Source: an uncultured delta proteobacterium
Lineage (GTDB): Bacteria > Desulfobacterota > Desulfobacteria > Desulfobacterales > Desulfosalsimonadaceae
Direction of reading: 5' to 3'
Length of the DNA stretch: 64,000 nt
Assembly (NCBI GenBank): GCA_963826785.1
Contig: CAWGYD010000001.1
Coordinates: forward strand, 416,001-480,000
The notes beneath the pieces were generated by a model. The model searched no databases. It saw only the letters and a list, made by a program, of their open reading frames with translations, and was not told the origin of the DNA. Below are positions 1 through 64,000 of this stretch, in pieces (positions within the stretch are counted from its first letter, which is position 1; each line of letters opens with the position of its first letter). The position numbers were made by a program, and so were the translations under genes.

Positions 1-1
1 G

Positions 2-370
2 GCGGAAAATGATGCTGAACCCAGAATGGCCAGGATACAGGAAAACCTGTTTTTCCTGAATTCGGGAAGCATCGGCAACCGTTCTTCCGGACTCTTGGAA
101 TCCGCCAAATTCGAAGATTTCCTGGAAAAGGCGCGGGATCATTTCGACCATGTGATACTGGATTGCCCGCCGGTGTCCAATTTCCCCGAGACCCGCAGGC
201 TGGCTTCAAGAGCGGACGGCGTCGTCCTGGTGGTTAACGCCGGCATCACCATGAAGAATGTGGCCCTGCGGGCAAAGCGGGATCTCAGCGAGGCCGGCGC
301 CACTCTGCTGGGGGTGGTGTTGAACAAGAGGGAATATTTTATCCCCCGGTGGTTGTACTACAAGGTTTAG
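2..370 (+). CDS. CpsD/CapB (Wzc-type) tyrosine-kinase domain protein, C-terminal part (5'-truncated by window)
   Basis: Frame is open from position 2. Motifs FDHVILDCPPV (Walker B), ADGVVLVV and LLGVVLN. Lies in an EPS operon. Confidence 0.85.
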   Translation, partial: AENDAEPRMARIQENLFFLNSGSIGNRSSGLLESAKFEDFLEKARDHFDHVILDCPPVSNFPETRRLASRADGVVLVVNAGITMKNVALRAKRDLSEAGATLLGVVLNKREYFIPRWLYYKV

Positions 371-450
371 GGATTTATCCGTTTTTCTTCAGGATCAGAT
401 AAATCAGGCCCGATCAACACAGTTCCGAAAAATACAGGCAGGAGGGGCTT

Positions 451-1548
451 ATGCGGCTCTTTGCAAATACATCAACCCTTAGACAGAAAAAATACAACGC
501 CATTTATTCCAAGGAAAAATTTCAACTCGTACTGGACCAGGAGCGTGCCAGGGCGGACCGGAATGGAAACCCGTTTTCCTTGATTGTTCTCACCCTCGAA
601 ACTGAGAGGGAACACGATGTTCACCGGCTTATTCAGACACTGAAAAACCGTATCCGTCTAATCGATCATCTGGGGTGGATCAGTCCCGGCCATATCGGCG
701 TAATTCTCCCGGATACGCCTCATGAGGGCACAACTGAATTCATCAAGGATATTGAAAACAGGCTGGCATCGGAAAATCGTTTCTACTCCTATGAAATTTA
801 CACCTATCCCAGTCACCAGATTGCCGGTGAAATCCTGAACCCGGAAATGCCGGCAGATGATAAAACCGCCGCACAGAAGGAAATTCTTCATTTTCTAGGC
901 AGGCCGATTCCGGCCTGGAAGCGTTTCATCGACATCGTGGGGGCCGGCATGGCGCTGATTGTCCTGTCACCGTTATTTTTGATCATGGCGGTCTACATCA
1001 AGATCGTTTCCCCCGGCCCTGTTTTTTTCAGGCAGCAGCGCCTCGGATATCTCGGAAAACCGTTTGTCTGCTGGAAATTCAGAACGATGACCGCCGGGGT
1101 GGATCATGAAAAACATCGTGAGCATGTCTACAACCTGATCCGGAATGGCCAGAAGCTGACCAAACTCGATGACCAGCCCGACTCGGGCATTATCCCGTTT
1201 GGCAATATGCTGCGCAAACTCGGAATCGATGAACTTCCGCAACTGATCAACATCATGGCCGGGGACATGAGCATGATCGGCCCCCGGCCATGCATGGCTT
1301 ATGAAGCCGCCGAATTCGTCAACTGGCATTTCAGACGTTTTGATATTCATCCCGGACTGACCGGCCTGTGGCAGGTCAGCGGTAAAAACCGGACGACGTT
1401 TGAGGAAATGATGCGCCTGGATATCCATTACGGACGGAAACGGACGCTCTTTCAGGATATCATGATCTTTATAAAAACGCTGCCGGCGGTCATCCGCCAG
1501 GCAATAGAACCGAAAAAAGGGGAAATTCATGGAAAATCCGCCAATTAA
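451..1548 (+). CDS. Priming sugar transferase (Bac_transf family) with N-terminal degenerate GGDEF-like domain
   Basis: C-terminal motifs KRFIDI, GPVFFRQQRLG, KFRTM, IDELPQL, GDMSMIGPRP, PGLTGLWQVSG. N-terminal GGDEF-like ERARADRNGNPFSLIVL...RLID...IGVILPDT. SD GGAGG. Confidence 0.9.
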   Translation: MRLFANTSTLRQKKYNAIYSKEKFQLVLDQERARADRNGNPFSLIVLTLETEREHDVHRLIQTLKNRIRLIDHLGWISPGHIGVILPDTPHEGTTEFIKDIENRLASENRFYSYEIYTYPSHQIAGEILNPEMPADDKTAAQKEILHFLGRPIPAWKRFIDIVGAGMALIVLSPLFLIMAVYIKIVSPGPVFFRQQRLGYLGKPFVCWKFRTMTAGVDHEKHREHVYNLIRNGQKLTKLDDQPDSGIIPFGNMLRKLGIDELPQLINIMAGDMSMIGPRPCMAYEAAEFVNWHFRRFDIHPGLTGLWQVSGKNRTTFEEMMRLDIHYGRKRTLFQDIMIFIKTLPAVIRQAIEPKKGEIHGKSAN

Positions 1549-2554
1549 TGTTGCCGTTATCGGATGCGGATATTGGGGGCCGAATCTGATTCGTAACTTC
1601 TGGTCGCTTTCGGAATCCAACGTGGCGTTAGTCTGCGACAGGGATCAGAACCGGCTGAACCATATGAAAAAGCTTTACCATGTCGAAACAACCACTGATT
1701 ACCGGGAGGTATTCGAGAATCCGCAGATCGACGCTGTGGCCATTGCCACGCCGGTCTCATCCCATTATGAATTGGCACAGCAAAGCCTGAGGTCTGGAAA
1801 ACATACCTTCATCGAAAAACCGATCACAAGAACCACTGAGGAGGCCCGGAGCCTGGTCGGTCTTGCACAAGATCTAAACCGGGTGCTGATGGTCGGCCAC
1901 ACGTTCATCTATTCCAGTCCGGTCCGTAAAATAAAGGAAATCGTCGATTCGGGCGAAATCGGTCAACTGCTGTATATCAGCTCCCAGCGGCTGAACCTGG
2001 GGCTTTTTCAGAAGGACATCAATGTGGCCTGGGACCTGGCCCCCCATGACATATCGATCATCCTGTATATCATGGGCAAACAGCCCGAATCCGTAAACTG
2101 CCAGGGAAAAAATCATATCAGCGGTGCCATCGAGGATGTCACCAACATTTCCATGAATTTTCCCAACGGGGGATTTGCCACCATCCTCAGCAGCTGGCTG
2201 GATCCCAATAAAATCCGACGGATGACGTTTGTCGGAAGCAAGAAGATGATCCTTTACGATGACAATGAACCGCTGGAAAAGATCAGGATTTACGACAAGG
2301 GCGTCCAGGTGCCGGAATACTATGACACGTTCGGTGAATTCAATTATTCCTATCATTACGGGGATCTCACCGTGCCCTATATCAAGCAGGAAGAACCGCT
2401 CAAGGTTCAGTGCCAGCATTTTATCGACTGTATCCGTGAGGGAAAGAACTGCCTGTCGTCGGGAATTGAAGGGCTCAATGTCGTGCAGGTTCTGGAAGCG
2501 GCAAGCCACTCCCTCAGCAATGACGGCGTAAAGGTCAATATCCTGATGAACTGA
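1529..2554 (+). CDS. Gfo/Idh/MocA NAD-dependent oxidoreductase (WbpB/WlbA-like)
   Basis: GCGYWG Rossmann motif, ATP..H, EKP, VGH, DLAPHD. Adjacent to an acetyltransferase and a DegT aminotransferase. Confidence 0.88.
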   Translation: MENPPINVAVIGCGYWGPNLIRNFWSLSESNVALVCDRDQNRLNHMKKLYHVETTTDYREVFENPQIDAVAIATPVSSHYELAQQSLRSGKHTFIEKPITRTTEEARSLVGLAQDLNRVLMVGHTFIYSSPVRKIKEIVDSGEIGQLLYISSQRLNLGLFQKDINVAWDLAPHDISIILYIMGKQPESVNCQGKNHISGAIEDVTNISMNFPNGGFATILSSWLDPNKIRRMTFVGSKKMILYDDNEPLEKIRIYDKGVQVPEYYDTFGEFNYSYHYGDLTVPYIKQEEPLKVQCQHFIDCIREGKNCLSSGIEGLNVVQVLEAASHSLSNDGVKVNILMN

Positions 2555-2587
2555 TTGCAAATGATCCTGTCAGAAAATGGAGACAAC

Positions 2588-3130
2588 ATGAGTATCGGAA
2601 ACACCCTGCAGCGAATCGCCCCTGATGTCCGGCTGGGCAAGGAGGTTGCGATCTATGATTTTGTCAATCTTTACGGCTGCGAAATCGGCGATCATACCCG
2701 TATCGGGACTTTTGTCGAGGTTCAGAAAAACTCGCGTATCGGTCGGAACTGCAAAATCTCCAGCCACAGTTTCATCTGCGAAGGCGTGCACATCGAGGAC
2801 GAGGTATTCATCGGACACCATGTGGTGTTCATCAATGACCGGTATCCCCGGTCCGTGAATGCCGGGGGCGGCCTTCAGTCCGAGAGCGACTGGACATGCA
2901 TTGCCACCACGGTCAAAAAAGGCGCCTCCATCGGCTCCAATGCCACCCTGCTGTGCGGAATCACCATCGGTGAACATGCCATGGTCGGAGCGGGGAGCGT
3001 GGTCACCGCCGATGTGCCCGCGGGCGCCATCGTCGCGGGAAATCCGGCCAGGATTATCCGGATGGATGCAGCCTCCGGCAGGGCGATGGACGCATCTCCT
3101 GAAATGAAAGCGCTTCGGGAGCAAATTTGA
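2588..3130 (+). CDS. Hexapeptide-repeat N-acetyltransferase (WbpD/WlbB-like)
   Basis: LbH repeats, NLYGCEIG, FINDRYPR, GAGSVVT..VP..VAGNPAR. Start chosen at the ATG after SD GGAG. Confidence 0.88.
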   Translation: MSIGNTLQRIAPDVRLGKEVAIYDFVNLYGCEIGDHTRIGTFVEVQKNSRIGRNCKISSHSFICEGVHIEDEVFIGHHVVFINDRYPRSVNAGGGLQSESDWTCIATTVKKGASIGSNATLLCGITIGEHAMVGAGSVVTADVPAGAIVAGNPARIIRMDAASGRAMDASPEMKALREQI

Positions 3131-3217
3131 CATATGAAAAACGAGCGGACAATCCCGCTGAAACAGCGCACATGTCCGGCTTCACCTCGGTAACTTTAAC
3201 CCGGAAATAGAGGATCA

Positions 3218-4342
3218 ATGCATATGACCGTTCCCTTTCTCGATTTAAAATCCCAGTACGCCCCGATTAAAGATGAAATCAGCGCTGCCATTTTTGAAGT
3301 CATTGATGATTGTGCATTTGCGGGCGGCCCCTATGTTGAGAAGTTTGAATCCGAATTCGCGTCTTTTTGCCGGTGCCGGGAGGCCGTGGGGGTGGGAAAC
3401 GGCACAGAAGCCCTGTGGCTCGCCCTGATCGCACTGGGGATCGGCCCCGGTCACGAGGTGATCACGGTCCCGAATACCTTCATCGCCACCACGGAAGCGA
3501 TCAGTTTCTGCGGGGCCACCCCCGTTTTTGTGGATATCGAGGAAAACACCTGCAATATGAATCCCGAACTGCTCAAGCGGGCCATCACCAAAAAAACCCG
3601 GGCCATCATTCCCGTGCACCTTTTCGGGCAGATGGCCGATATGGACCCCATTCTTAAAATCGCCCGGGATCACCACCTGTATGTGATCGAGGATGCCTGC
3701 CAGGCGCATGGCGCCGAATACCAAGGAAAAAGGGCGGGGTCCATGGGGGATGCCGGTTGTTTCAGTTTCTACCCGGGTAAAAACCTGGGCGCTTACGGCG
3801 AGGCCGGCGCGGTGGTGACCAGTGATCCCGCACTGGCGGACAAACTTCGTATCCTGCGGGACCATGGACAGCGCAAGAAATACGATCATGCCGCCATCGG
3901 CTGGAATGCGCGGATGGACGGCATCCAGGCAGCGGTCTTGAGCGTCAAGCTGAAATACCTGGACCAATGGAACGATTTGAGAAGGAAGCATGCCCGGATG
4001 TACATGTCGCTCCTTAAAGGCGTTCCCGAATTGACGCTTCCCCGGGAAGAAGAAAACCGGAAGCACATCTATCATGTGTTCGCCGTTAGACATTCGCATC
4101 GTGACATCCTGCAGGCGGAAATGGCCAATCGCGGCATCGCCTGCGCCATCCATTACCCGGTGCCGATTCATCTCCAGGATGCCTATTCCGGAATGGAAAT
4201 CAAAAAAGGACGGTTCCCCCTGGCCGAAAAAGCCGCATCCGAATTTCTCTCTCTGCCCATGTTCCCCGAACTCACCGGTGAACAGATCGAGACCGTCTGC
4301 GATGGACTGAAAATCTTCTGCCGCCATTCGAGCGCCAATTAA
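3218..4342 (+). CDS. DegT/DnrJ/EryC1/StrS PLP aminotransferase (WbpE/WlbC-like)
   Basis: VPFLDL, IEDACQAHGA, SFYPGKNLGAYGEAG (PLP Lys), LSLPMFP. Confidence 0.93.
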   Translation: MHMTVPFLDLKSQYAPIKDEISAAIFEVIDDCAFAGGPYVEKFESEFASFCRCREAVGVGNGTEALWLALIALGIGPGHEVITVPNTFIATTEAISFCGATPVFVDIEENTCNMNPELLKRAITKKTRAIIPVHLFGQMADMDPILKIARDHHLYVIEDACQAHGAEYQGKRAGSMGDAGCFSFYPGKNLGAYGEAGAVVTSDPALADKLRILRDHGQRKKYDHAAIGWNARMDGIQAAVLSVKLKYLDQWNDLRRKHARMYMSLLKGVPELTLPREEENRKHIYHVFAVRHSHRDILQAEMANRGIACAIHYPVPIHLQDAYSGMEIKKGRFPLAEKAASEFLSLPMFPELTGEQIETVCDGLKIFCRHSSAN

Positions 4343-4350
4343 AAGAACGG

Positions 4351-5298
4351 ATGATCCCCATGGTTTCCAACCGAGCAATGCTGAATCTGTATTACCTGAT
4401 CAAACCCTGCATCCCCCGGAAGTTTCAGATCAGGGCCAGGCGGCGGCTGTCCGAGATCATCAAGCAGAAAAACGGGGCCAGCTGGCCGATTTTGCCTGAA
4501 TCGGCCACCATTCCGTCCTGGTGGAAGGGCTGGAAGGATGATCGGAAGTTCGCCCTGATCCTGACCCATGATGCGGAATGGCAGTACGGGTTCGACAAAT
4601 GTGAATCGCTGATGGAAATCGAGAAGAACATGGGGTTCGTATCTTCATTCAACCTCGTGCCGGAACGCTACTGCATCGATATTGAAACCATCAACCGCAT
4701 CAAGGCGCAGGGGTTTGAGGTGGGGGTCCACGGCCTCAGGCATGACGGAAAACTGCTCCTGTCCAGGGAAATGTTTCTGGAGCGGTCCAAAAAAATCAAC
4801 GAGTATATTCGAAAATGGGGGGCGGCCGGGTTTCGGGCCCCTTCCATGCATCATGATCTGGAACTGTTCAAGCATTTAAACATCGCCTACGATGCCTCCA
4901 CTTTTGATACCGATCCCTTTGAACCGCAATCCGACGGGGTCCGTACGATTTTCCCGTTCTGTGTGTTAAACGGCTCCAGGAAGATCTGTTATTGGGAACT
5001 CCCCTATACACTGCCCCAGGACAGCACCCTGTATATCATTCTAAGGGAGGATTCAAACGCCATCTGGAAGAAAAAGGTGGACTGGGTCGCCCAGAACGGA
5101 GGGATGGCGCTTTTGAATACCCATCCGGACTATATGAATTTTTCCGGAAGCCAATTGGGTTTCGAGGAATACCCCCTGAAATTCTATGTGGATTTTCTGG
5201 ATTACGTAAAGACCAGATATGAAGGCCAATACTGGAATCCTCGTCCCGTGGACTTGGTTCACCATCTCAACCATGTATATCACAGCACCTTTAATTGA
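4351..5298 (+). CDS. Polysaccharide deacetylase-like (CE4/NodB-fold) protein
   Basis: LTHDAE, EVGVHGLRHD, GFRAP, ELPYTLPQD, NTHPDY. Confidence 0.72.
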   Translation: MIPMVSNRAMLNLYYLIKPCIPRKFQIRARRRLSEIIKQKNGASWPILPESATIPSWWKGWKDDRKFALILTHDAEWQYGFDKCESLMEIEKNMGFVSSFNLVPERYCIDIETINRIKAQGFEVGVHGLRHDGKLLLSREMFLERSKKINEYIRKWGAAGFRAPSMHHDLELFKHLNIAYDASTFDTDPFEPQSDGVRTIFPFCVLNGSRKICYWELPYTLPQDSTLYIILREDSNAIWKKKVDWVAQNGGMALLNTHPDYMNFSGSQLGFEEYPLKFYVDFLDYVKTRYEGQYWNPRPVDLVHHLNHVYHSTFN

Positions 5299-5375
5299 CC
5301 GTACCGTCCGGGGGGGTCTGATGAATATCGGAATCCGCGGACCGCTGCGGAAATGACGATATAAGAGGGCAGAAT

Positions 5376-6608
5376 TTGACTGATCGCCATAAAAAATCGC
5401 TCTGCATACTTCGCCACGGCTATTTCCCTCATGATTCGCGATTGATCAAGGAGGTCAATGCATTGATCGAGGCCGGATACAGCATCGACATCATCTGCCT
5501 CCGGCTGCCGGGTGAAAAATCGAGGGAAGTCAAAAAGAATCTGAGGATCTACCGGCTTCCCTACAAGCATCGGCGCAAAGGAATACTGGAGTATATCTTT
5601 CGATATCTTCTGTCGTTTACCATGATGTCGGCCATTGTCACCATTTTGCATCAAAAGCGCGGCTATGACCTGATCCAGGTCAATACCATGCCCGATTTCC
5701 TGGTATTCGCCACCTGGTACCCCCGTCTGACGGGCGCTAAAATCCTGCTGGATCTCCATGAACCGACCCCGGAACTCTGGAAATCCAAGTTCGAAAAACG
5801 CAAGATGCGCTTTTTGATCCGCTTCATGGAGCGTATCGAGCAGATGGCCATCTCCTATGCCGACCAGTCCATCACCGTCAATGAAACCATCCGGCAGCGG
5901 TTTATCGAGAGGGGTGCGGATGAAAAAAAGATTTCCATCATCCGCAATGTCCCCAGCGAGACGTTTCAGAAATCGGGGATCGCTCAGCTGCCGGAAGACC
6001 AGTTCAAGATCATCACCCATGGCTCCATCGAAAAGCGCTACGGCCATGAGTTGATTCTCCAGGCGCTCACACTGCTCAAGGACCGGATCCCCGGCATCCA
6101 CCTGTATATCGTCGGAGACGGGGAGGATGCCCCGCAGCTGCGCCAGAAAGTATCGGAACTGTCCCTTTCGGAAGATGTCACTTTTACCGGGTGGGTTCCC
6201 ATCGAAACGATCCCCCGGCTGATCGCTGCCGCGGATTTGGGGATCGTTTCCATCCTTCCCACCGCGTTTGGTGAACTGTGCCAGCCCAACAAGCTGTTTG
6301 AATATGTCGCGCTGCAGAAGCCGGTGGTCGCCCCTCGGCTGCCCGCCATTACGGAATCTTTCGATGACGATTCCCTGATATATTTTGAACCCGGAAATCC
6401 GGCGGACCTGGCAGACCGGGTCGAGGAATTTTACCGCAATCCCCAGATCAAATCCGAGTTGGCGCAAAATGCCTTCAGGGTTTACGAAAGGCTGAAGTGG
6501 AGCCGGGTGAAGACCGATTATGTCAAAGGGGTTGCATCCATGATTTCGGCATCCGGGTTGTTTGGACCGGCGCCGGCAGGAAAGGGCGCTGATGGATATC
6601 GAATATAA
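5376..6608 (+). CDS. Glycosyltransferase family 4 (GT-B)
   Basis: LDLHE, HGSIEKRYG, IVGDG, PNKLFEYVALQKPVV. TTG start. Confidence 0.9.
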   Translation: MTDRHKKSLCILRHGYFPHDSRLIKEVNALIEAGYSIDIICLRLPGEKSREVKKNLRIYRLPYKHRRKGILEYIFRYLLSFTMMSAIVTILHQKRGYDLIQVNTMPDFLVFATWYPRLTGAKILLDLHEPTPELWKSKFEKRKMRFLIRFMERIEQMAISYADQSITVNETIRQRFIERGADEKKISIIRNVPSETFQKSGIAQLPEDQFKIITHGSIEKRYGHELILQALTLLKDRIPGIHLYIVGDGEDAPQLRQKVSELSLSEDVTFTGWVPIETIPRLIAAADLGIVSILPTAFGELCQPNKLFEYVALQKPVVAPRLPAITESFDDDSLIYFEPGNPADLADRVEEFYRNPQIKSELAQNAFRVYERLKWSRVKTDYVKGVASMISASGLFGPAPAGKGADGYRI

Positions 6609-8046
6609 ACAAACCGCAGATCCGGATCTGGTCCAGCGCCAGTGGATGGTTCCCATGATGTTTCTCATGGGGGGCCTGATCACCGGAATGATCATCCTCA
6701 AGCTGGCATGGCCGTTTCCCCTCGCGGTGCTGGCCGGACCGGCCGTGCTCGTGGTGTTCATTCTGAAGCCCCAGTATGGACTTTATGCCTTCTTCACCAT
6801 GATCATCCTGATGACCGAATATTTTCCGGAAACCGCGTCGGGCAAAAACATGTTCATCTTCAATGATGCCGATACCATTCAGGGGCTGCCGTCACCGTTG
6901 ATCATGTCGCTGCTGATGATGTTCACGGTCTTTTTTGCCTGGCGGTACTTCATCGAGAAAAAGCCGTCCGTCATCCCTCTGAGATATCTTTTCCTGCTGG
7001 TGGTCATCCTCACCCTGGCGACCCTGACCGGCATGCGAAACGGATGGGACCCCATCGATATCAGGGTCAATTTCATGGCGTTTCTTTTTCCGGCCTTCTG
7101 CTTCTATCTTTGCGTCAATATCCTGACGGAGATGAAGCAGGTCTACTGGATGGTCGGGATCATTTTTGCGGCCTGCGTGGTCAAGTCGGCCATTCTGGGA
7201 CTGTATTACCTCGAGGGGCAGGGCATTGTCATCGGTACCGCCCAGGCGGCCGTCACCTATGATCCATCCGACCTGATGGCGTTTTCCACCATGCTGCTGG
7301 TGGCCTTTGCCATCGTTTCCAAACGCGGCATCCGGTTGCGCCAGATCCTTCTGTTTCTGGCGGCCGCCGCACCGATCCTTTTTGCGGTGCTGTACTCGTT
7401 TCGAAGGGGAATCTGGATCGGAACCACGCTGGCCGTGGTCCTTTACTTTCTGATGAGCCCGCTTGCCACCAAGAAACGGATCATCCGGGGCCTTGTTCTG
7501 TTCACGCTTCTGCTGGCCATCCTGGGCAATATCGACCTGGGCGGAAGCAGCGGCTCCGGCAGCATCATCAACCGCCTGTCTTCCATTCTGGATGCAAAAC
7601 AGGACTCCAATCGGCATCATATGCTCGAGTCCCGGCAGGCACTCTCGGATATCTCCAAAAGCCCCCTTCTGGGGCTCGGCCTGGGATCGAAGCACAAACC
7701 GGTGAAATACATCGACTGGAGTGCGGACGAGCAGCCTGTCGGCACCGTGCACAACACATGGGTTCTGATCTGGATGAAAACCGGCCTGGTGGGCGTATTC
7801 TTTTTCCTGTGGGTCGGGCTGATGTATTTGCGCAGCATCGCTGTTATTGTGCGGCACAACAGGGATAACCGCTATCCGGTCATCCTGGCACTGGCTGCCA
7901 GTATCGGACTGTGGCTGATACAAAGCATCATCACCCCGATTCCCGATTATTATCATCGAAGCTTTCTCATCATGCTCTTCTCGGCCCTGGTGGTTTCATC
8001 TGCTCATATCCTGTCGAATTCATCGAAAGACCGGGTCGAGCGATGA
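6592..8046 (+). CDS. O-antigen ligase/Wzy polymerase family membrane protein
   Basis: Many TM segments. SFRRGIW, PLLGLGLG and VHNTWV..W.KTGLVG (Wzy_C). Confidence 0.82.
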   Translation: MDIEYKQTADPDLVQRQWMVPMMFLMGGLITGMIILKLAWPFPLAVLAGPAVLVVFILKPQYGLYAFFTMIILMTEYFPETASGKNMFIFNDADTIQGLPSPLIMSLLMMFTVFFAWRYFIEKKPSVIPLRYLFLLVVILTLATLTGMRNGWDPIDIRVNFMAFLFPAFCFYLCVNILTEMKQVYWMVGIIFAACVVKSAILGLYYLEGQGIVIGTAQAAVTYDPSDLMAFSTMLLVAFAIVSKRGIRLRQILLFLAAAAPILFAVLYSFRRGIWIGTTLAVVLYFLMSPLATKKRIIRGLVLFTLLLAILGNIDLGGSSGSGSIINRLSSILDAKQDSNRHHMLESRQALSDISKSPLLGLGLGSKHKPVKYIDWSADEQPVGTVHNTWVLIWMKTGLVGVFFFLWVGLMYLRSIAVIVRHNRDNRYPVILALAASIGLWLIQSIITPIPDYYHRSFLIMLFSALVVSSAHILSNSSKDRVER

Positions 8047-8089
8047 ATCGCCCCCTCTTTTTTCCAGGAACTAAAGGATTGAAGGATCT

Positions 8090-9433
8090 ATGTTACAACG
8101 GCTGATACACGGCTCATTCTGGGCCACTTCGGAGAAAATGGTCTCGGTTTTTCTCGGGTTTGCCAGTTATTTTCTGCTGGCCCACCTGCTTTCGCCTCAT
8201 GAAATGGGCGCCTATTTTCTGACCATGAGCCTGGTGGCCCTTTCCGCCACCCTCGCCCAACTGGGTTTGAATCAGACCATTGTCCGCCTGGTGGCCGAAG
8301 CGGTTGGAACCGGCCGGCCGGGGCGTGCCGCCGCTGCGGTGAAGAAGGTCATGCTGTACGGGGGGGCCGGCGCCCTGGTGGTGGCGGGCATCCTGATATC
8401 GGGAGCGGGCCGGTGGGTGGCCGTGGAGGTCTTTCATTCGTCCTTGATGGCCCATGTCATGGTTCTGGCCGGGATCATGCTGATCATGACCACTTTTCAG
8501 GGACTGCTCAGTGAATCTTTCCGGGGATTCTATGATATCCGGTATGCCAGCATCTTCAGCGGCTTCTTTTCCACTTTGATCTCCATTCTCCTGTTTTTCA
8601 TCCTGTGGATGAAAACAGGCCATGCCGACCTGGCGACGGTGATGATCCTTTCCATCATCGGCGGGACCACCAGCAACCTGGCCGCCGCTTTTCTGCTGAA
8701 GCGGAAAGTGAATACCGTTGCCGGCAAGGATGAACTCAGGCGGCGGGAAATTCTAACCATTGCCTGGCCCATGCTGGTGACCAATCTGACCCTGTTCGTG
8801 CTCAACCAGATGTCCATATGGGTGGTGGGCGCATTCCTGCCGGAAAGCCAGGTGGCCGTCTACGGGGCGGCCCTGCGATTCGCCCTTCTGTTGGAAAAGC
8901 CCCTGCTGATCGCCAATGCATTTCTGCCGCCCATCATTGCCGAGATGTACTTTACCGGCCGGAAAACCGAATTGGAGAGAATCATCCGTACGGTGGCGGC
9001 CTTTGTGAGCATACCGGCGCTTCTTCTGCTGCTGGGGTTCATCCTGTTCGGAAAGATGATGCTGGGGATCATTTTCGGAGAATTCTACCAGTCGGGCACC
9101 ATCCTGCTGCTGATCCTGAGCATGGGGCAATTCATCAATGTCTGGTCCGGGTCCTGCGGCATCACCCTGATGATGACCGGACACCAGAAGTACATGATGG
9201 GCATCACGGTGGTATGCGGACTGCTGGGACTCGGCGCATCCATTATCCTCGTTCAGCTCTACGGCGCCCTGGGTGTGGCCATCTCTTTCAGTGCCACCCT
9301 CTCGACGCAGAATATTCTGATGCTGGTGTTTTGCCGGATCAAAACCGGTATCTGGGCATTTGCGCATTTTTCATGGCCCGCCTTCCGCCGTCTGATCAAG
9401 TCCGAGCCCTTAAACGAACCTGCAAGGCCCTGA
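8090..9433 (+). CDS. wzx: Wzx-type oligosaccharide flippase
   Basis: About 12 TM segments. LLSPHEMG, LGL...VR, VAVYGAA.R, YGALGVA. Confidence 0.85.
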   Translation: MLQRLIHGSFWATSEKMVSVFLGFASYFLLAHLLSPHEMGAYFLTMSLVALSATLAQLGLNQTIVRLVAEAVGTGRPGRAAAAVKKVMLYGGAGALVVAGILISGAGRWVAVEVFHSSLMAHVMVLAGIMLIMTTFQGLLSESFRGFYDIRYASIFSGFFSTLISILLFFILWMKTGHADLATVMILSIIGGTTSNLAAAFLLKRKVNTVAGKDELRRREILTIAWPMLVTNLTLFVLNQMSIWVVGAFLPESQVAVYGAALRFALLLEKPLLIANAFLPPIIAEMYFTGRKTELERIIRTVAAFVSIPALLLLLGFILFGKMMLGIIFGEFYQSGTILLLILSMGQFINVWSGSCGITLMMTGHQKYMMGITVVCGLLGLGASIILVQLYGALGVAISFSATLSTQNILMLVFCRIKTGIWAFAHFSWPAFRRLIKSEPLNEPARP

Positions 9434-9465
9434 TCAGATAAAATCAAACACAGGAGCATTTTTTT

Positions 9466-10443
9466 ATGACCCAAACGGTGCCATATCCCATTCCGCTTTT
9501 CCTTTGCTCCCTGCCGCGCTCCGGCTCGACCCTGCTGCAGCGGATGCTGGCGGCCCATGCGCATATTTCGACGGCATCGGAGCCGTGGGTGGCACTTCCG
9601 TTTCTGTATGCCACCAGGACATCCGGGATCATGGCCGAATACAACCAGAAGGCGCTGCACGCGGCATTAAATGATTTTTTTGCCCAGCTGCCCAATGGAA
9701 AATCCGATTTTGATGCCGAGATCAGGACATTGATCCTCCGGCTGTACCGGAAAGCCTCAAAACCCGGCAGCATCTACTTTCTGGATAAAACACCCCGTTA
9801 TCTGCTGGTGGCCGAGGACCTGTTCAGATTGTTTCCGGATGCCCGGTTCATTTTTTTGTACCGGTCTCCTCTGGCGGTGGCTGCATCCATCATCGAGACC
9901 TTCGGTGAGGGAAGATACAATCTCCCCTATTACGCCGTCGATCTGTTCGCCTGTCTGGAAAACATGCTGACCTGCCAGGGCACTTATGAAGACCGGATCT
10001 GCCGGGTCAGATACGAGGACCTGGTGGAAGGCCCCGAAAGGCAGCTTTCTAAGATCGCAACCTATCTGAACCTTTCCTATTCGGACGCGCTGGTTTCCGG
10101 AGTGGCCGGAACCCGGCTGAGGGGGACCCTGGGGGATCGGACGGGCGCCGGCCAGTATGCCTCCGTCAGCACCGAACCCCTGGAAAAATGGAAAAACAGC
10201 CTGGGGAGCCCCCGGCGCAAAAGATGGTGCCGGCAGTATCTGCAATGGATCGGAGAGGCGCGCCTTATGCAGATGGGATATGATTTAAGCCACTTGAAAT
10301 CGGAGCTCGATTCGGTCCCTTTTCGATTCAAAACGTTTTTTTCCGATTTGCGGACTTCGGCCCGGCGGATGAAAACAGGCGCCGAGAAGGATCGAAGAAT
10401 CGCATACGACCATGACATCGTTGCCGTCCCCTCCGACGGATGA
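9466..10443 (+). CDS. Sulfotransferase family protein
   Basis: 5'-PSB loop LPRSGSTLLQ, DKTPRY, YRSPLAVAAS (3'-PB), RYEDLV. Confidence 0.88.
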   Translation: MTQTVPYPIPLFLCSLPRSGSTLLQRMLAAHAHISTASEPWVALPFLYATRTSGIMAEYNQKALHAALNDFFAQLPNGKSDFDAEIRTLILRLYRKASKPGSIYFLDKTPRYLLVAEDLFRLFPDARFIFLYRSPLAVAASIIETFGEGRYNLPYYAVDLFACLENMLTCQGTYEDRICRVRYEDLVEGPERQLSKIATYLNLSYSDALVSGVAGTRLRGTLGDRTGAGQYASVSTEPLEKWKNSLGSPRRKRWCRQYLQWIGEARLMQMGYDLSHLKSELDSVPFRFKTFFSDLRTSARRMKTGAEKDRRIAYDHDIVAVPSDG

Positions 10444-10459
10444 AGGAAGCGCTGAAGCG

Positions 10460-11743
10460 ATGAACATCCTGATGCTCAATTTCGGACAAAAAGACCACGG
10501 CACCTGGTACCGGCCGCATGCATGGGCAAGCTACCTGGTCCGGGCCGGGCATGCGGTCACCATCATCTGCGTTTCCGCAAGCGAACGACTCCGGCGCCGC
10601 GTTTACCTGCAAAACGGGATCCGCATTATCGAAACGCCATACTTCATGAGCGGCAAATATGCCATGGATCGGCTCGCAGGCGCTCCCGGGTGGGGTATTC
10701 TGGATATCGCCATGCGGCTGGGAGAGATCAAAAGGCATCGCTACGATGTCATCCATTGTTTCGAGCATTTCATGAATGTGTCCATCCCCGCTTACCGCAC
10801 ACTGGTGAAAAAGCACAATCCGGCCGTTCTGGTATCGGACTGGTGCGATCTGTACAGCGCGGGCGGATTCAGAGATCAATACGGGTACCGGCTCAACCGG
10901 ATCTATTCCAGGGCCGGCCTGCCTCTGCGACGGCTGATGGATTTTCTGGAGCGCGACCTGCGCCGCCGGGCTTCGGCGGTAACGGTGATCAGCCGCTTTT
11001 TACAAGACCGCGCCACGGCGATGGGCGTGGACCCTCAAAAGGTTTTTCTGATCCGGGGCAGCGTGGATACCACGGCGGTGGCGGCCGTGGACCGGTCGGT
11101 CGCCCGGCGGCGGACCGGCCTGGCTATGGAATCATCAGTGCTGGGGTTCCTGGGGACCCACCAGTCGGACGTGGACTTTTCACTGGCCGCATTTCGCCGC
11201 GTGCTCGAGCGCAATCCCGGTGCGGTTTTTGTCATCATCGGGCGCATCAGCCCGGAGATCGACCGCCAAGTGCGCGCTTCTGGGATGGAAAATCGGATTG
11301 TCCAGACCGGATGGTGCTCCCAGGAAGAGATGATCGACTACCTGTCGGCCTCGGATGTCTTTGTCCTGCCCATGAAGCCCAATCCGGTGAACGAGGCCCG
11401 CTGGCCCAACAAGATCGGTGAGTACATGGCCATGGGGCGGCCGGTGGTCACCACCCGGGTCGGGGATGTGGCACAGATGATCGAGGAAGAAGCCATCGGC
11501 CGGGTGTCGGACACCGATCCGGAAGACTTTGCCCGACACATTTCATTTTTGATTGAAAATGAGCCGCTTTCGCTGGCCATGGGGGAAAATGCCCGGAAAC
11601 TGGCGGAGAAAAAATTTGATACCCGCGTCCAGGGCGCATTCGTGGAATCCCTGTATGATTCATTACTGGCGGAGGCGTCGGTCCGAAATCCGGCCGGAAA
11701 ACGGTTCGTGAAGGAAAAAGATAATGAAAAATGGCCCAACTGA
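10460..11743 (+). CDS. Glycosyltransferase family 4
   Basis: SDVFVLP, WPNKIGEYMAMGRPVVTTRVGD. Confidence 0.9.
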   Translation: MNILMLNFGQKDHGTWYRPHAWASYLVRAGHAVTIICVSASERLRRRVYLQNGIRIIETPYFMSGKYAMDRLAGAPGWGILDIAMRLGEIKRHRYDVIHCFEHFMNVSIPAYRTLVKKHNPAVLVSDWCDLYSAGGFRDQYGYRLNRIYSRAGLPLRRLMDFLERDLRRRASAVTVISRFLQDRATAMGVDPQKVFLIRGSVDTTAVAAVDRSVARRRTGLAMESSVLGFLGTHQSDVDFSLAAFRRVLERNPGAVFVIIGRISPEIDRQVRASGMENRIVQTGWCSQEEMIDYLSASDVFVLPMKPNPVNEARWPNKIGEYMAMGRPVVTTRVGDVAQMIEEEAIGRVSDTDPEDFARHISFLIENEPLSLAMGENARKLAEKKFDTRVQGAFVESLYDSLLAEASVRNPAGKRFVKEKDNEKWPN

Positions 11744-12767
11744 TCTGAATGCCCGATCCGGGCCGGACCTGAGCGTGGTCATCCCGACCTACAACCGGGC
11801 GGATTTTCTCAAAGAGACGCTCGCGCATCTGCTTGATCAATCTCTTGATCCGCACCGATTCGAGGTCATTGTGGTGGATGACGGATCAGAAGACGAGACC
11901 CTGGATATGCTTGCCGCATCCGGCCCGCAATGGGAGGAGCGTCTGGTGGTGTTGCGCCAAGACCACAAGTTTTCGGGGGCGGCCCGGAACCTGGGGGTGG
12001 CCCATGCCCGGGGCCGGGTTATCCTTTCCATGGACGACGATATCATGGCCGATGGCGACATGCTCCGGCACCATCTCCGCCTTCATGAAAAATACCCCGG
12101 CCGGAGCACCATGGTGATGGGACGGGTGATCACCGGCAGCCGGAAGATGGACCTTTGCGATCCGGACGACCGCACCGTCACCGCCATATCGAAAACCAAC
12201 CAGGGGGATGACATCCTGGACCCCAGCGCATTCACCACCCAGAATGCGTCCTTCAAGCGCCGGTTTTTTCAGGAATGCGGGGGGTTTACCCCGGGCTTGA
12301 AAAGACTCGATGATCTGGATCTGGCGTTTCGGATGAAAGCCGGATACGTGCGGCTCCTTTACTGCAAAGAGGCCGTGGGCACCCATGTGCGCCCGCTGGA
12401 GACGGTGGATGCGGTCATCGATATGGGAAAACTCTATGGCCGGACCCTTGCGGAAAACTATGATCGGCTCTCCTGGGTAAACCGTGAATTCGTCCGCCTG
12501 GGCGCCCGGTTCAACGGCGGCTGGGCACATTTCGTGGAATCGCCGTCCGGCTACATCAAAGATGCAGTTCGTCGCCTGGCGATCAATCGGCTGACCATTG
12601 GGGTATTGGTATGGGCCACCATGCGGCTGCCCCGCATCAATCCGCCCTCAAGGACCGTGGTCCGCTGCTGCCGTGAAATCTGGGCCTTTTATTATCGTCA
12701 TGAATTTGAACGGACCCGGAAGCGGCTTGCCGGCAAAAATCTTCGATATCAGGCGGAGAATTCTTGA
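11724..12767 (+). CDS. Glycosyltransferase family 2
   Basis: SVVIPTYNR, VVDDGS.D, ARN.G, MDDD, DLDLAFR. Confidence 0.92.
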   Translation: MKNGPTDLNARSGPDLSVVIPTYNRADFLKETLAHLLDQSLDPHRFEVIVVDDGSEDETLDMLAASGPQWEERLVVLRQDHKFSGAARNLGVAHARGRVILSMDDDIMADGDMLRHHLRLHEKYPGRSTMVMGRVITGSRKMDLCDPDDRTVTAISKTNQGDDILDPSAFTTQNASFKRRFFQECGGFTPGLKRLDDLDLAFRMKAGYVRLLYCKEAVGTHVRPLETVDAVIDMGKLYGRTLAENYDRLSWVNREFVRLGARFNGGWAHFVESPSGYIKDAVRRLAINRLTIGVLVWATMRLPRINPPSRTVVRCCREIWAFYYRHEFERTRKRLAGKNLRYQAENS

Positions 12768-13814
12768 ATGGAAAATTTGCGCCAAAAAATTATTTTCATC
12801 TCCTGGAAAACGGGAATCCCCAGATCTGCGGGGCTGTCTGACGCCCTCGGTGCAACCCCTTATTATATTGAATACCTGCCCAATGCGCCAAAAGCCCTGC
12901 TCCCCTTGCGGTACCTGCTTCAGGCGGGAAAAACGATATCCATCATCATGGGGCAACGCCCGGACATCATTTTTGCCATGAATCCCCCCATCATATTGCC
13001 GCTGGTGGCCTACCTGGTCTCTGTATTTACGGGGGCGAAGCTCGTGATCGATTCCCATACCGGCGCGTTTATCGGCAAATGGGCGGCCTTTCTGCCCCTT
13101 CACCGGTTTTTGTCCAGGCGATCCCTCATGACCGTCGTGACCAATGACCATCTGAAACAGATTGTGGACGGCTGGGGAGCCAACGGGATCATTATGGAGG
13201 ATCGTCTGCCCGAACTCGGATGGGAAAAACCGCCTGTGATCACCCGCAGGCCGTCGGTCTGCGTGATCAATTCCTTTTCCAAAGACGAACCGCTGGGTGA
13301 AATCCTGTCGGCCGCCCGGAATCTTCCGGCATGTGATTTCTACATCACGGGCCGTCTTCCGGCCCGGACCACCCCTTTGTTTGAAAAAAAGACCCAGAAC
13401 GTGATCTTTACCGATTACATCCCCGATGCGGAATATGTGCGCCTGATCCGTTCCGTGGATGTGATCATGGTGCTGGTCAATACGGATCACACCATGCTGT
13501 GCGGGGCGTATGAAGCGGTGGCCGTGGAAAAGCCGCTGATCACCTCCGACTGGCCGGTGCTCCGGGAGTATTTTTCAAAGGGGACCCTTTATGTGGATAA
13601 CCGGCCGGTTCAGATCGAGCGCGCCATAGGGCAGGCCCTGAAACGAAAGCACAAGTTGTCCGCAGAGATGAAGGACCTCAAAGCCCTGATCCGGTCCCGC
13701 TGGGAAGCGCGATTCGCGGCCCTCACGTCCGCCCTGGGACAACCGTCGGGCCGCCGGTCAGCGACCCCGGCGACTTCCACCGGCCCCGCGTCCCGGCGGC
13801 TTTTTCCGTCATGA
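12768..13814 (+). CDS. Glycosyltransferase (GT-B, family 4-like)
   Basis: NPP, IDSH, DEP, GAYEAVAVEKPLITSD. Confidence 0.8.
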   Translation: MENLRQKIIFISWKTGIPRSAGLSDALGATPYYIEYLPNAPKALLPLRYLLQAGKTISIIMGQRPDIIFAMNPPIILPLVAYLVSVFTGAKLVIDSHTGAFIGKWAAFLPLHRFLSRRSLMTVVTNDHLKQIVDGWGANGIIMEDRLPELGWEKPPVITRRPSVCVINSFSKDEPLGEILSAARNLPACDFYITGRLPARTTPLFEKKTQNVIFTDYIPDAEYVRLIRSVDVIMVLVNTDHTMLCGAYEAVAVEKPLITSDWPVLREYFSKGTLYVDNRPVQIERAIGQALKRKHKLSAEMKDLKALIRSRWEARFAALTSALGQPSGRRSATPATSTGPASRRLFPS

Positions 13815-13824
13815 GGCGGGCGAC

Positions 13825-15657
13825 ATGAGAGCGGCCATCAAAACCCGGGTAAACGCATCCGGCCCCATATCCTCCCCGATTTTCATCCCCGATATTGAGA
13901 CCTCCCATCAGGTGTTTTCAGCCCTGGCCGATCAAGGATTTCCGCTTCAGACTGGAAAAAAAGGAGAAATTGCGCATCCAGGTGATTATCCCGTGGCCGT
14001 GGTGGACGGCCAGAGCGCTGCGGGAAGGGATGACTGGCTGGCATATGCGGCCGGCGGCGGCAGCCTGATGATGATCCACCCGCACGCTTCATGGGCGCAG
14101 GCCATTGGATTTTCAGGTCATATGCAAAGCATGGACAAAGCATGCCTGCGTTTTTCAAAAAGCCTGAACGATCCGATCGAGATACGCGGAAAGATCGACA
14201 CCTGGGGGAATGGGCCGGGAAATATCCTGGCAGGATTCACCACCGCATCACATGGGGGGCAGGGGCCTTTGTTGCCGGGCATTGTGGAGTTGCCTTTTGG
14301 AGAAGGCAGCATCCTGGTGCTCCTGTTTTCGCTTGACGGATACATCTGCTTCCTCCATCAGCGCAACCATGAAATCGCCATCGAGGCGGGGGTCGGCAGC
14401 GCGGAGCGGATTGCGATCTCTGGAATGGACCCGGCCTTCCTGCGCCTCCCCCAGATCGACCTGCTGATGGGTTTCTTGAGCGGATGGATCTGCCGTCAAC
14501 TGGATCGCGCCGACCGGCCCCTTCCCATGTTTGCGCCCCTGCCGGGAGGGCGCCGAAGCATGGTGACCTTCAGCTTCGATGATGTGGCCCCCAGCGGAAA
14601 ACCCGTGAGAGGTGCCCTTGAACGGCTGCGCCGGGCCGAACCGAAGGCTGTGGGCCGCCCGGCACTCGCCCGGAAGATTTTCGATGTGAAAGCGGTGGGG
14701 CGGCAGCTGGTTGGCTATCCGTTCAATTACAGGGAGCAGGCGCAGAAGCTGGTCTCTTTATTTAATCGATATGATGCCTCGGGAAGCGTTTACGTGCTGC
14801 CGTTTGCCGCATGTATACAGAACCGTCCCCGGATAACCGGTTTTTCGGGATTTTCGAAAAAGACCTTTGACCTGTTGATCGAAAACGGCTGGGATGTGGG
14901 AACGCATCTCAAACCGGGTCAGCTGTCGGATTACACAGCCATGCACCGGGCTTTTTGCGGTCGTTTCAGGGTCTCGCCCCGCGGGCACCGGGGCCATGAA
15001 CTGGGGTGGGTCGGCTGGGATGAGGATTTTTCGGAACTGGCGGACATGGGATATGCCTACGACACCACATGGAACTGGGGCGGCCACGGCGGGCTTGCCT
15101 GGGTGCTGGGAACGGCATATCCCTTCCATCCCCGGGACCGCCGGGGAAAGTCTTTATCCATTCTTGAAATGCCGGTAACCGCCTGGCTGGAAGATCTTTT
15201 TCAGGATGCCGACAGTAGCCTGAGGGCCATTGAACAGGCCATGGACCGGTATCCCGGCATATACCATTTCGGCGGCCACAGCAGCCTGATGGTGACCTCG
15301 TCGGCGTATGCCGGGCTGGTGGAGGACATCCTGTCCATGGCCACCCGGCGGCCGGATGCGGGAATTGACAAAAACGTCGGTCAACTGGCCGATTTCTGGA
15401 TGAAGCGGGAGCGCTCCGGCATCGACCGGTTGTTCTGGGATTTCAATTCAGCCTCGATTTCCTGCCGGGTGGAAAGTTTTTGCGATGACGGTCAATTAAA
15501 CCTGTACCTGCCCCGGAAATGGCGGGATCTGGTCCTCCGATCCGTTCTCATCGATCATAAAGCGGTCGTTTTTTCGGATACACCCACCGGCGCTGCCGTT
15601 ATTCCACTGGCAAAAGGCCTTCAGGAGATGACGGCCTTTTTCGGAGATATATCATGA
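13825..15657 (+). CDS. Large polysaccharide deacetylase-like protein
   Basis: TFSFDD, WDVGTH, GHRGHEL, YDTT, GTAYPF, ILEMP, HFGGH. N-terminal third unassigned. Confidence 0.6.
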   Translation: MRAAIKTRVNASGPISSPIFIPDIETSHQVFSALADQGFPLQTGKKGEIAHPGDYPVAVVDGQSAAGRDDWLAYAAGGGSLMMIHPHASWAQAIGFSGHMQSMDKACLRFSKSLNDPIEIRGKIDTWGNGPGNILAGFTTASHGGQGPLLPGIVELPFGEGSILVLLFSLDGYICFLHQRNHEIAIEAGVGSAERIAISGMDPAFLRLPQIDLLMGFLSGWICRQLDRADRPLPMFAPLPGGRRSMVTFSFDDVAPSGKPVRGALERLRRAEPKAVGRPALARKIFDVKAVGRQLVGYPFNYREQAQKLVSLFNRYDASGSVYVLPFAACIQNRPRITGFSGFSKKTFDLLIENGWDVGTHLKPGQLSDYTAMHRAFCGRFRVSPRGHRGHELGWVGWDEDFSELADMGYAYDTTWNWGGHGGLAWVLGTAYPFHPRDRRGKSLSILEMPVTAWLEDLFQDADSSLRAIEQAMDRYPGIYHFGGHSSLMVTSSAYAGLVEDILSMATRRPDAGIDKNVGQLADFWMKRERSGIDRLFWDFNSASISCRVESFCDDGQLNLYLPRKWRDLVLRSVLIDHKAVVFSDTPTGAAVIPLAKGLQEMTAFFGDIS

Positions 15658-16472
15658 GAAACCATGCTGAAGAAAGCGTGTCAACATTTTACAATACAAA
15701 GGGATGGAAAACTGAAGGGGAAATTACTGAAGATGCCAAAAAATGGGAGGACTTGAGGGCGCACGCCCGGGCATATGTCAGCCGGTGCCGCTTAAGGATC
15801 TTGAGGCACATACCCGAAAACGGCATGAATATCCTGGACATGGCCTCCGGACCGATACAGTATAGAGAGTACCTGGCATTTTCAGAAAATTTCGAGAAGC
15901 GCTACTGCATCGATTTGTCATCGGATGCGTTAAGGCAGGCCGGAATGAAAATCGGGGCGCATGGCGTTTTTCTGCATGGCAGCTTCTTTGATATCGGCCT
16001 GGAGGAGAATTTTTTTGATTGTGCCGTCAGCCTTCACACCATCTATCATATGGACAAGGAAAGGCAGGAAGGGGCCGTACGCAAATTGCTCCATGTCACC
16101 AAGCCGGGAAAACCGGTCATCATTGTATACAGCAATCCCAATTCGATAATTCTGGCCGCAGAATCGTTTTTACGATTATTCAAAAGAGCGGCACCGTCTT
16201 TGAACAAGCAGAAGAACGAAGGAGAAAATGGGCAAAATCCGATTCTGTATTACCATGCGCACCCGATCTCATGGTGGCGCCGATTCAGCGACAGCGCGAG
16301 TGTGAAAATTCTGCCCTGGCGCTCATTTGATGCAGATACGCAAAAAAAGATTATACCGGATAACCGGACCGGCAGAAAAATGCTGGACATCCTGTTTGAC
16401 CTGGAAGACCGGTTCCCGAATTTTTTCGTCCGATTTTTTCAATATCCCATGATTATTCTTACAAAAAAGTAA
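15654..16472 (+). CDS. Class I SAM-dependent methyltransferase
   Basis: ILDMASG, CIDLS, FDCAVSLHTIYH, TKPG. Start overlaps the upstream stop (ATGA). Confidence 0.85.
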   Translation: MRNHAEESVSTFYNTKGWKTEGEITEDAKKWEDLRAHARAYVSRCRLRILRHIPENGMNILDMASGPIQYREYLAFSENFEKRYCIDLSSDALRQAGMKIGAHGVFLHGSFFDIGLEENFFDCAVSLHTIYHMDKERQEGAVRKLLHVTKPGKPVIIVYSNPNSIILAAESFLRLFKRAAPSLNKQKNEGENGQNPILYYHAHPISWWRRFSDSASVKILPWRSFDADTQKKIIPDNRTGRKMLDILFDLEDRFPNFFVRFFQYPMIILTKK

Positions 16473-16556
16473 GGGGTTCTCATCATCTAACAGATCCGCT
16501 GCACGTGCGCGCGGGGTCAGGGGGGCACCCATCTGCCCCCTGGCTTATACCCTTAC

Positions 16557-16600
16557 AAAAAAACCGGCGCCGGACTCATGAGTCCGGCGCCGGTTTTTTT
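16557..16600. terminator. Bidirectional intrinsic terminator (perfect 44-bp palindrome)
   Basis: A7-CCGGCGCCGGACTCA|TGAGTCCGGCGCCGG-T7 between convergent genes. Confidence 0.88.
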
Positions 16601-16618
16601 TGCTCCTACTTCGATCTT

Positions 16619-19600
16619 TTATTGAACAATGCGCAATCCCGTCGGGGGCGGCAGGGGCGGTTCATTGCATTCGTATGCGCCGATATCCGGGCTGCTGCCG
16701 TTAAACGGGAGGCCGACATTGATCCCCGCGTCCACCAGGTTGGCGGATCCTCCGGTGGGCTGGTAATACGGATCCGGTCGGACGCCCGATTTCATCAGGT
16801 CCGGATTGAGGCTGATGATGTTGCTCTGGGTGATCGCGCCGGCCCAGTCCATGACCCATGTGCCATTGTTGAAGTTGATGTTGTAGCTGAGAGTGACCGG
16901 ACCCATTCCCGAGCCGTTGGTGACCACGGCCTTGTCGGTATGGTTGACGAAGACGTTGTTCATGATGCGGACGCTTCCCAGTCTTCCGCCGTTCTTGCCC
17001 AGGTTGATCCCCTGCTTGTTGCCGTCGAAAACGTTGTTGTAGATACTGACATTGTCGACGGCCGTATTGATGTTGTTGGCGCTGACATGCACGCCGCCGT
17101 AGCTTCCGGCATTGGTGATCCGGTCGAAAATGTTGTTGCGGACCATGATATTTTTTACCCCGTCATCACCGCTCCTGTTGGCTCCCGAAGTCGCGCCCCA
17201 GATGGCGATGCCGTATTCCCAGGCGGAGCCGGAAAAATAATTGCCGTACACCTGCGCCCCCTGGACATCGGACATGATCTCCAGGGCGGGGGCGGGGGCA
17301 GTGGGCGTATATGACGCCTCAAAACGGTTGTTGTAGATTTCGTAGTTGACCGTCTGCCCCGTGCTGAGGCCATGGCTGCTGCCCCGGAGGGAAAACCATG
17401 AATCGGTGGTGTTGCTGTAGAATTTGCAGCCGTCCCTGTTTTCCCACATCTCGATGCCGATGACCGACCAGCCCTGGTCCCCCACCCGGATCACATTGTC
17501 GTAAACCTCGCAGGACTTGAACCAGAACGCGGTATGCCCGATGGCGGACCGCTTGGCGCCGTATGTGCCGTTGTTGTTGAAGGTGTTGCCGTGGATCTTG
17601 GCTCCTGAGAGCACGCCGGGATAGAGTTTGCAGTCATTAAAGGTATTGCTGTAAATATCGACCCCGGTGGCCCAGTCCGTGGAAGCGGGATCTACGCTGT
17701 ATACGGGGTTGTTATAGGCCCATGAGCAGGTGGCGGTGGTGGATGCGGTGCAGTCGTCCCGCCAGAATCCGCCATTGCTGTCGTCGTACCCGTATTTTCC
17801 ATAAACGGCCACCCCGTTTCCGGTGAAGTTGGCAAAGGTGCAGTTATGGATCTTCTGGTTGCTTCTTCCCCGGGAAAGAATGGCCATTCCGGACCGGTCC
17901 TGGCCGTTTAAGGTGATGCCGGAAATCTCATTGCCTCCGTTTACCGCCGGTACATTGCTGGCGGCGAGAATATAGGGGCTGGCACTGGTATTGATGGTGA
18001 CCTGGCCCGCTCCGGCGCCTTCGATGGATACCCCCCTCGCCAGCACGCACGGGGTGTTGTCCGTGTAGGTTCCCGCGTTCACATGAATTTTCACCCCGGA
18101 TTTCTTGACCAGGGAGCAGGCCCTGGACAGGGTGGCAAAGGGAGTGGCCGATGCGCCGTTTCCAGTGCTGTCGCTCCCCTTGATATCCACGTAATAGACC
18201 GCCAGATCGGGAATCGGCTGGGGGGTCGGATCCGGCGTGGGGTCGGGATTCGGAACCGGCGGGGCCTGGCCGTATTCATAAGCACCGATGTCGGGCCGTG
18301 CCCCCGCATAGGAAAGCCCCACGCTGGTTCCCGCGTCCACCACGTTGGCGGAAGCACCTGAGGCCAGATAGTAGGGATCCGGTCGGCTGCCCGATTTCTG
18401 AAGGTTCGGACTGGCGTTGATGGTGTTGCTCTGGGAAATCGCGCCGGCCCAGTCCCCCAGCCACAGGTTGTTGCCGGAATTGAAGTTATAGCTGACGTTA
18501 ATGGGCCCCATGCCCGAACCGTTGGTAACGATGGCCTTGTCCGTCTGGTTCATGAAGATGTTGTTCTTGATGTTGACGGTTTCCAGCCGGCCGCTTTCCT
18601 TGCCCATATTGACGCCCTGCTTGTTTCCGTCGAAAACATTGTTGTAGATGTCAATATTTCTCACCACGGTAACGGAAAAATTGGCATCCAGGTGGACACC
18701 CCCCAAACTGCCGGAGCCGGTGAGGCGGTCAAATACGTTGTTTCTGACCACGATATTTTCCAGGATGTCGCTGGTGCTCTTATTGGCGCCGGAAGTCGCG
18801 CCCCAGATGGCGATGCCGCTCTCCCAGGCGGAGCCGGAAAAATAATTGCCGTACACCTGCGCCCCCTGGATATCGGACATGATCTCAATGGCCGGGCAGG
18901 GGGTGGTGGGACCATAAGCGGCGATGAACCGGTTGTTGTAGATTTCGTAATTGAGGCTGTGGCCGGAACTCAGCCCGTGGGTGCTGCCCCGCAGGGAAAA
19001 CCAGGAATCGGTGGTGTTGTTGTAAAACTTGCTGGAGTCCTTGATCTCCCACATCTCGATGCCGATGACGGACCAGCCCTGGTTGCCCACCCGGATGATG
19101 TTGTCGTGAATCTCGACAGATTTATACCAGAATGCGGTATGGCCGATGGCGGAACGTTTGCCGCCGTAAGTTCCGTCATTGTTGAAGGTATTGCCGTAAA
19201 TCTTTGCTCCCGAAAGCACGTTGGGAAACAGTTTGCAGTCGTTGAACAGGTTGTTGTAGACCAGAACCCCGGTGGCCCAGTCGGTGGATGCCGGGTCCAC
19301 GCTGTACAGGGGGTTGTTGTAAGCCCAGGAACAGGTCTCGCGGGTACCGGAGGTGCAGTCATCCCGCCAGAAGCCGCCGTTGTTGTCGGTCCATCCGTAT
19401 TTTCCGTAAATGGCCACGCCGTTTCCGGTAAAATTGGCGAAGACGCAGTCGTGGAATTTCTGGTTGCTTCTCCCCCGGGACAGTATGGCCATTCCGGTCC
19501 GGTCCCCGCCCTCGAACTTGATACCGGAAATCTCATTGCTGCCGTCCACCACAGGGACATTGTTGGCCGCAATGATATAGGGGCTGGCACTGGTATTGAT

Positions 19601-19891
19601 GGTCACCTGGCTGGCGCCGGCGCCCTGGATGGAGACCCCCCTTGCCAGGACACACTGACCATTATCCGTATAGTTGCCGGCATTTACGATGATTCTGTCC
19701 CCGAAGCTGCCGGCGGTGGAACAGGCGCGGGAGAGGGTCCGCCAGGGGCTCGACTGGGACCCGCTGCCGCTGTCATTGCCGTTTGCGGCCACATAATAGG
19801 TGGCCGCAGAAACCGAAAGGGGCAGGATAAAACAACAGATGATGAAATATATGGCGATACGCGATTTTTTGAATGTCATTGCCTTGTTCAT
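16619..19891 (-). CDS. Secreted right-handed beta-helix (pectin-lyase-like, DUF1565-type N-cap) protein with two tandem ~510-aa modules
   Basis: SD AGGAGA before ATG 19891. Signal peptide ...VSA|ATYYV. YYV..G.D...G....P..TL..A cap, Asn-rich PbH1-like repeats, each module ends in PDIGAYE. PT-rich linker. Confidence 0.8.
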   Translation of the reverse strand: MNKAMTFKKSRIAIYFIICCFILPLSVSAATYYVAANGNDSGSGSQSSPWRTLSRACSTAGSFGDRIIVNAGNYTDNGQCVLARGVSIQGAGASQVTINTSASPYIIAANNVPVVDGSNEISGIKFEGGDRTGMAILSRGRSNQKFHDCVFANFTGNGVAIYGKYGWTDNNGGFWRDDCTSGTRETCSWAYNNPLYSVDPASTDWATGVLVYNNLFNDCKLFPNVLSGAKIYGNTFNNDGTYGGKRSAIGHTAFWYKSVEIHDNIIRVGNQGWSVIGIEMWEIKDSSKFYNNTTDSWFSLRGSTHGLSSGHSLNYEIYNNRFIAAYGPTTPCPAIEIMSDIQGAQVYGNYFSGSAWESGIAIWGATSGANKSTSDILENIVVRNNVFDRLTGSGSLGGVHLDANFSVTVVRNIDIYNNVFDGNKQGVNMGKESGRLETVNIKNNIFMNQTDKAIVTNGSGMGPINVSYNFNSGNNLWLGDWAGAISQSNTINASPNLQKSGSRPDPYYLASGASANVVDAGTSVGLSYAGARPDIGAYEYGQAPPVPNPDPTPDPTPQPIPDLAVYYVDIKGSDSTGNGASATPFATLSRACSLVKKSGVKIHVNAGTYTDNTPCVLARGVSIEGAGAGQVTINTSASPYILAASNVPAVNGGNEISGITLNGQDRSGMAILSRGRSNQKIHNCTFANFTGNGVAVYGKYGYDDSNGGFWRDDCTASTTATCSWAYNNPVYSVDPASTDWATGVDIYSNTFNDCKLYPGVLSGAKIHGNTFNNNGTYGAKRSAIGHTAFWFKSCEVYDNVIRVGDQGWSVIGIEMWENRDGCKFYSNTTDSWFSLRGSSHGLSTGQTVNYEIYNNRFEASYTPTAPAPALEIMSDVQGAQVYGNYFSGSAWEYGIAIWGATSGANRSGDDGVKNIMVRNNIFDRITNAGSYGGVHVSANNINTAVDNVSIYNNVFDGNKQGINLGKNGGRLGSVRIMNNVFVNHTDKAVVTNGSGMGPVTLSYNINFNNGTWVMDWAGAITQSNIISLNPDLMKSGVRPDPYYQPTGGSANLVDAGINVGLPFNGSSPDIGAYECNEPPLPPPTGLRIVQ
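16667..19804 (-). repeat. Intragenic tandem duplication: copy 1 at 19804-18272, copy 2 at 18202-16667
   Basis: Near-identical blocks occur twice, e.g. QVTINTSASPYI, GGFWRDDCT, YSVDPASTDWATGV, KRSAIGHTAFW, QGWSVIGIEMWE, QGAQVYGNYFSGSAWE.GIAIWGATSGAN. Confidence 0.95.
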
Positions 19892-19991
19892 TATGTCTCC
19901 TGAATTCTTCGGCGCCAAATGGCCGATGACCATTTTTCGCCTGCATGTGCATTTTCAAAAGTATAGGATAATTTAAGTATTTATCAATCAG

Positions 19992-20036
19992 CCCGGCCGT
20001 GTCCGAAACATCATCGCCGTTTCGGACACGGCCGGG
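19992..20036. other. 18-bp perfect stem-loop between the two surface-protein genes
   Basis: CCCGGCCGTGTCCGAAAC-N9-GTTTCGGACACGGCCGGG. No strong U-tract on the minus strand. Confidence 0.7.
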
Positions 20037-20044
20037 GCGGCCGG

Positions 20045-21418
20045 TCATTCGATAACGATATAGCCGACCACTTCCTTGGCGTGGCGGGTTTCTGAATCAT
20101 TGGATTTTTCTTCGGTGACCATGACGTCGATACCGGCGGTATTTTTATTCTGAAATCGTAGGTTTGCCGTGTCCCATCCTTTGATGGTCTGCATATCCGA
20201 TATGAAAACGGGATCAACGGAAAAGCGCCGGTCGAAGTAGATCCGGTAAAATGCATCGAGGACTGCATTTGGAGTTGCCGACACCTCATAGAAGTGGCCA
20301 TCCACGTAACCGGAGGAAGGCTCCCACGCGATATACGAGATGGTTTCCGTCGCATGGCCGTCCCTGTTCGCTTCCTGTTCCTGGAGCACGTAATCGAACC
20401 CGGATGTGCCGGCCTTGTTGCACCTGCCGGTGACGGCTTCGCCGCCGTTGAAGGTGACCACCGCGGAAAAAACCACCGGGGTTTGGTTAAATGTTTGCGG
20501 GAATAAAACGGTGCCGGATCCCGCTGTTTGAAATTTTCCGGCCTGGACCCGGGTGCCGTCGGTGAGCGTGTGGGCGCCGGCTTCCATGACCATGTACCCC
20601 ACGGTTTCATAAGCATGTGCCCCGTCGAGGTACTCCCATTCCTGTATGCGGATTTCAAAACCGATACTGCTGACATTGCGGATCCGAATGACCGCCGGTT
20701 GATTGCCGGCATAGCTCATGGGGCCGGCCACCACCACCGGATTGACAAAGCTTTTGGTCAGATCCACAAATGTCCAGTCGTGATTGATCACGACTTCACC
20801 GGCTTCAAATGCAAGCGCGGCCGCATTGTCGGCGGGGTTGGCCGGGTCTTTGCCCGCGGCGATTTCCGTGCCGTCATTGACGCCGTCATTGTCCGAGTCG
20901 GCATCCAGCAGATTGATGATGCCGTCCCCGTCAATGTCGGACTGCCAGTCATTTCCCCAGTAGAGAACTTCCTTGTAATCATTGATGCCGTCGGCATCCG
21001 TATCGGCCCGGTTTGGGTCCGTTCCGTAAGTTCCGCTCTCCTCGTCATTGGTCAGGCCGTCGCCATCCGTATCCGCCCGCGGCAGGGGCACATTGTAATA
21101 ACACTCCTCGGCAAAAGCGCTCTGAAGGCCCTGTTCATCCACGTTCGTGATCGTAAAGCCGTAAATGGCGCCTGCCGTAAGACCGGAAATGGTGCAGGTG
21201 GTCTGGCCGGCCGAATTGATGGTTATCTTGGGGGTGCTTTTGTAATTGGTGCCTGACTGTCCATAGTAGACGTTGTAACCGGCCACCCGCCCGTCATCAG
21301 GTCTATCCCAGCCGATCGTCACGTCGGCGGCATTCACTATGCAGGGATAAAACAGGATGAGCGGCAAAAGCAGGATGAAGAACAAAGAGTTGAAATTAAC
21401 CTTTTGTTTTCCGGACAT
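20045..21418 (-). CDS. Secreted protein: FN3-like domain, Ca-binding DxDxDG repeats, three H-type-lectin-like repeats
   Basis: Signal peptide ...VNA|ADVTIGWD. GYNVYYG..ISGL..Y.F (FN3). DTDGDG, DTDADG, DIDGDG, DSDNDG. Three ~85-aa repeats ending H..E...Y...E. SD AAGGAGG. Confidence 0.78.
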   Translation of the reverse strand: MSGKQKVNFNSLFFILLLPLILFYPCIVNAADVTIGWDRPDDGRVAGYNVYYGQSGTNYKSTPKITINSAGQTTCTISGLTAGAIYGFTITNVDEQGLQSAFAEECYYNVPLPRADTDGDGLTNDEESGTYGTDPNRADTDADGINDYKEVLYWGNDWQSDIDGDGIINLLDADSDNDGVNDGTEIAAGKDPANPADNAAALAFEAGEVVINHDWTFVDLTKSFVNPVVVAGPMSYAGNQPAVIRIRNVSSIGFEIRIQEWEYLDGAHAYETVGYMVMEAGAHTLTDGTRVQAGKFQTAGSGTVLFPQTFNQTPVVFSAVVTFNGGEAVTGRCNKAGTSGFDYVLQEQEANRDGHATETISYIAWEPSSGYVDGHFYEVSATPNAVLDAFYRIYFDRRFSVDPVFISDMQTIKGWDTANLRFQNKNTAGIDVMVTEEKSNDSETRHAKEVVGYIVIE

Positions 21419-21485
21419 TAAATAAAATCCTCCTTGGTTGCTGTTGTATGCCGTGCGTCAACAGCACTCCGATGGAGGGTTGAAT

Positions 21486-21577
21486 CGCCCGGCAGGCCCG
21501 CTGCCCTATTCTCGATTTGGAACTTAGGCCGGTGCCTTTGCGTTGCATTCTTTCGAATGAGTTGCCTTTGTCAGACG
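21486..21577 (-). ncRNA. Cyclic di-GMP-I (GEMM-I) riboswitch
   Basis: Minus strand reads ACAAAGGCAACTCATTC-GAAA-GAATGCAACGCAAAGGCACCGGCCTAAG...AATAGGGCAGCGGGCCTGCCG. This matches the Vc2-type layout: GGCAA, GAAA tetraloop, CGCAAAG, CCTAAG receptor, GCAGCGG..TGCCG. It lies in a 5' leader. Confidence 0.9.
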
Positions 21578-21642
21578 AATGGGTTCACTTGAGAATGACC
21601 TGTTGATTCAGAATCAGAAAATGATATCCATGGGAGGCTTAA

Positions 21643-21658
21643 TGCAATCGATGTGCCA
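21643..21658 (-). promoter_or_regulatory. Sigma-54 promoter (-24/-12)
   Basis: Minus strand TGGCACATCGATTGCA matches consensus TGGCAC-N5-TTGCW, about 65 bp upstream of the riboswitch. Confidence 0.85.
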
Positions 21659-22008
21659 GACAGTCTGAGGCCGGCGTAAAACTTATGCTAAACTGATTTC
21701 AATTGAGCGATATCCGGGTAACTGAGTGTGGAAATACGCTTTTTTACAGACGGGATTATCATCTGAATGAATTAGACGATTGAAAAAGGATTATCTTATG
21801 ATGAAATGATTTTTCAGTTAGTTATCTACATGAAGGGGGCTATGAAAAAATAAAAAAGGAGATAATGGAGAGGTGGGGCGCCCTTTTTCAGGGACATGAT
21901 GAAATGTGTATTTTTGTGTAAGAATTTGAACAAAATGATACCGGCGGCGATGCGGTTTGAAGATAAAACCTTTCCCCGAGCGCATCGCGCCGGCAGAAAA
22001 AACGGTTT

Positions 22009-23451
22009 TTATTCCGCCTCATCCCCCGGCTGGACCGAGGTGGTCACCTGGAGATTGTATTTTTCAATCTTGGACTGCAGGGTAGGGCGGGAGAGGTTGA
22101 GCATTTTGGCCGCCCGGCTCCGGTTGCCCGCCGTCAGGTTCAGCGCTTCGCTGATGACGATGCTGCCGAAGCGGTCCATCAGGTAATTGAACATATCCTG
22201 GCGCTCCTCGCCGGACAGGATTTCCCGGACCCACTGGTGGGCCAGGGTTTCAATGGACCTGGCCTCTGCTGCCGGGGGTTCGACGGCATTGGAAATGGCA
22301 TGGGAGATGTCTTCCGGGCGCAGAGGATATCCCCGGTTGAATATCAGGGCCTTTCGAAGGGTATTGCCCAGTTCCCGGACATTGCCGGGCCAGAAATGCT
22401 TTTCGATCACCCGCCGGGCTTCCCTGGTGATTCCCGGGTTGTCGATTTTCATGTCAGCGGAATACAGGGTCAGGAAATAGTCGCACAACAAAAGGATGTC
22501 CGCCTCCCGGTTGCGCAGGGGCGGAAGCTCGATGGTGACCACCTTGAGCCGGTAATACAGGTCTTCCCGGAACCGTTCCTCCACGATGGCCCGCTCCAGG
22601 TTCCGGTTGGTGGCGGCAATGATCCGGACATCCACCGGAATGGGCTTGCCGCCGCCCAGCCGCTCGATGCTCCTTTCCTGGAGCAGCCTGAGGATCTTCG
22701 CCTGGATGGACAGGGGCATGTCCCCGATTTCGTCCAGAAACACCGTGCCGCCGTTGGCCTGTTCGATCTTGCCCACCCGGCGGTTGGCCGCACCGGTGAA
22801 GGCACCCCTCTCATAACCGAACAGTTCGCTTTCCAGCAGGGTTTCCGGAATGGCTACGCAGTTGATGACCAGGAAAGGTTTTCCGCCCCGCCGGCTGTGC
22901 TGGTAGATGGCCCGGGCCACCAGTTCCTTCCCGGTCCCGGATTCCCCCCGGATGAGAACGGTAGCATCCGTGGGCGCCACCCGGCCGATGGCCTTGTAAA
23001 CCTCCTGCATGGCATGACTGTTGCCGATAATGGCATCCGGGATAGCGGATTCCGGGTGGACGTTCATTTCCACCTTGGTCTTCATGAGGCGCCCGGCTTC
23101 CAGCGCCTGGCCGATCAGGGACAGGATAAGGGGAATGTCAAACGGCTTGAGCACGTAGTCGAAGGCCCCCAGCTTGGTGGCTTCGATGGCGGTCTCCGTC
23201 GTGGAAAACGCGGTCATGATCATCACCGGCAGCTTGGCATCGATTTTCCGGATTTCCTCGAAGGCCTTGAGCCCGTTGATTCCCGGCAGCCGGACATCCA
23301 TGATCAGAAGATCCGGGATCTCCTTTCGGATCTCCTCGATGCCCATCTCTCCGGTGGGGGCGGTGCGGATATGGTATCCCTCCTCCCGGAGCAGTTTGGC
23401 AAAACTCTGCCGCAGCTGATCATCATCATCAACGATCAGAATCGTACTCAT
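22009..23451 (-). CDS. Sigma-54-dependent response regulator (NtrC family: REC, AAA+, Fis HTH)
   Basis: ILIVDDD, MDVRLPG, GESGTGKE, ESELFG, GAFTGA, FLDEIGD, GNVREL, GNRSRAAKML. Confidence 0.96.
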   Translation of the reverse strand: MSTILIVDDDDQLRQSFAKLLREEGYHIRTAPTGEMGIEEIRKEIPDLLIMDVRLPGINGLKAFEEIRKIDAKLPVMIMTAFSTTETAIEATKLGAFDYVLKPFDIPLILSLIGQALEAGRLMKTKVEMNVHPESAIPDAIIGNSHAMQEVYKAIGRVAPTDATVLIRGESGTGKELVARAIYQHSRRGGKPFLVINCVAIPETLLESELFGYERGAFTGAANRRVGKIEQANGGTVFLDEIGDMPLSIQAKILRLLQERSIERLGGGKPIPVDVRIIAATNRNLERAIVEERFREDLYYRLKVVTIELPPLRNREADILLLCDYFLTLYSADMKIDNPGITREARRVIEKHFWPGNVRELGNTLRKALIFNRGYPLRPEDISHAISNAVEPPAAEARSIETLAHQWVREILSGEERQDMFNYLMDRFGSIVISEALNLTAGNRSRAAKMLNLSRPTLQSKIEKYNLQVTTSVQPGDEAE

Positions 23452-24938
23452 TTCCGCTCCTCCTTGCGTGCCGGCAGGATGATGGTGAAGACGGCGCCTT
23501 CACCCGGTTTGCTCTGAAGCGTCAGGCTGCCGCCGTGCTCCTCGATGATGCGGACGACGATGAACAGGCCGAGACCCGTTCCGTCCGGTTTGGTGGTTTC
23601 AAAGGGTTCCAGCACCCGGGTCTGGAGTTCCTCCGATATCCCCGGACCACTGTCGCTGACCCGGATCTTAACCGCGTGCCCGATGGATTCTGCCATGACT
23701 TCTTCTTCGCTGATGACGACGTCTCCCCCGTTTTCAATGGCCTCGCAGGCGTTTACGATCAGGTTGACGAACACCTCCTTCAGCAGTTCGGGATCGGCCT
23801 CGATGGCGGGCAGTTTTACCGGGCGCTTCCGGTGCACTTTCACCGAATGCAGGTCCAGGCGATAGGAAAGCAGATCGATGGTCATGTCGATGATGTCGGA
23901 GATGAGGACTTCCTGCTTTTTCAATTTGTGGGGCCTTGAAAATTCCAGGAAGTTGCGGACAATGTTATCCAGGCGCCGCATTTCTTCGGCGACCACTTCG
24001 AAGTCTTCCTTCTGGATCTCGGACAATTCCAGGTTCCGCTTCAGTGAGAACAGCCGCATGTTGATGGAGGTCATGGGATTGCGGATGCTGTGGGCCACTT
24101 CGGTGGCCAGTTTCCCCACCAGGGCCATTTTCTCCGAATTGAGCAGGAGGGCCTTGCTCTGCTGCAGTTCCGTCATCGTTCGGTCCCGGTCTTCCATCAG
24201 GCCGTGTACCCGCTGGCTGAGGACCCTGACCTCGTTGCCCGATTCGATGTTCTCATCGGGGTTGGCGGCCTGTATGGCGATCCGCCGGATGGGAATGATG
24301 ATCTGGGATATCAGGAACATGGCCAGCAGCCCGATCAACAGCAGGACGGCACCCATGAAGATCATGGCCGCGGTTACCAGCCGCCTGGCTTCGATCCGGC
24401 TTCTTTCCTGGGCTTTTTCAATCCGGGACTCATTGGTATTCTTGTAGATCATGGTGAGGTCGTTGAGTTCGGAAAACTGCCGGCGCACCTTCCAGTGGAG
24501 CCGTTCACCTGCTTCCCTGTCCCCCGTCCGGTACAATTCGATCACCTGGTCTTTTCCTTTTATGTATTGGGCATAATTTTCCCGGATCTGTTCGAGCAGT
24601 TTGCGCATGTCGTATTCGGGGTTGAGGGCGTAGGCGCGGTCCAGCCATTTCTGAAACGCCTGGCGGTGAACGGCCAGTTCATTGAGCCACTTGGGGTCGC
24701 CGTCTAAAAAATAATAGGTGACATACCCCTTCTGGTTGGCAAGCGCGGTGGCAAGTTCCCGGGAAACATCCAGGGCCTGCATGTCCCTGCTCACGACCCG
24801 ATGAAACAGTTCATTAAAGTGGCTTGCATACCAGATGCTGGTGATTCCCATGGCGAAGGTGACGCCCAGGAACAAAAACAGGATGATGAATATGCGGGTG
24901 GACAGCCCGGCTTTTTTCCATGCAATCATTTCATTCAA
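23448..24938 (-). CDS. Membrane sensor histidine kinase with four-helix-bundle periplasmic domain
   Basis: Two TM segments. H-box EVAHSIRNP, NLIVNA, DSGPGI, FETTK, GTGLGL. Start could be ATG 24929. Confidence 0.93.
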   Translation of the reverse strand: MNEMIAWKKAGLSTRIFIILFLFLGVTFAMGITSIWYASHFNELFHRVVSRDMQALDVSRELATALANQKGYVTYYFLDGDPKWLNELAVHRQAFQKWLDRAYALNPEYDMRKLLEQIRENYAQYIKGKDQVIELYRTGDREAGERLHWKVRRQFSELNDLTMIYKNTNESRIEKAQERSRIEARRLVTAAMIFMGAVLLLIGLLAMFLISQIIIPIRRIAIQAANPDENIESGNEVRVLSQRVHGLMEDRDRTMTELQQSKALLLNSEKMALVGKLATEVAHSIRNPMTSINMRLFSLKRNLELSEIQKEDFEVVAEEMRRLDNIVRNFLEFSRPHKLKKQEVLISDIIDMTIDLLSYRLDLHSVKVHRKRPVKLPAIEADPELLKEVFVNLIVNACEAIENGGDVVISEEEVMAESIGHAVKIRVSDSGPGISEELQTRVLEPFETTKPDGTGLGLFIVVRIIEEHGGSLTLQSKPGEGAVFTIILPARKEERK

Positions 24939-25265
24939 CGTTTCATTGAATTTTAAAGGTCAAAGGATGTCGATTCCACGGGTTTACCGGCAACACCTGA
25001 TCATTCCAAAACACCAACACGATCTTTATGCAACAATTAAATGCAGCAAGTCGGATTGAACAGGCGCATTCTTTCGGCCGGGAAAAATCCGTCAATGCCT
25101 GCAAAATTTCAAGGTGGATTTTTTGCATTCGACCCCCTGGAGGCTTATACTTTTTCATCTGAAAGCGATCGTAAAGCATTTGGAATCCAAGTTGATCCTT
25201 GAAATTGGAGTTTCTGAAACATATCAGCGGTGCGATACATTTCCTAATTTAATGAAGGGTGTTTA

Positions 25266-25526
25266 ATGAAATCGATGGATTTGCTCAAAGAATTTATCGT
25301 CAACGAACTTATTTCAGATCCGACTGTTACTGACATCAGCGAAACCGAATCGCTGATCGAAAGCGGCATTCTCGACTCGATGGGAATCATGAAAATGCTC
25401 GATTTCATCGAGGCCAGTTTTTCCGTGAAGATATCGGATGAAGATATCACCCCGGAAAATTTTGAGAATTTAGAGGCGATTTGCGGTTTGATTGGCGACA
25501 GAACTTTCAGCAGCCAGGAAAATTAA
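25266..25526 (+). CDS. Stand-alone acyl/peptidyl carrier protein
   Basis: 86 aa, acidic. LIESGILDSMG (phosphopantetheine Ser), I.DEDITPENF. Confidence 0.92.
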   Translation: MKSMDLLKEFIVNELISDPTVTDISETESLIESGILDSMGIMKMLDFIEASFSVKISDEDITPENFENLEAICGLIGDRTFSSQEN

Positions 25527-26677
25527 TGGATTTCGACCTCTCGGACATGCAGCGGTCGCTTCAGAAAAGCATCACCGAATTCGCCCGCAGGGAACTAAAC
25601 GACGAGTTGGCGGAAACCGATGCGCAGGCCCGGTTTCCCATGGATAAATGGCGCCGGATCTGCGACATGGAGGTGATCGGCATCCCCATTCCCGAAGCCT
25701 ACGGCGGTCAGGGGGAGGGGATCCTCACGACCCTGGTTGCGATTGAGGCCCTTGGAAACGGATGCCGGGACAGCGGCCTGATCCATTGTCTGATCACCCA
25801 GATTCTGTGCGCCCTTCAGATCGCCCATTTCGGGGATGAAAAACAGAAACAACGATGGCTACCCGGCATTTGCCGGGGGGAGATCATCTGTTCCCAGGCC
25901 ATTACCGAACCGGATGCCGGGTCGGATACCCTGTCCATTCAGACCGCCGCAGAACGGATCGCCGCCGGCGGGTATGATCTTAACGGCACCAAGATATTCA
26001 TCACCAATGGCCCCATTGCCGACCTGGTGATCGTCTTTGCGGTCACCGACCCGGCTAAAAAAAACATGGCCGGGATCTCCTGCCTGCTGGTCGAGGACGG
26101 CCGGTCCGGATTTCGCCGGGGGCGTCCATTGGACAAGATGGGTTTGCGGACCCTTCAGAACGGTGAACTGGTGTTTACAGACTGCGGCGTCCCCGCGGAG
26201 AACCTGCTGGGCAAGGAAGGCCAGGGCGCGATGATCCTCAATGAAGCCATGCAGGTGGAGCGGACCCTGATCCCGGGTGCCCATATCGGCATCATGCAGA
26301 GAACACTGGATGCCTGCGTCAAATATGCCAATGGACGGCACCAGTTCGGGCAGCCCATCGGCAGGTTTCAGGCCGTCTCCCGGAAAATCGCTGAAATGCG
26401 CGTCAACCTGGAACTCGGCCGGTTGATCCTGTACAAGGCCGCCTGGCTCAAAGACCAGAAGAAAAGGGCCTACATGGAGGCATCCATCGCCAAGCTCTTC
26501 ATCAGTGAAAATCTGAAAAAAGCCTGCCTGGAAGCCGTCCAGCTGCACGGCGCCTACGGTTTCATGAAGGAATTTGAATTAGAGCGGGATTTGCGGGATT
26601 CCATTGCCGCCACCCTCTATTCAGGAACATCGGAAATACAAAACAATATCATCTCCAGTTTGTCAGGCTTGAAATGA
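25526..26677 (+). CDS. Acyl-carrier dehydrogenase (ACAD), L-prolyl-PCP dehydrogenase-like
   Basis: ITEPDAGSD, NGTKIFITNGP, KMGLR, RHQFGQPI, HGAYG. GCRDSGL and LYSGTSEIQ (Ser in place of the usual YEG Glu) resemble PltE/RedW. Start coupled via TAATG. Confidence 0.85.
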   Translation: MDFDLSDMQRSLQKSITEFARRELNDELAETDAQARFPMDKWRRICDMEVIGIPIPEAYGGQGEGILTTLVAIEALGNGCRDSGLIHCLITQILCALQIAHFGDEKQKQRWLPGICRGEIICSQAITEPDAGSDTLSIQTAAERIAAGGYDLNGTKIFITNGPIADLVIVFAVTDPAKKNMAGISCLLVEDGRSGFRRGRPLDKMGLRTLQNGELVFTDCGVPAENLLGKEGQGAMILNEAMQVERTLIPGAHIGIMQRTLDACVKYANGRHQFGQPIGRFQAVSRKIAEMRVNLELGRLILYKAAWLKDQKKRAYMEASIAKLFISENLKKACLEAVQLHGAYGFMKEFELERDLRDSIAATLYSGTSEIQNNIISSLSGLK

Positions 26678-28329
26678 GCGCCACGCCGTTATTCCTCGTC
26701 CAGCAGTTCATTGAACAGTCCCATACCGGCTCAAACAGCGATGTCGCCCTGAGCGATCCGTCCTGCCAATTGACGTGGCAGGAACTGCGCAGCCGCACCA
26801 GCCGGTTGGCCCACTGCCTGAAAAAAAACGGCATCAGGCGCCAGGACCGGGTGGTCATCTGCCTTCAGCGGTCCGCGTGGTGTATCGTCGCCATGCTCGG
26901 CATTCTCAAGGCGGATGCCATTTATGTTCCCATGGATGAGAAAGCCCCGGATGAACGGATGCGCAAAATCATTCAGGACAGCAACCCGGGCGCTGTGATT
27001 TGCGATGACAAAACCATCGGAAGGATCAATGCCGTAATCGGCCTGACCGGGTTTAAGCCGGCCGTATTTCTGCTCAACAGCACTAAAATCCCTCCGGAAG
27101 GCATTGGCGCCAAACTGGTTGTCCAGCCGCAGATCGATGCCTGCGCACCATCGCCGCCGGTCTTTGAAAATATTGATGCGGATATCGCCTATATCCTTTA
27201 CACATCAGGCTCCACCGGAAATCCCAAGGGGGTCATGATCTCCCATGCCAATATTTTCAATTACATTGAGTGGGCGGCGGATTACCTGGAAATCACCAGC
27301 GACGATGTGATCCTGAGCACGGCGCCCTTTCATTTCGACATGTCGGTATTCGATATTTACTGCGCCCTCAAAACAGGCGCCCGGCTCGCCATCGCCTCCC
27401 CGGGGCTGCTCCTGTTTCCGAATCGACTGGTGGATTTCATGGAACGGGAACGGGTCACCATCTGGAAGGGGGTATCGTCACTGCTCATGTATATCGCCCG
27501 GACCGGGGCATTGAAGCCGGGCCGGCTGCCGCTGTTGCGCAGGATCCTGTTTGCGGGGGAGGTTCTGCCCACCCGGTACCTGATGGACTGGATGACCTGC
27601 TTTCCGGATAAAATCTTTTACAACGGCTACGGTCCCACGGAGGCCACCGGCATGTCCGCCTGCTACCGGGTGCCCGATATTCCGAAACGCCGGGAAGAAA
27701 TCATTCCCATCGGGAAGTCCCGGGCCAACACGGAGCTCTTCCTGCTGGATGAAGCCGGGCGGCCGGTTGCCCGGGGCGAAGTCGGAGAACTTTGCATTCG
27801 GGGGGCGGGCCTGTCTCCAGGTTATTGGAATGATGTGAAAAAAACCCGGGAAAAGTTTGTCCTAAATCCGGCAGGGGCGGCCGGGGATCGGATTTATAAG
27901 ACAGGAGACCTTTGCCGGATAAGGGCGGACGGCAATTTCGAGTACAAAAGCCGCATGGATGATCAGGTCAAATGGATGGGGTACCGGATCGAACTGGGTG
28001 AGATTGAAAATATCATGCGGGCCATGGATTCAGTCGAGGATGTGACGGTGGTCATGACCGGAGGGGAATCCGATGCGGATCGGGAAATCGTCGCCTTCGT
28101 CGAAGGCGTCTCCGGCGCCGGCATTAAAGATCTGATCAACCAGGTGAATTGCAGTCTTCCGGGTTACATGCGGCCCAGACGGATCATCCCCATCGACCGT
28201 ATCCCCCGCAACGAGCGGGGAAAGGTGGACCGGCAGGAATTGAAACGTTTTCATCTTCGCATCGGCCCGGCATTAAAGGATCCTCCGCGAAGGCCGCAAA
28301 AGAATCCGGGGCAGTCCGCCTCGATTTAG
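26674..28329 (+). CDS. Stand-alone amino-acid adenylation (A-domain) enzyme
   Basis: AYILYTSGSTGNPKG, FDMS, YGPTE, GELCIRGAGLSPGYW, YKTGDL, R.DDQVK..GYRIELGEIE, NERGKVDR. Confidence 0.93.
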   Translation: MSATPLFLVQQFIEQSHTGSNSDVALSDPSCQLTWQELRSRTSRLAHCLKKNGIRRQDRVVICLQRSAWCIVAMLGILKADAIYVPMDEKAPDERMRKIIQDSNPGAVICDDKTIGRINAVIGLTGFKPAVFLLNSTKIPPEGIGAKLVVQPQIDACAPSPPVFENIDADIAYILYTSGSTGNPKGVMISHANIFNYIEWAADYLEITSDDVILSTAPFHFDMSVFDIYCALKTGARLAIASPGLLLFPNRLVDFMERERVTIWKGVSSLLMYIARTGALKPGRLPLLRRILFAGEVLPTRYLMDWMTCFPDKIFYNGYGPTEATGMSACYRVPDIPKRREEIIPIGKSRANTELFLLDEAGRPVARGEVGELCIRGAGLSPGYWNDVKKTREKFVLNPAGAAGDRIYKTGDLCRIRADGNFEYKSRMDDQVKWMGYRIELGEIENIMRAMDSVEDVTVVMTGGESDADREIVAFVEGVSGAGIKDLINQVNCSLPGYMRPRRIIPIDRIPRNERGKVDRQELKRFHLRIGPALKDPPRRPQKNPGQSASI

Positions 28330-28407
28330 AACATTTTCGTCATTGGTGGGGCTTATGAAAAAGGTTTTCCTGATTTCAGGTCTTCGATCAGATCCAGGCG
28401 GAGAAAC

Positions 28408-29457
28408 ATGATATCAAAAGACGAAGTCCGGAAATATCTTGGCATCGTTTATGATCTCAAACGCGAGTGTGCTTTTTATGATGTGCACGCCCATCCGTTT
28501 GAAATCTTCTACAACGAGGTGCAATATGCCCGGCATCCTTCCGATGAGCGGCTGTATGCATCTGACGGGACGGATTTTGCGGGGCCGGCAATTTCAGATG
28601 TTATGGCCGATACGGATGAAAGGAGCCGGTCGGTGCTTCGTCTGATTCGCCAGTCATCCGGATCGAGGGAGAAGCTGAGCGCCGCGTTCCGGCATACCGG
28701 CCCTCGTATATTTGAACAGCACGCGCTTCTCAGCGGAATCGATCACGTTCTGCTGCTTCCCGCCTGGCCGCCGGACGGCGCCAGTGACGCGCAAATGGCG
28801 CAAACGGCACGCATGTTTGTCGACGAAAACCTTTTTCTGCTGGCCGGGAGCATCCCCAGAACCGTTAAAATCGCAGACATTGCCACATACATGCAGGATG
28901 CGGCTGACCGGTTCTGCCTTCGGGCCGTCAAGCTGCATCCGAACCTGACGGGGATCAATCCGGTGGATGCATCGGGCCGCGAACGGATCGAAGCCATCCT
29001 GGATGCCTGCGGAAATTGCGGTCTTCCCCTGATGGTCCACGGGGGAATGAGCCCGGTGCTCAAAGACAGTCCGGCGGCGACCTACGGCATACTGGAAAAT
29101 CTGTCCCGAATCGACTGGGGAGCCGGCCGTGTTCCCGTGATCATTGCCCATGCGGGTTTTTACGGATATGAATTCGAGTCCGTCGATAAAGGTCGGTTGT
29201 CCGCGCTCAGGCGCCTGCTCGACCGGTGCGGCCAGGCCTGGGTGGATTTGTCCGGGCTGAACGTGGGCGTCATGTCGAAGGTCCTGGAAAACATAGGGTC
29301 ACACCGGATTCTGTTCGGGTCGGACATGCTCTATGAGGATCAGTGGCAGATGGTGGTCCGGACGATGTATGCCATCGATCGCTCGGGCCTGCCCCTGGAG
29401 GAGAATTTTATCCGGATAGCGGGGCGCAATCCCGCAGCCATATTTGCTGACAAGTGA
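28408..29457 (+). CDS. Amidohydrolase_2 family metalloenzyme
   Basis: DVHAH, VKLHP, VHGG, IAHAG, ILFGSD. Confidence 0.85.
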   Translation: MISKDEVRKYLGIVYDLKRECAFYDVHAHPFEIFYNEVQYARHPSDERLYASDGTDFAGPAISDVMADTDERSRSVLRLIRQSSGSREKLSAAFRHTGPRIFEQHALLSGIDHVLLLPAWPPDGASDAQMAQTARMFVDENLFLLAGSIPRTVKIADIATYMQDAADRFCLRAVKLHPNLTGINPVDASGRERIEAILDACGNCGLPLMVHGGMSPVLKDSPAATYGILENLSRIDWGAGRVPVIIAHAGFYGYEFESVDKGRLSALRRLLDRCGQAWVDLSGLNVGVMSKVLENIGSHRILFGSDMLYEDQWQMVVRTMYAIDRSGLPLEENFIRIAGRNPAAIFADK

Positions 29458-29554
29458 GTTTCATCAGAAGATAATGGTTTAATTACAGCTGTTTAGAAGC
29501 GGTGTGCGCGGTCCGGATCAAGGCCGCATGTGCACTATCATCAAGAGGACATAC

Positions 29555-30199
29555 ATGCTCGAATCGATTCAGATGCGGTTTTATCAGGTGCTGGAAACAT
29601 GGAAAACAGACGGGTTTGCCGCCGTCCGGCGGGAGTCGTTTTATGCCGGCCGGGAGGCGATCCTGACGGTAAAGGAACTCAATCGTCAAAAACCGCCCCG
29701 GGTCCCCCTCGATGCGACCGGTCTGAAGTGCATGGAATTGTCGGGTTTGCCCTCTGCCTATCAAAACCTGAAATATTCGCTGAAAAGCCGCCAGGTGAAA
29801 ATGATCCGAAATCTGAATAAAGGATACCAGGCGTTTGCGTTTGTCGGCGGCAACGAGGTCATCGGCGATGTCTGGCACTGCACGGGCGGCCGGGGGAAAA
29901 AGCCGGCACATCCCGATATGAAATGGCTGGGCATCGAGGAGCTGAAGGAAAACGAGGCCTATATGTTTGACTTCTATATCCGGCCGGACAAACGCAAAGG
30001 CGGCCTGATCAACACCGCCCTCGGCCATGCATTGAATACCTTGAAAGACAAAGGGTTTGAAAGGGTCTACGGCTTCTACATGGCCGACAATCTGCCCGCG
30101 CTGTGGATGCACCGCACCACCGGATACAGTGAAATCAACCGGGTCAGAATCAAGCGGCATCTTTTCGGCATTCATCCTGTCCGAACGATCGGGGCATAA
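29555..30199 (+). CDS. GNAT-family acyltransferase
   Basis: YMFDFYIRPDKRKGGL (acyl-donor motif A), DNLPAL..H...GY. SD GAGG before ATG 29555. Confidence 0.78.
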   Translation: MLESIQMRFYQVLETWKTDGFAAVRRESFYAGREAILTVKELNRQKPPRVPLDATGLKCMELSGLPSAYQNLKYSLKSRQVKMIRNLNKGYQAFAFVGGNEVIGDVWHCTGGRGKKPAHPDMKWLGIEELKENEAYMFDFYIRPDKRKGGLINTALGHALNTLKDKGFERVYGFYMADNLPALWMHRTTGYSEINRVRIKRHLFGIHPVRTIGA

Positions 30200-30302
30200 C
30201 CATAATATCGTATGATGCGCAGGATGGACGGTTCTCCGGGCGATACTTACAGTTCAGGAAAGATAATCTTTTTTTATTCCATGCGGACGAGGAGGCAGGT
30301 TT

Positions 30303-31226
30303 ATGATTCGATATTTCGGGACGGCAATGGCGCTAAAGAGTTTTTCGGTGTCCTCTCACACCAAGAAAATGTATCGCTTCCTGGGAAATTCACTCGGAGC
30401 GAAAAAACGCTCAGATACGGGGCTTTCGACGGAGTACATTGAACGAGCCAAGTGGATTTTGAATCTGTTCAATCAATTTGGCGTCTCATTGGATAATTCG
30501 AGATTTTTGGAATTGGGAACAGGCTGGATCCACTGGGAATCAACGATACTCAGCCTATTCGGCAATTCCGAGTTCACCCTGTTTGATGTCTGGGACAATC
30601 GGCAGCTGGATGCATTTAAGTCATACTTTTCGAGTTTAAATACCGTATTCGAGGAAGTTTTTGGCCGGGAGGAAAGTTTAAATCCCGCCCAATACGAACA
30701 GGCACGTGCAAAATTAGGCAAAATCGCGTCAATGAATGCCTACGCTCAACTATATGACTTTTTGAAATTCAATTACATCGTTGAGCCTTCGGGAAAACTT
30801 CATCATTTAGAAGATGATTCATACGAGGCCTGTTTCAGCTGGAATGTTTTTGAACACATACATGAAAGTATCGTTTCAGATTACATCCGGGACCTTTACC
30901 GTGCGCTTAAACCGGGCGGGTATTCCTTCCAGGCGATCAATATCAGTGATCACCTGGCAGACTATGAAGAAGGCGTCTGCAGAAAAAATTATCTCAAATA
31001 TTCAGATTTTACGTGGAAATTCTGTTTTGAAAATGATGTACAGTATTTTAACAGAATTCAGGCAAGTGAATGGCTGCGTCTTTTTCAACAGGCCGGATTC
31101 GAGTTGCTGGAAAAAGATTTCCTTTTCCAGCCGGTTCATTGCAGAATCAATAAAAAATATGAGAATCTGGATCGAAAAGATATCGAGTGCACGATGTTAA
31201 AAGTCGTCCACCGTAAACCTTCTTGA
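30303..31226 (+). CDS. Class I SAM methyltransferase-like protein
   Basis: FLELGTGW, SWNVFEHI, LKPGG, ISDHL. Visibly more AT-rich than its neighbours. Confidence 0.8.
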   Translation: MIRYFGTAMALKSFSVSSHTKKMYRFLGNSLGAKKRSDTGLSTEYIERAKWILNLFNQFGVSLDNSRFLELGTGWIHWESTILSLFGNSEFTLFDVWDNRQLDAFKSYFSSLNTVFEEVFGREESLNPAQYEQARAKLGKIASMNAYAQLYDFLKFNYIVEPSGKLHHLEDDSYEACFSWNVFEHIHESIVSDYIRDLYRALKPGGYSFQAINISDHLADYEEGVCRKNYLKYSDFTWKFCFENDVQYFNRIQASEWLRLFQQAGFELLEKDFLFQPVHCRINKKYENLDRKDIECTMLKVVHRKPS

Positions 31227-31270
31227 TGAGTTGAATCCTCAATATTCGTAGTCAAGATGCGAAGTCATAC

Positions 31271-32338
31271 ATGATCGTTTGTAAAAATCCGAATCAAATG
31301 AATAATCCTGTCGATCCGGCCGTCTTTCCGGGCTGGGACGAAACCTTGGCCGCTTCGGATCAGTATTCCATTTTTCATTCGTCACCATGGGCAAAGGTTC
31401 TTCATGAAACTTACGGTTATGCGCCCCGGTATTTTTTGACCCGTTCGGGGGAGCGCTTCAACCTGCTGGTGCCGGTTATGGAAGTAAGCAGCAAGCTGAC
31501 CGGCCGCCGGGGCGTGTCGCTTCCCTTTTCGGATTATTGCGCACCCATCCTGCCCGAGGGGGTGCCGCCAATTCAGCTCATGGAAAACCTCGCTCAATTC
31601 GGGAGAAGGGCGGGTTGGCGATATGTCGAAATCCGGGCGGACCGGCCCATGTTTGAAGATGTAGCACCTTATGAGACTTTCCAGGGCCATTTCCTGCCGC
31701 TGCAGCCGGATACGGACCCGATTTTCCGTACCTTTCGCAAGGCCACCCAGCGCAATGTCAAAAAAGCCGTCAAAAGCGGGGTAGTTGTTTCATTTCACAC
31801 GTCCGCCTATGCGGTGAAGGAATATTACCGTCTCCATTGCCTCACCCGAAAGCGGCACGGTCTGCCCCCCCAGCCGTTCTTCTTTTTCAGCCGCATCCAC
31901 AAACACATCCTCGCGCCCGGAAAAGGCTTCATCGCTTTGGCCGAACATGGCCACCGCAACATCGCCGGCGCCGTTTATCTCACATTCCATCGGCAGTCGG
32001 TTTACAAATTCGGCGCCATCGATCTGGATTACAGCGCCCTCAACCCTTTTTACCTGGTGATGTGGGAAGCCATCCGCCGCCTTGCCGAAAGCGGATCGGC
32101 CGGTCTGTGCTTCGGCCGGACCGAGCCTGAAAACAAGGGGCTCATCCAGTTCAAGGACGGGTGGGGAGGCGAAAAGAGGACCATCCATTACTACCGGTAC
32201 GACCTGAAGCGCAAAAACTTCATGGAGAAACCCGCCACCCGGAATCCGGAGGACAGCCGGATCAACCGGATTTTCTCCCGCACGCCTATCCCGTTTTTAC
32301 AGCTGGCCGGAAATATCCTCTACCGGCACATGGGGTAG
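31271..32338 (+). CDS. FemAB-like double-GNAT protein (EPS-associated type)
   Basis: IFHS..W, SLPFSDYC, RNVKKA...GV, RKRHGLPPQP..FF, FGRT...N.GL.QFK.GWG. Start may be 31298. Confidence 0.85.
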   Translation: MIVCKNPNQMNNPVDPAVFPGWDETLAASDQYSIFHSSPWAKVLHETYGYAPRYFLTRSGERFNLLVPVMEVSSKLTGRRGVSLPFSDYCAPILPEGVPPIQLMENLAQFGRRAGWRYVEIRADRPMFEDVAPYETFQGHFLPLQPDTDPIFRTFRKATQRNVKKAVKSGVVVSFHTSAYAVKEYYRLHCLTRKRHGLPPQPFFFFSRIHKHILAPGKGFIALAEHGHRNIAGAVYLTFHRQSVYKFGAIDLDYSALNPFYLVMWEAIRRLAESGSAGLCFGRTEPENKGLIQFKDGWGGEKRTIHYYRYDLKRKNFMEKPATRNPEDSRINRIFSRTPIPFLQLAGNILYRHMG

Positions 32339-32500
32339 CCTCCGAAACCGATTTCAAAGTCATATCCCCTGCGAAAAAATCGTTTTAATTCGACCCTCCC
32401 GATTTTCCCTTCATTGACCATTTTCGAAAAAGCCGCCTGATTTTCCAACAATATGCAGCGTTGTCCGCCTTTTTTGTTGCCGCTGACGCCCGGTCTTTCC

Positions 32501-32526
32501 TTTACAGGGTGTAAAACGTTTTGACA
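32501..32526 (+). promoter_or_regulatory. Candidate enhancer (UAS) for a sigma-54 activator
   Basis: TTTACA-GGG-TGTAAAA-CGTT-TTGACA. The same motif recurs at 41062 and 51521. Confidence 0.7.
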
Positions 32527-32604
32527 TGAATTTTATGCGAAACCCGTGTGATTTCTGGCAATAAAACCGGTTTTTTCGCCAATGGGCAAGTTTAATTTCT
32601 TATA

Positions 32605-32617
32605 TATCAAGTATTTA
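32605..32617 (+). promoter_or_regulatory. IHF binding site
   Basis: TATCAAGTATTTA matches WATCAA-N4-TTR and lies between the UAS and the -24/-12 element. Confidence 0.7.
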
Positions 32618-32635
32618 TCTGTTTATAAATGGGAT

Positions 32636-32651
32636 TGGCATACTGCTTGCT
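32636..32651 (+). promoter_or_regulatory. Sigma-54 promoter
   Basis: TGGCATACTGCTTGCT (GG-N10-GC). Confidence 0.85.
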
Positions 32652-32697
32652 CAATCGGTTTGCAGCGATACTTCACCCGAAAGGCGGAAAAGCGAAC

Positions 32698-33108
32698 GTG
32701 TTTACGATTCTTATTGCCGATCCTTACAAGCATATGCGCGATTTTTTGCGGCGGGAGCTGGCCGCTGCCGGGTATTCCATTACTGAAGTGATCAGCCACA
32801 AAGATCTGTTTCCCGGAATCCGGCAGCCGCATCCCCCGGACCTCATCGTGATGGATCTGGATCTTCAGCACTGGCGCAGCATGGACCATCTGAAAAAAAT
32901 TCATGACATGGTCCCCTCCATACCGGTCATCATCTATTCCAACCGCACGGAATACGAATCCCATCCAGAGGTGGCCCGGGCCGAGGCATTCATTGAAAAA
33001 GACAGCGATCCGACGGTGCTGATGGCCGCCATTTCCGGGGTGCTGCAGAAGCATTACGGTCACCGGTGGGCATCGGAATCGCCCAGAGAACAACCCCCCC
33101 TGAGATGA
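32698..33108 (+). CDS. Single-domain response regulator (atypical receiver)
   Basis: ILIAD, PDLIVMDL, IPVIIYS, FIEK. GTG start downstream of the sigma-54 promoter. Confidence 0.8.
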   Translation: MFTILIADPYKHMRDFLRRELAAAGYSITEVISHKDLFPGIRQPHPPDLIVMDLDLQHWRSMDHLKKIHDMVPSIPVIIYSNRTEYESHPEVARAEAFIEKDSDPTVLMAAISGVLQKHYGHRWASESPREQPPLR

Positions 33109-33119
33109 GGCAGCCGGAT

Positions 33120-34862
33120 ATGTCTAAAAAAAAGAACATTGCAGCGGACCCGGTCCGGATCAATGTTTCATCGAATGATACCCGAAATTACTTCCGGCGC
33201 CTGAAAAAGCGCCTCCAGTTTTCCATCATTGCCGCCTTTATCCTTCCCCTGGCCATCCTGTCGATCTATTTCCACTTCCAGTTCAACATGACCTTAACGC
33301 AGAGCGGGAAACTCCACCTGATTTCACTGGCCGAAAGCCTGCGCAATACCATCGACCTGTTTCTCCAGGAGCGGGTGATCAATATATTCAACCTGTTTCA
33401 CAGCAGGGACTTCAGCGTCACCCCCAACCAGGCGGAAATGAACCAGTATCTGCAGAACCTCATGGAAACCTCCGATGCCTTCGTGGATGTGGGGTTTCTG
33501 GACGCAAACGGCATGCAGGTCGGCTATGCGGGGCCTTTTCCGTATCTGCATGGAAAAGATTACAGCAAAGAGAACTGGTTTATCTCCCTCATGAGCCAGG
33601 AGGAAAATTATTATATCAGCGATATCTACATGGGGTTCCGGAACAAACCCCACACCACCATTGCGGTCCGCCAGATCGTGAGCGGCCGGAAATACGTGAT
33701 GCGGGCGACCATCGATCCGGATAAGTTCTTCCTGTTTCTGCACCTGCTGGAAAGGGGCAAGGAAGTGGACGCCGCCCTGGTCAATCGCGAAGGAAAATAC
33801 CAGGTGGTGGACCCCATAGAGGGAGGCGTGCTGGGGAAGAGCCATTTCAATCTGCCGGTCGATGACGCCACCGGGGTCGTGGAGAGCCGGTTCGCCGGCG
33901 GCCCCGAACTGGTCGCCTGGGCCTGGCTCAAGGAAGTTCCCTGGTGCCTGGTGGTCCGTCAGCCGTTGAACATCGCCTATGCCCAGATGTACCACGCGCG
34001 CCGCATCATCATCTTATTCACCATCGTGGTGGTGATCGTCCTGATTGCAGCCATCTGGTTCAGCACGGAGCGGCTCCTGAGCCGGGCGGAAGAAACGGAG
34101 GAAGCCCGCAGGCAGCTGAAATCCGAGCTTTACCATGCCGCCAAGCTGGTGTCCGTGGGAGAACTGGCCGCAGGCGTCGCCCATGAAATCAACAACCCCC
34201 TGGCCATCATCGCCTCCCAATGCGGGGTGATCAAAGACATGTTCGACCCGGAGCTGGGGGGCGGAGAGATCACCCCTGAAATGCCCGGCCAGATCATAGA
34301 AGAGCTCGATATCATCAACGAGGCGGTGTTCCGGGCAAAAGACATTACGTCAAAGCTGCTCAAATCCGCCCGAAAGGAAGAAGCCCGCCTGGTCGACAGC
34401 GATGTCAACCAGATACTGGAAGATGTGGTGGGCGGCCTGATGGAAAAGGAAATGGAGATCGAAGACATCTCCCTGGTGAGAGATTATGCGCAGAACCTGC
34501 CCAGGGTCCTGCTGGATCCGGACCAGATCCGCCAGGTGTTTCAGAACCTGATCAACAACGCCGTCGATGCCATCGAGGGACCGGGAAAAATCACCCTGTC
34601 CACCCGCCGGGAAGAGGACCGGGTCAAAATCACGGTTTCGGATACCGGAAAAGGCATCCCTCCGGAGGTCATGGGCAGAATTTTCATGCCCTTTTTTACC
34701 ACCAAAGAGGCGGGCCGGGGGACCGGGCTGGGGCTGGGCATCAGCCTGAGCATCGTCGAGGCGATGAACGGCAGCATTACCGTGCAGAGCATTCCGGGTG
34801 CCGGCAGTTCATTTACCATATCCCTGCCCGTATCGCCCGGAAACGGGAAGAATCACAAATAG
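33120..34862 (+). CDS. Cache-domain sensor histidine kinase
   Basis: Two TM segments. YAGP..L...[49 protein letters not shown]. Confidence 0.93.
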
Positions 34863-34932
34863 AACATGCCGCAGGTCGGCATTCAGTTTACCCGGATTTC
34901 ACACATAACATTTTTGAATTGGGAAAGGAGTC

Positions 34933-36795
34933 ATGATGGCGGTTCGCAAAGAAAAGGCCCAGGCCACCGGTTATGACAAGTATGTGGATTGGAAGATATT
35001 CAGCATCCCCGTGGCATTGCTCATCTTGATTCTGGCCATGCCCACCCCCTATGGGATGAAGGATGTGGGGATGGAATACCAGGTGGGGCCCAAGGTGGTG
35101 AAAAATTATTTCACCGAGCAGTTATTCCACGTGGACAGCAGCCAGGCCGAGCAGTGGCAGCTGCTGGTCGCCCAGCTGATGGAAAAGAACATGGACATGG
35201 GCGCGTTTTCAAAGAAGCGCTTCATGAGCCGGGATGCCAAATGGGCAAAGAAATACGGCATTGCCGTGGACGGCAAGAACCTGGAAAAAGCCAAAACCTT
35301 CATCGATGCGCAGGTTTCCGATGAAGCGTTCAAGCAGCTGATGCAGTCCGCCTTCGAGCTGAGAAGAGAGGGCCTCAAATACGAAGACCTTTCCCCCAGC
35401 CAGAAAGAGGCGGCGGACAAGGGCGCCTGGCAGTGAAAGTGGCCATCGCCATGATGGCTTTCGTGGTGCTCTGTTTTCTGACCGAATGCATCCCGCTGCC
35501 CGGGGTGGCCTTTGCATCGGCCTGATCCTGGTGTTTACCGGGGTGGTTTCCAGAAGCGACATGCCGGGAATGTACTGGGACGACGCGGTCTGGTTTATCA
35601 TGGGCAGCCTGATGTTCGCCGCGGCTTTCGTCAAGACCGGGGTGGACAAGCGGGTCTGCCTGATGATGTTCAAGCGACTGGCGAAGCCCAACGTCAAGAT
35701 GGATCACCTTGATTTTTTTCATCATCATCGCGCCCGCTGGCCGCCTTCATATCCGATCATGCCCTGGCGGCCATGTTCCTGCCCATCGGCATCCTGCTCT
35801 ACCAGAACAGCCTGACCGAGGAAACCCCCGAGGACCCGGAGCTGGGCAAGATGCTGATGATCGCCATCGCCATGGCCTGCAACATCGGCGGCCCCGGCGC
35901 ACCCTCGGGCGGCGCCCGCAACGTCATCATGATGACCTATCTCAACGACATGTTCGGCATGGACATCGGCTATTTCCAGTGGATCACCTACTGCATGCCC
36001 TTCGTGCTGATCATGATCCCGATCACCTGGTTTCTGGTCAACTGGCGGTTCAAGCCCACGATTCATTCCCTGGCCCCGGCCATGGCGCACCTGCAGCGTG
36101 AAATCGGACGCATGGGCAACTGGAACCGGAAGCAGATCTCGGCCTTGATCATTTTCATGGTCATGGTGTTCGGCTGGTTCACGGAAAAAACCTTCTATGA
36201 AATGGGCATCCTGCCGATCCGGCTGGGCATCGGCGTGATCGCGGTGGCCGGTGCGGTGGCCTACCTGTTTGCCGGGGTGGTCAACTGGCGGGACTACCAG
36301 GAGAGGGTGGACTGGGGCGTGGTCTGGCTGTATGCCGGCGCCATCATCTTCGGCCGCACTCTGGACCAGACCGGCGCGGCTTACTGGATCGCCCGGTCGG
36401 TGATCGACCTGATGGCGCCGCTGGGGCTGAATGCCGGACTGCCGCTGATGGCCGTGTCCAACGGCCTGACCGCGGTCATGACCAACCTGATGGCCGACGG
36501 CCCCGCCGCCGCCGCGGTGGGCCCCATCACCCTGAACATGGCCGGCCTGGTCCATCCGGGGACCACCTTCCTGCCGTTTATGGCCATGTCCACCGCCATC
36601 GCTTCTTCTTTCGCCTACTGCCTGATTATCGGTACGCCGCCCAATGCCATCGTCTATGCCAGCGGGTACCTGGAGCCCAAGGATTATCTCCGGGTGGGCA
36701 TCCCCCTGTGGTTTTTTGCCAACATCCTGCTGCTGCTCCTGGTGGGCGGTTTCTGGGCGTTCCGGGGATTCGGGGAAATGGCGATGTTTTATTAG
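34933..36795 (+). pseudogene. SLC13/DASS (sodium:sulfate or dicarboxylate symporter) gene interrupted by four 1-nt indels; likely assembly errors
   Basis: One protein can be rebuilt across frames: AWQ/VKVAIAM...TECIPLPGVAF/CIGLIL...FVKTGVDKR...NVK/WITLIFFIIIAP/LAAFISDHALAAMFLP...GGPGAPSGGARN...IGTPPNAIVY. Confidence 0.85.
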
Positions 36796-36834
36796 CGCTT
36801 CATCGGCACCGATGAGGGATGAAAGGAGATTGAT

Positions 36835-36987
36835 ATGAATCCGCAAACCAATGAAAACCGTGAAAAAACTTTCGTCTATAAAGACGGCCGGATCTATTTT
36901 ACCAAAAGGACCGAGCGCCTGTTTTTCTTTGTCCTCACCCTCGTGATGCTCGGCTGGGGGGTTTGCCTGAAACTTGCGATCTTTTAG
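36835..36987 (+). CDS. Small 50-aa single-TM protein (absent from the ORF track)
   Basis: SD AAGGAG. MNPQTNENREKTFVYKDGRIYFTKRTERLFFFVLTLVMLGWGVCLKLAIF. Fills the operon gap. Confidence 0.7.
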   Translation: MNPQTNENREKTFVYKDGRIYFTKRTERLFFFVLTLVMLGWGVCLKLAIF

Positions 36988-36997
36988 GAGTCATCCG

Positions 36998-37519
36998 ATG
37001 GAAAATGGAAATGGGCGATTTACCGCCGGATATTATTTCGGCACCCTGACCCGGGTGCTGGGACAGCCGAAAACCTTTTTCCGGCAATTGCCGGCAGAGA
37101 CGGGCTTTGTCCAGCCGGCGGGATTTTTGATGGTATCCTCGGCTTTTTTTACCGGGGCCTGCCTGCTGACCCAGTCCTTTGACCGTCCGCTGCTCACCGG
37201 CGGCATCTTCTTTGTCAATGCCGTGGGAATGACTTTTATCGCGGCGGCATTGGGATATCTTTCCATGTCGATGATCGCCGGCCGGAAAGCGGACTTTGCA
37301 AGAATATTTTCGGTTTACGCGTTTTCAACGGGGATAACGCTGCTGGCCACCTGGATTCCTTTGTTCATCTGGCTGACGGAACCCTGGAAATGGATCCTCA
37401 TCGGCTCGGGGCTGACGATATCCTGCGGTCTGAAATGGACCCAGTCGCTTATGGTGATCGGGATGTCCATCGGCATCATGATCCTGTTCTTCAGCGCCCT
37501 TCTGCCCCTGATCGTCTGA
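36998..37519 (+). CDS. YIP1-family membrane protein
   Basis: VL.QP..FF N-terminal motif, about 5 TM segments, SD AGGAG. Confidence 0.72.
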   Translation: MENGNGRFTAGYYFGTLTRVLGQPKTFFRQLPAETGFVQPAGFLMVSSAFFTGACLLTQSFDRPLLTGGIFFVNAVGMTFIAAALGYLSMSMIAGRKADFARIFSVYAFSTGITLLATWIPLFIWLTEPWKWILIGSGLTISCGLKWTQSLMVIGMSIGIMILFFSALLPLIV

Positions 37520-37574
37520 AAGACGGCAAAACGATGATTCGAAAACCGCTCAATTGAATATGGAGATAACGAAT

Positions 37575-38480
37575 ATGGAAAAGAAAATTAAAGTGTTGAT
37601 GGTGGACGATGAGGCCCAGTTCCGGGCGACCACGAACAAGATCCTGACCCGGCGGGGGTTTGACACCGTGATGGCGGAAAGCGGAAATGCGGCCATCGAG
37701 AAGCTCTCGGAGAACCCGGACGTGGTGATTTTAGATATCAAAATGGCCGGAATGGACGGCATCGAGACGTTAAAGGTTATCAAGAAGCGAAAACCGGACC
37801 TGCCGGTGATCATGCTGACCGGCCACGGGGATGAGTCGTCTGCCATGGAGGCCTACAAGGAAGGGGCATTCGATTACCTGACCAAGCCCTGCGACATCGA
37901 CGTGATGGTGGGCAAAATCCGGGATGCCCACAAAAAGCAGGTGGTGCCGAAGGAATCGACGGAGAAGTCGGTGGCCGACATCATGATCCCCATTGCCGAA
38001 TACACCACCGTCACGGGCGAGACCACGGTCAAGGCGGCGATCGCGGAAATCAAGAAATCGTTTACCACCAGAATCTCCACGTCGAAAATCATGGAAACGG
38101 GCCACCGTTCCGTCATCGTACTGGATGAGGCGACCCGCAGGGTCAAGGGCGTGCTGACCATCGCCGATCTCATGAAAATGATCATGCCGGGATACCTGTT
38201 CGCCCCCAAGCCGTCCCTGGCGGACACCATCCAGTACTCCCCCATGTTCTGGAAGGGAATGTTCACCTCCGATATCCGCCGGAATGCATCGCTCAAGGTT
38301 TCGGAAGTCATGTCGCCGGCCCCGCACATGATCGAGGGGGATGCCTCCCTCATGGAAGCCACCTACATGATGGTGCAAAACCGGGTTCGCCGCCTGCTCG
38401 TGACCGTCGGGGGAGAGGTCGCCGGCATCGTCCGCGAGCAGGATGTGTTCTTTGAAATGGAAAAAATATTGGGGATATAA
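37575..38480 (+). CDS. Response regulator: receiver plus CBS pair
   Basis: VLMVDDE, ILDIKM, MLTGHG, DYLTKP, then CBS motifs VADIMIP and VSEVMSP..VRRLLV..GIV. Confidence 0.9.
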   Translation: MEKKIKVLMVDDEAQFRATTNKILTRRGFDTVMAESGNAAIEKLSENPDVVILDIKMAGMDGIETLKVIKKRKPDLPVIMLTGHGDESSAMEAYKEGAFDYLTKPCDIDVMVGKIRDAHKKQVVPKESTEKSVADIMIPIAEYTTVTGETTVKAAIAEIKKSFTTRISTSKIMETGHRSVIVLDEATRRVKGVLTIADLMKMIMPGYLFAPKPSLADTIQYSPMFWKGMFTSDIRRNASLKVSEVMSPAPHMIEGDASLMEATYMMVQNRVRRLLVTVGGEVAGIVREQDVFFEMEKILGI

Positions 38481-38561
38481 AAGATTAGGGTTATTGTATA
38501 ATAGATATCATCGGATGATGAAATTAAATCAATTTAAAACTAAACGAAAAGGAGGGGCTCG

Positions 38562-39650
38562 ATGAGATCAAAAACCATCTTATGCCGTATTTTATGGATT
38601 TTCGGAGTGATGTTGTTAGCGGCTCCGCCTGTTTTTTCGGCGCCGGTGACGGTGAGTGATTATCTGGAAAACATGTCCATCAGCGGAGACTTGCGCATCC
38701 GGTTCGATTATCTGAAGCGGGACCTGCCCGATGAAGATGAACGGGAGCGGCTCCAGCAGCGGTTCCGGATCGGCATGGCCTGGGACAATCCTTCGGAGAA
38801 ATGGACCATCGCCGCCGGACTGGCCACCGGCGGCCTGGATGCCAATTCCACCAATGCGACCTATTCCCAGGACACCATTTTCGAAACCGACGATATCCGG
38901 CTGGATTACGCTTTTGCGGCCCACAAACTAAATGACAGGTTCTCATTCTTGGCCGGTCAGCAGAAAAACCCCTATGCCACCACCTGGGCCCTGTGGGATT
39001 CGGATGTCCGGCCGGTGGGGTTTACCGCCATGGCGGATGTAAAGCCCGTATTTATCACCGCGGGCTGGTATGATGTCCGGTATATCGACAACGACATCGC
39101 CTGGATGGAAGCGGTACAGGCCGGCCTTAAACTGGATTGGGTCATCACTGCCCTGGCCTTTTACAATTATCACCGGGTGGATGAATTTGTACTGACCGAA
39201 AACATGGATCCGGATTTCAAATACCAGATCATCGATTTTTATGTTGAATCGGAAATCAAGATGGATCCGGTCAAGTTGATTCCCAGGGCCCAGGTTTTTT
39301 ACAATGTCGGGGCAAAAGGGGGACCGGGCCAGAGCATACAAGATGAAAATCTGGATCCGGAAGATGAAAACCTGGGCTGGCTCGCCGGAATCGCCGCTTC
39401 CATGGGCCGGTTCAAGGCGGGGGTGGATTATGCCTATATCGAGGCGGATTCGGTCATCCCGATTCTCACGGATTCGACTTTCGGATCCGCCCTGGGGTCA
39501 ACGGATGTAAAGGGGTGGGTACTGGGCGTCGGCTTTAAACTCACCAAAAACTCCGAGCTCAATGCCACGGCCTTCCTCTATGAGGCCATCGAGCGGAGCC
39601 TGGATCAAAGTCCTGAAAACTACCAGCTGGATTTAGCGTATAAATTTTAG
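38562..39650 (+). CDS. Putative outer-membrane porin
   Basis: Signal peptide, SGDLRIRFDY, R.R.RFRIG, alternating beta-strand pattern, C-terminal QLDLAYKF. Confidence 0.82.
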   Translation: MRSKTILCRILWIFGVMLLAAPPVFSAPVTVSDYLENMSISGDLRIRFDYLKRDLPDEDERERLQQRFRIGMAWDNPSEKWTIAAGLATGGLDANSTNATYSQDTIFETDDIRLDYAFAAHKLNDRFSFLAGQQKNPYATTWALWDSDVRPVGFTAMADVKPVFITAGWYDVRYIDNDIAWMEAVQAGLKLDWVITALAFYNYHRVDEFVLTENMDPDFKYQIIDFYVESEIKMDPVKLIPRAQVFYNVGAKGGPGQSIQDENLDPEDENLGWLAGIAASMGRFKAGVDYAYIEADSVIPILTDSTFGSALGSTDVKGWVLGVGFKLTKNSELNATAFLYEAIERSLDQSPENYQLDLAYKF

Positions 39651-39779
39651 AATATTGCAAACTTGCCCGTTTATGGCGGGAGGATTTCCCCCGCCGTTTC
39701 GTCCGGCAGTCATTACGGCCGCATGTCCCTTTGGCGGAAAATCTGCCAAAGGGTGGCATGGAAGGAACTTAATTCAGTA

Positions 39780-39970
39780 GATTTCTCACCGGTCCAACAC
39801 CCCCCTGACCCCCCTCGAGGGGGGAATTTGATCGTAATTTCAAGGATCTAATTCCCAATTGGGGGTGGGAATTTCATAAGGCTTCAAGTCTCACCCCCTC
39901 TTGAATGGGAATTTCTTCGTAATTTCAAGGTCTAATCCCCCCTTGAGGGGGGTAAAGGGGGGTGTACCGG
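39780..39970 (+). repeat. ~190-bp palindromic REPIN/MITE-like element, copy A
   Basis: Ends ACACCCCCCTGACCCCCCTC...GAGGGGGGTAAAGGGGGGTGT are inverted. The internal unit GGGAATTT..TCGTAATTTCAAGG.TCTAAT.CCC occurs twice. Confidence 0.85.
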
Positions 39971-40263
39971 CGGCGGCCGTTACGATTCGAAAGTTCCTTT
40001 CTGTAAAAACACCGCGCAGCGGGGTGATCGCCTTTTACGGCTCCATTAATTTCCGCATTAAAAAATACCATCGATGCCCGGTTTTAAATTCCAGCCATAA
40101 TTGCAGATTCTATTTTGAATGATGGGTAAGTGAAATTCATGAAGACCGATTTTTTGCCGGCTTCAGGGTGAAGCATTATCTTTATTAACGCTTAACGGAC
40201 CTCGTCACCGGAACCAATGTCCGGTGTTCAATACGAAACATATATACAGAAGGACCCTCACGG

Positions 40264-40551
40264 ATGGCGGCAAATTTCAGGATTTCACAAAACAGACGCA
40301 GCAATACGCTTTATCTGAAGCTGTCGGGTGATTTTGACGGCACTTCGGCGCTTGAGCTCATCCATGTACTCATGAACTGCCCTTCCGATATCGGTAAGAT
40401 CTATATCGACACCTGCGGCCTGACATCGCTTCAGTCATTCGGACAGAATGTATTTCTAAAAAATTGCGCGGTTTCCAGAAATATGTTCAATAAAATGATA
40501 TTTACCGGAAATTACGGGCGCCAGATCGCCCCGAGCGGCACGATTCACTGA
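40264..40551 (+). CDS. Small STAS-like (anti-anti-sigma-type) protein
   Basis: LYLKLSGDFDGTSA, IYIDTCGL..L.SFG. SD AAGGA. Confidence 0.7.
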   Translation: MAANFRISQNRRSNTLYLKLSGDFDGTSALELIHVLMNCPSDIGKIYIDTCGLTSLQSFGQNVFLKNCAVSRNMFNKMIFTGNYGRQIAPSGTIH

Positions 40552-40619
40552 TTTTTTCATTAGAAGCTCCCGCCCCGCTGCGCGTGTTTTGGCGGTAAGG
40601 CGCTTTCGAATCGCCACCC

Positions 40620-40824
40620 CCGGTACACCCCCCTTTAATTCCCCCCTTAATGGGGGATTAGGCCTTGAAATTACGATTAAATTCCCCTTTCAAGGGCATT
40701 CAAGGGGGGTAAGGCTTGAAGCATTATGAACTTCCCACCCTCAATTGGGGATTAGATCCTCGAAATCGCGATTAAATTCCCCCCTTGAGGGGGGTCAGGG
40801 GGGTGTTGGAGCGGTAGCGAAATC
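40620..40824 (-). repeat. ~200-bp palindromic element, copy B (inverted relative to copy A)
   Basis: Its reverse complement aligns end to end with 39780-39970, with scattered substitutions and a short internal insertion. Confidence 0.85.
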
Positions 40825-41061
40825 AAAAGATAAACGGGTGAAAAACGTGTTGCCAAATTTAAGTTGCTTGAAAGGGAGACCTCCCTTTTTCCGTAGGTCT
40901 GCGTCTTGCTGTTTTTCCTGATCCGGGATTCAAAACCGATTTACGCGTTATCTGCGCTCATGATCTTATTGCCTGCCTGTCGGCTGCGCCCCCTCAGTAC
41001 GACATGCGGCAATAGTGCCTGGGTATTTTCTGCAGCTTAAGTTTTCCTTCAATTTTATCCT

Positions 41062-41087
41062 TTTACATCCTGTAAAAGAATTTGACA
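41062..41087 (+). promoter_or_regulatory. Candidate enhancer (UAS), copy 2
   Basis: TTTACA-TCC-TGTAAAA-GAAT-TTGACA. Confidence 0.7.
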
Positions 41088-41173
41088 GATTGTTGGGTGC
41101 CCAGCGCCCGCATCGGGCTTTGGGGTGTGCCGCAAAGAACATGAAAATGTGTGTTAAGGTGCCATTGCCGGTC

Positions 41174-41189
41174 TGGCATGTTTTATGCT
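41174..41189 (+). promoter_or_regulatory. Sigma-54 promoter
   Basis: TGGCATGTTTTATGCT (GG-N10-GC) upstream of the USP gene. Confidence 0.75.
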
Positions 41190-41250
41190 CAATCAACTTT
41201 GTTGAGGATGCATTCAAAACAAGGGTCAAACACAAAATCGGGGTGATCAG

Positions 41251-42177
41251 ATGAAAGATCAAAAAAAATTACTGGTACTGCTGGACGGCTCGGAACGCGC
41301 CATGAGAACCATTGAATACTTGCAGGCATTCACACCGCTGCACCATATGCGGATGGTACTTTTCCATGTGTTCACGGGGGTCCCGGAATCTTTCCTGGAC
41401 CTGGAAAACCAGGATTTTGCCAAAAAAGCCATGGCCGAGCTGACCGCCTGGGAAAAGACCAAAAAAGATGAAATCAATGCGTTCATGGATCAGGCGGTCG
41501 GGATGCTTGTCGAAGCCGGCATCCCGAAAGATCTGATCGAGGTGCGGATTCATCACCGGGAAGCCGGAATCGCCCGGGATATCCTGAAGGAAGCGGCCGC
41601 CGGGTATGACGCTCTGGTCCTTCGCCGCCGCGGCGCGGGCGCCCTGGAAGGCATTACCATCGGCAGCGTGGCGGAGAAGCTTCTGGGCAAAGTGTCGTTT
41701 CTGCCCATCATGGTGGCCGGCCAGAAGCCGCAGAAGAAGCGGATCCTCATCGCCGTGGACGGCTCGGATGCATCATTCAATGCCGTGTCGTTCACAGCCG
41801 ACCTGCTGGGCGGCCACGGGTATGTCGTGCGGCTGCTCAATGTGATCCGGGGGTTCGGGGGCATTATGTCCGAAACTTCCGATTTCATGATGCCCAATTC
41901 CAATTTCGAGGCCGCCCGCAGCGAAATGGAGATATTCTTCGAAAAGGCGAAAAAAAGGCTGGTGGAAGGCGGAATCGCACCGGAGGACATCTCCGAAAAG
42001 ATCATCACCGGCGTATACAGTCGGGCGGGGGCCATCGTCAAGGAGGCCGAAATCGGTGAATTCAGCACGATCGCAGTCGGTCGCAGGGGGTTGTCGAAGG
42101 TGCAGGAGTTTTACATGGGCCGCGTGAGCAACAAGGTCCTGCACGTGGGGCGCCGGCACACGGTATGGGTGATCTGA
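41251..42177 (+). CDS. Tandem-domain universal stress protein
   Basis: LLVLLDGSE...IGSVAEKL and ILIAVDGSD...GRRGLS..FYMGRVSNKV. Confidence 0.92.
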   Translation: MKDQKKLLVLLDGSERAMRTIEYLQAFTPLHHMRMVLFHVFTGVPESFLDLENQDFAKKAMAELTAWEKTKKDEINAFMDQAVGMLVEAGIPKDLIEVRIHHREAGIARDILKEAAAGYDALVLRRRGAGALEGITIGSVAEKLLGKVSFLPIMVAGQKPQKKRILIAVDGSDASFNAVSFTADLLGGHGYVVRLLNVIRGFGGIMSETSDFMMPNSNFEAARSEMEIFFEKAKKRLVEGGIAPEDISEKIITGVYSRAGAIVKEAEIGEFSTIAVGRRGLSKVQEFYMGRVSNKVLHVGRRHTVWVI

Positions 42178-42287
42178 GCGGGATACTGATTCTTGACGAT
42201 CAGGTTGAACGAAGAAACGGTATCAAGGGCATGTACGGAGTCCCCGAGAGTTGATTAAGAGCCAGATGACAGCACGATTGCCGAAAA

Positions 42288-43268
42288 GTGACCGCCCTGG
42301 TGCCGGAATCCGGCCCGGCGCTGAACAGCCATCCGGCCCGGAAATGGTTATTTACGCTTTTTTTTGAAAAGCCTGCCCTGCTGCCCCCGCCCGTTATCAT
42401 CGCCTGCTGCATCGGCCTGGCCCTGTTGATCGGGGGCGTGCGGCATCTCACCGGTCCGGAATATTCGCTGTCCCTGTTCTTTCTTTTCCCCATCATGCTT
42501 TCCACCTGGGTGGCGGGGCGGGGGACCGGGGTCCTTGTATCCGTCATCAGCATCGGTTCCTGGCTGCTGGCCGACCTCAGCCTGATGGCGCAATTTTCGC
42601 ATCCGGCGATCCCTTTCATCAACGAGACCTTCCGGCTGATCATGTTTCTGCTGGCGACCTGCCTGGTGTGGGAATTTAAAAACGCCCTGGAAAATCAGAA
42701 AAGCCTGGCCCGGACCGATCCGGTCACCGGCATTGGAAACCGTCTGGCGTTTGTCGAATTTGCCGAATTGGAGATCCGGCGTGCCCGCCGTTTTCGCAGC
42801 CCGCTTTCCCTGATCGTCATGGATGTGGATAATTTCAAGCAGGTCAACGACGTGTTCGGGCACCTGACCGGGGACAAGCTGCTGCGGGTGGCGGCGGATA
42901 CGATCGTGGGGAGCATCCGGTCCATCGACAAGGCGGCGCGGTTCGGCGGGGATGAATTCGGTGTGCTGCTGTCGGCGACCGACGTGCGGGGGGCGGGTTT
43001 CGTTTCCCGCAGAATGATGCGCCGGCTCAGGCAGCAGATGAACGCCAACGGGTGGCCGGCGACCTTCAGCATCGGTGTGGCCACTTTCGAACAGCCGTCC
43101 GGCGGCATCTATGACATGCTGCAAAAGGCCGATGCCCTGATGTATGCCGCCAAGCACCGGGGCAAAAACCGGATCATCCACAACCAGATCGTTCTGGAGC
43201 AGGACGGCATCATGGTGGAGCTGGAAGTGGCGTCTATGCCCTGCCCGGCGTGCGGAAATCGCACTTGA
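42288..43268 (+). CDS. Membrane-bound diguanylate cyclase
   Basis: N-terminal TM segments, TDPVTG.GNR, DVDNFK.VND.FGH..GD, I-site RSID, intact GGDEF, ADALMY.AK..GKN. Confidence 0.93.
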   Translation: MTALVPESGPALNSHPARKWLFTLFFEKPALLPPPVIIACCIGLALLIGGVRHLTGPEYSLSLFFLFPIMLSTWVAGRGTGVLVSVISIGSWLLADLSLMAQFSHPAIPFINETFRLIMFLLATCLVWEFKNALENQKSLARTDPVTGIGNRLAFVEFAELEIRRARRFRSPLSLIVMDVDNFKQVNDVFGHLTGDKLLRVAADTIVGSIRSIDKAARFGGDEFGVLLSATDVRGAGFVSRRMMRRLRQQMNANGWPATFSIGVATFEQPSGGIYDMLQKADALMYAAKHRGKNRIIHNQIVLEQDGIMVELEVASMPCPACGNRT

Positions 43269-43280
43269 GCAGCAGGGCGT

Positions 43281-45590
43281 CTATGGAGCGGAACGGATTT
43301 TCCGGGTTATCGCCATTGCCTGGCCCAGGGCGATTCCGCCGTCATTGGGGGGGATGCGCTGATGCCAGCAGGGAGAAAACCCTTCCCCGCTCAGGCGTGC
43401 AATCGTTTTTTCAGTGAGATGGCGGTTCTGGAAGCATCCGCCGCTGATGACCACCCGCTTACGCCCGGCGCGGCGGGCGAGGCGTACGATGGCTTCCACC
43501 AGAAAGTTGTGGAAGCGGGCTGATATGAGGGAAAGATCGGCTCCGGCCGCAAGATCTTCTAAAATGGCGCTTATCATGGGCGCCCAGTCAACGACTATGG
43601 GCATGTTCTTTTCCGTCAGGATGTCCATCGGATACGATTCGCTGGTGTCCGTCCCGTGGGCAAGAAACTCCAGCGCCATGGCGGCTTGTCCCTCAAACCG
43701 GCTCACCCGGGCCACATCCAGGATGGCGGCGACCGCATCGAACAGCCTCCCCGCACTGGAGGTCCGAAACAGGTTGAGCTTCTTTTCAAATGCCGATTTT
43801 ACAAGGTACCGCTCACTTTCGGTAAACGCCCGCACCGGCGCCAGGTCCATTCTGGCGAAAAGTCCTTCTCCCATCATCTCGTAGAGCAGCCCCATCGCGC
43901 TGCGGCGGGGCTCCCGGATGGCCGCATCCCCGCCGAGGAGGGGAAAGGTCCGGAAATGGGCCAGCCGCTCATACGCGCACCGGTTGATATCCAGAAACTC
44001 CCCGCCCCAGATGGTTTGATCCGGACCGTACCCGGTGCCGTCGAAAGCGACGCCCAGCGCCGGGGGCTCGATCTGGTTTTCCGCCATGCAGGAAAGGATA
44101 TGGGCGTAGTGGTGCTGCACCGGCACCACGGTCAGCCCGGATTGCCGGGCAAACCGGGTGGAGGCGTAATCCGGGTGAAGATCGCAGGCCATGATTTTCG
44201 GCGATTGATCATAGAGCCGTTTGAAATCGGAAATCACCGACTCAAAGGCCCCAAGGGCGGCCGGGGTTTCCAGATCGCCGATGTGCTGGCTGACAAATAC
44301 CCGGTTCCCCACCGGCATGGCCACGGTATTTTTCAGGTGTGCGCCGACGGCAATGGAGGGGGGCAGCGGGTCTTTCACATAAACGGGAAGGGGAGCGTAT
44401 CCACGGGCCCTCCGGAGCACCTGCTCGCGCCCCGCCCGGATGCAGGCGATGGAATCGTCAACATGCCGCAGGATGGGGCGGTCATGGACCAGGAACCGGT
44501 CGGCAATTTTTGAAAGCCGCTGCAGCGCCCGGTGTTCGTCGATGCAGATGGGCTCCTCGGAGCGGTTGCCGCTGGTGGCCACCACCGGGGTGCCGAGTTC
44601 GGCCATGAGCAGGTGGTGAAGGGGGGAGTAGGGGAGCATGATGCCGAAATACGGATTGTCCGGAGCCACGGCCTCTGCAATGGGCAGCGTTGCTTGACGA
44701 TGTTTTTCAAGAATCACGATGGGGGATTCGCCGGACCTGAGCAGCCGTTTTTCCGCATCGCCGACCCTGCACAGCCGTTCGGCCCAGGCCATGGACGGAA
44801 TCATCATGGCCAGTGGTTTTTCTTCCCGGTGCTTGCGCGTTCTCAGCCGCCGGACCGCGGATTCATTGCCCGCATCGGCCATCAAATGAAACCCGCCGAT
44901 CCCTTTGACCGCAACGATGAGGCCATCTTCGATGAACCGGGCCGCCATGAGAAGCGCTTCATGGTCCCGGGCCAGGGGCGCGCCGAGTTCATCCCAGAGT
45001 TCCAGGCGAGGACCGCATACCGGGCAGGCATTGGGCTGGGCATGGAACCGGCGGTCGGCCGGGTTGTCATATTCCGTCCTGCACTGTTCGCACATGGCAA
45101 ATCCGGCCATGGAGGTGTGGGGCCGATCATAGGGGAGTTCGTCCACGATGGTGAACCGGGGGCCGCAATGGGTGCAATTGGTGAAGGGATAGCGGTAGCG
45201 CCGGTCGGACGGGTCGAAGATTTCTCTGACGCAGTCCGGGCAGGTGGCGATATCGGGCAGGATCAGGGCGGTCTTGTCCCCGGCGGCATCGCTTTTCCGG
45301 ATGGTAAAACCGGTATAGCCCACCGGGTCCAGAAAAGAGGATTCCAGGGACTGGATATAGGCGTGCGGCGGTTTTCGGGCCTCGATGGCAAGCAGAAAGG
45401 CATCTAAATCCGCCGGGATTCCTTCGGCCTCGATGAAGACCCCCTGGTTGGAGTTGTTCACCCAGCCGGAAAGCGAAAACGATGCGGCCAGGTTGTAGAT
45501 GAACGGCCGGAACCCCACTCCCTGGACGGCGCCCTGGATGACGATCCTCAGGCGCCGGAGGGGTTTGGGACAATGTGTGGTGTTTTCCAT
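43281..45590 (-). CDS. hypF: Carbamoyltransferase HypF
   Basis: GAVQGVGFRPF (acylphosphatase), two CxxC zinc-finger pairs, RRFHAQP, KGIGGFHL, QHHYAH, DGTGYG, PPNDGGIALGQ. Confidence 0.97.
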   Translation of the reverse strand: MENTTHCPKPLRRLRIVIQGAVQGVGFRPFIYNLAASFSLSGWVNNSNQGVFIEAEGIPADLDAFLLAIEARKPPHAYIQSLESSFLDPVGYTGFTIRKSDAAGDKTALILPDIATCPDCVREIFDPSDRRYRYPFTNCTHCGPRFTIVDELPYDRPHTSMAGFAMCEQCRTEYDNPADRRFHAQPNACPVCGPRLELWDELGAPLARDHEALLMAARFIEDGLIVAVKGIGGFHLMADAGNESAVRRLRTRKHREEKPLAMMIPSMAWAERLCRVGDAEKRLLRSGESPIVILEKHRQATLPIAEAVAPDNPYFGIMLPYSPLHHLLMAELGTPVVATSGNRSEEPICIDEHRALQRLSKIADRFLVHDRPILRHVDDSIACIRAGREQVLRRARGYAPLPVYVKDPLPPSIAVGAHLKNTVAMPVGNRVFVSQHIGDLETPAALGAFESVISDFKRLYDQSPKIMACDLHPDYASTRFARQSGLTVVPVQHHYAHILSCMAENQIEPPALGVAFDGTGYGPDQTIWGGEFLDINRCAYERLAHFRTFPLLGGDAAIREPRRSAMGLLYEMMGEGLFARMDLAPVRAFTESERYLVKSAFEKKLNLFRTSSAGRLFDAVAAILDVARVSRFEGQAAMALEFLAHGTDTSESYPMDILTEKNMPIVVDWAPMISAILEDLAAGADLSLISARFHNFLVEAIVRLARRAGRKRVVISGGCFQNRHLTEKTIARLSGEGFSPCWHQRIPPNDGGIALGQAMAITRKIRSAP

Positions 45591-46041
45591 TTCGGTATAT
45601 CGCCTGTCACGCGCAGAGGCAGGGACATATTGTCGTCTATGCCATGCGCCTTCGTAACATAAAGCCACAAATTAAGCACAAAGATCCTGCAGGTCAATGA
45701 AAACCACAAGGGCTGGCGGGGCACGGCTGAAATCTCAAGTGCCGGCAAATGCCCAGGGTTACGGTTCCATTTTTCCAAAAGGATCGTGAAAACCGGCATC
45801 GCGCAAATGATCATCTGCTGATCTGTGCGGTTCTTCCCGGCATGAAAAGAAGTTTGCCATTCTGTAAAAAAGGCCGCGCCTCCTGATTGCCGTATGGCCG
45901 GCATCCGGCACGACCACGACCTGACAGGGACTGGAACGGCAGAAGGCTCCTGAAAACAACCATCTGATTTCATTTAAATTTGACAGAGGGCAATCCCCGG
46001 CAGCTGCAAGAACGGAAACCGGATAGCGGGCCAGATTTTGC

Positions 46042-46057
46042 TGGCATACATGTTGCT
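46042..46057 (+). promoter_or_regulatory. Sigma-54 promoter
   Basis: TGGCATACATGTTGCT, about 65 bp before ATG 46122. Confidence 0.8.
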
Positions 46058-46121
46058 ATATTCCACACTGTACAGATTGGTATTGCCGAATACGAACTGA
46101 ATAAAGCTTTGAAGGAAACGG

Positions 46122-48833
46122 ATGAGCGTATTTAACCTGGAGAAAATGCTGGCGCCCCAATCCGTGGCGGTTGTCGGTGCCAGTGAAAAGCCGGAAAGTG
46201 TGGGCACCGCCGTGATGAACAACCTGATCACCGGCGGTTTCACGGGGCAGATTTATCCCGTCAACCCGAATTACCGGCAGATCCTGGGGCATCCGGCGTT
46301 TTATTCCGTAGACGATCTGCCGTGCATTGACCTGGTGGTCCTGGCGACGCCCATCCATACCGCCCCGGAAATCGTCCGGAAATGCGCGGAAAAAGGGTGC
46401 GGCGGCGCGGTGATTTTGTCTGCGGGAGGGAAAGAGACCGGCTCCAAGGGCGCTGCCATCGAGGCGCAGATCCATGAAACGGTGTGCGGCGGCGGATTTC
46501 GGGTCATCGGGCCCAATTGCCTGGGGGTCATATCGACCCGATCAAACCTGAATGCCAGTTTCGCCCGATGCATGCCTGCTCGGGGGAAGATGGCCTTCAT
46601 CTCGCAGAGCGGCGCCATCTGCACAGCCATTCTGGATTTTGCGGTCAAAGAGAATATCGGCTTCAGCTATTTCATCAGCCTGGGCTCCATGCTGGACGCT
46701 GATTTCGGGGACATGATCGATTACCTCGGCAACGATGCCGGCGTGAGCGGTATTGTGATGTATGTCGAAGGCCTTTCCCGGATCCGCAATTTCATGAGCG
46801 CGGCCCGGGCGGTTTCCCGGGTCAAGCCGATCATCGCCTTGAAGGCCGGCCGCACGGCGGCCGGTGCTGCTGCCGCGGCTTCACATACCGGTGCCCTGGC
46901 CGGGGAAGACGCCATTTACGATGCGGCGTTCAAGCGCGCCGGAATCATCCGGGTCAAAACGTTTGCCGAACTCTTTGATTGTGCGGAGTTTATCGGCAAA
47001 CAGCCCCGGCCCCGGGGAAACGGGCTTGCGATTGTCACCAATGCCGGCGGCCCGGGGGTTATGGCGGCAGATGCGCTCCATGACTACGGGATTGCGCCGG
47101 TGAACCTGTCCCCGGAAACGCTGGACCAGCTGGATGCCGTGCTGCCCGGCCACTGGAGCCGGGGAAACCCGGTGGACATCCTGGGAGACGCTTCGGCGGA
47201 GCGCTACCGGGACACAGTGGAAATCCTGATGCGTGCCCGGGAGGTGGACGGGCTGCTCGTGATGCTCGCCCCCCAGGCCATGACGAACCCGACACAGGTG
47301 GCGCAAACACTGGTCGCCCAACTGCGGGAAAAACCATTTCCGGTATTCACCAGCTGGCTGGGCGGAAAGGATGTGGAAGCGGGCCGGGGGATTTTCAACC
47401 AGGCCGGGATTCCGACCTTCGACTCGCCGGAACGGGCCGTCCGGGCATTCACCGACCTTTATCAGTACACCTGCAACCTGGAAACGCTCCAGCAGATCCC
47501 CGGCAGACTGCCCGACCCGGTTGAACCGGATCATAACACGGTCCGCAGCCTCATTGATGCCGGGCTGTTGCGTCCCGGCGGGCTTTTGTCTGAAATTGAA
47601 GCCAAGCAGCTGATGGCCGCATACGGCATACCCGTCAACGCCACCGAACCGGCCGGCAGTGCCGATCAGGCGGTGCAGATCGCCGAAAGGATCGGTTATC
47701 CGGTGGCAATGAAAGTCAATTCCACCCTCATCGTCCACAAGAGTGATGTCGGCGGGGTCGTGCTCGGCATCCGGGATGCCGGCGAGGTCCGAAAGGCGTT
47801 CGATGATATCAAGACCCGGGTGGAGGCCAGGTTCCCCGGGGCCTTTGAAGGGGTCAGCGTTCAGGAAATGATTCCCGGGGGAGATTATGAACTGATTGCC
47901 GGGGCCAAAAAAGACCGGGACTTCGGGCCGGTTCTGATGTTCGGGACCGGCGGAATTTTAACGGAGGTTTTCAAAGACCGCTCCCTGGCGCTTCCTCCCA
48001 TAAACCGGATACTGGCCCGGCAAATGATCGAAGAAACCCGCATTTACCGGGTGTTGAATGGATACCGGAATCATCGTGCCCTGGATATGCTGCGGCTGGA
48101 GACGCTGCTGATCCGCCTGTCCCGGATGGTCGCGGACTTTTCAGAGATCACCGAGATCGATCTGAATCCACTGCGGGTCCAGCAGGGGCTCGTGGTTGCG
48201 GTGGACGCCCGGGTAATCGTCGGCCCGGCATCGGTGGCCGCTCCGCTGCATCTGGTGATCAGCCCTTATCCACGCCAGTATGAGAGGGAATGCGCCATCG
48301 ACGGTGTGGGCATGGTGCTTATCCGCCCGATTCAGCCGGAAGACGCCCCGCTGCTGGAAGATCTGTTCGCAGCCCTGTCCCCCCGGAGCATCTACTACCG
48401 GTTTTTCGGTCCCATGAAGCGTCTGCCAAAAGAGATGCTGGCCCGGTTCACCCAGATCGATTACGACCGGGAAATTGCCATGGTGGCCATCGCACGTGGC
48501 GACGGAAATGAAAAAATGCTTGGCGTGGGCCGGATCATTGCGCAAAACGTCCCGAAAGAGGCGGAATTTTCCGTCGTGGTCGCCGACTCGTACCATGGAA
48601 AAGGCGTCGGGGCCGCCCTGTTGAAAAGCTGCCTGTCTATTGCCCGGGGCAGGGAGATTGAAAATATCCGGGGGCGGGTGCTGCCGGGAAATACGGGGAT
48701 GCTGGCACTGGGGCGCAAACTGGGGTTTTCTGTCCGACTCGATCCCGTGTCAAAGGAATATGAACTGGCCCTTGATCTGAGCAGCACCGGGCAAGGGCAG
48801 AATCGAACAAAAGTTTATCAGTATCATCCATAA
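46122..48833 (+). CDS. Pat/YfiQ-like protein: NDP-forming acyl-CoA synthetase domains plus C-terminal GNAT
   Basis: P.SVAVVGAS, GPNCLG, SQSGA, SHTGALAG, TNAGG, NPVD, HKSDVGGV, FGP..MFG.GG, RF..IDYDRE, GKGVG. Confidence 0.93.
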   Translation: MSVFNLEKMLAPQSVAVVGASEKPESVGTAVMNNLITGGFTGQIYPVNPNYRQILGHPAFYSVDDLPCIDLVVLATPIHTAPEIVRKCAEKGCGGAVILSAGGKETGSKGAAIEAQIHETVCGGGFRVIGPNCLGVISTRSNLNASFARCMPARGKMAFISQSGAICTAILDFAVKENIGFSYFISLGSMLDADFGDMIDYLGNDAGVSGIVMYVEGLSRIRNFMSAARAVSRVKPIIALKAGRTAAGAAAAASHTGALAGEDAIYDAAFKRAGIIRVKTFAELFDCAEFIGKQPRPRGNGLAIVTNAGGPGVMAADALHDYGIAPVNLSPETLDQLDAVLPGHWSRGNPVDILGDASAERYRDTVEILMRAREVDGLLVMLAPQAMTNPTQVAQTLVAQLREKPFPVFTSWLGGKDVEAGRGIFNQAGIPTFDSPERAVRAFTDLYQYTCNLETLQQIPGRLPDPVEPDHNTVRSLIDAGLLRPGGLLSEIEAKQLMAAYGIPVNATEPAGSADQAVQIAERIGYPVAMKVNSTLIVHKSDVGGVVLGIRDAGEVRKAFDDIKTRVEARFPGAFEGVSVQEMIPGGDYELIAGAKKDRDFGPVLMFGTGGILTEVFKDRSLALPPINRILARQMIEETRIYRVLNGYRNHRALDMLRLETLLIRLSRMVADFSEITEIDLNPLRVQQGLVVAVDARVIVGPASVAAPLHLVISPYPRQYERECAIDGVGMVLIRPIQPEDAPLLEDLFAALSPRSIYYRFFGPMKRLPKEMLARFTQIDYDREIAMVAIARGDGNEKMLGVGRIIAQNVPKEAEFSVVVADSYHGKGVGAALLKSCLSIARGREIENIRGRVLPGNTGMLALGRKLGFSVRLDPVSKEYELALDLSSTGQGQNRTKVYQYHP

Positions 48834-48947
48834 AGGACCAATTCCGTAAGATACTCGTTAGTGGCCGAACCCAACCCGGATGATTGGACAAATAGACGGC
48901 TTGGGTCCAGTCAATGGTTAACCACTCATTTACAAGGAGGCAGCAGA

Positions 48948-49685
48948 ATGACCACCCATCATCCAAAACGATATATTCCCGGCACCTATGTCAACAGGAT
49001 CCCGAGCGGCAGTCCGAAGGCCGAGCAGGCGATTTATGAATGGGAGCAGAAGCGGTTGAAGGCCATCAAGGAAAAAGCCGCTCCTCCCCGGGTGACTCAC
49101 TGCATCGCCTTTTCCCGGAAAATCGGAGTGGGCGCCCTCGAGATCGCCGACCAGGTATCCAAGAAGCTCAACATGCGGGTCGTGGATCGTGAAATCCTGG
49201 AACAGATTGCCAGCAACAACAAGCTGGGTGAAAAGACCGTCGATTCATTCGACGAACGATATCCAGGGATCATGCAGGAATTCTCCTCGCTGCTGTTCGG
49301 GGAGAAATCATTTACCCTGGGAGATTACCTCCGGTATCTCACCGGGGCCGCATATGCTCTTGCGGATGCGGAGCCGACCCTCTTCGTCGGCCGGGCCGCG
49401 CACCTGATCCTGCCGCGGGACAGGGTGCTGGCGGTTCGATTCATTGCATCCCGGAGTTTTCGGGCCCGTCGGATTGCAAAGATCATGGATGTGGAAGCGT
49501 CGATCGCGGAAAAGGAAATCGACCGGGTTGATAAAGAGCAGCAGGATTTTTTCCGGAAAAATTTCGGGAAAAAAGACGCTTCTCCCTATGAATTCGATAT
49601 GGTGATCAACCGGGATTATCTTGAAGATGTGGAACTGGCCGCAGAAATTGTGGCCCGGGCCTACCAGGGCAAGTTCCAGAAGTAG
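48948..49685 (+). CDS. Cytidylate-kinase-like family protein
   Basis: IAFSRKIGVG, DREIL, FVGR, PYEFDMVIN. SD AAGGAGG. Confidence 0.85.
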   Translation: MTTHHPKRYIPGTYVNRIPSGSPKAEQAIYEWEQKRLKAIKEKAAPPRVTHCIAFSRKIGVGALEIADQVSKKLNMRVVDREILEQIASNNKLGEKTVDSFDERYPGIMQEFSSLLFGEKSFTLGDYLRYLTGAAYALADAEPTLFVGRAAHLILPRDRVLAVRFIASRSFRARRIAKIMDVEASIAEKEIDRVDKEQQDFFRKNFGKKDASPYEFDMVINRDYLEDVELAAEIVARAYQGKFQK

Positions 49686-49800
49686 GGCGGCGGCAGATTC
49701 CAAAACGCCCATGGCCGGGCGACCAGGCACAGGTCGCCCGGCTGCGGCAGGTCAAAATTTTCCGGCACGGGCCGAAACCTCAGAAACAGCCGGCCAAACC

Positions 49801-50454
49801 TCACCTGAGCTTCAGCCCCGCCAGCTTGACGGCTCCCCGGTGGTAGCCGTCCGGAAAGAGCTTCTCGAGTTCATCGAGCTCAAGTTTCAAATTTTCGCAG
49901 GTTTCATAAACGGTGGGGATTTCACCGAATTTTTCGAAGTTCTCCCGTAAAAAGTTCAGCACTGTAAAGTGCTCGCGGGTAAGTCCGCCGGGAATCTTCA
50001 TCTCGTGGGCTTTGTACACGGCATATGCTTCATCCCACTCACCGGCGTCCATGAGAAATCCCCGCACATCCACCCGGTATTCCTTTTCCATCACCCCGAG
50101 ATGCAGATCCAGGTTGATGTCAAAAAATTCCCCCTGGCGGACGAATCCTTCCCGGTAGGTGACGCCGGACAGGAGGCAGGCGCCCCTCAGATATCCGGTG
50201 GGAAACAGTCTTTTGAGCACCCGGCGGTGAAGGGCCGTGCCTTTGGCGGTTTCAAAAACAGTGGGGCACCGGCCGGTTTTCTGAAACGTATCCCGGATAA
50301 AGTTGATCACTTCCCAGTGTTCTATGGTCAGTCCGCCGGCAATGCCCAGCTTTTTGGCCATGGTTTCAGCGAAATTTTCATCCCACTGGTGAAAGTCTTT
50401 CAAAAAACCCAGATGGTCGATTTCGTATGTCATTCCAATCGGATGCATGGTCAT
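49801..50454 (-). CDS. Tandem TusE/DsrC/DsvC-like protein (two domains)
   Basis: The pattern D..GFL....W.E..A...LT.EH..V.NF.R..F...P...LFP.GY.RGA occurs twice. Confidence 0.88.
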   Translation of the reverse strand: MTMHPIGMTYEIDHLGFLKDFHQWDENFAETMAKKLGIAGGLTIEHWEVINFIRDTFQKTGRCPTVFETAKGTALHRRVLKRLFPTGYLRGACLLSGVTYREGFVRQGEFFDINLDLHLGVMEKEYRVDVRGFLMDAGEWDEAYAVYKAHEMKIPGGLTREHFTVLNFLRENFEKFGEIPTVYETCENLKLELDELEKLFPDGYHRGAVKLAGLKLR

Positions 50455-50544
50455 CTGTTTTCGTCCTTTCATGAACGTTATTTACAGCCGCCCGGCCCTG
50501 CGGACGGGTTCTGCAGGTCAAGAGCCGGGATTTTCCCGGGCCGG

Positions 50545-51336
50545 TCAATTGGCTTCACTAATTTCCTTCATGCTGCCTGTTGTGCCGGATTCTTTTATAT
50601 TGAACTTCCGGTAAAAAGCGGTGGCCACAACATCCGCCGCGTGCCGGGGAGACGCGATGTAATCGCAGTTGATGACCATATCGAATTCTTTGGCCGGCGC
50701 CGATTTTTTATCAAATACGCGGCTGAAGAAATTGGCCTGCTCCCGATCGAGTTTTTCGAGATGGTAGGCCGCCTCCAGTTCCGATATTTCCATGATACCG
50801 GCCACGCGCCGGATGCGGAATGTCTCGCTGCAGATCAGACGAACGGCCAGGACACGCTCCCGGGGCAGGATCAGATGCGCTCCCCGTCCCACAAAGATGC
50901 CCGGCCCGAGGTCGGCCAGGCTCAGAATGGATTTGAACAGCAGGTGGCTGTAATCGCTTTTGACCCGGGTTTTGTTTCCGAACACCGCGGCGATGATGTC
51001 TTCAATCTCGCTCCGGCAGCGTTCTTCCATGAAGAATGCCAGCCTTTTGTCCAGCCCGTTTTCATTGGCCAGGTACTCCAGGATCTGTCGGTCGATTACG
51101 GGAAGCCCGATATCCCTGCTCAGTAAATCAGCCGTTTCCAGGGCACCCACGCCGATCATGCGGGAAAAGCAGACTACGGGAAAGCCCGTCGGCGCCGATG
51201 GGGTACTGACGCGTTTTGCAGTCCAGTCCTTGAATATCTGCTCGATGTGATCCCTTTCCAGCAGCGATTTTTGTTCCCTGTATCTCCCCGGATAGTATTG
51301 GCCGGCCTTGTCACCGTCGAAATCCATATGATTCAC
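50545..51336 (-). CDS. Cytidylate-kinase-like family protein (paralog of 48948)
   Basis: CFSRMIGVGALE, FVGRGAHLILPRERVLAVR, FDMVIN. Start may be ATG 51327. Confidence 0.85.
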   Translation of the reverse strand: MNHMDFDGDKAGQYYPGRYREQKSLLERDHIEQIFKDWTAKRVSTPSAPTGFPVVCFSRMIGVGALETADLLSRDIGLPVIDRQILEYLANENGLDKRLAFFMEERCRSEIEDIIAAVFGNKTRVKSDYSHLLFKSILSLADLGPGIFVGRGAHLILPRERVLAVRLICSETFRIRRVAGIMEISELEAAYHLEKLDREQANFFSRVFDKKSAPAKEFDMVINCDYIASPRHAADVVATAFYRKFNIKESGTTGSMKEISEAN

Positions 51337-51405
51337 CTTTCTTTTCCCTCCGGAAATGCTGATGTCGTTTGAATCAACAACCCCTCCCCATGATTGAAAG
51401 TAAAA

Positions 51406-51421
51406 TTCAAGAAGTATGCCA
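51406..51421 (-). promoter_or_regulatory. Probable sigma-54 promoter (variant -12)
   Basis: Minus strand TGGCATACTTCTTGAA, close to the 32636 element. UAS copy about 100 bp upstream. Confidence 0.6.
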
Positions 51422-51495
51422 CTGGCCGGAAAAGAACCCCCGCGCGGTTCCTGCTATTTTTCAAGAAGATGAAATGATCTCAAGAGGGGAAAGAA

Positions 51496-51521
51496 TGCCG
51501 GGTTTTTTTACAACCTGTAAA
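51496..51521 (-). promoter_or_regulatory. Candidate enhancer (UAS), copy 3
   Basis: Minus strand TTTACA-GGT-TGTAAAA-AAAC-CCGGCA (last half-site degenerate). Confidence 0.55.
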
Positions 51522-51881
51522 AGAAACCTTGGGAATAAAGGCGTCCTTTGGGGAGGGATGGAAATCGGGGCGCAAATTTTTTTTTGCGCATGAAAATTTT
51601 TTTAAAAGCGCTCCGGCGTTTGGCTGCGCAGGTTGAATTTAAAGATATTCCTAATGGTTCAAGCGTTTATTAATTGAAATCGGGCGCAAGGCCGTTGGCT
51701 GAAAAATGTAAAAAATCACCCCGCCTTTCCCGTCAAACGGATGGAATCGATTTTCGGCATGATTTCTGAATAAACACCAATTTCAGAGCCGGGAAATCGC
51801 CCGGTCATACACGGGCGGTCACCCCGCTGGAATATGAAACGGTTGTAATTTGAAACATATGGATCAAATCGGAAGCCATAC

Positions 51882-53575
51882 ATGAGCAGGGACCGGCAGA
51901 ACAAAAACGCCTATTATCAATCCTTGACCCGGAACATGATCCTCACGGTCATCGTTGTGTCGTTTACCCCCATGCTCGTGGTCATCTTCATTCTCTTCCA
52001 GCAATTCGGGCACTCCTACCGGGAAAAGACCTATGCGCATTTGAGCGAACTGGTCCAGAAGCACAAACAGAATATCGATACCTTCCTGGATGAAAAACTC
52101 GCCAACATCCAATTCGTGGCCGCAAACCACACCTTTGACGCCTTGAACAGCGACGAGGCGCTGAAGGAACTGCTGATCAGCCTGCGCCGGCAATACGGCA
52201 ATGTGTTCGTGGACCTGGGGCTCATCAATGAAAAAGGGCACCAGGTGGCCTATGCGGGCCCCTATGAACTGGGCGATGCGGAATATTCCGGCGCCCAGTG
52301 GTTCAAGAAGGCCATCAACGAAAACTACTACATCAGCGACGTGTTTCTGGGCCTGCGGGGATTTCCCCATTTCATCGTGGCGGTGCGGCGGCAGAACGAT
52401 GAGCAGAAATATCTGCTGCGAAGCACCATCGATTTCATGGCCTTTAACTCCCTGGTGCAGAATCTGCGGGTGGGGAAAACCGGGTTTGCCTTCATTCTCA
52501 ACCGGGAAGGCGAGTTTCAGACCAATCCCGTGGTCGATTTTACCCCCTGCCGGGAGTGCTACCTCTACTTCTGGAAAGAAGTGCAAAAAACCAAAGACAA
52601 TATCCTGACCCTCACGTGGAAGGACCAGACCGGCAAAAAGCAGCTCTACGGCGTGGGGAGCCTGAAAGGCGGCGACTGGCTGCTGATCCTCAAACAGGAG
52701 GCGTCAGATGCGTTTTCGGACCTGACCCGCATGCACTATATCGCCGTCTTTGTTTTCCTGATCGGCGGCGCGGGGATCGTGGCCATGTCGTTTTTGACCT
52801 CCAACCGGATGGTGCGCCGCATCCGGCGGGCCGATGCCGAAAAGGAGCAGATGAACGACCAAATCATCGAAACGGGCAAAATGGCCTCCCTGGGGGAACT
52901 GGCGGCCGGAATCGCCCACGAGATCAACAATCCCGTGGCCATCATGGTGGAGGAAGCCGGATGGATCGGCGATCTGCTGGAAGAAGAGGAGTTTGCCCGG
53001 AGTGAAAACCTGGAGGAATTCAACCGGGCGCTGGTCCAGATCAACACCCAGGGGAAGCGGTGCAAGGAGATCACCCACAAGCTGCTCAGCTTTGCCCGAA
53101 AGACCGATACCACATTAAAAGACGTTCAGATCAACGAACTGATTGTAGAGATCGTCGCCCTTTCCGGCCAGATGGCCCGGTACAACAAGGTCGCCATCCT
53201 CACCGATCTCTCGGAAAATTTGCCTTATATCAGCATCTCCCCATCCGAGATGCAGCAGGTCCTGCTCAATCTGATCAAGAATGCCGTGGACGCCATGGAA
53301 AAAACCGGCGGCACCATCACCATATCCAGCAAGATCAGCAAGCTGGAAAAGGATCACATCGTCATCATCGTGGAAGACGACGGACCGGGAATTCCCGAAT
53401 CCAACCTGCCCCGGATATTCGATCCGTTCTTCACCACCAAGCCGGTGGGGAAGGGCACCGGCCTGGGGCTTTCCATCTGCTACGGCATCATCAACAAAAT
53501 GGGGGGCAAGATCGATGTTCACAGCAAAGTGGGGGAGGGAACCGCTTCCGGGTCTGGATACCGATCCAGAAATAG
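51882..53575 (+). CDS. Cache-domain sensor histidine kinase (paralog of 33120); apparent 1-nt deletion near 53542
   Basis: [37 protein letters not shown]. The expected last strand GT-RFRVWIP is in the shifted frame ending at 53575. Confidence 0.9.
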
Positions 53576-53584
53576 GAAAAAAAG

Positions 53585-54010
53585 ATGAGCGCGGAGCACA
53601 CGGGAGACCAGCCCATACGGCTGCTTCTGATCGATGACGAGACGGGGTATGTGGATGTCCTGGCCAACCGCCTGGGGAAACGGGGGATTGCCGTGACCAA
53701 GGCATACAGCGGCACACAGGCCATCCAGGCGGTCCGGGGGCATGATTTCGACGTGGCGCTTTTAGACCTCAAGATGGAGGACATGGACGGCATCGAGGTC
53801 TTGAAAGTGTTCAACCGCATGGGCATGGACATGATGGTGATCATGCTCACCGGCCACGGCTCCCAGGAAGCCGCCATGGAAGGGCTGAGAAACGGGGCTT
53901 TTGACTACCTCACCAAGCCCTGCGAACTTGACGAACTCCTGGAGAAGATCATGGCCGCCTATGAAAAGCGCAACGAGACGATTGCCGGAAGAAGCAGAGA
54001 AGATCAATGA
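53585..54010 (+). CDS. Single-domain response regulator
   Basis: LLIDDE, LLDLKM, MLTGHG, DYLTKP. Confidence 0.92.
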   Translation: MSAEHTGDQPIRLLLIDDETGYVDVLANRLGKRGIAVTKAYSGTQAIQAVRGHDFDVALLDLKMEDMDGIEVLKVFNRMGMDMMVIMLTGHGSQEAAMEGLRNGAFDYLTKPCELDELLEKIMAAYEKRNETIAGRSREDQ

Positions 54011-54074
54011 ATGCATCCGCGGTGTGAAAAACGGGCGGATGCGATGGGGTGAACCGCAAAAGGGCAGGTTGTAA

Positions 54075-54479
54075 ATGGAAAAGATCAATTTATTGATCGT
54101 AGACGACGAAGATCGATTTCTGACTTCGACCGCAAAACTGCTGGGCAAAAGAGGATATACCATTTTCACGGCATCCGATGCGGCAAAAGCGCTTAAGGTG
54201 CTGGAAGCCGAAGCGATTCAGCTGGCCCTGCTCGATGTGAAAATGCCGGGGATGAACGGCATCGATCTTCTCCGGGAAATCAAGAAGCGCTGGCCCCTGG
54301 TGGAAGTGGTCATGCTGACCGGGCATGCCACCTTCGATTCGGCCGTGACCGGGCTGAAAACCGGGGCCAGTGATTACCTGATGAAGCCTGCGCACCCCGA
54401 TGAACTGCTCCAGAAGCTCCAGGAGGCCTTTGAGAAGCGAAAGATCAGCGAGGAAAAAATACGCCATGGCAGATCATGA
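54075..54479 (+). CDS. Single-domain response regulator
   Basis: LIVDDE, LLDVKMP, MLTGHA, DYLMKP. Confidence 0.92.
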   Translation: MEKINLLIVDDEDRFLTSTAKLLGKRGYTIFTASDAAKALKVLEAEAIQLALLDVKMPGMNGIDLLREIKKRWPLVEVVMLTGHATFDSAVTGLKTGASDYLMKPAHPDELLQKLQEAFEKRKISEEKIRHGRS

Positions 54480-54545
54480 CGCATTTAAAAATCTATATCA
54501 ATTTTCAAATGTTAACTTTTCAGCAGCACAGGAGGTGGAATTGAG

Positions 54546-54965
54546 GTGAAAATCCTTTTTGTAGATGATGAACCCGATTTTCTCGAAGTCATCTTGAAAC
54601 GGATGCGAAAGCGGGGCGTGGATGCGACCGGCGTTCAGGACGGCGACGAAGCGGTGGCACTGCTGGAAAAAGACGGTTTCGACGTGGTGGTTTTAGATGT
54701 CAAGCTGGGCGGCGGTGTCAGCGGCATCGATATCTTAAAGCAGATCAAGCAGCGCAAGCCGCTGACCGAGGTCATCATGCTCACCGGGCATGCCCTGCTG
54801 GAGGCGGCCAAGGAGGGAATTGAAAACGGCGCATTCGACTTCATGGTCAAGCCGGCCGGAATCGATGAACTCTTCTACAAAATCTGCGACGCCTGCAAGA
54901 AAAAGACGATTCAGGAAGCAAAGATCAGCTGCATCGAGAAATTAATTAAGGATCCAAATCCATAA
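54546..54965 (+). CDS. Single-domain response regulator
   Basis: LFVDDE, VLDVKL, MLTGHA, DFMVKP. GTG start with SD GGAGG. Confidence 0.92.
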   Translation: MKILFVDDEPDFLEVILKRMRKRGVDATGVQDGDEAVALLEKDGFDVVVLDVKLGGGVSGIDILKQIKQRKPLTEVIMLTGHALLEAAKEGIENGAFDFMVKPAGIDELFYKICDACKKKTIQEAKISCIEKLIKDPNP

Positions 54966-54988
54966 ACATCAACCAAAAAGAGGTTCTT

Positions 54989-56272
54989 ATGAAATTCATC
55001 AGAAAAATGGGTCAATTCATGTACATGGGGGCAAGGGCCCATGCGGATTGGGAAATCCAGACCGCCCGGGTCATTCTGGGGGATCGAAGGCGCATTTTTG
55101 TCCTGGGGCTGATGCTGCTTCCGATCATCATCGGCGGCATCGTGTTTGCCGATGAAGTGGCATCCGGGCTCCCTTCCGTCATCGGCGGCAAAACCGCCTA
55201 CAGCCCTTCCTTTTTCACCCTGCAGATTTTTATCGCCTCCATTCTCATCGGGTTGTGCGCCGGCCTGATCACCGGGTGCATCGGTGCGGGCGGCGGGTTC
55301 ATCATCGCCCCGGCCCTGATGAGCGCGGGCATCAAGGGGATCCTGGCGGTGGGGACCGACCTGTTCCACATCTTTGCCAAGGCGATCATGGGAAGCGTGC
55401 TCCACCGGAAGCTGGGCAACATTTCCGTGTCGCTCGCCGTCACCTTCCTGATCGGGTCCATATTCGGCGCCACGGTGGGCGGACTGATCAACCGGGCGCT
55501 CTACGAACTGAACCCCATCTTCAGCGACGTGTTCATCACCACCATCTATGTCCTGATGCTCGGCATACTGGGAATCTATTCCCTGGTGGACTATTTCCAG
55601 GCCAGAAAAGCGGTTTCGGGAGGCGGTGAGTTCCATGCGGGCAAGGATGAAGGGACCGAAATGGGGAACCTGCCGAAGAGGCTCCAGGCCATGAAGATCC
55701 CCCCCATGGTGACGTTCGATCAGTCCATCGTCCCCGGCGGGCGCCAGATTTCCACCTGGTTTCTGATCCTGAGCGGCTTTTTCGTGGGTCTTGCGGCGGC
55801 GATCATGGGCGTGGGCGGCGGATTTCTGACCTTCCCGATCTTCGTCTATGTCCTGGGGGTCTCCTCCATGACCACCGTGGGAACCGACATTTTCCAGATC
55901 ATTTTCACCGCCGGGTATGCGGCCATCGGCCAGTATGCCATCTATGGTTTTATCTTCTACACCCTGGCCATGGGCATGCTGCTGGGCTCGCTGTTGGGGA
56001 TTCAGATCGGCGCACTGGCCACCCAGGTGGTCAAGGGCATCACCATCCGCGGGTTTTACGCCATGGCGGTCCTTGCCGGGTTCGTCAACCGGTTTTTTGC
56101 ACTGCCGGCCAAACTGGCATCGGTGGGGCTGATCCCGCTGTCAAAGGAGACGGGGAAAATTTTAGACTATTGCGGCATTCTGTTTTTCTTCGTGCTGATC
56201 GGTATTTTCGCGGTCTGGGTCATTTCCACATTCCTGATGAACATTAAAAAACTAAAAGGTCAGGAGGCCTGA
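54989..56272 (+). CDS. TauE/SafE (TSUP) family membrane transporter
   Basis: Two repeats G.GGGF...P followed by VGTD (GAGGGFIIAP, GVGGGFLTFP). Confidence 0.9.
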   Translation: MKFIRKMGQFMYMGARAHADWEIQTARVILGDRRRIFVLGLMLLPIIIGGIVFADEVASGLPSVIGGKTAYSPSFFTLQIFIASILIGLCAGLITGCIGAGGGFIIAPALMSAGIKGILAVGTDLFHIFAKAIMGSVLHRKLGNISVSLAVTFLIGSIFGATVGGLINRALYELNPIFSDVFITTIYVLMLGILGIYSLVDYFQARKAVSGGGEFHAGKDEGTEMGNLPKRLQAMKIPPMVTFDQSIVPGGRQISTWFLILSGFFVGLAAAIMGVGGGFLTFPIFVYVLGVSSMTTVGTDIFQIIFTAGYAAIGQYAIYGFIFYTLAMGMLLGSLLGIQIGALATQVVKGITIRGFYAMAVLAGFVNRFFALPAKLASVGLIPLSKETGKILDYCGILFFFVLIGIFAVWVISTFLMNIKKLKGQEA

Positions 56273-56276
56273 TATC

Positions 56277-56963
56277 ATGGTAGCCAATAAAAAAGAATTT
56301 GCGCTGGGCGCAGGGATGATGGGCGGATTCATCATCGTGTTCATCCTTTTGTTCATGCCTGTCATCAACGGCCATAATGCCATCAATTACCTGGATGGCC
56401 TGTTCAATTCCATTTCCAAGGGTTCGGCCTACTATATTCCCAGCCTCCGGGAGGAGGTCCAGGCGGTGTCCGGCAAGCAGGTCGACCTGGAGTTGACCCT
56501 TCCTTCTGAGGAAATGGCAATGAACAGCCGGACCATATTGTCGAAAAATGAAATTCCGGCCACCGTGGAAGGGGCCGTTGTCCATGTTCAGGGCGGGCTG
56601 GCCAAAATCCTGGATGCGGCGCTTCAGGATTCGGACAACCTGTTTCACAATGAGGGGGATATCCTCGAAGCCAAGTACGGCATCGAACGCCGGCCGGTGT
56701 TGTATACATGGTGGAATATGTTAAAATCCACGCAGAAGGCGCTAAACGATCAGGAACTCTTCAAGGAAGCCAAAATCACCTATTCCGTGATGACAAAAGC
56801 GGTTGAAACTGCTTATAATTACTATAAGATCGTTCCGGAGAACATGTCCGACAAGGTGGGCATGGTCATCCTGGCGCTGGTCTTTTACGTGGTGTACACC
56901 GTATGGTACGGCTATGCCATCCTGTTCATGTTCGAAGGATGGGGGCTCAAGATCGGCCATTGA
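56277..56963 (+). CDS. Membrane-anchored hypothetical protein, TauE partner
   Basis: N- and C-terminal TM segments around a soluble domain. SD GGAGG. Directly follows tauE. Confidence 0.75.
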   Translation: MVANKKEFALGAGMMGGFIIVFILLFMPVINGHNAINYLDGLFNSISKGSAYYIPSLREEVQAVSGKQVDLELTLPSEEMAMNSRTILSKNEIPATVEGAVVHVQGGLAKILDAALQDSDNLFHNEGDILEAKYGIERRPVLYTWWNMLKSTQKALNDQELFKEAKITYSVMTKAVETAYNYYKIVPENMSDKVGMVILALVFYVVYTVWYGYAILFMFEGWGLKIGH

Positions 56964-57067
56964 CGGATGATGAATAAAGGGGGGACGGGATTGCCGGTCC
57001 CCCTGATCCAAAATGCAAAATATTGGCGATTTGACTTTTTGGCCAAGCCTGTTGACCGTGGAATAAA

Positions 57068-59676
57068 ATGGCTGAAGACAACAGCTTCATCGAAAATTTA
57101 AAAAGCCGGTTCCGGAGGAAAAAGCCCGATGCGCCTTCCAACACGGAAGAGCTGCGCATCGACTTCAAGGAACGGTACCATAATTTCAAGCTCCTGCTGA
57201 ACGCCAACAACAAGGCCCTGGAGATCATGGCGGATATCGAACAGGCGCTCGGGGGCAGACAGCCGTTCGGCATGTCGTTTGTCAAGACCAGCTGCCTTTC
57301 CATCACCGTGGACATCCTGCGCCTGCTCAAGCACCTGGAGCAACTCAGCGGCGGAAAGTACAATGCCCTGTACCCGCGCTTCGATGCCATCTGCGCGGAA
57401 ATCCGCAGCCGGATCGAACAGAAAAGAGAAACCAGGGACGATCGGCTGATCATCCCCCTTCCGAAATCGATCGAACCATGGCGGACCTGGTGGGAAGCAA
57501 GATGGCCAACCTCGGAGAGATCGCCAACCGGATAGGCCTGCGGGTTCCCGGTGGATTTGTCATCACGGCCCGGGCATACCAGCTTTTCCTGGATCACAAC
57601 GACCTTCAGAACGAAATCGACAAGCGGTGCCTCACCTGTGACCTCAACGACATGGAGGCGTTCTTCGCCCTCAGCACCGAGATCCGGGAGCTGATCATGG
57701 CCGCCGATATACCCGGGCAGCTCGCCATTGAAATTGAAAAATCCTATGCGACCCTCCGATCCGGCATGGGAAGGCCGATCACCATGGCCTTGAGAAGCAG
57801 CGCCATCGGGGAGGACTCTCCGGAAAATTCCTTTGCCGGGCAATACCGCTCGGAGCTGAACGTCCACCATGAGAACCTGCTGAGCGTCTATAAATCCATC
57901 ATCGCGGGCAAATACGGAGTAAATGCGATAACCTATCGCCAGAACCGGGGGATTCGCGACGAGGACATCGCCATGAGCGTGGGATGCATCGCCATGGTGG
58001 ATGCCCGGTCCGGGGGGGTGATGTATTCCAGAAACCCCATCGATGCCGCCGACAATTCCGTTTTCATCAACTCCGCCTGGGGACTGCCCAAGGCGGTGGT
58101 GGACGGCAGCATCAACTGCGACCTGTTCATCATTGCCCGTTCTCCCCGTCTCCGGCTCACCTACCGGGAAATAAAAGAGAAGCAGTCCCGGTTCACCTGT
58201 TTTTCAGATGAGGGGGTCTGCCGGTTCGAGATGACCGGCGCCGGAAAAGATGACCCTTCCCTCACCGACGATCAGGCGCTGGCACTGGCCGACCTGGCTT
58301 TGCAGATGGAGCAGTATTATGGTTCGGCCCGGGATATCGAATGGGCCATCGACAAGGACGGCGCCATTTACATCCTGCAGTGCCGACCGTTGAAGCAGAT
58401 GGCGGAATCCACAATCGAGTACCCCGAAGCCCTTACCGGTTTGAAGCAGAACGTGATCGCCTCCGGGGGGGAGGTGATCTGCCCGGGGGCCGCTTCCGGC
58501 GAGGTGTTTGTGGTGAACAGTCCCGGGGATATGATGGGTTTTCCCGATCGCGCCATTCTGGTCACCCGCCAGGCGCTCCCCCTGTGGGCCTCTTTGCTCA
58601 ACAAGGCCGCGGCAGTGGTTTCGGAGCACGGGACCTTTGCCGGCCATCTTGCCAACGTGGCCCGGGAATTCAACGTCCCCGCGCTTTTCGGCATCAAGGA
58701 TATCATGGAGCAGCTCAAGAACGGGGACTTGATCACCGTGGATGCGGGCCAGACCACCATATACAGGGGCACGATCGATATCCCCCCGCCTGTCCCCAAA
58801 ACGCCGGTCAACCGGATGGAGGGGAGCCCTGTTTTCAACCTGCTCAAGGAGGTCAGCCAATTCATCGTCCCCTTGAATCTTTTGGATCCCTACGCCCCGG
58901 AGTTCAAACCGGAAAACTGCGCCACCTACCATGACATCACGCGCTTTTCACATGAAAAATCGGTGCAGGAGATGTTCAACTTCGGAAAGGAGCACAATTT
59001 CTCCGAACGCTCCAGCAAACAGCTTTATTACAAGGTCCCCATGCAGTGGTGGATCCTGAACCTGGATGACGGATTCACCGAGGAGATCAAAGGCAAATAC
59101 GTAACCCTTGCCCAGATCGCCTCCATTCCCATGCAGGCCCTGTGGGAAGGGATCATCGCCGTCCCCTGGGAGGGGCCGCCCCCCATCGACAGAAAAGGGC
59201 TCGCTTCGGTGATGTTTCAGTCCACCACCAACCGGGGGCTTGAACCCGGGATGCGCTCGGCCTTTACCGAACGCAATTATTTCATGATATCGAAGAATTT
59301 CTGCAGTTTCACCTCTCGTCTGGGGTATCATTTTTCCATTGTCGAGGCCCTGGTCAGCGAACGGGACATGGAAAACTACATCAGTTTCCAGTTCAAGGGC
59401 GGGGCGGCCGATCAGCACCGCCGGGCCCGGAGGGTTCAGTTTATCGCCGACATCCTCTCCGAACACGGCTTCCGGGTGGAGATCCGGGACGATACCCTCA
59501 TCTCCCGGCTGGAGGGATTCGAAAAAACCTACATGCTGGAGCGGCTCCGGATTCTCGGCTACCTGGTGATGCACACCCGGCAGCTGGACATGATCATGTC
59601 CAACAGCGCCGCCATCAATTACTATCGCTCCAAGATCGACACGGATATCAAGACCCGCCTGATCGGGAGCAACTAA
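57068..59676 (+). CDS. PEP-synthase/PPDK-like dikinase (ATP-grasp plus phospho-His domain); apparent 1-nt deletion near 57460
   Basis: VGSKMANLGE, VPGGF, LRSSAIGED, SFAGQY, DIEWA, LQCRPL, AGHLANVAREF. The upstream ORF joins as LIIPL/SEIDRTMADLVG if one T is restored. Confidence 0.85.
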
Positions 59677-59690
59677 AGGAGTGGCCGTTC

Positions 59691-60197
59691 ATGAGGAACA
59701 AGAAAATCAACCTGCTGTTTGTAGACGATGAAGAGCGATTCCTCGCCTCCATGCGAAAGCGCCTGGAGTCCCGGGATTTCAACGTAACGGCCGTAGACCG
59801 GGGGCAGAAAGCCATCGAAGCGGCACGGGAAAAACCGATGGACATCGCCCTGGTGGATTTAAAAATGCCCGGCATCGACGGAGAGGAAACCCTCCGGTTG
59901 CTCAAGAAGGAGCATCCCTGTATGGAGATCGTCATCCTCACCGGGCACGGCAACATCGATTCTGCCGTGGGGTGCACCCAGAGCGGCGCCTATTCCTACC
60001 TCCAGAAGCCCTGTGAAATGGATCACCTGATGGACGTGCTGAAAAAAGCGTACACGAAGCGGGTGATGAATAAACATCGCATCGAAGAGAAGAAGATGGA
60101 CGAACTGCTCAAGCTGTCCCGGTCGGGTTCGGCCCGGGATATCCTGAAACGGTTAAAGGAAATCGATTCGGGCGCAACGGTTGAGTTCCTGAGATGA
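59691..60197 (+). CDS. Response regulator receiver with short helical tail
   Basis: LFVDDE, LVDLKMP, ILTGHG, YLQKP. Confidence 0.9.
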   Translation: MRNKKINLLFVDDEERFLASMRKRLESRDFNVTAVDRGQKAIEAAREKPMDIALVDLKMPGIDGEETLRLLKKEHPCMEIVILTGHGNIDSAVGCTQSGAYSYLQKPCEMDHLMDVLKKAYTKRVMNKHRIEEKKMDELLKLSRSGSARDILKRLKEIDSGATVEFLR

Positions 60198-60317
60198 CGC
60201 CTTTGGATGGATGGCCGGCTATCGCCATTACATGCGCTGCCGCCGAAAATCCGGGGTTTGTGATCATTGCGGATGGAATGGTTCCATCATTTTTTTAAAA
60301 ACCCTGACACTGATGAC

Positions 60318-60385
60318 AACATAAAAATCCGGTTTATGCGGTTGGCGCCTCCAGGTCAAATCGCATGACCGGGTTTTTATGTTTT
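60318..60385 (+). terminator. Long imperfect hairpin, probable terminator
   Basis: AACATAAAAATCCGGTTTATGCGGTT...AATCGCATGACCGGGTTTTTATGTT. The mismatches are G.U pairs on the plus strand. Confidence 0.55.
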
Positions 60386-60453
60386 GGCGGGCAAATCCTT
60401 GACGCGCGTCAAAGCCTCTGGATTTCCTGAATTAAAGGGGTTATGATGCCCAC

Positions 60454-61647
60454 ATGAAGATATTCTTTGCCTCCCTGCTGGTGCTGTTTCTGGCCGTGAG
60501 CGGCTATCACCTGAGCTTCCGCCGGTTAAAGGTGCCGCTGTTCGCCCGCAAGTTCTATCTCACCGGGCTGGAATTTCTGTTTCTGGGGCTTCTGCTCGGC
60601 CCCGGATTTTTGAACATCCTCGATGTGGAAACCCGCTCCAGTCTGGAACCCTTAACCGCGCTGCTGCTGGGCTGGATCGGACTGCTGTTCGGCTTCCAGT
60701 TTGAAATCGCCAAGCTCAGGCGGTTTCCCGCTTCTTTTCTGTCAAGCGCCCTGGTGGAAAGCGGCGTTACCCTGATCATCATCTTCGCCGGGGTGTTTGC
60801 CGCCCTGGCGGTCATCTCCGACGCCCCCGTCCACGCGCGCCTGGTGGCCGCCTTCGCCTTTGCCTGCGCCGGGGCCTGCACGGCCCAGACCGGCCTGGCG
60901 CTGGTTTCCCCCAACACCGCCGGGAAAAATGCCAAAACCATCCGGCTGCTGCGCTACATCGCCGGCATCGACGGCCTGATGGCCATGCTGGTGCTGCTGC
61001 CGGTTTTTATTTACTTTCCGGCCAATTCAGCGGCCGGTTCCCCATGGCGGATCTTCGGGGCGGATACCCTGGTGGCCCTGGTGTCGTTTATCGGAATCCT
61101 GCTGCTGTTCATCCTGTTCCTGGCCCAGCGGCGAGATGAGAGCGAACTCGCCCTGATCACCATCGGCATGGTGATTCTGCTCAGCGGGATTGCGGCCATG
61201 AGGGATTTTTCCCCCCTGATCGCCAATTTTTTTACCGGGCTGTTCCTGGTGAACATCACCCGGGAGAAAGAAAAGATTTTTTCCACACTGGTCAGCATCG
61301 AAAAACCGGTGTACCTGCTGCTGCTGGTCTTTCTGGGAAGCACCTGGCAGCTGGATTCGATCTGGCTGCCGGCGATGGCTGCAGGATATGCCCTGATCCG
61401 GTTGGCCGGGAAGGCGCTCGGCGGCGTTGCCGTCGCCTCGTTTTCCCCGGCCATGCGGGGATATCCGAACACGCTGGGACTGGGCCTGCTGGAGCAGGGG
61501 GGGCTGTCGCTGGCCATCATCTGGGATTTTCAGCAGGGATTCCCCTATCCCATGACCGGTGCGGTGGTGTCCGTGATGCTGCTGGCAGTCATCTTCAACG
61601 ACCTGGCCGGCCCGGCCCTGATGAACCGGCTGCTCCGGAAGGGGTAA
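60454..61647 (+). CDS. Cation:proton antiporter (CPA)-like membrane protein
   Basis: About 12 TM segments. LGLLLGP, GLLFGFQF, AGIDG, RLAGK, GLGLL.QGG. Confidence 0.72.
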   Translation: MKIFFASLLVLFLAVSGYHLSFRRLKVPLFARKFYLTGLEFLFLGLLLGPGFLNILDVETRSSLEPLTALLLGWIGLLFGFQFEIAKLRRFPASFLSSALVESGVTLIIIFAGVFAALAVISDAPVHARLVAAFAFACAGACTAQTGLALVSPNTAGKNAKTIRLLRYIAGIDGLMAMLVLLPVFIYFPANSAAGSPWRIFGADTLVALVSFIGILLLFILFLAQRRDESELALITIGMVILLSGIAAMRDFSPLIANFFTGLFLVNITREKEKIFSTLVSIEKPVYLLLLVFLGSTWQLDSIWLPAMAAGYALIRLAGKALGGVAVASFSPAMRGYPNTLGLGLLEQGGLSLAIIWDFQQGFPYPMTGAVVSVMLLAVIFNDLAGPALMNRLLRKG

Positions 61648-61648
61648 C

Positions 61649-62998
61649 ATGGTTTGGCCATCGAAACAATTCAACCTGGTGTCCTACCTGCTCATTATCG
61701 CCCTGATGGGCGCGTTCGCCTGGGGGTTCTTGCAGGTGGATATCGATTCGGCCCGGCAGAGCGGCGGGCTGATTATTTTTTCACTGGGCTATGTGCTCCT
61801 GGCCGCGTTCGTGATCGCAAAGATCGTCAAGGCGTTCGACCTGCCGCTCATCACCGGCTACATCCTGGCGGGGATCCTGGCCGGCCCCTATGTATCTAAT
61901 TTCCTGGGTACGGAGATGGTCGGCCGCCTGAAGCTGATTGATGAACTGGCGCTTTCCATTATCGCACTGAACGCGGGGGCGGAACTGCGCGTCTCCGCGC
62001 TGAGGGCGCGCGGCCGGTCCATCATTTTGAATATTTTTTTTCTGACGGTGGTGGGGGTGGGCGCGGTCATGGCTTTCGTGATGACGTCGGGGCGGCATTT
62101 TGCGGCCACGGCTGAATTTTCGCCAATGTCGCTGTTTGTTTTCGCCCTGCTGCTGGGCGTCATCTGCGCAGCCCGGTCCCCCGCCTCCGCAATTGCCATC
62201 ATCAACGAATGCAAGGCCAGGGGGCCGTTTACGGACACGGTTCTGGCCGTCTCCATCGTCAAGGACGTGCTGATCATTATCTTGTTCACCATTGCCCTGG
62301 CCGTATCGCGCATGATGATGCAGGGCGGCGGACCGGAGCTCGGGTCGGTTTGCGGGCTGTTCATCGAAGTGGTGCTCTCCATTCTCATGGGACTGCTGCT
62401 GGGAAAGGGGATGTCCGTGTACGTGGACCGGATCGGCCATGATTTCCTGCTTTTCCTGCTGTTCATCGCCTTCGGCGTCACCCGTCTGTCCATGGGGGCG
62501 GACCAGTTCATGCATGACCGGTTTGCCGTATCGCTTCACCTGGAGCCGCTGCTGATCTGCATCAGCGCCGGATTTTTTATCCAGAATTTCAGCCGGAAAG
62601 GCGCCTACCTGATCGAAACCCTGGAGCGCACATCCCTGCCCATTTATGTCCTTTTCTTCTCGCTGGCGGGTGCGGCCCTGGATTTTTCTTCCCTGGCCCT
62701 CTGCCTTCCGCTCGCCCTGGGTGTAGCCGGCGTCCGGATGGCCGGCCTGTTTGCCGGAAGCATGCTTGCCGGCACCTTCGGCCGGGACCCGTATGCCTTT
62801 CGGATCAGCGCCTGGATGGGCTATATCACCCAGGCCGGGGTGTCCGTCGGCCTGGCCCAGATGGTGGCCCGGCAGTTTCCGGAAATTGGCGTGTACCTGA
62901 ACACGGTGGTGCTGGCGGTGATCGCCGTAAACCAGATCATCGGCCCCATCGGCTTTAAATTCGCGCTGGGCTATGTGGGGGAAACATATCGGCGGTGA
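61649..62998 (+). CDS. Cation:proton antiporter (CPA) family protein
   Basis: LPLITGYILAGILAGP, AGAEL, SPA..IAII.E, FF.LAGA.L, QAGVSVGLA, IGPI. Confidence 0.85.
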   Translation: MVWPSKQFNLVSYLLIIALMGAFAWGFLQVDIDSARQSGGLIIFSLGYVLLAAFVIAKIVKAFDLPLITGYILAGILAGPYVSNFLGTEMVGRLKLIDELALSIIALNAGAELRVSALRARGRSIILNIFFLTVVGVGAVMAFVMTSGRHFAATAEFSPMSLFVFALLLGVICAARSPASAIAIINECKARGPFTDTVLAVSIVKDVLIIILFTIALAVSRMMMQGGGPELGSVCGLFIEVVLSILMGLLLGKGMSVYVDRIGHDFLLFLLFIAFGVTRLSMGADQFMHDRFAVSLHLEPLLICISAGFFIQNFSRKGAYLIETLERTSLPIYVLFFSLAGAALDFSSLALCLPLALGVAGVRMAGLFAGSMLAGTFGRDPYAFRISAWMGYITQAGVSVGLAQMVARQFPEIGVYLNTVVLAVIAVNQIIGPIGFKFALGYVGETYRR

Positions 62999-63075
62999 TG
63001 GCGGATGCGCTTTGGCAGGGCAGGGCATGACGTGATTTGATAAAGTCGCAAGGGGTCTGAAAAACCTGAATTTTC

Positions 63076-63099
63076 GTCATTTCCGCGAAGGCGGAAATC
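63076..63099. repeat. REP-like short palindrome
   Basis: GTCATTTCCGCGAAGGCGGAAATC resembles the widespread GTCATTCCCGCGAAGGCGGGAATC extragenic repeat. Single copy in this window. Confidence 0.5.
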
Positions 63100-63244
63100 G
63101 TAATCCTTTGATCAAGATCAAGATAAGGATTAGGATCATGGAAAGGAGATATGTGCTTCAAACGTCTTACTGCAAAAACGTTAAACAGCAGAGTCGGATT
63201 TTTTTTTCAAAACCAGAAACTTTTTACACGGGAGGATTCGAAAA

Positions 63245-63655
63245 ATGGCTCAAATGACGCAGCGGATGAAAGAAATGTTTGAAAAGGTTGCGGTTGCAAT
63301 CCTGTCCACGGCCACCGGTGACGGCACCCCCAATGCGGTGCCGGTGGGGGCGAAGAAGATCATAGACGACGAAACCGTCCTGATTTCGGACCAGTTTTTC
63401 AACAAGACCCTGGCCAATCTGAAAGCAAACCCCAAGGCCGCGGTCACTTTCTGGGAAGGCCATGAAGGCTATCAGCTCAAGGGCACGGTAACCATCGAAA
63501 CCAGCGGATCACGGTTTGACCAGACCGCCAAATGGATCGAGGACTTAAGTGCCAAGGCGGGCTTCCCCCTGAAATCAAAGGGCGCGGTCATCCTTCGCAT
63601 AGAGGAAATCTACGGTGTGGCCCCCGGCCCGGGCGCCGGTAAAAAACTGGCCTGA
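63245..63655 (+). CDS. Pyridoxamine 5'-phosphate oxidase-like FMN-binding protein
   Basis: LSTA..DG.PNAVP, FFNKTLANL..NP, GYQLKG, EEIY...PGP.AG. SD GGAGG. Confidence 0.88.
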   Translation: MAQMTQRMKEMFEKVAVAILSTATGDGTPNAVPVGAKKIIDDETVLISDQFFNKTLANLKANPKAAVTFWEGHEGYQLKGTVTIETSGSRFDQTAKWIEDLSAKAGFPLKSKGAVILRIEEIYGVAPGPGAGKKLA

Positions 63656-63748
63656 TCCAATTGTTGCGCAGGGGCGCAGGGAAAACCGCATGTAAACGTT
63701 TCATGAAAAGGCTTTCTTTGCGTCCCCTCGAGATATTGAACGCCGCTT

Positions 63749-64000
63749 ATGATATCCCGATCCGACCGATTGAACCTTCTTGCCCATTCGCTGATCATCG
63801 GCCTGATGATCCTGTTTGCGCTGGGGTATGCTGAACTGGACATGGAATCGGCCCGCCAGGCCGGCGGGGCGGCCATATTCGTGCTGGGGTTCGTCCTGCT
63901 GTCGGCATTCGTTTTCGCCCGGATCATCAACATCCTCAGCCTGCCCCTGATCTCGGGCTACATCTTTGCGGGCATCCTGGCAGGTCCCTTCGTGAGCGGT
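63749..64000 (+). CDS. Cation:proton antiporter paralog, N-terminal part (3'-truncated by window)
   Basis: MISRSDRLNLLAHSLII...ESARQAGG..IF.LGFVLL...LPLISGYIFAGILAGP aligns with the 61649 protein. Confidence 0.82.
   Translation, partial: MISRSDRLNLLAHSLIIGLMILFALGYAELDMESARQAGGAAIFVLGFVLLSAFVFARIINILSLPLISGYIFAGILAGPFVSG

What the first reader, a model, noticed from the sequence alone, without database searches (positions are those of the whole stretch)
25266..32338. Pyrrole-pathway-like carrier-protein module with no NRPS/PKS, paired with GNAT/FemAB transferases near an EPS locus
Seen: translationally coupled ACP, ACAD and A-domain genes (TAATG and ATGA overlaps), then an amidohydrolase, GNAT, methyltransferase and FemAB-like GNAT. 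No condensation, KS, thioesterase or halogenase gene is present. Known: the trio PltL/PltE/PltF (RedO/RedW/RedM) loads proline on a carrier and oxidises it to pyrrolyl-2-carboxyl. DltA/DltC use an A-domain and carrier to decorate a surface polymer. Inference: an undescribed hybrid that builds an oxidised, possibly methylated aminoacyl unit on the carrier and transfers it to amino sugars of the EPS via the GNATs. This is the strongest candidate for a new system in the window.
Basis: partly seen in the sequence, partly recalled or inferred. Interest (0 to 1): 0.85.

Follow-up and report, generated by a model that had tools for sequence, protein, structure and literature searches.

The report
Non-proline pyrrole-type glycan acylation module
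These genes are relatives of the enzymes that turn proline into a pyrrole on a carrier protein, but their substrate pockets differ from the proline type; in a related genome the same module lies inside the matching exopolysaccharide gene cluster, and it likely builds a glutamate-derived oxidised ring that is likely attached to an amino sugar of the polymer.

Summary
The operon is real. The dehydrogenase belongs with carrier-dependent prolyl oxidases: AnaB is the best PDB hit, and it keeps the catalytic Glu and Tyr-Ser pair. The adenylation (A) domain, however, lacks the proline pocket. Related loci fall into three classes: Tyr278 (proline type), Asn278 (with an EctC-like cupin or arginase-like enzyme in 19 of 21 loci) and Lys278 (this window; with this amidohydrolase in 18 of 21). 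Dehydrogenase His87 tracks Lys278. In a same-order genome the Lys278 module sits inside the collinear EPS locus, between the DegT aminotransferase and deacetylase genes that are adjacent in this window. Two or more glycan markers lie beside 17 of 43 module loci, against 0 of 73 control loci. Best reading: glutamate or pyroglutamate is loaded, cyclised, oxidised to a 5-oxo-pyrroline (hydroxypyrrole) acyl group and passed to an EPS amino sugar. Substrate and transfer are inferred. The methyltransferase and FemAB-like gene are not conserved parts. Pyrrole-to-sugar transfer without NRPS/PKS is known from clorobiocin, and this scan earlier found proline-type versions on other DNA; the non-proline classes are the new part. 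Verdict: new variant of a known kind.

The parts
25266..25526 (+). Stand-alone carrier protein (core). Ser38 in a DS motif is the likely phosphopantetheine site.
   Evidence: PF00550. Top PDB hits 2my5, 6cxt_A (the carrier crystallised with a dehydrogenase), PltL, PigG. D37 and S38 invariant in 24 of 24 aligned carriers.
25526..26677 (+). AnaB/PigA/RedW-type aminoacyl-carrier dehydrogenase (core) with a class-specific pocket (H87, T91, Q124, Q211, N212, L248).
   Evidence: Best PDB hit 4irn prolyl-ACP dehydrogenase 344 bits, next 264. PigA 357 and RedW 341 bits, below cut-offs 500 and 650. E245 and Y365-S366 in 60 of 60 class-assigned ACADs.
26674..28329 (+). Stand-alone amino-acid adenylation enzyme (core), pocket code DMFKLAGGM (Lys278 class, full-length loop).
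   Evidence: TIGR01733 over cut-off; codes. PltF score 237 bits against 302 for an Asn278-class and 367 for a Tyr278-class protein.
28408..29457 (+). Amidohydro_2 metalloenzyme tied to the Lys278 class (core); predicted ring-forming (lactam) or tailoring enzyme.
   Evidence: Present in 18 of 21 Lys278 loci, 0 of 21 Asn278 and 0 of 18 Tyr278 loci. H27, K175, H211, H248 and D306 in 35 of 35 homologues, H29 in 34 of 35. TIM-barrel fold ties lactonases and decarboxylases.
29504..30199 (+). GNAT-fold protein; likely the acyltransferase. Probable start is the ATG at 29555.
   Evidence: PF00583 weak. Model pLDDT 90.8 matches tandem GNATs such as MshD and a glucosamine N-acetyltransferase. In 11 of 21 Lys278, 7 of 21 Asn278 and 0 of 18 Tyr278 loci. 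GAGGA before 29555.
30303..31226 (+). Class I SAM methyltransferase; accessory, likely a separate acquisition.
   Evidence: No homologue in any fetched locus. GC 0.42 and GC3 0.47, against 0.55-0.57 and 0.66-0.72 for the flanking enzyme genes. General methyltransferase family.
31271..32338 (+). FemAB-like (Acetyltransf_6) protein; variable neighbour and possible second transferase.
   Evidence: TIGR03019 106 bits, below cut-off 260. Same cluster in 1 of 21 Lys278 and 3 of 21 Asn278 loci. Three paralogues elsewhere in the genome.
1529..5298 (+). EPS amino-sugar cassette (GFO dehydrogenase, hexapeptide acyltransferase, DegT aminotransferase, deacetylase-like protein); likely supplies the acceptor.
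   Evidence: Families. In G792 the Lys278 module lies between the DegT (62% identical) and deacetylase (48%) orthologues.
451..16472 (+). Wzx/Wzy EPS locus (it begins upstream of the window); likely target polymer.
   Evidence: Sugar transferase, GT4, GT2, Wzy_C, Polysacc_synt and sulfotransferase hits. Upstream export and kinase-like ORFs.

Best explanation
The A domain likely loads L-glutamate (or its lactam, pyroglutamate) onto the carrier, the amidohydrolase likely closes the lactam ring, the AnaB-type dehydrogenase is predicted to oxidise the tethered ring to a 5-oxo-pyrroline (5-hydroxypyrrole)-2-carbonyl group, and the GNAT likely transfers it to an amino sugar of the EPS. Shown: gene order and coupling; the prolyl-oxidase-type catalytic residues; the non-proline pocket; the amidohydrolase found only with Lys278; embedding in the orthologous EPS locus of G792. 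Inferred: the substrate, the amidohydrolase reaction, the donor of the GNAT and the acceptor sugar. Odds by step: carrier-bound oxidised amino-acid acyl group about 0.9; glycan acceptor about 0.7; glutamate/oxoproline identity about 0.55 given the first two.
For: (1) ACAD type. (2) Three A-domain classes, each with its own partner. (3) The Asn278 partner c6 aligns across EctC, weakly (102 columns, 29% identity, E 0.002, probability 14%; 8 of 12 members hit PF06339, best E 0.0016). EctC-type Athv28 cyclises glutamine to 5-amino-pyrroline-2-carboxylate (PMC8627960, passages), and showdomycin loads that ring on a carrier and oxidises it (PMC8724604, passage). The Lys278 ACAD clade (support 1.0) is nested next to Asn278 loci, so a 5-oxo analogue is the smallest change, with Asn (acceptor for an amidine NH2) becoming Lys (donor for C=O or carboxylate). 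(4) His87 is in 21 of 21 Lys278-class ACADs and is lost in L126, whose ACAD is in the Lys278 clade but is paired with an Asn278 A domain and c6. (5) The amidohydrolase keeps H27, H29, K175, H211, H248, D306; by recalled knowledge this is the binuclear set of cyclic-amide enzymes. (6) G792 collinearity; L119 also has the module directly after DegT, L109 after DegT-deacetylase, and L115 inside an EPS locus. (7) 17 of 43 module loci against 0 of 73 controls carry at least two glycan markers. (8) The transferase slot is filled by GNAT, hexapeptide or LpxL-like proteins in different loci. (9) 5-Oxoprolyl derivatives are documented N-acyl groups on O-antigen amino sugars (PMC10609480, passages).
Against: No substrate was tested, and code positions were read from motifs, not from a structure. 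Lys278 is, from recall, the Asp/Asn signature. Foldseek ranks decarboxylases (LigW, IDCase, ACMSD) at the top; the wide search ties them with lactonases. H29 is Ser or Cys in 3 of 12 aligned locus proteins. Six of 13 long Lys278 loci, from two lineages, have no glycan marker. In the window the module is 8.8 kb from the EPS locus and about 20 kb from DegT. The GNAT keeps an RG motif at the CoA-binding loop, so it may be an ordinary acetyl-CoA acetyltransferase. The marker set for one search came from module loci (own locus left out), and related loci are not independent.
Confidence: 0.4

Rival explanations
1. Same glycan-acylation route but a different acidic substrate. Aspartate or a cyclic Asp derivative (for example dihydroorotate) would be loaded and dehydrogenated, then decarboxylated, hydrated or hydrolysed by the amidohydrolase before transfer.
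For: Lys278 resembles recalled Asp/Asn codes. The loop is full length, like ordinary alpha-amino-acid A domains (no gap against LgrA; gap for the Tyr278 class). Top Foldseek hits are decarboxylases and the LigJ hydratase.
Against: The ACAD stays within the cyclic-imino-acid oxidase lineage and sits next to Asn278 loci. L126 shows that an ACAD of this clade can be paired with the Asn278 pathway. The beta-4 Lys plus five ligands fits an amide hydrolase better (recalled).
Confidence: 0.25
2. The module makes the same kind of acyl group but for a non-EPS acceptor (protein glycan, lipid or small molecule), and in this genome it has left the EPS pathway.
For: The L124/L125/L133/L136/L143 lineage (PilZ, TANGO2 and unknown neighbours) and L137/L138 (second A domain and KSIII) have no glycan markers. 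The window's module is detached from the EPS locus.
Against: G792 has it inside the orthologous EPS locus. The window keeps the DegT-deacetylase pair that accompanies the module in L103, L107, L109 and L115.
Confidence: 0.22
3. A plain PltF/PltL/PltE-type module that makes pyrrole-2-carboxyl from L-proline.
For: AnaB is the best ACAD hit, PltL and PigG are among the top carrier hits, and PltF is among the A-domain hits.
Against: The code is DMFKLAGGM, not DLFYLAL-VC. The Lys278 pocket is kept in 114 of 120 closest homologues. The ACAD pocket is changed. The PltF score is no better than for unrelated NRPS A domains. A dedicated amidohydrolase is not needed for proline (0 of 18 Tyr278 loci).
Confidence: 0.08
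4. A chance cluster of a catabolic acyl-CoA dehydrogenase and an acyl-CoA ligase.
For: General acyl-CoA dehydrogenase hits at about 40% identity.
Against: Translational coupling with a carrier; a clade separate from most generic and genomic ACADs, apart from L001/L002; E245/YS signature instead of the CoA-type residues; the trio recurs across dozens of loci.
Confidence: 0.02

Closest known systems
Thiotemplated pyrrole/pyrroline modules PltF/PltL/PltE, PigI/PigG/PigA, RedM/RedO/RedW, Bmp4/Bmp1/Bmp3, AnaC/AnaD/AnaB
   Same: Stand-alone A domain, carrier and ACAD-family oxidase with the conserved catalytic Glu (PMC10849742, passages).
   Different: Non-proline A pocket, altered ACAD pocket, an amidohydrolase partner, no PKS/NRPS acceptor nearby, and a glycan context.
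Clorobiocin CloN3/N4/N5 with CloN1/N2/N6/N7
   Same: A carrier-made pyrrolyl group is methylated and transferred to a sugar without a condensation domain (PMC11218499, passages).
   Different: Proline substrate; the acceptor is an antibiotic's noviose hydroxyl. Here the candidate transferase is a GNAT or hexapeptide protein and the likely acceptor is a surface-polymer amino sugar.
Showdomycin SdmE/SdmC/SdmD and anthelvencin Athv28
   Same: A cyclase makes a 5-substituted pyrroline from glutamine that is loaded on a carrier and oxidised (PMC8724604, PMC8627960, passages). This matches the Asn278 sister class with its EctC-like cupin.
   Different: The window's class has Lys278 and an amidohydrolase instead. 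The known products are small-molecule antibiotics. Sdm sequences were not compared.
DltA/DltC teichoic-acid D-alanylation
   Same: A stand-alone A domain and carrier decorate a surface polymer.
   Different: DltA 290 bits against cut-off 560, DltC 24.5 against 68; no DltB/DltD seen; an oxidation step is added.

Membership tests
Prolyl-carrier oxidase (AnaB/PigA/RedW/Bmp3) subfamily | Catalytic Glu at the AnaB position | tested here: met
   E245 aligns with the AnaB Glu in MEWERG; 60 of 60 class-assigned ACADs have it.
Prolyl-carrier oxidase (AnaB/PigA/RedW/Bmp3) subfamily | Groups with carrier-linked rather than CoA-linked ACADs | tested here: met
   Tree of 117 sequences. Characterised enzymes were not in the tree; their link rests on the PDB hit, 344 against 264 bits.
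Prolyl-carrier oxidase (AnaB/PigA/RedW/Bmp3) subfamily | NCBIfam PigA/RedW equivalog cut-off | tested here: not met
   357 against 500 and 341 against 650 bits.
PltF/PltL/PltE proline-to-pyrrole module | A domain, carrier and ACAD encoded together | tested here: met
PltF/PltL/PltE proline-to-pyrrole module | Proline-type A-domain pocket (Tyr278, short loop; reference code recalled, and seen in PltF-like loci) | tested here: not met
   DMFKLAGGM with a full-length loop; the Tyr278 class scores 367 bits on PltF against 237 here.
PltF/PltL/PltE proline-to-pyrrole module | Pyrrolyl-S-carrier formed in vitro | not testable with these tools
   Needs enzymes and MS.
Clorobiocin-type pyrrolyl transfer to sugar | CloN2/CloN7-type transferases and a second carrier | tested here: not met
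   One carrier only; no KSIII or alpha/beta-hydrolase family hit among the seven ORFs.
Showdomycin/anthelvencin ADPC route | EctC-type glutamine cyclase | tested here: not met
   None in the operon; the genome's best PF06339 match is E 6.7e-5, under cut-off, with stops. Weakly met for the Asn278 sister class.
Dlt D-alanylation system | DltA/DltC over cut-off, with DltB and DltD | tested here: not met
   no MBOAT family among the window ORFs scanned.
COG2159 decarboxylases (LigW, IDCase, ACMSD) | Fold and active-site match specific to a decarboxylase | tested here: inconclusive
   10-18% identity; Z 19-23 ties lactonases, decarboxylases and uncharacterised proteins.

The most novel reading that the evidence does not exclude
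The proline-to-pyrrole machinery has radiated into an envelope-decoration toolkit with at least three substrates. It would put pyrrole-, 5-aminopyrrole- and 5-oxo-pyrroline (5-hydroxypyrrole)-2-carbonyl groups on bacterial glycans. A domain, oxidase pocket and ring-forming enzyme change together, with three unrelated metalloenzyme folds (EctC-like cupin, arginase, amidohydrolase) filling one cyclase slot, and GNAT, hexapeptide or LpxL-like transferases filling the delivery slot.
Probability: 0.35. Interest if true: 0.85.

Novelty: new variant of a known kind. Interest (0 to 1): 0.68.

Why it matters
It predicts a class of redox-active, glutamate- or glutamine-derived heteroaromatic N-acyl groups on surface polysaccharides of mostly uncultured bacteria (nearest named homologues are Desulfobacterota and Geomonas). 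It offers a testable route towards 5-oxoproline-type glycan substituents, which are known from O-antigen structures and for which no biosynthetic paper turned up in the searches here. It gives candidate functions for an uncharacterised amidohydrolase family, an EctC-like bicupin and a large A-domain clade that databases label DltA or proline ligase.

Tried and rejected
The genome-contig scan with the single ACAD returned mostly generic ACADs; 73 of these loci were reused as the negative control. Among 60 relatives the best ACAD hits were 41-44% identical, the level of this genome's own paralogue, and were not examined further. The amidohydrolase family was found in 1 of 400 other genomes of the class and 0 of 36 of the family. 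Of 8 phylum hits, L108 lacks the signature. Plasmid searches with c6 and the amidohydrolase found nothing. PDB sequence searches gave nothing significant for the amidohydrolase or c6 and only weak GNAT hits. Promoter and terminator counts equalled shuffles. PltF's own alignment could not be displayed, so the proline reference code is recalled. Tetrahydrodipicolinate to picolinyl was considered and ranked low because decarboxylation at that position is chemically unfavourable (inference). Conserved methylation was rejected. The primary showdomycin paper (PMC8292215) and two ids recalled from memory were not held. Dropped rows: the ACAD tree left out L081-L100 (duplicates, or relatives' ACADs), 66 of L001-L080 and matches under 300 residues; one search left out loci under 8 kb.
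Full report
Observation. The seven ORFs are present and co-directional. ACP/ACAD overlap by TAATG and ACAD/A by ATGA. No condensation, KS, thioesterase or halogenase family appeared in the 54 window ORFs scanned. The genome (87.8% complete) gave no condensation domain and no other A domain above 31% identity. It has two phosphopantetheinyl transferases, four ETF-alpha genes and KS-bearing ORFs on another contig. A Wzx/Wzy EPS locus ends 8.8 kb upstream. It holds a GFO dehydrogenase, hexapeptide acyltransferase, DegT aminotransferase and deacetylase-like gene.

The dehydrogenase. The best solved relative is prolyl-ACP dehydrogenase 4irn (344 bits; next 264). PigA and RedW are the top NCBIfam models but below cut-off. 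In a tree of 117 ACADs the window's enzyme lies in a clade of support 1.0 nested among carrier-linked ACADs, apart from the genome's nine other ACADs and 11 of 13 generic ones; L001 and L002 fell inside the wider carrier-linked group. E245 and Y365-S366 are present in 60 of 60 class-assigned sequences. The catalytic Glu of AnaB and Bmp3 is described in PMC10849742 (passages read). The carrier's best PDB hits are pyrrole-pathway carriers.

The A domain is not the proline type. I examined 91 loci (L003, L004, L101-L189). Seventy A-domain sequences, read at pocket positions located by motif, fall mainly into three classes: Tyr278 (DLFYLAL-V, short loop; recalled as the proline type), Asn278 (DLFNLAI-S) and Lys278 (DMFK, full-length loop). 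The window reads DMFKLAGGM. Lys278 is kept in 114 of the 120 closest database homologues; 6 were not parsed. PltF scores 367, 302 and 237 bits against one member of each class.

Partners follow the class (21 Lys, 21 Asn, 18 Tyr loci, window excluded). The amidohydrolase is in 18, 0 and 0. The three Lys loci without it end within the A gene. An EctC-like cupin (12) or arginase-family enzyme (7) is in 19 of 21 Asn loci and in no other class-assigned locus. The cupin aligns across EctC (weak: E 0.002, probability 14%), and by my reading of that alignment it keeps the metal and substrate residues listed in PMC6344544 (passages). EctC-type Athv28 converts glutamine to ADPC in vitro (PMC8627960, passages). 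Showdomycin is proposed to load that ring on a carrier and oxidise it (PMC8724604, passage). The ACAD pocket changes in step: His87 in 21 of 21 Lys-class enzymes, Phe87 in 18 of 19 Tyr and 19 of 20 Asn. The one Asn exception, L126, has a Lys-clade ACAD that has lost His87. Related loci are not independent, so these counts are descriptive.

The amidohydrolase is a discrete family: 35 proteins, all E below 1e-85. Its model (pLDDT 87.7) ties uncharacterised proteins, lactonases and decarboxylases. H27, K175, H211, H248 and D306 are invariant and H29 is in 34 of 35, though H29 is Ser or Cys in 3 of 12 locus proteins. From recalled knowledge this is the binuclear set of cyclic-amide enzymes. Its reaction is not determined.

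Link to glycans. Among loci of at least 8 kb, two or more glycan markers occur in 17 of 43 module loci (Lys 6 of 13, Asn 6 of 15, Tyr 3 of 10, unassigned 2 of 5) and in 0 of 73 generic ACAD loci; 12 of 73 controls had one non-specific hit. The clearest case is G792 of the same order. Its locus matches the window's EPS genes in order (export protein 39%, sugar transferase 44%, GFO 61%, hexapeptide 72%, DegT 62%, deacetylase 48%, GT4 45%). Between DegT and the deacetylase it carries ACP, ACAD (55%), a DMFKLGVGI A domain (49%), the amidohydrolase (36%) and a small hexapeptide protein in place of the GNAT. In the window DegT and the deacetylase are adjacent, so the module appears to have moved, or to have been inserted at that site in G792; the direction was not tested. 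Against the link: 6 of 13 long Lys loci, from two lineages, have no marker.

Transferases and extras. The GNAT is in 11 of 21 Lys, 7 of 21 Asn and 0 of 18 Tyr loci. Tyr loci carry hexapeptide (6) or LpxL-like (5) proteins instead, and some Asn loci another GNAT-like family (5). This swapping suggests a delivery slot (inference). The GNAT model resembles tandem GNATs such as MshD; its donor is unknown. The methyltransferase has no homologue in the fetched loci and low GC. The FemAB-like gene is an occasional neighbour. ETF genes flank the module in 4 loci, as expected for an anaerobic dehydrogenase.

Mechanism. Most likely: Glu or pyroglutamate is loaded, the lactam is closed by the amidohydrolase, the ring is dehydrogenated to a 5-oxo-pyrroline (hydroxypyrrole) acyl group, and the GNAT passes it to an amino sugar made by GFO/DegT (confidence 0.4). 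Rivals: an Asp-type substrate (0.25), a non-EPS acceptor (0.22), plain proline (0.08), chance clustering (0.02). 5-Oxoprolyl N-acyl groups exist on O-antigen amino sugars (PMC10609480, passages and table rows), but no link to this module was tested.

Comparison and novelty. It works like PltF/L/E and CloN3/4/5, but fails the proline-pocket test and lacks Clo-type transferases. Clorobiocin already shows pyrrolyl transfer to a sugar (PMC11218499, passages). Five searches aimed at such a module in glycan loci found no paper describing it; I saw only listings for the hits, and most subscription journals are not held. No supplements were read; the chalkophomycin alignments (its Figure S9) could refine the pocket assignments. 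This scan earlier noted proline-type versions in envelope or glycan loci of other genomes. The new elements here are the Lys278 and Asn278 classes, their matched partners and the collinear EPS evidence. Verdict: new variant of a known kind, interest 0.68.

Noticed in passing
L173:1879-3081 and 12 other loci (cluster c6): A 400-aa bicupin with no confident Pfam hit whose C-terminal half aligns weakly with EctC; it alternates with an arginase-family gene beside Asn278 A domains and is likely a glutamine cyclase.
   Followed up: partly
L124, L125, L133, L136, L143: The module (Lys278 class where the A domain could be read) sits next to a divergent PilZ gene, a TANGO2-family gene and an unknown 400-500 aa gene, with no glycan genes; the acceptor is unexplained.
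   Followed up: partly
L137:1884-6300, L138:4454-9295: A second carrier, an A domain with a different pocket (DNLF), a KSIII and an unknown protein lie beside the Lys278 module.
   Followed up: no
L126:5659-10571: Mosaic locus: a Lys278-clade ACAD without His87, paired with an Asn278 A domain and the EctC-like cupin.
   Followed up: partly
window 34933-36795: A sodium:sulfate symporter-family gene appears in pieces over three ORFs (167, 109 and 340 aa); frameshift or assembly error.
   Followed up: no
window 16619-21418 (- strand): Two likely secreted proteins between the EPS locus and the module: 1104 aa with an internal duplication and a partial pectate-lyase-like hit, and 457 aa with Fn3 and TSP3 repeats.
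   Followed up: no
window 13825-15657 and 9466-10443: A 610-aa EPS-locus protein with no Pfam or NCBIfam hit, and a sulfotransferase suggesting a sulfated EPS.
   Followed up: no
G000:C5:65167-74365: KS-bearing ORFs of 2411 and 925 aa (two KS matches in the latter), resembling a Pfa-type synthase by layout (recalled).
   Followed up: no
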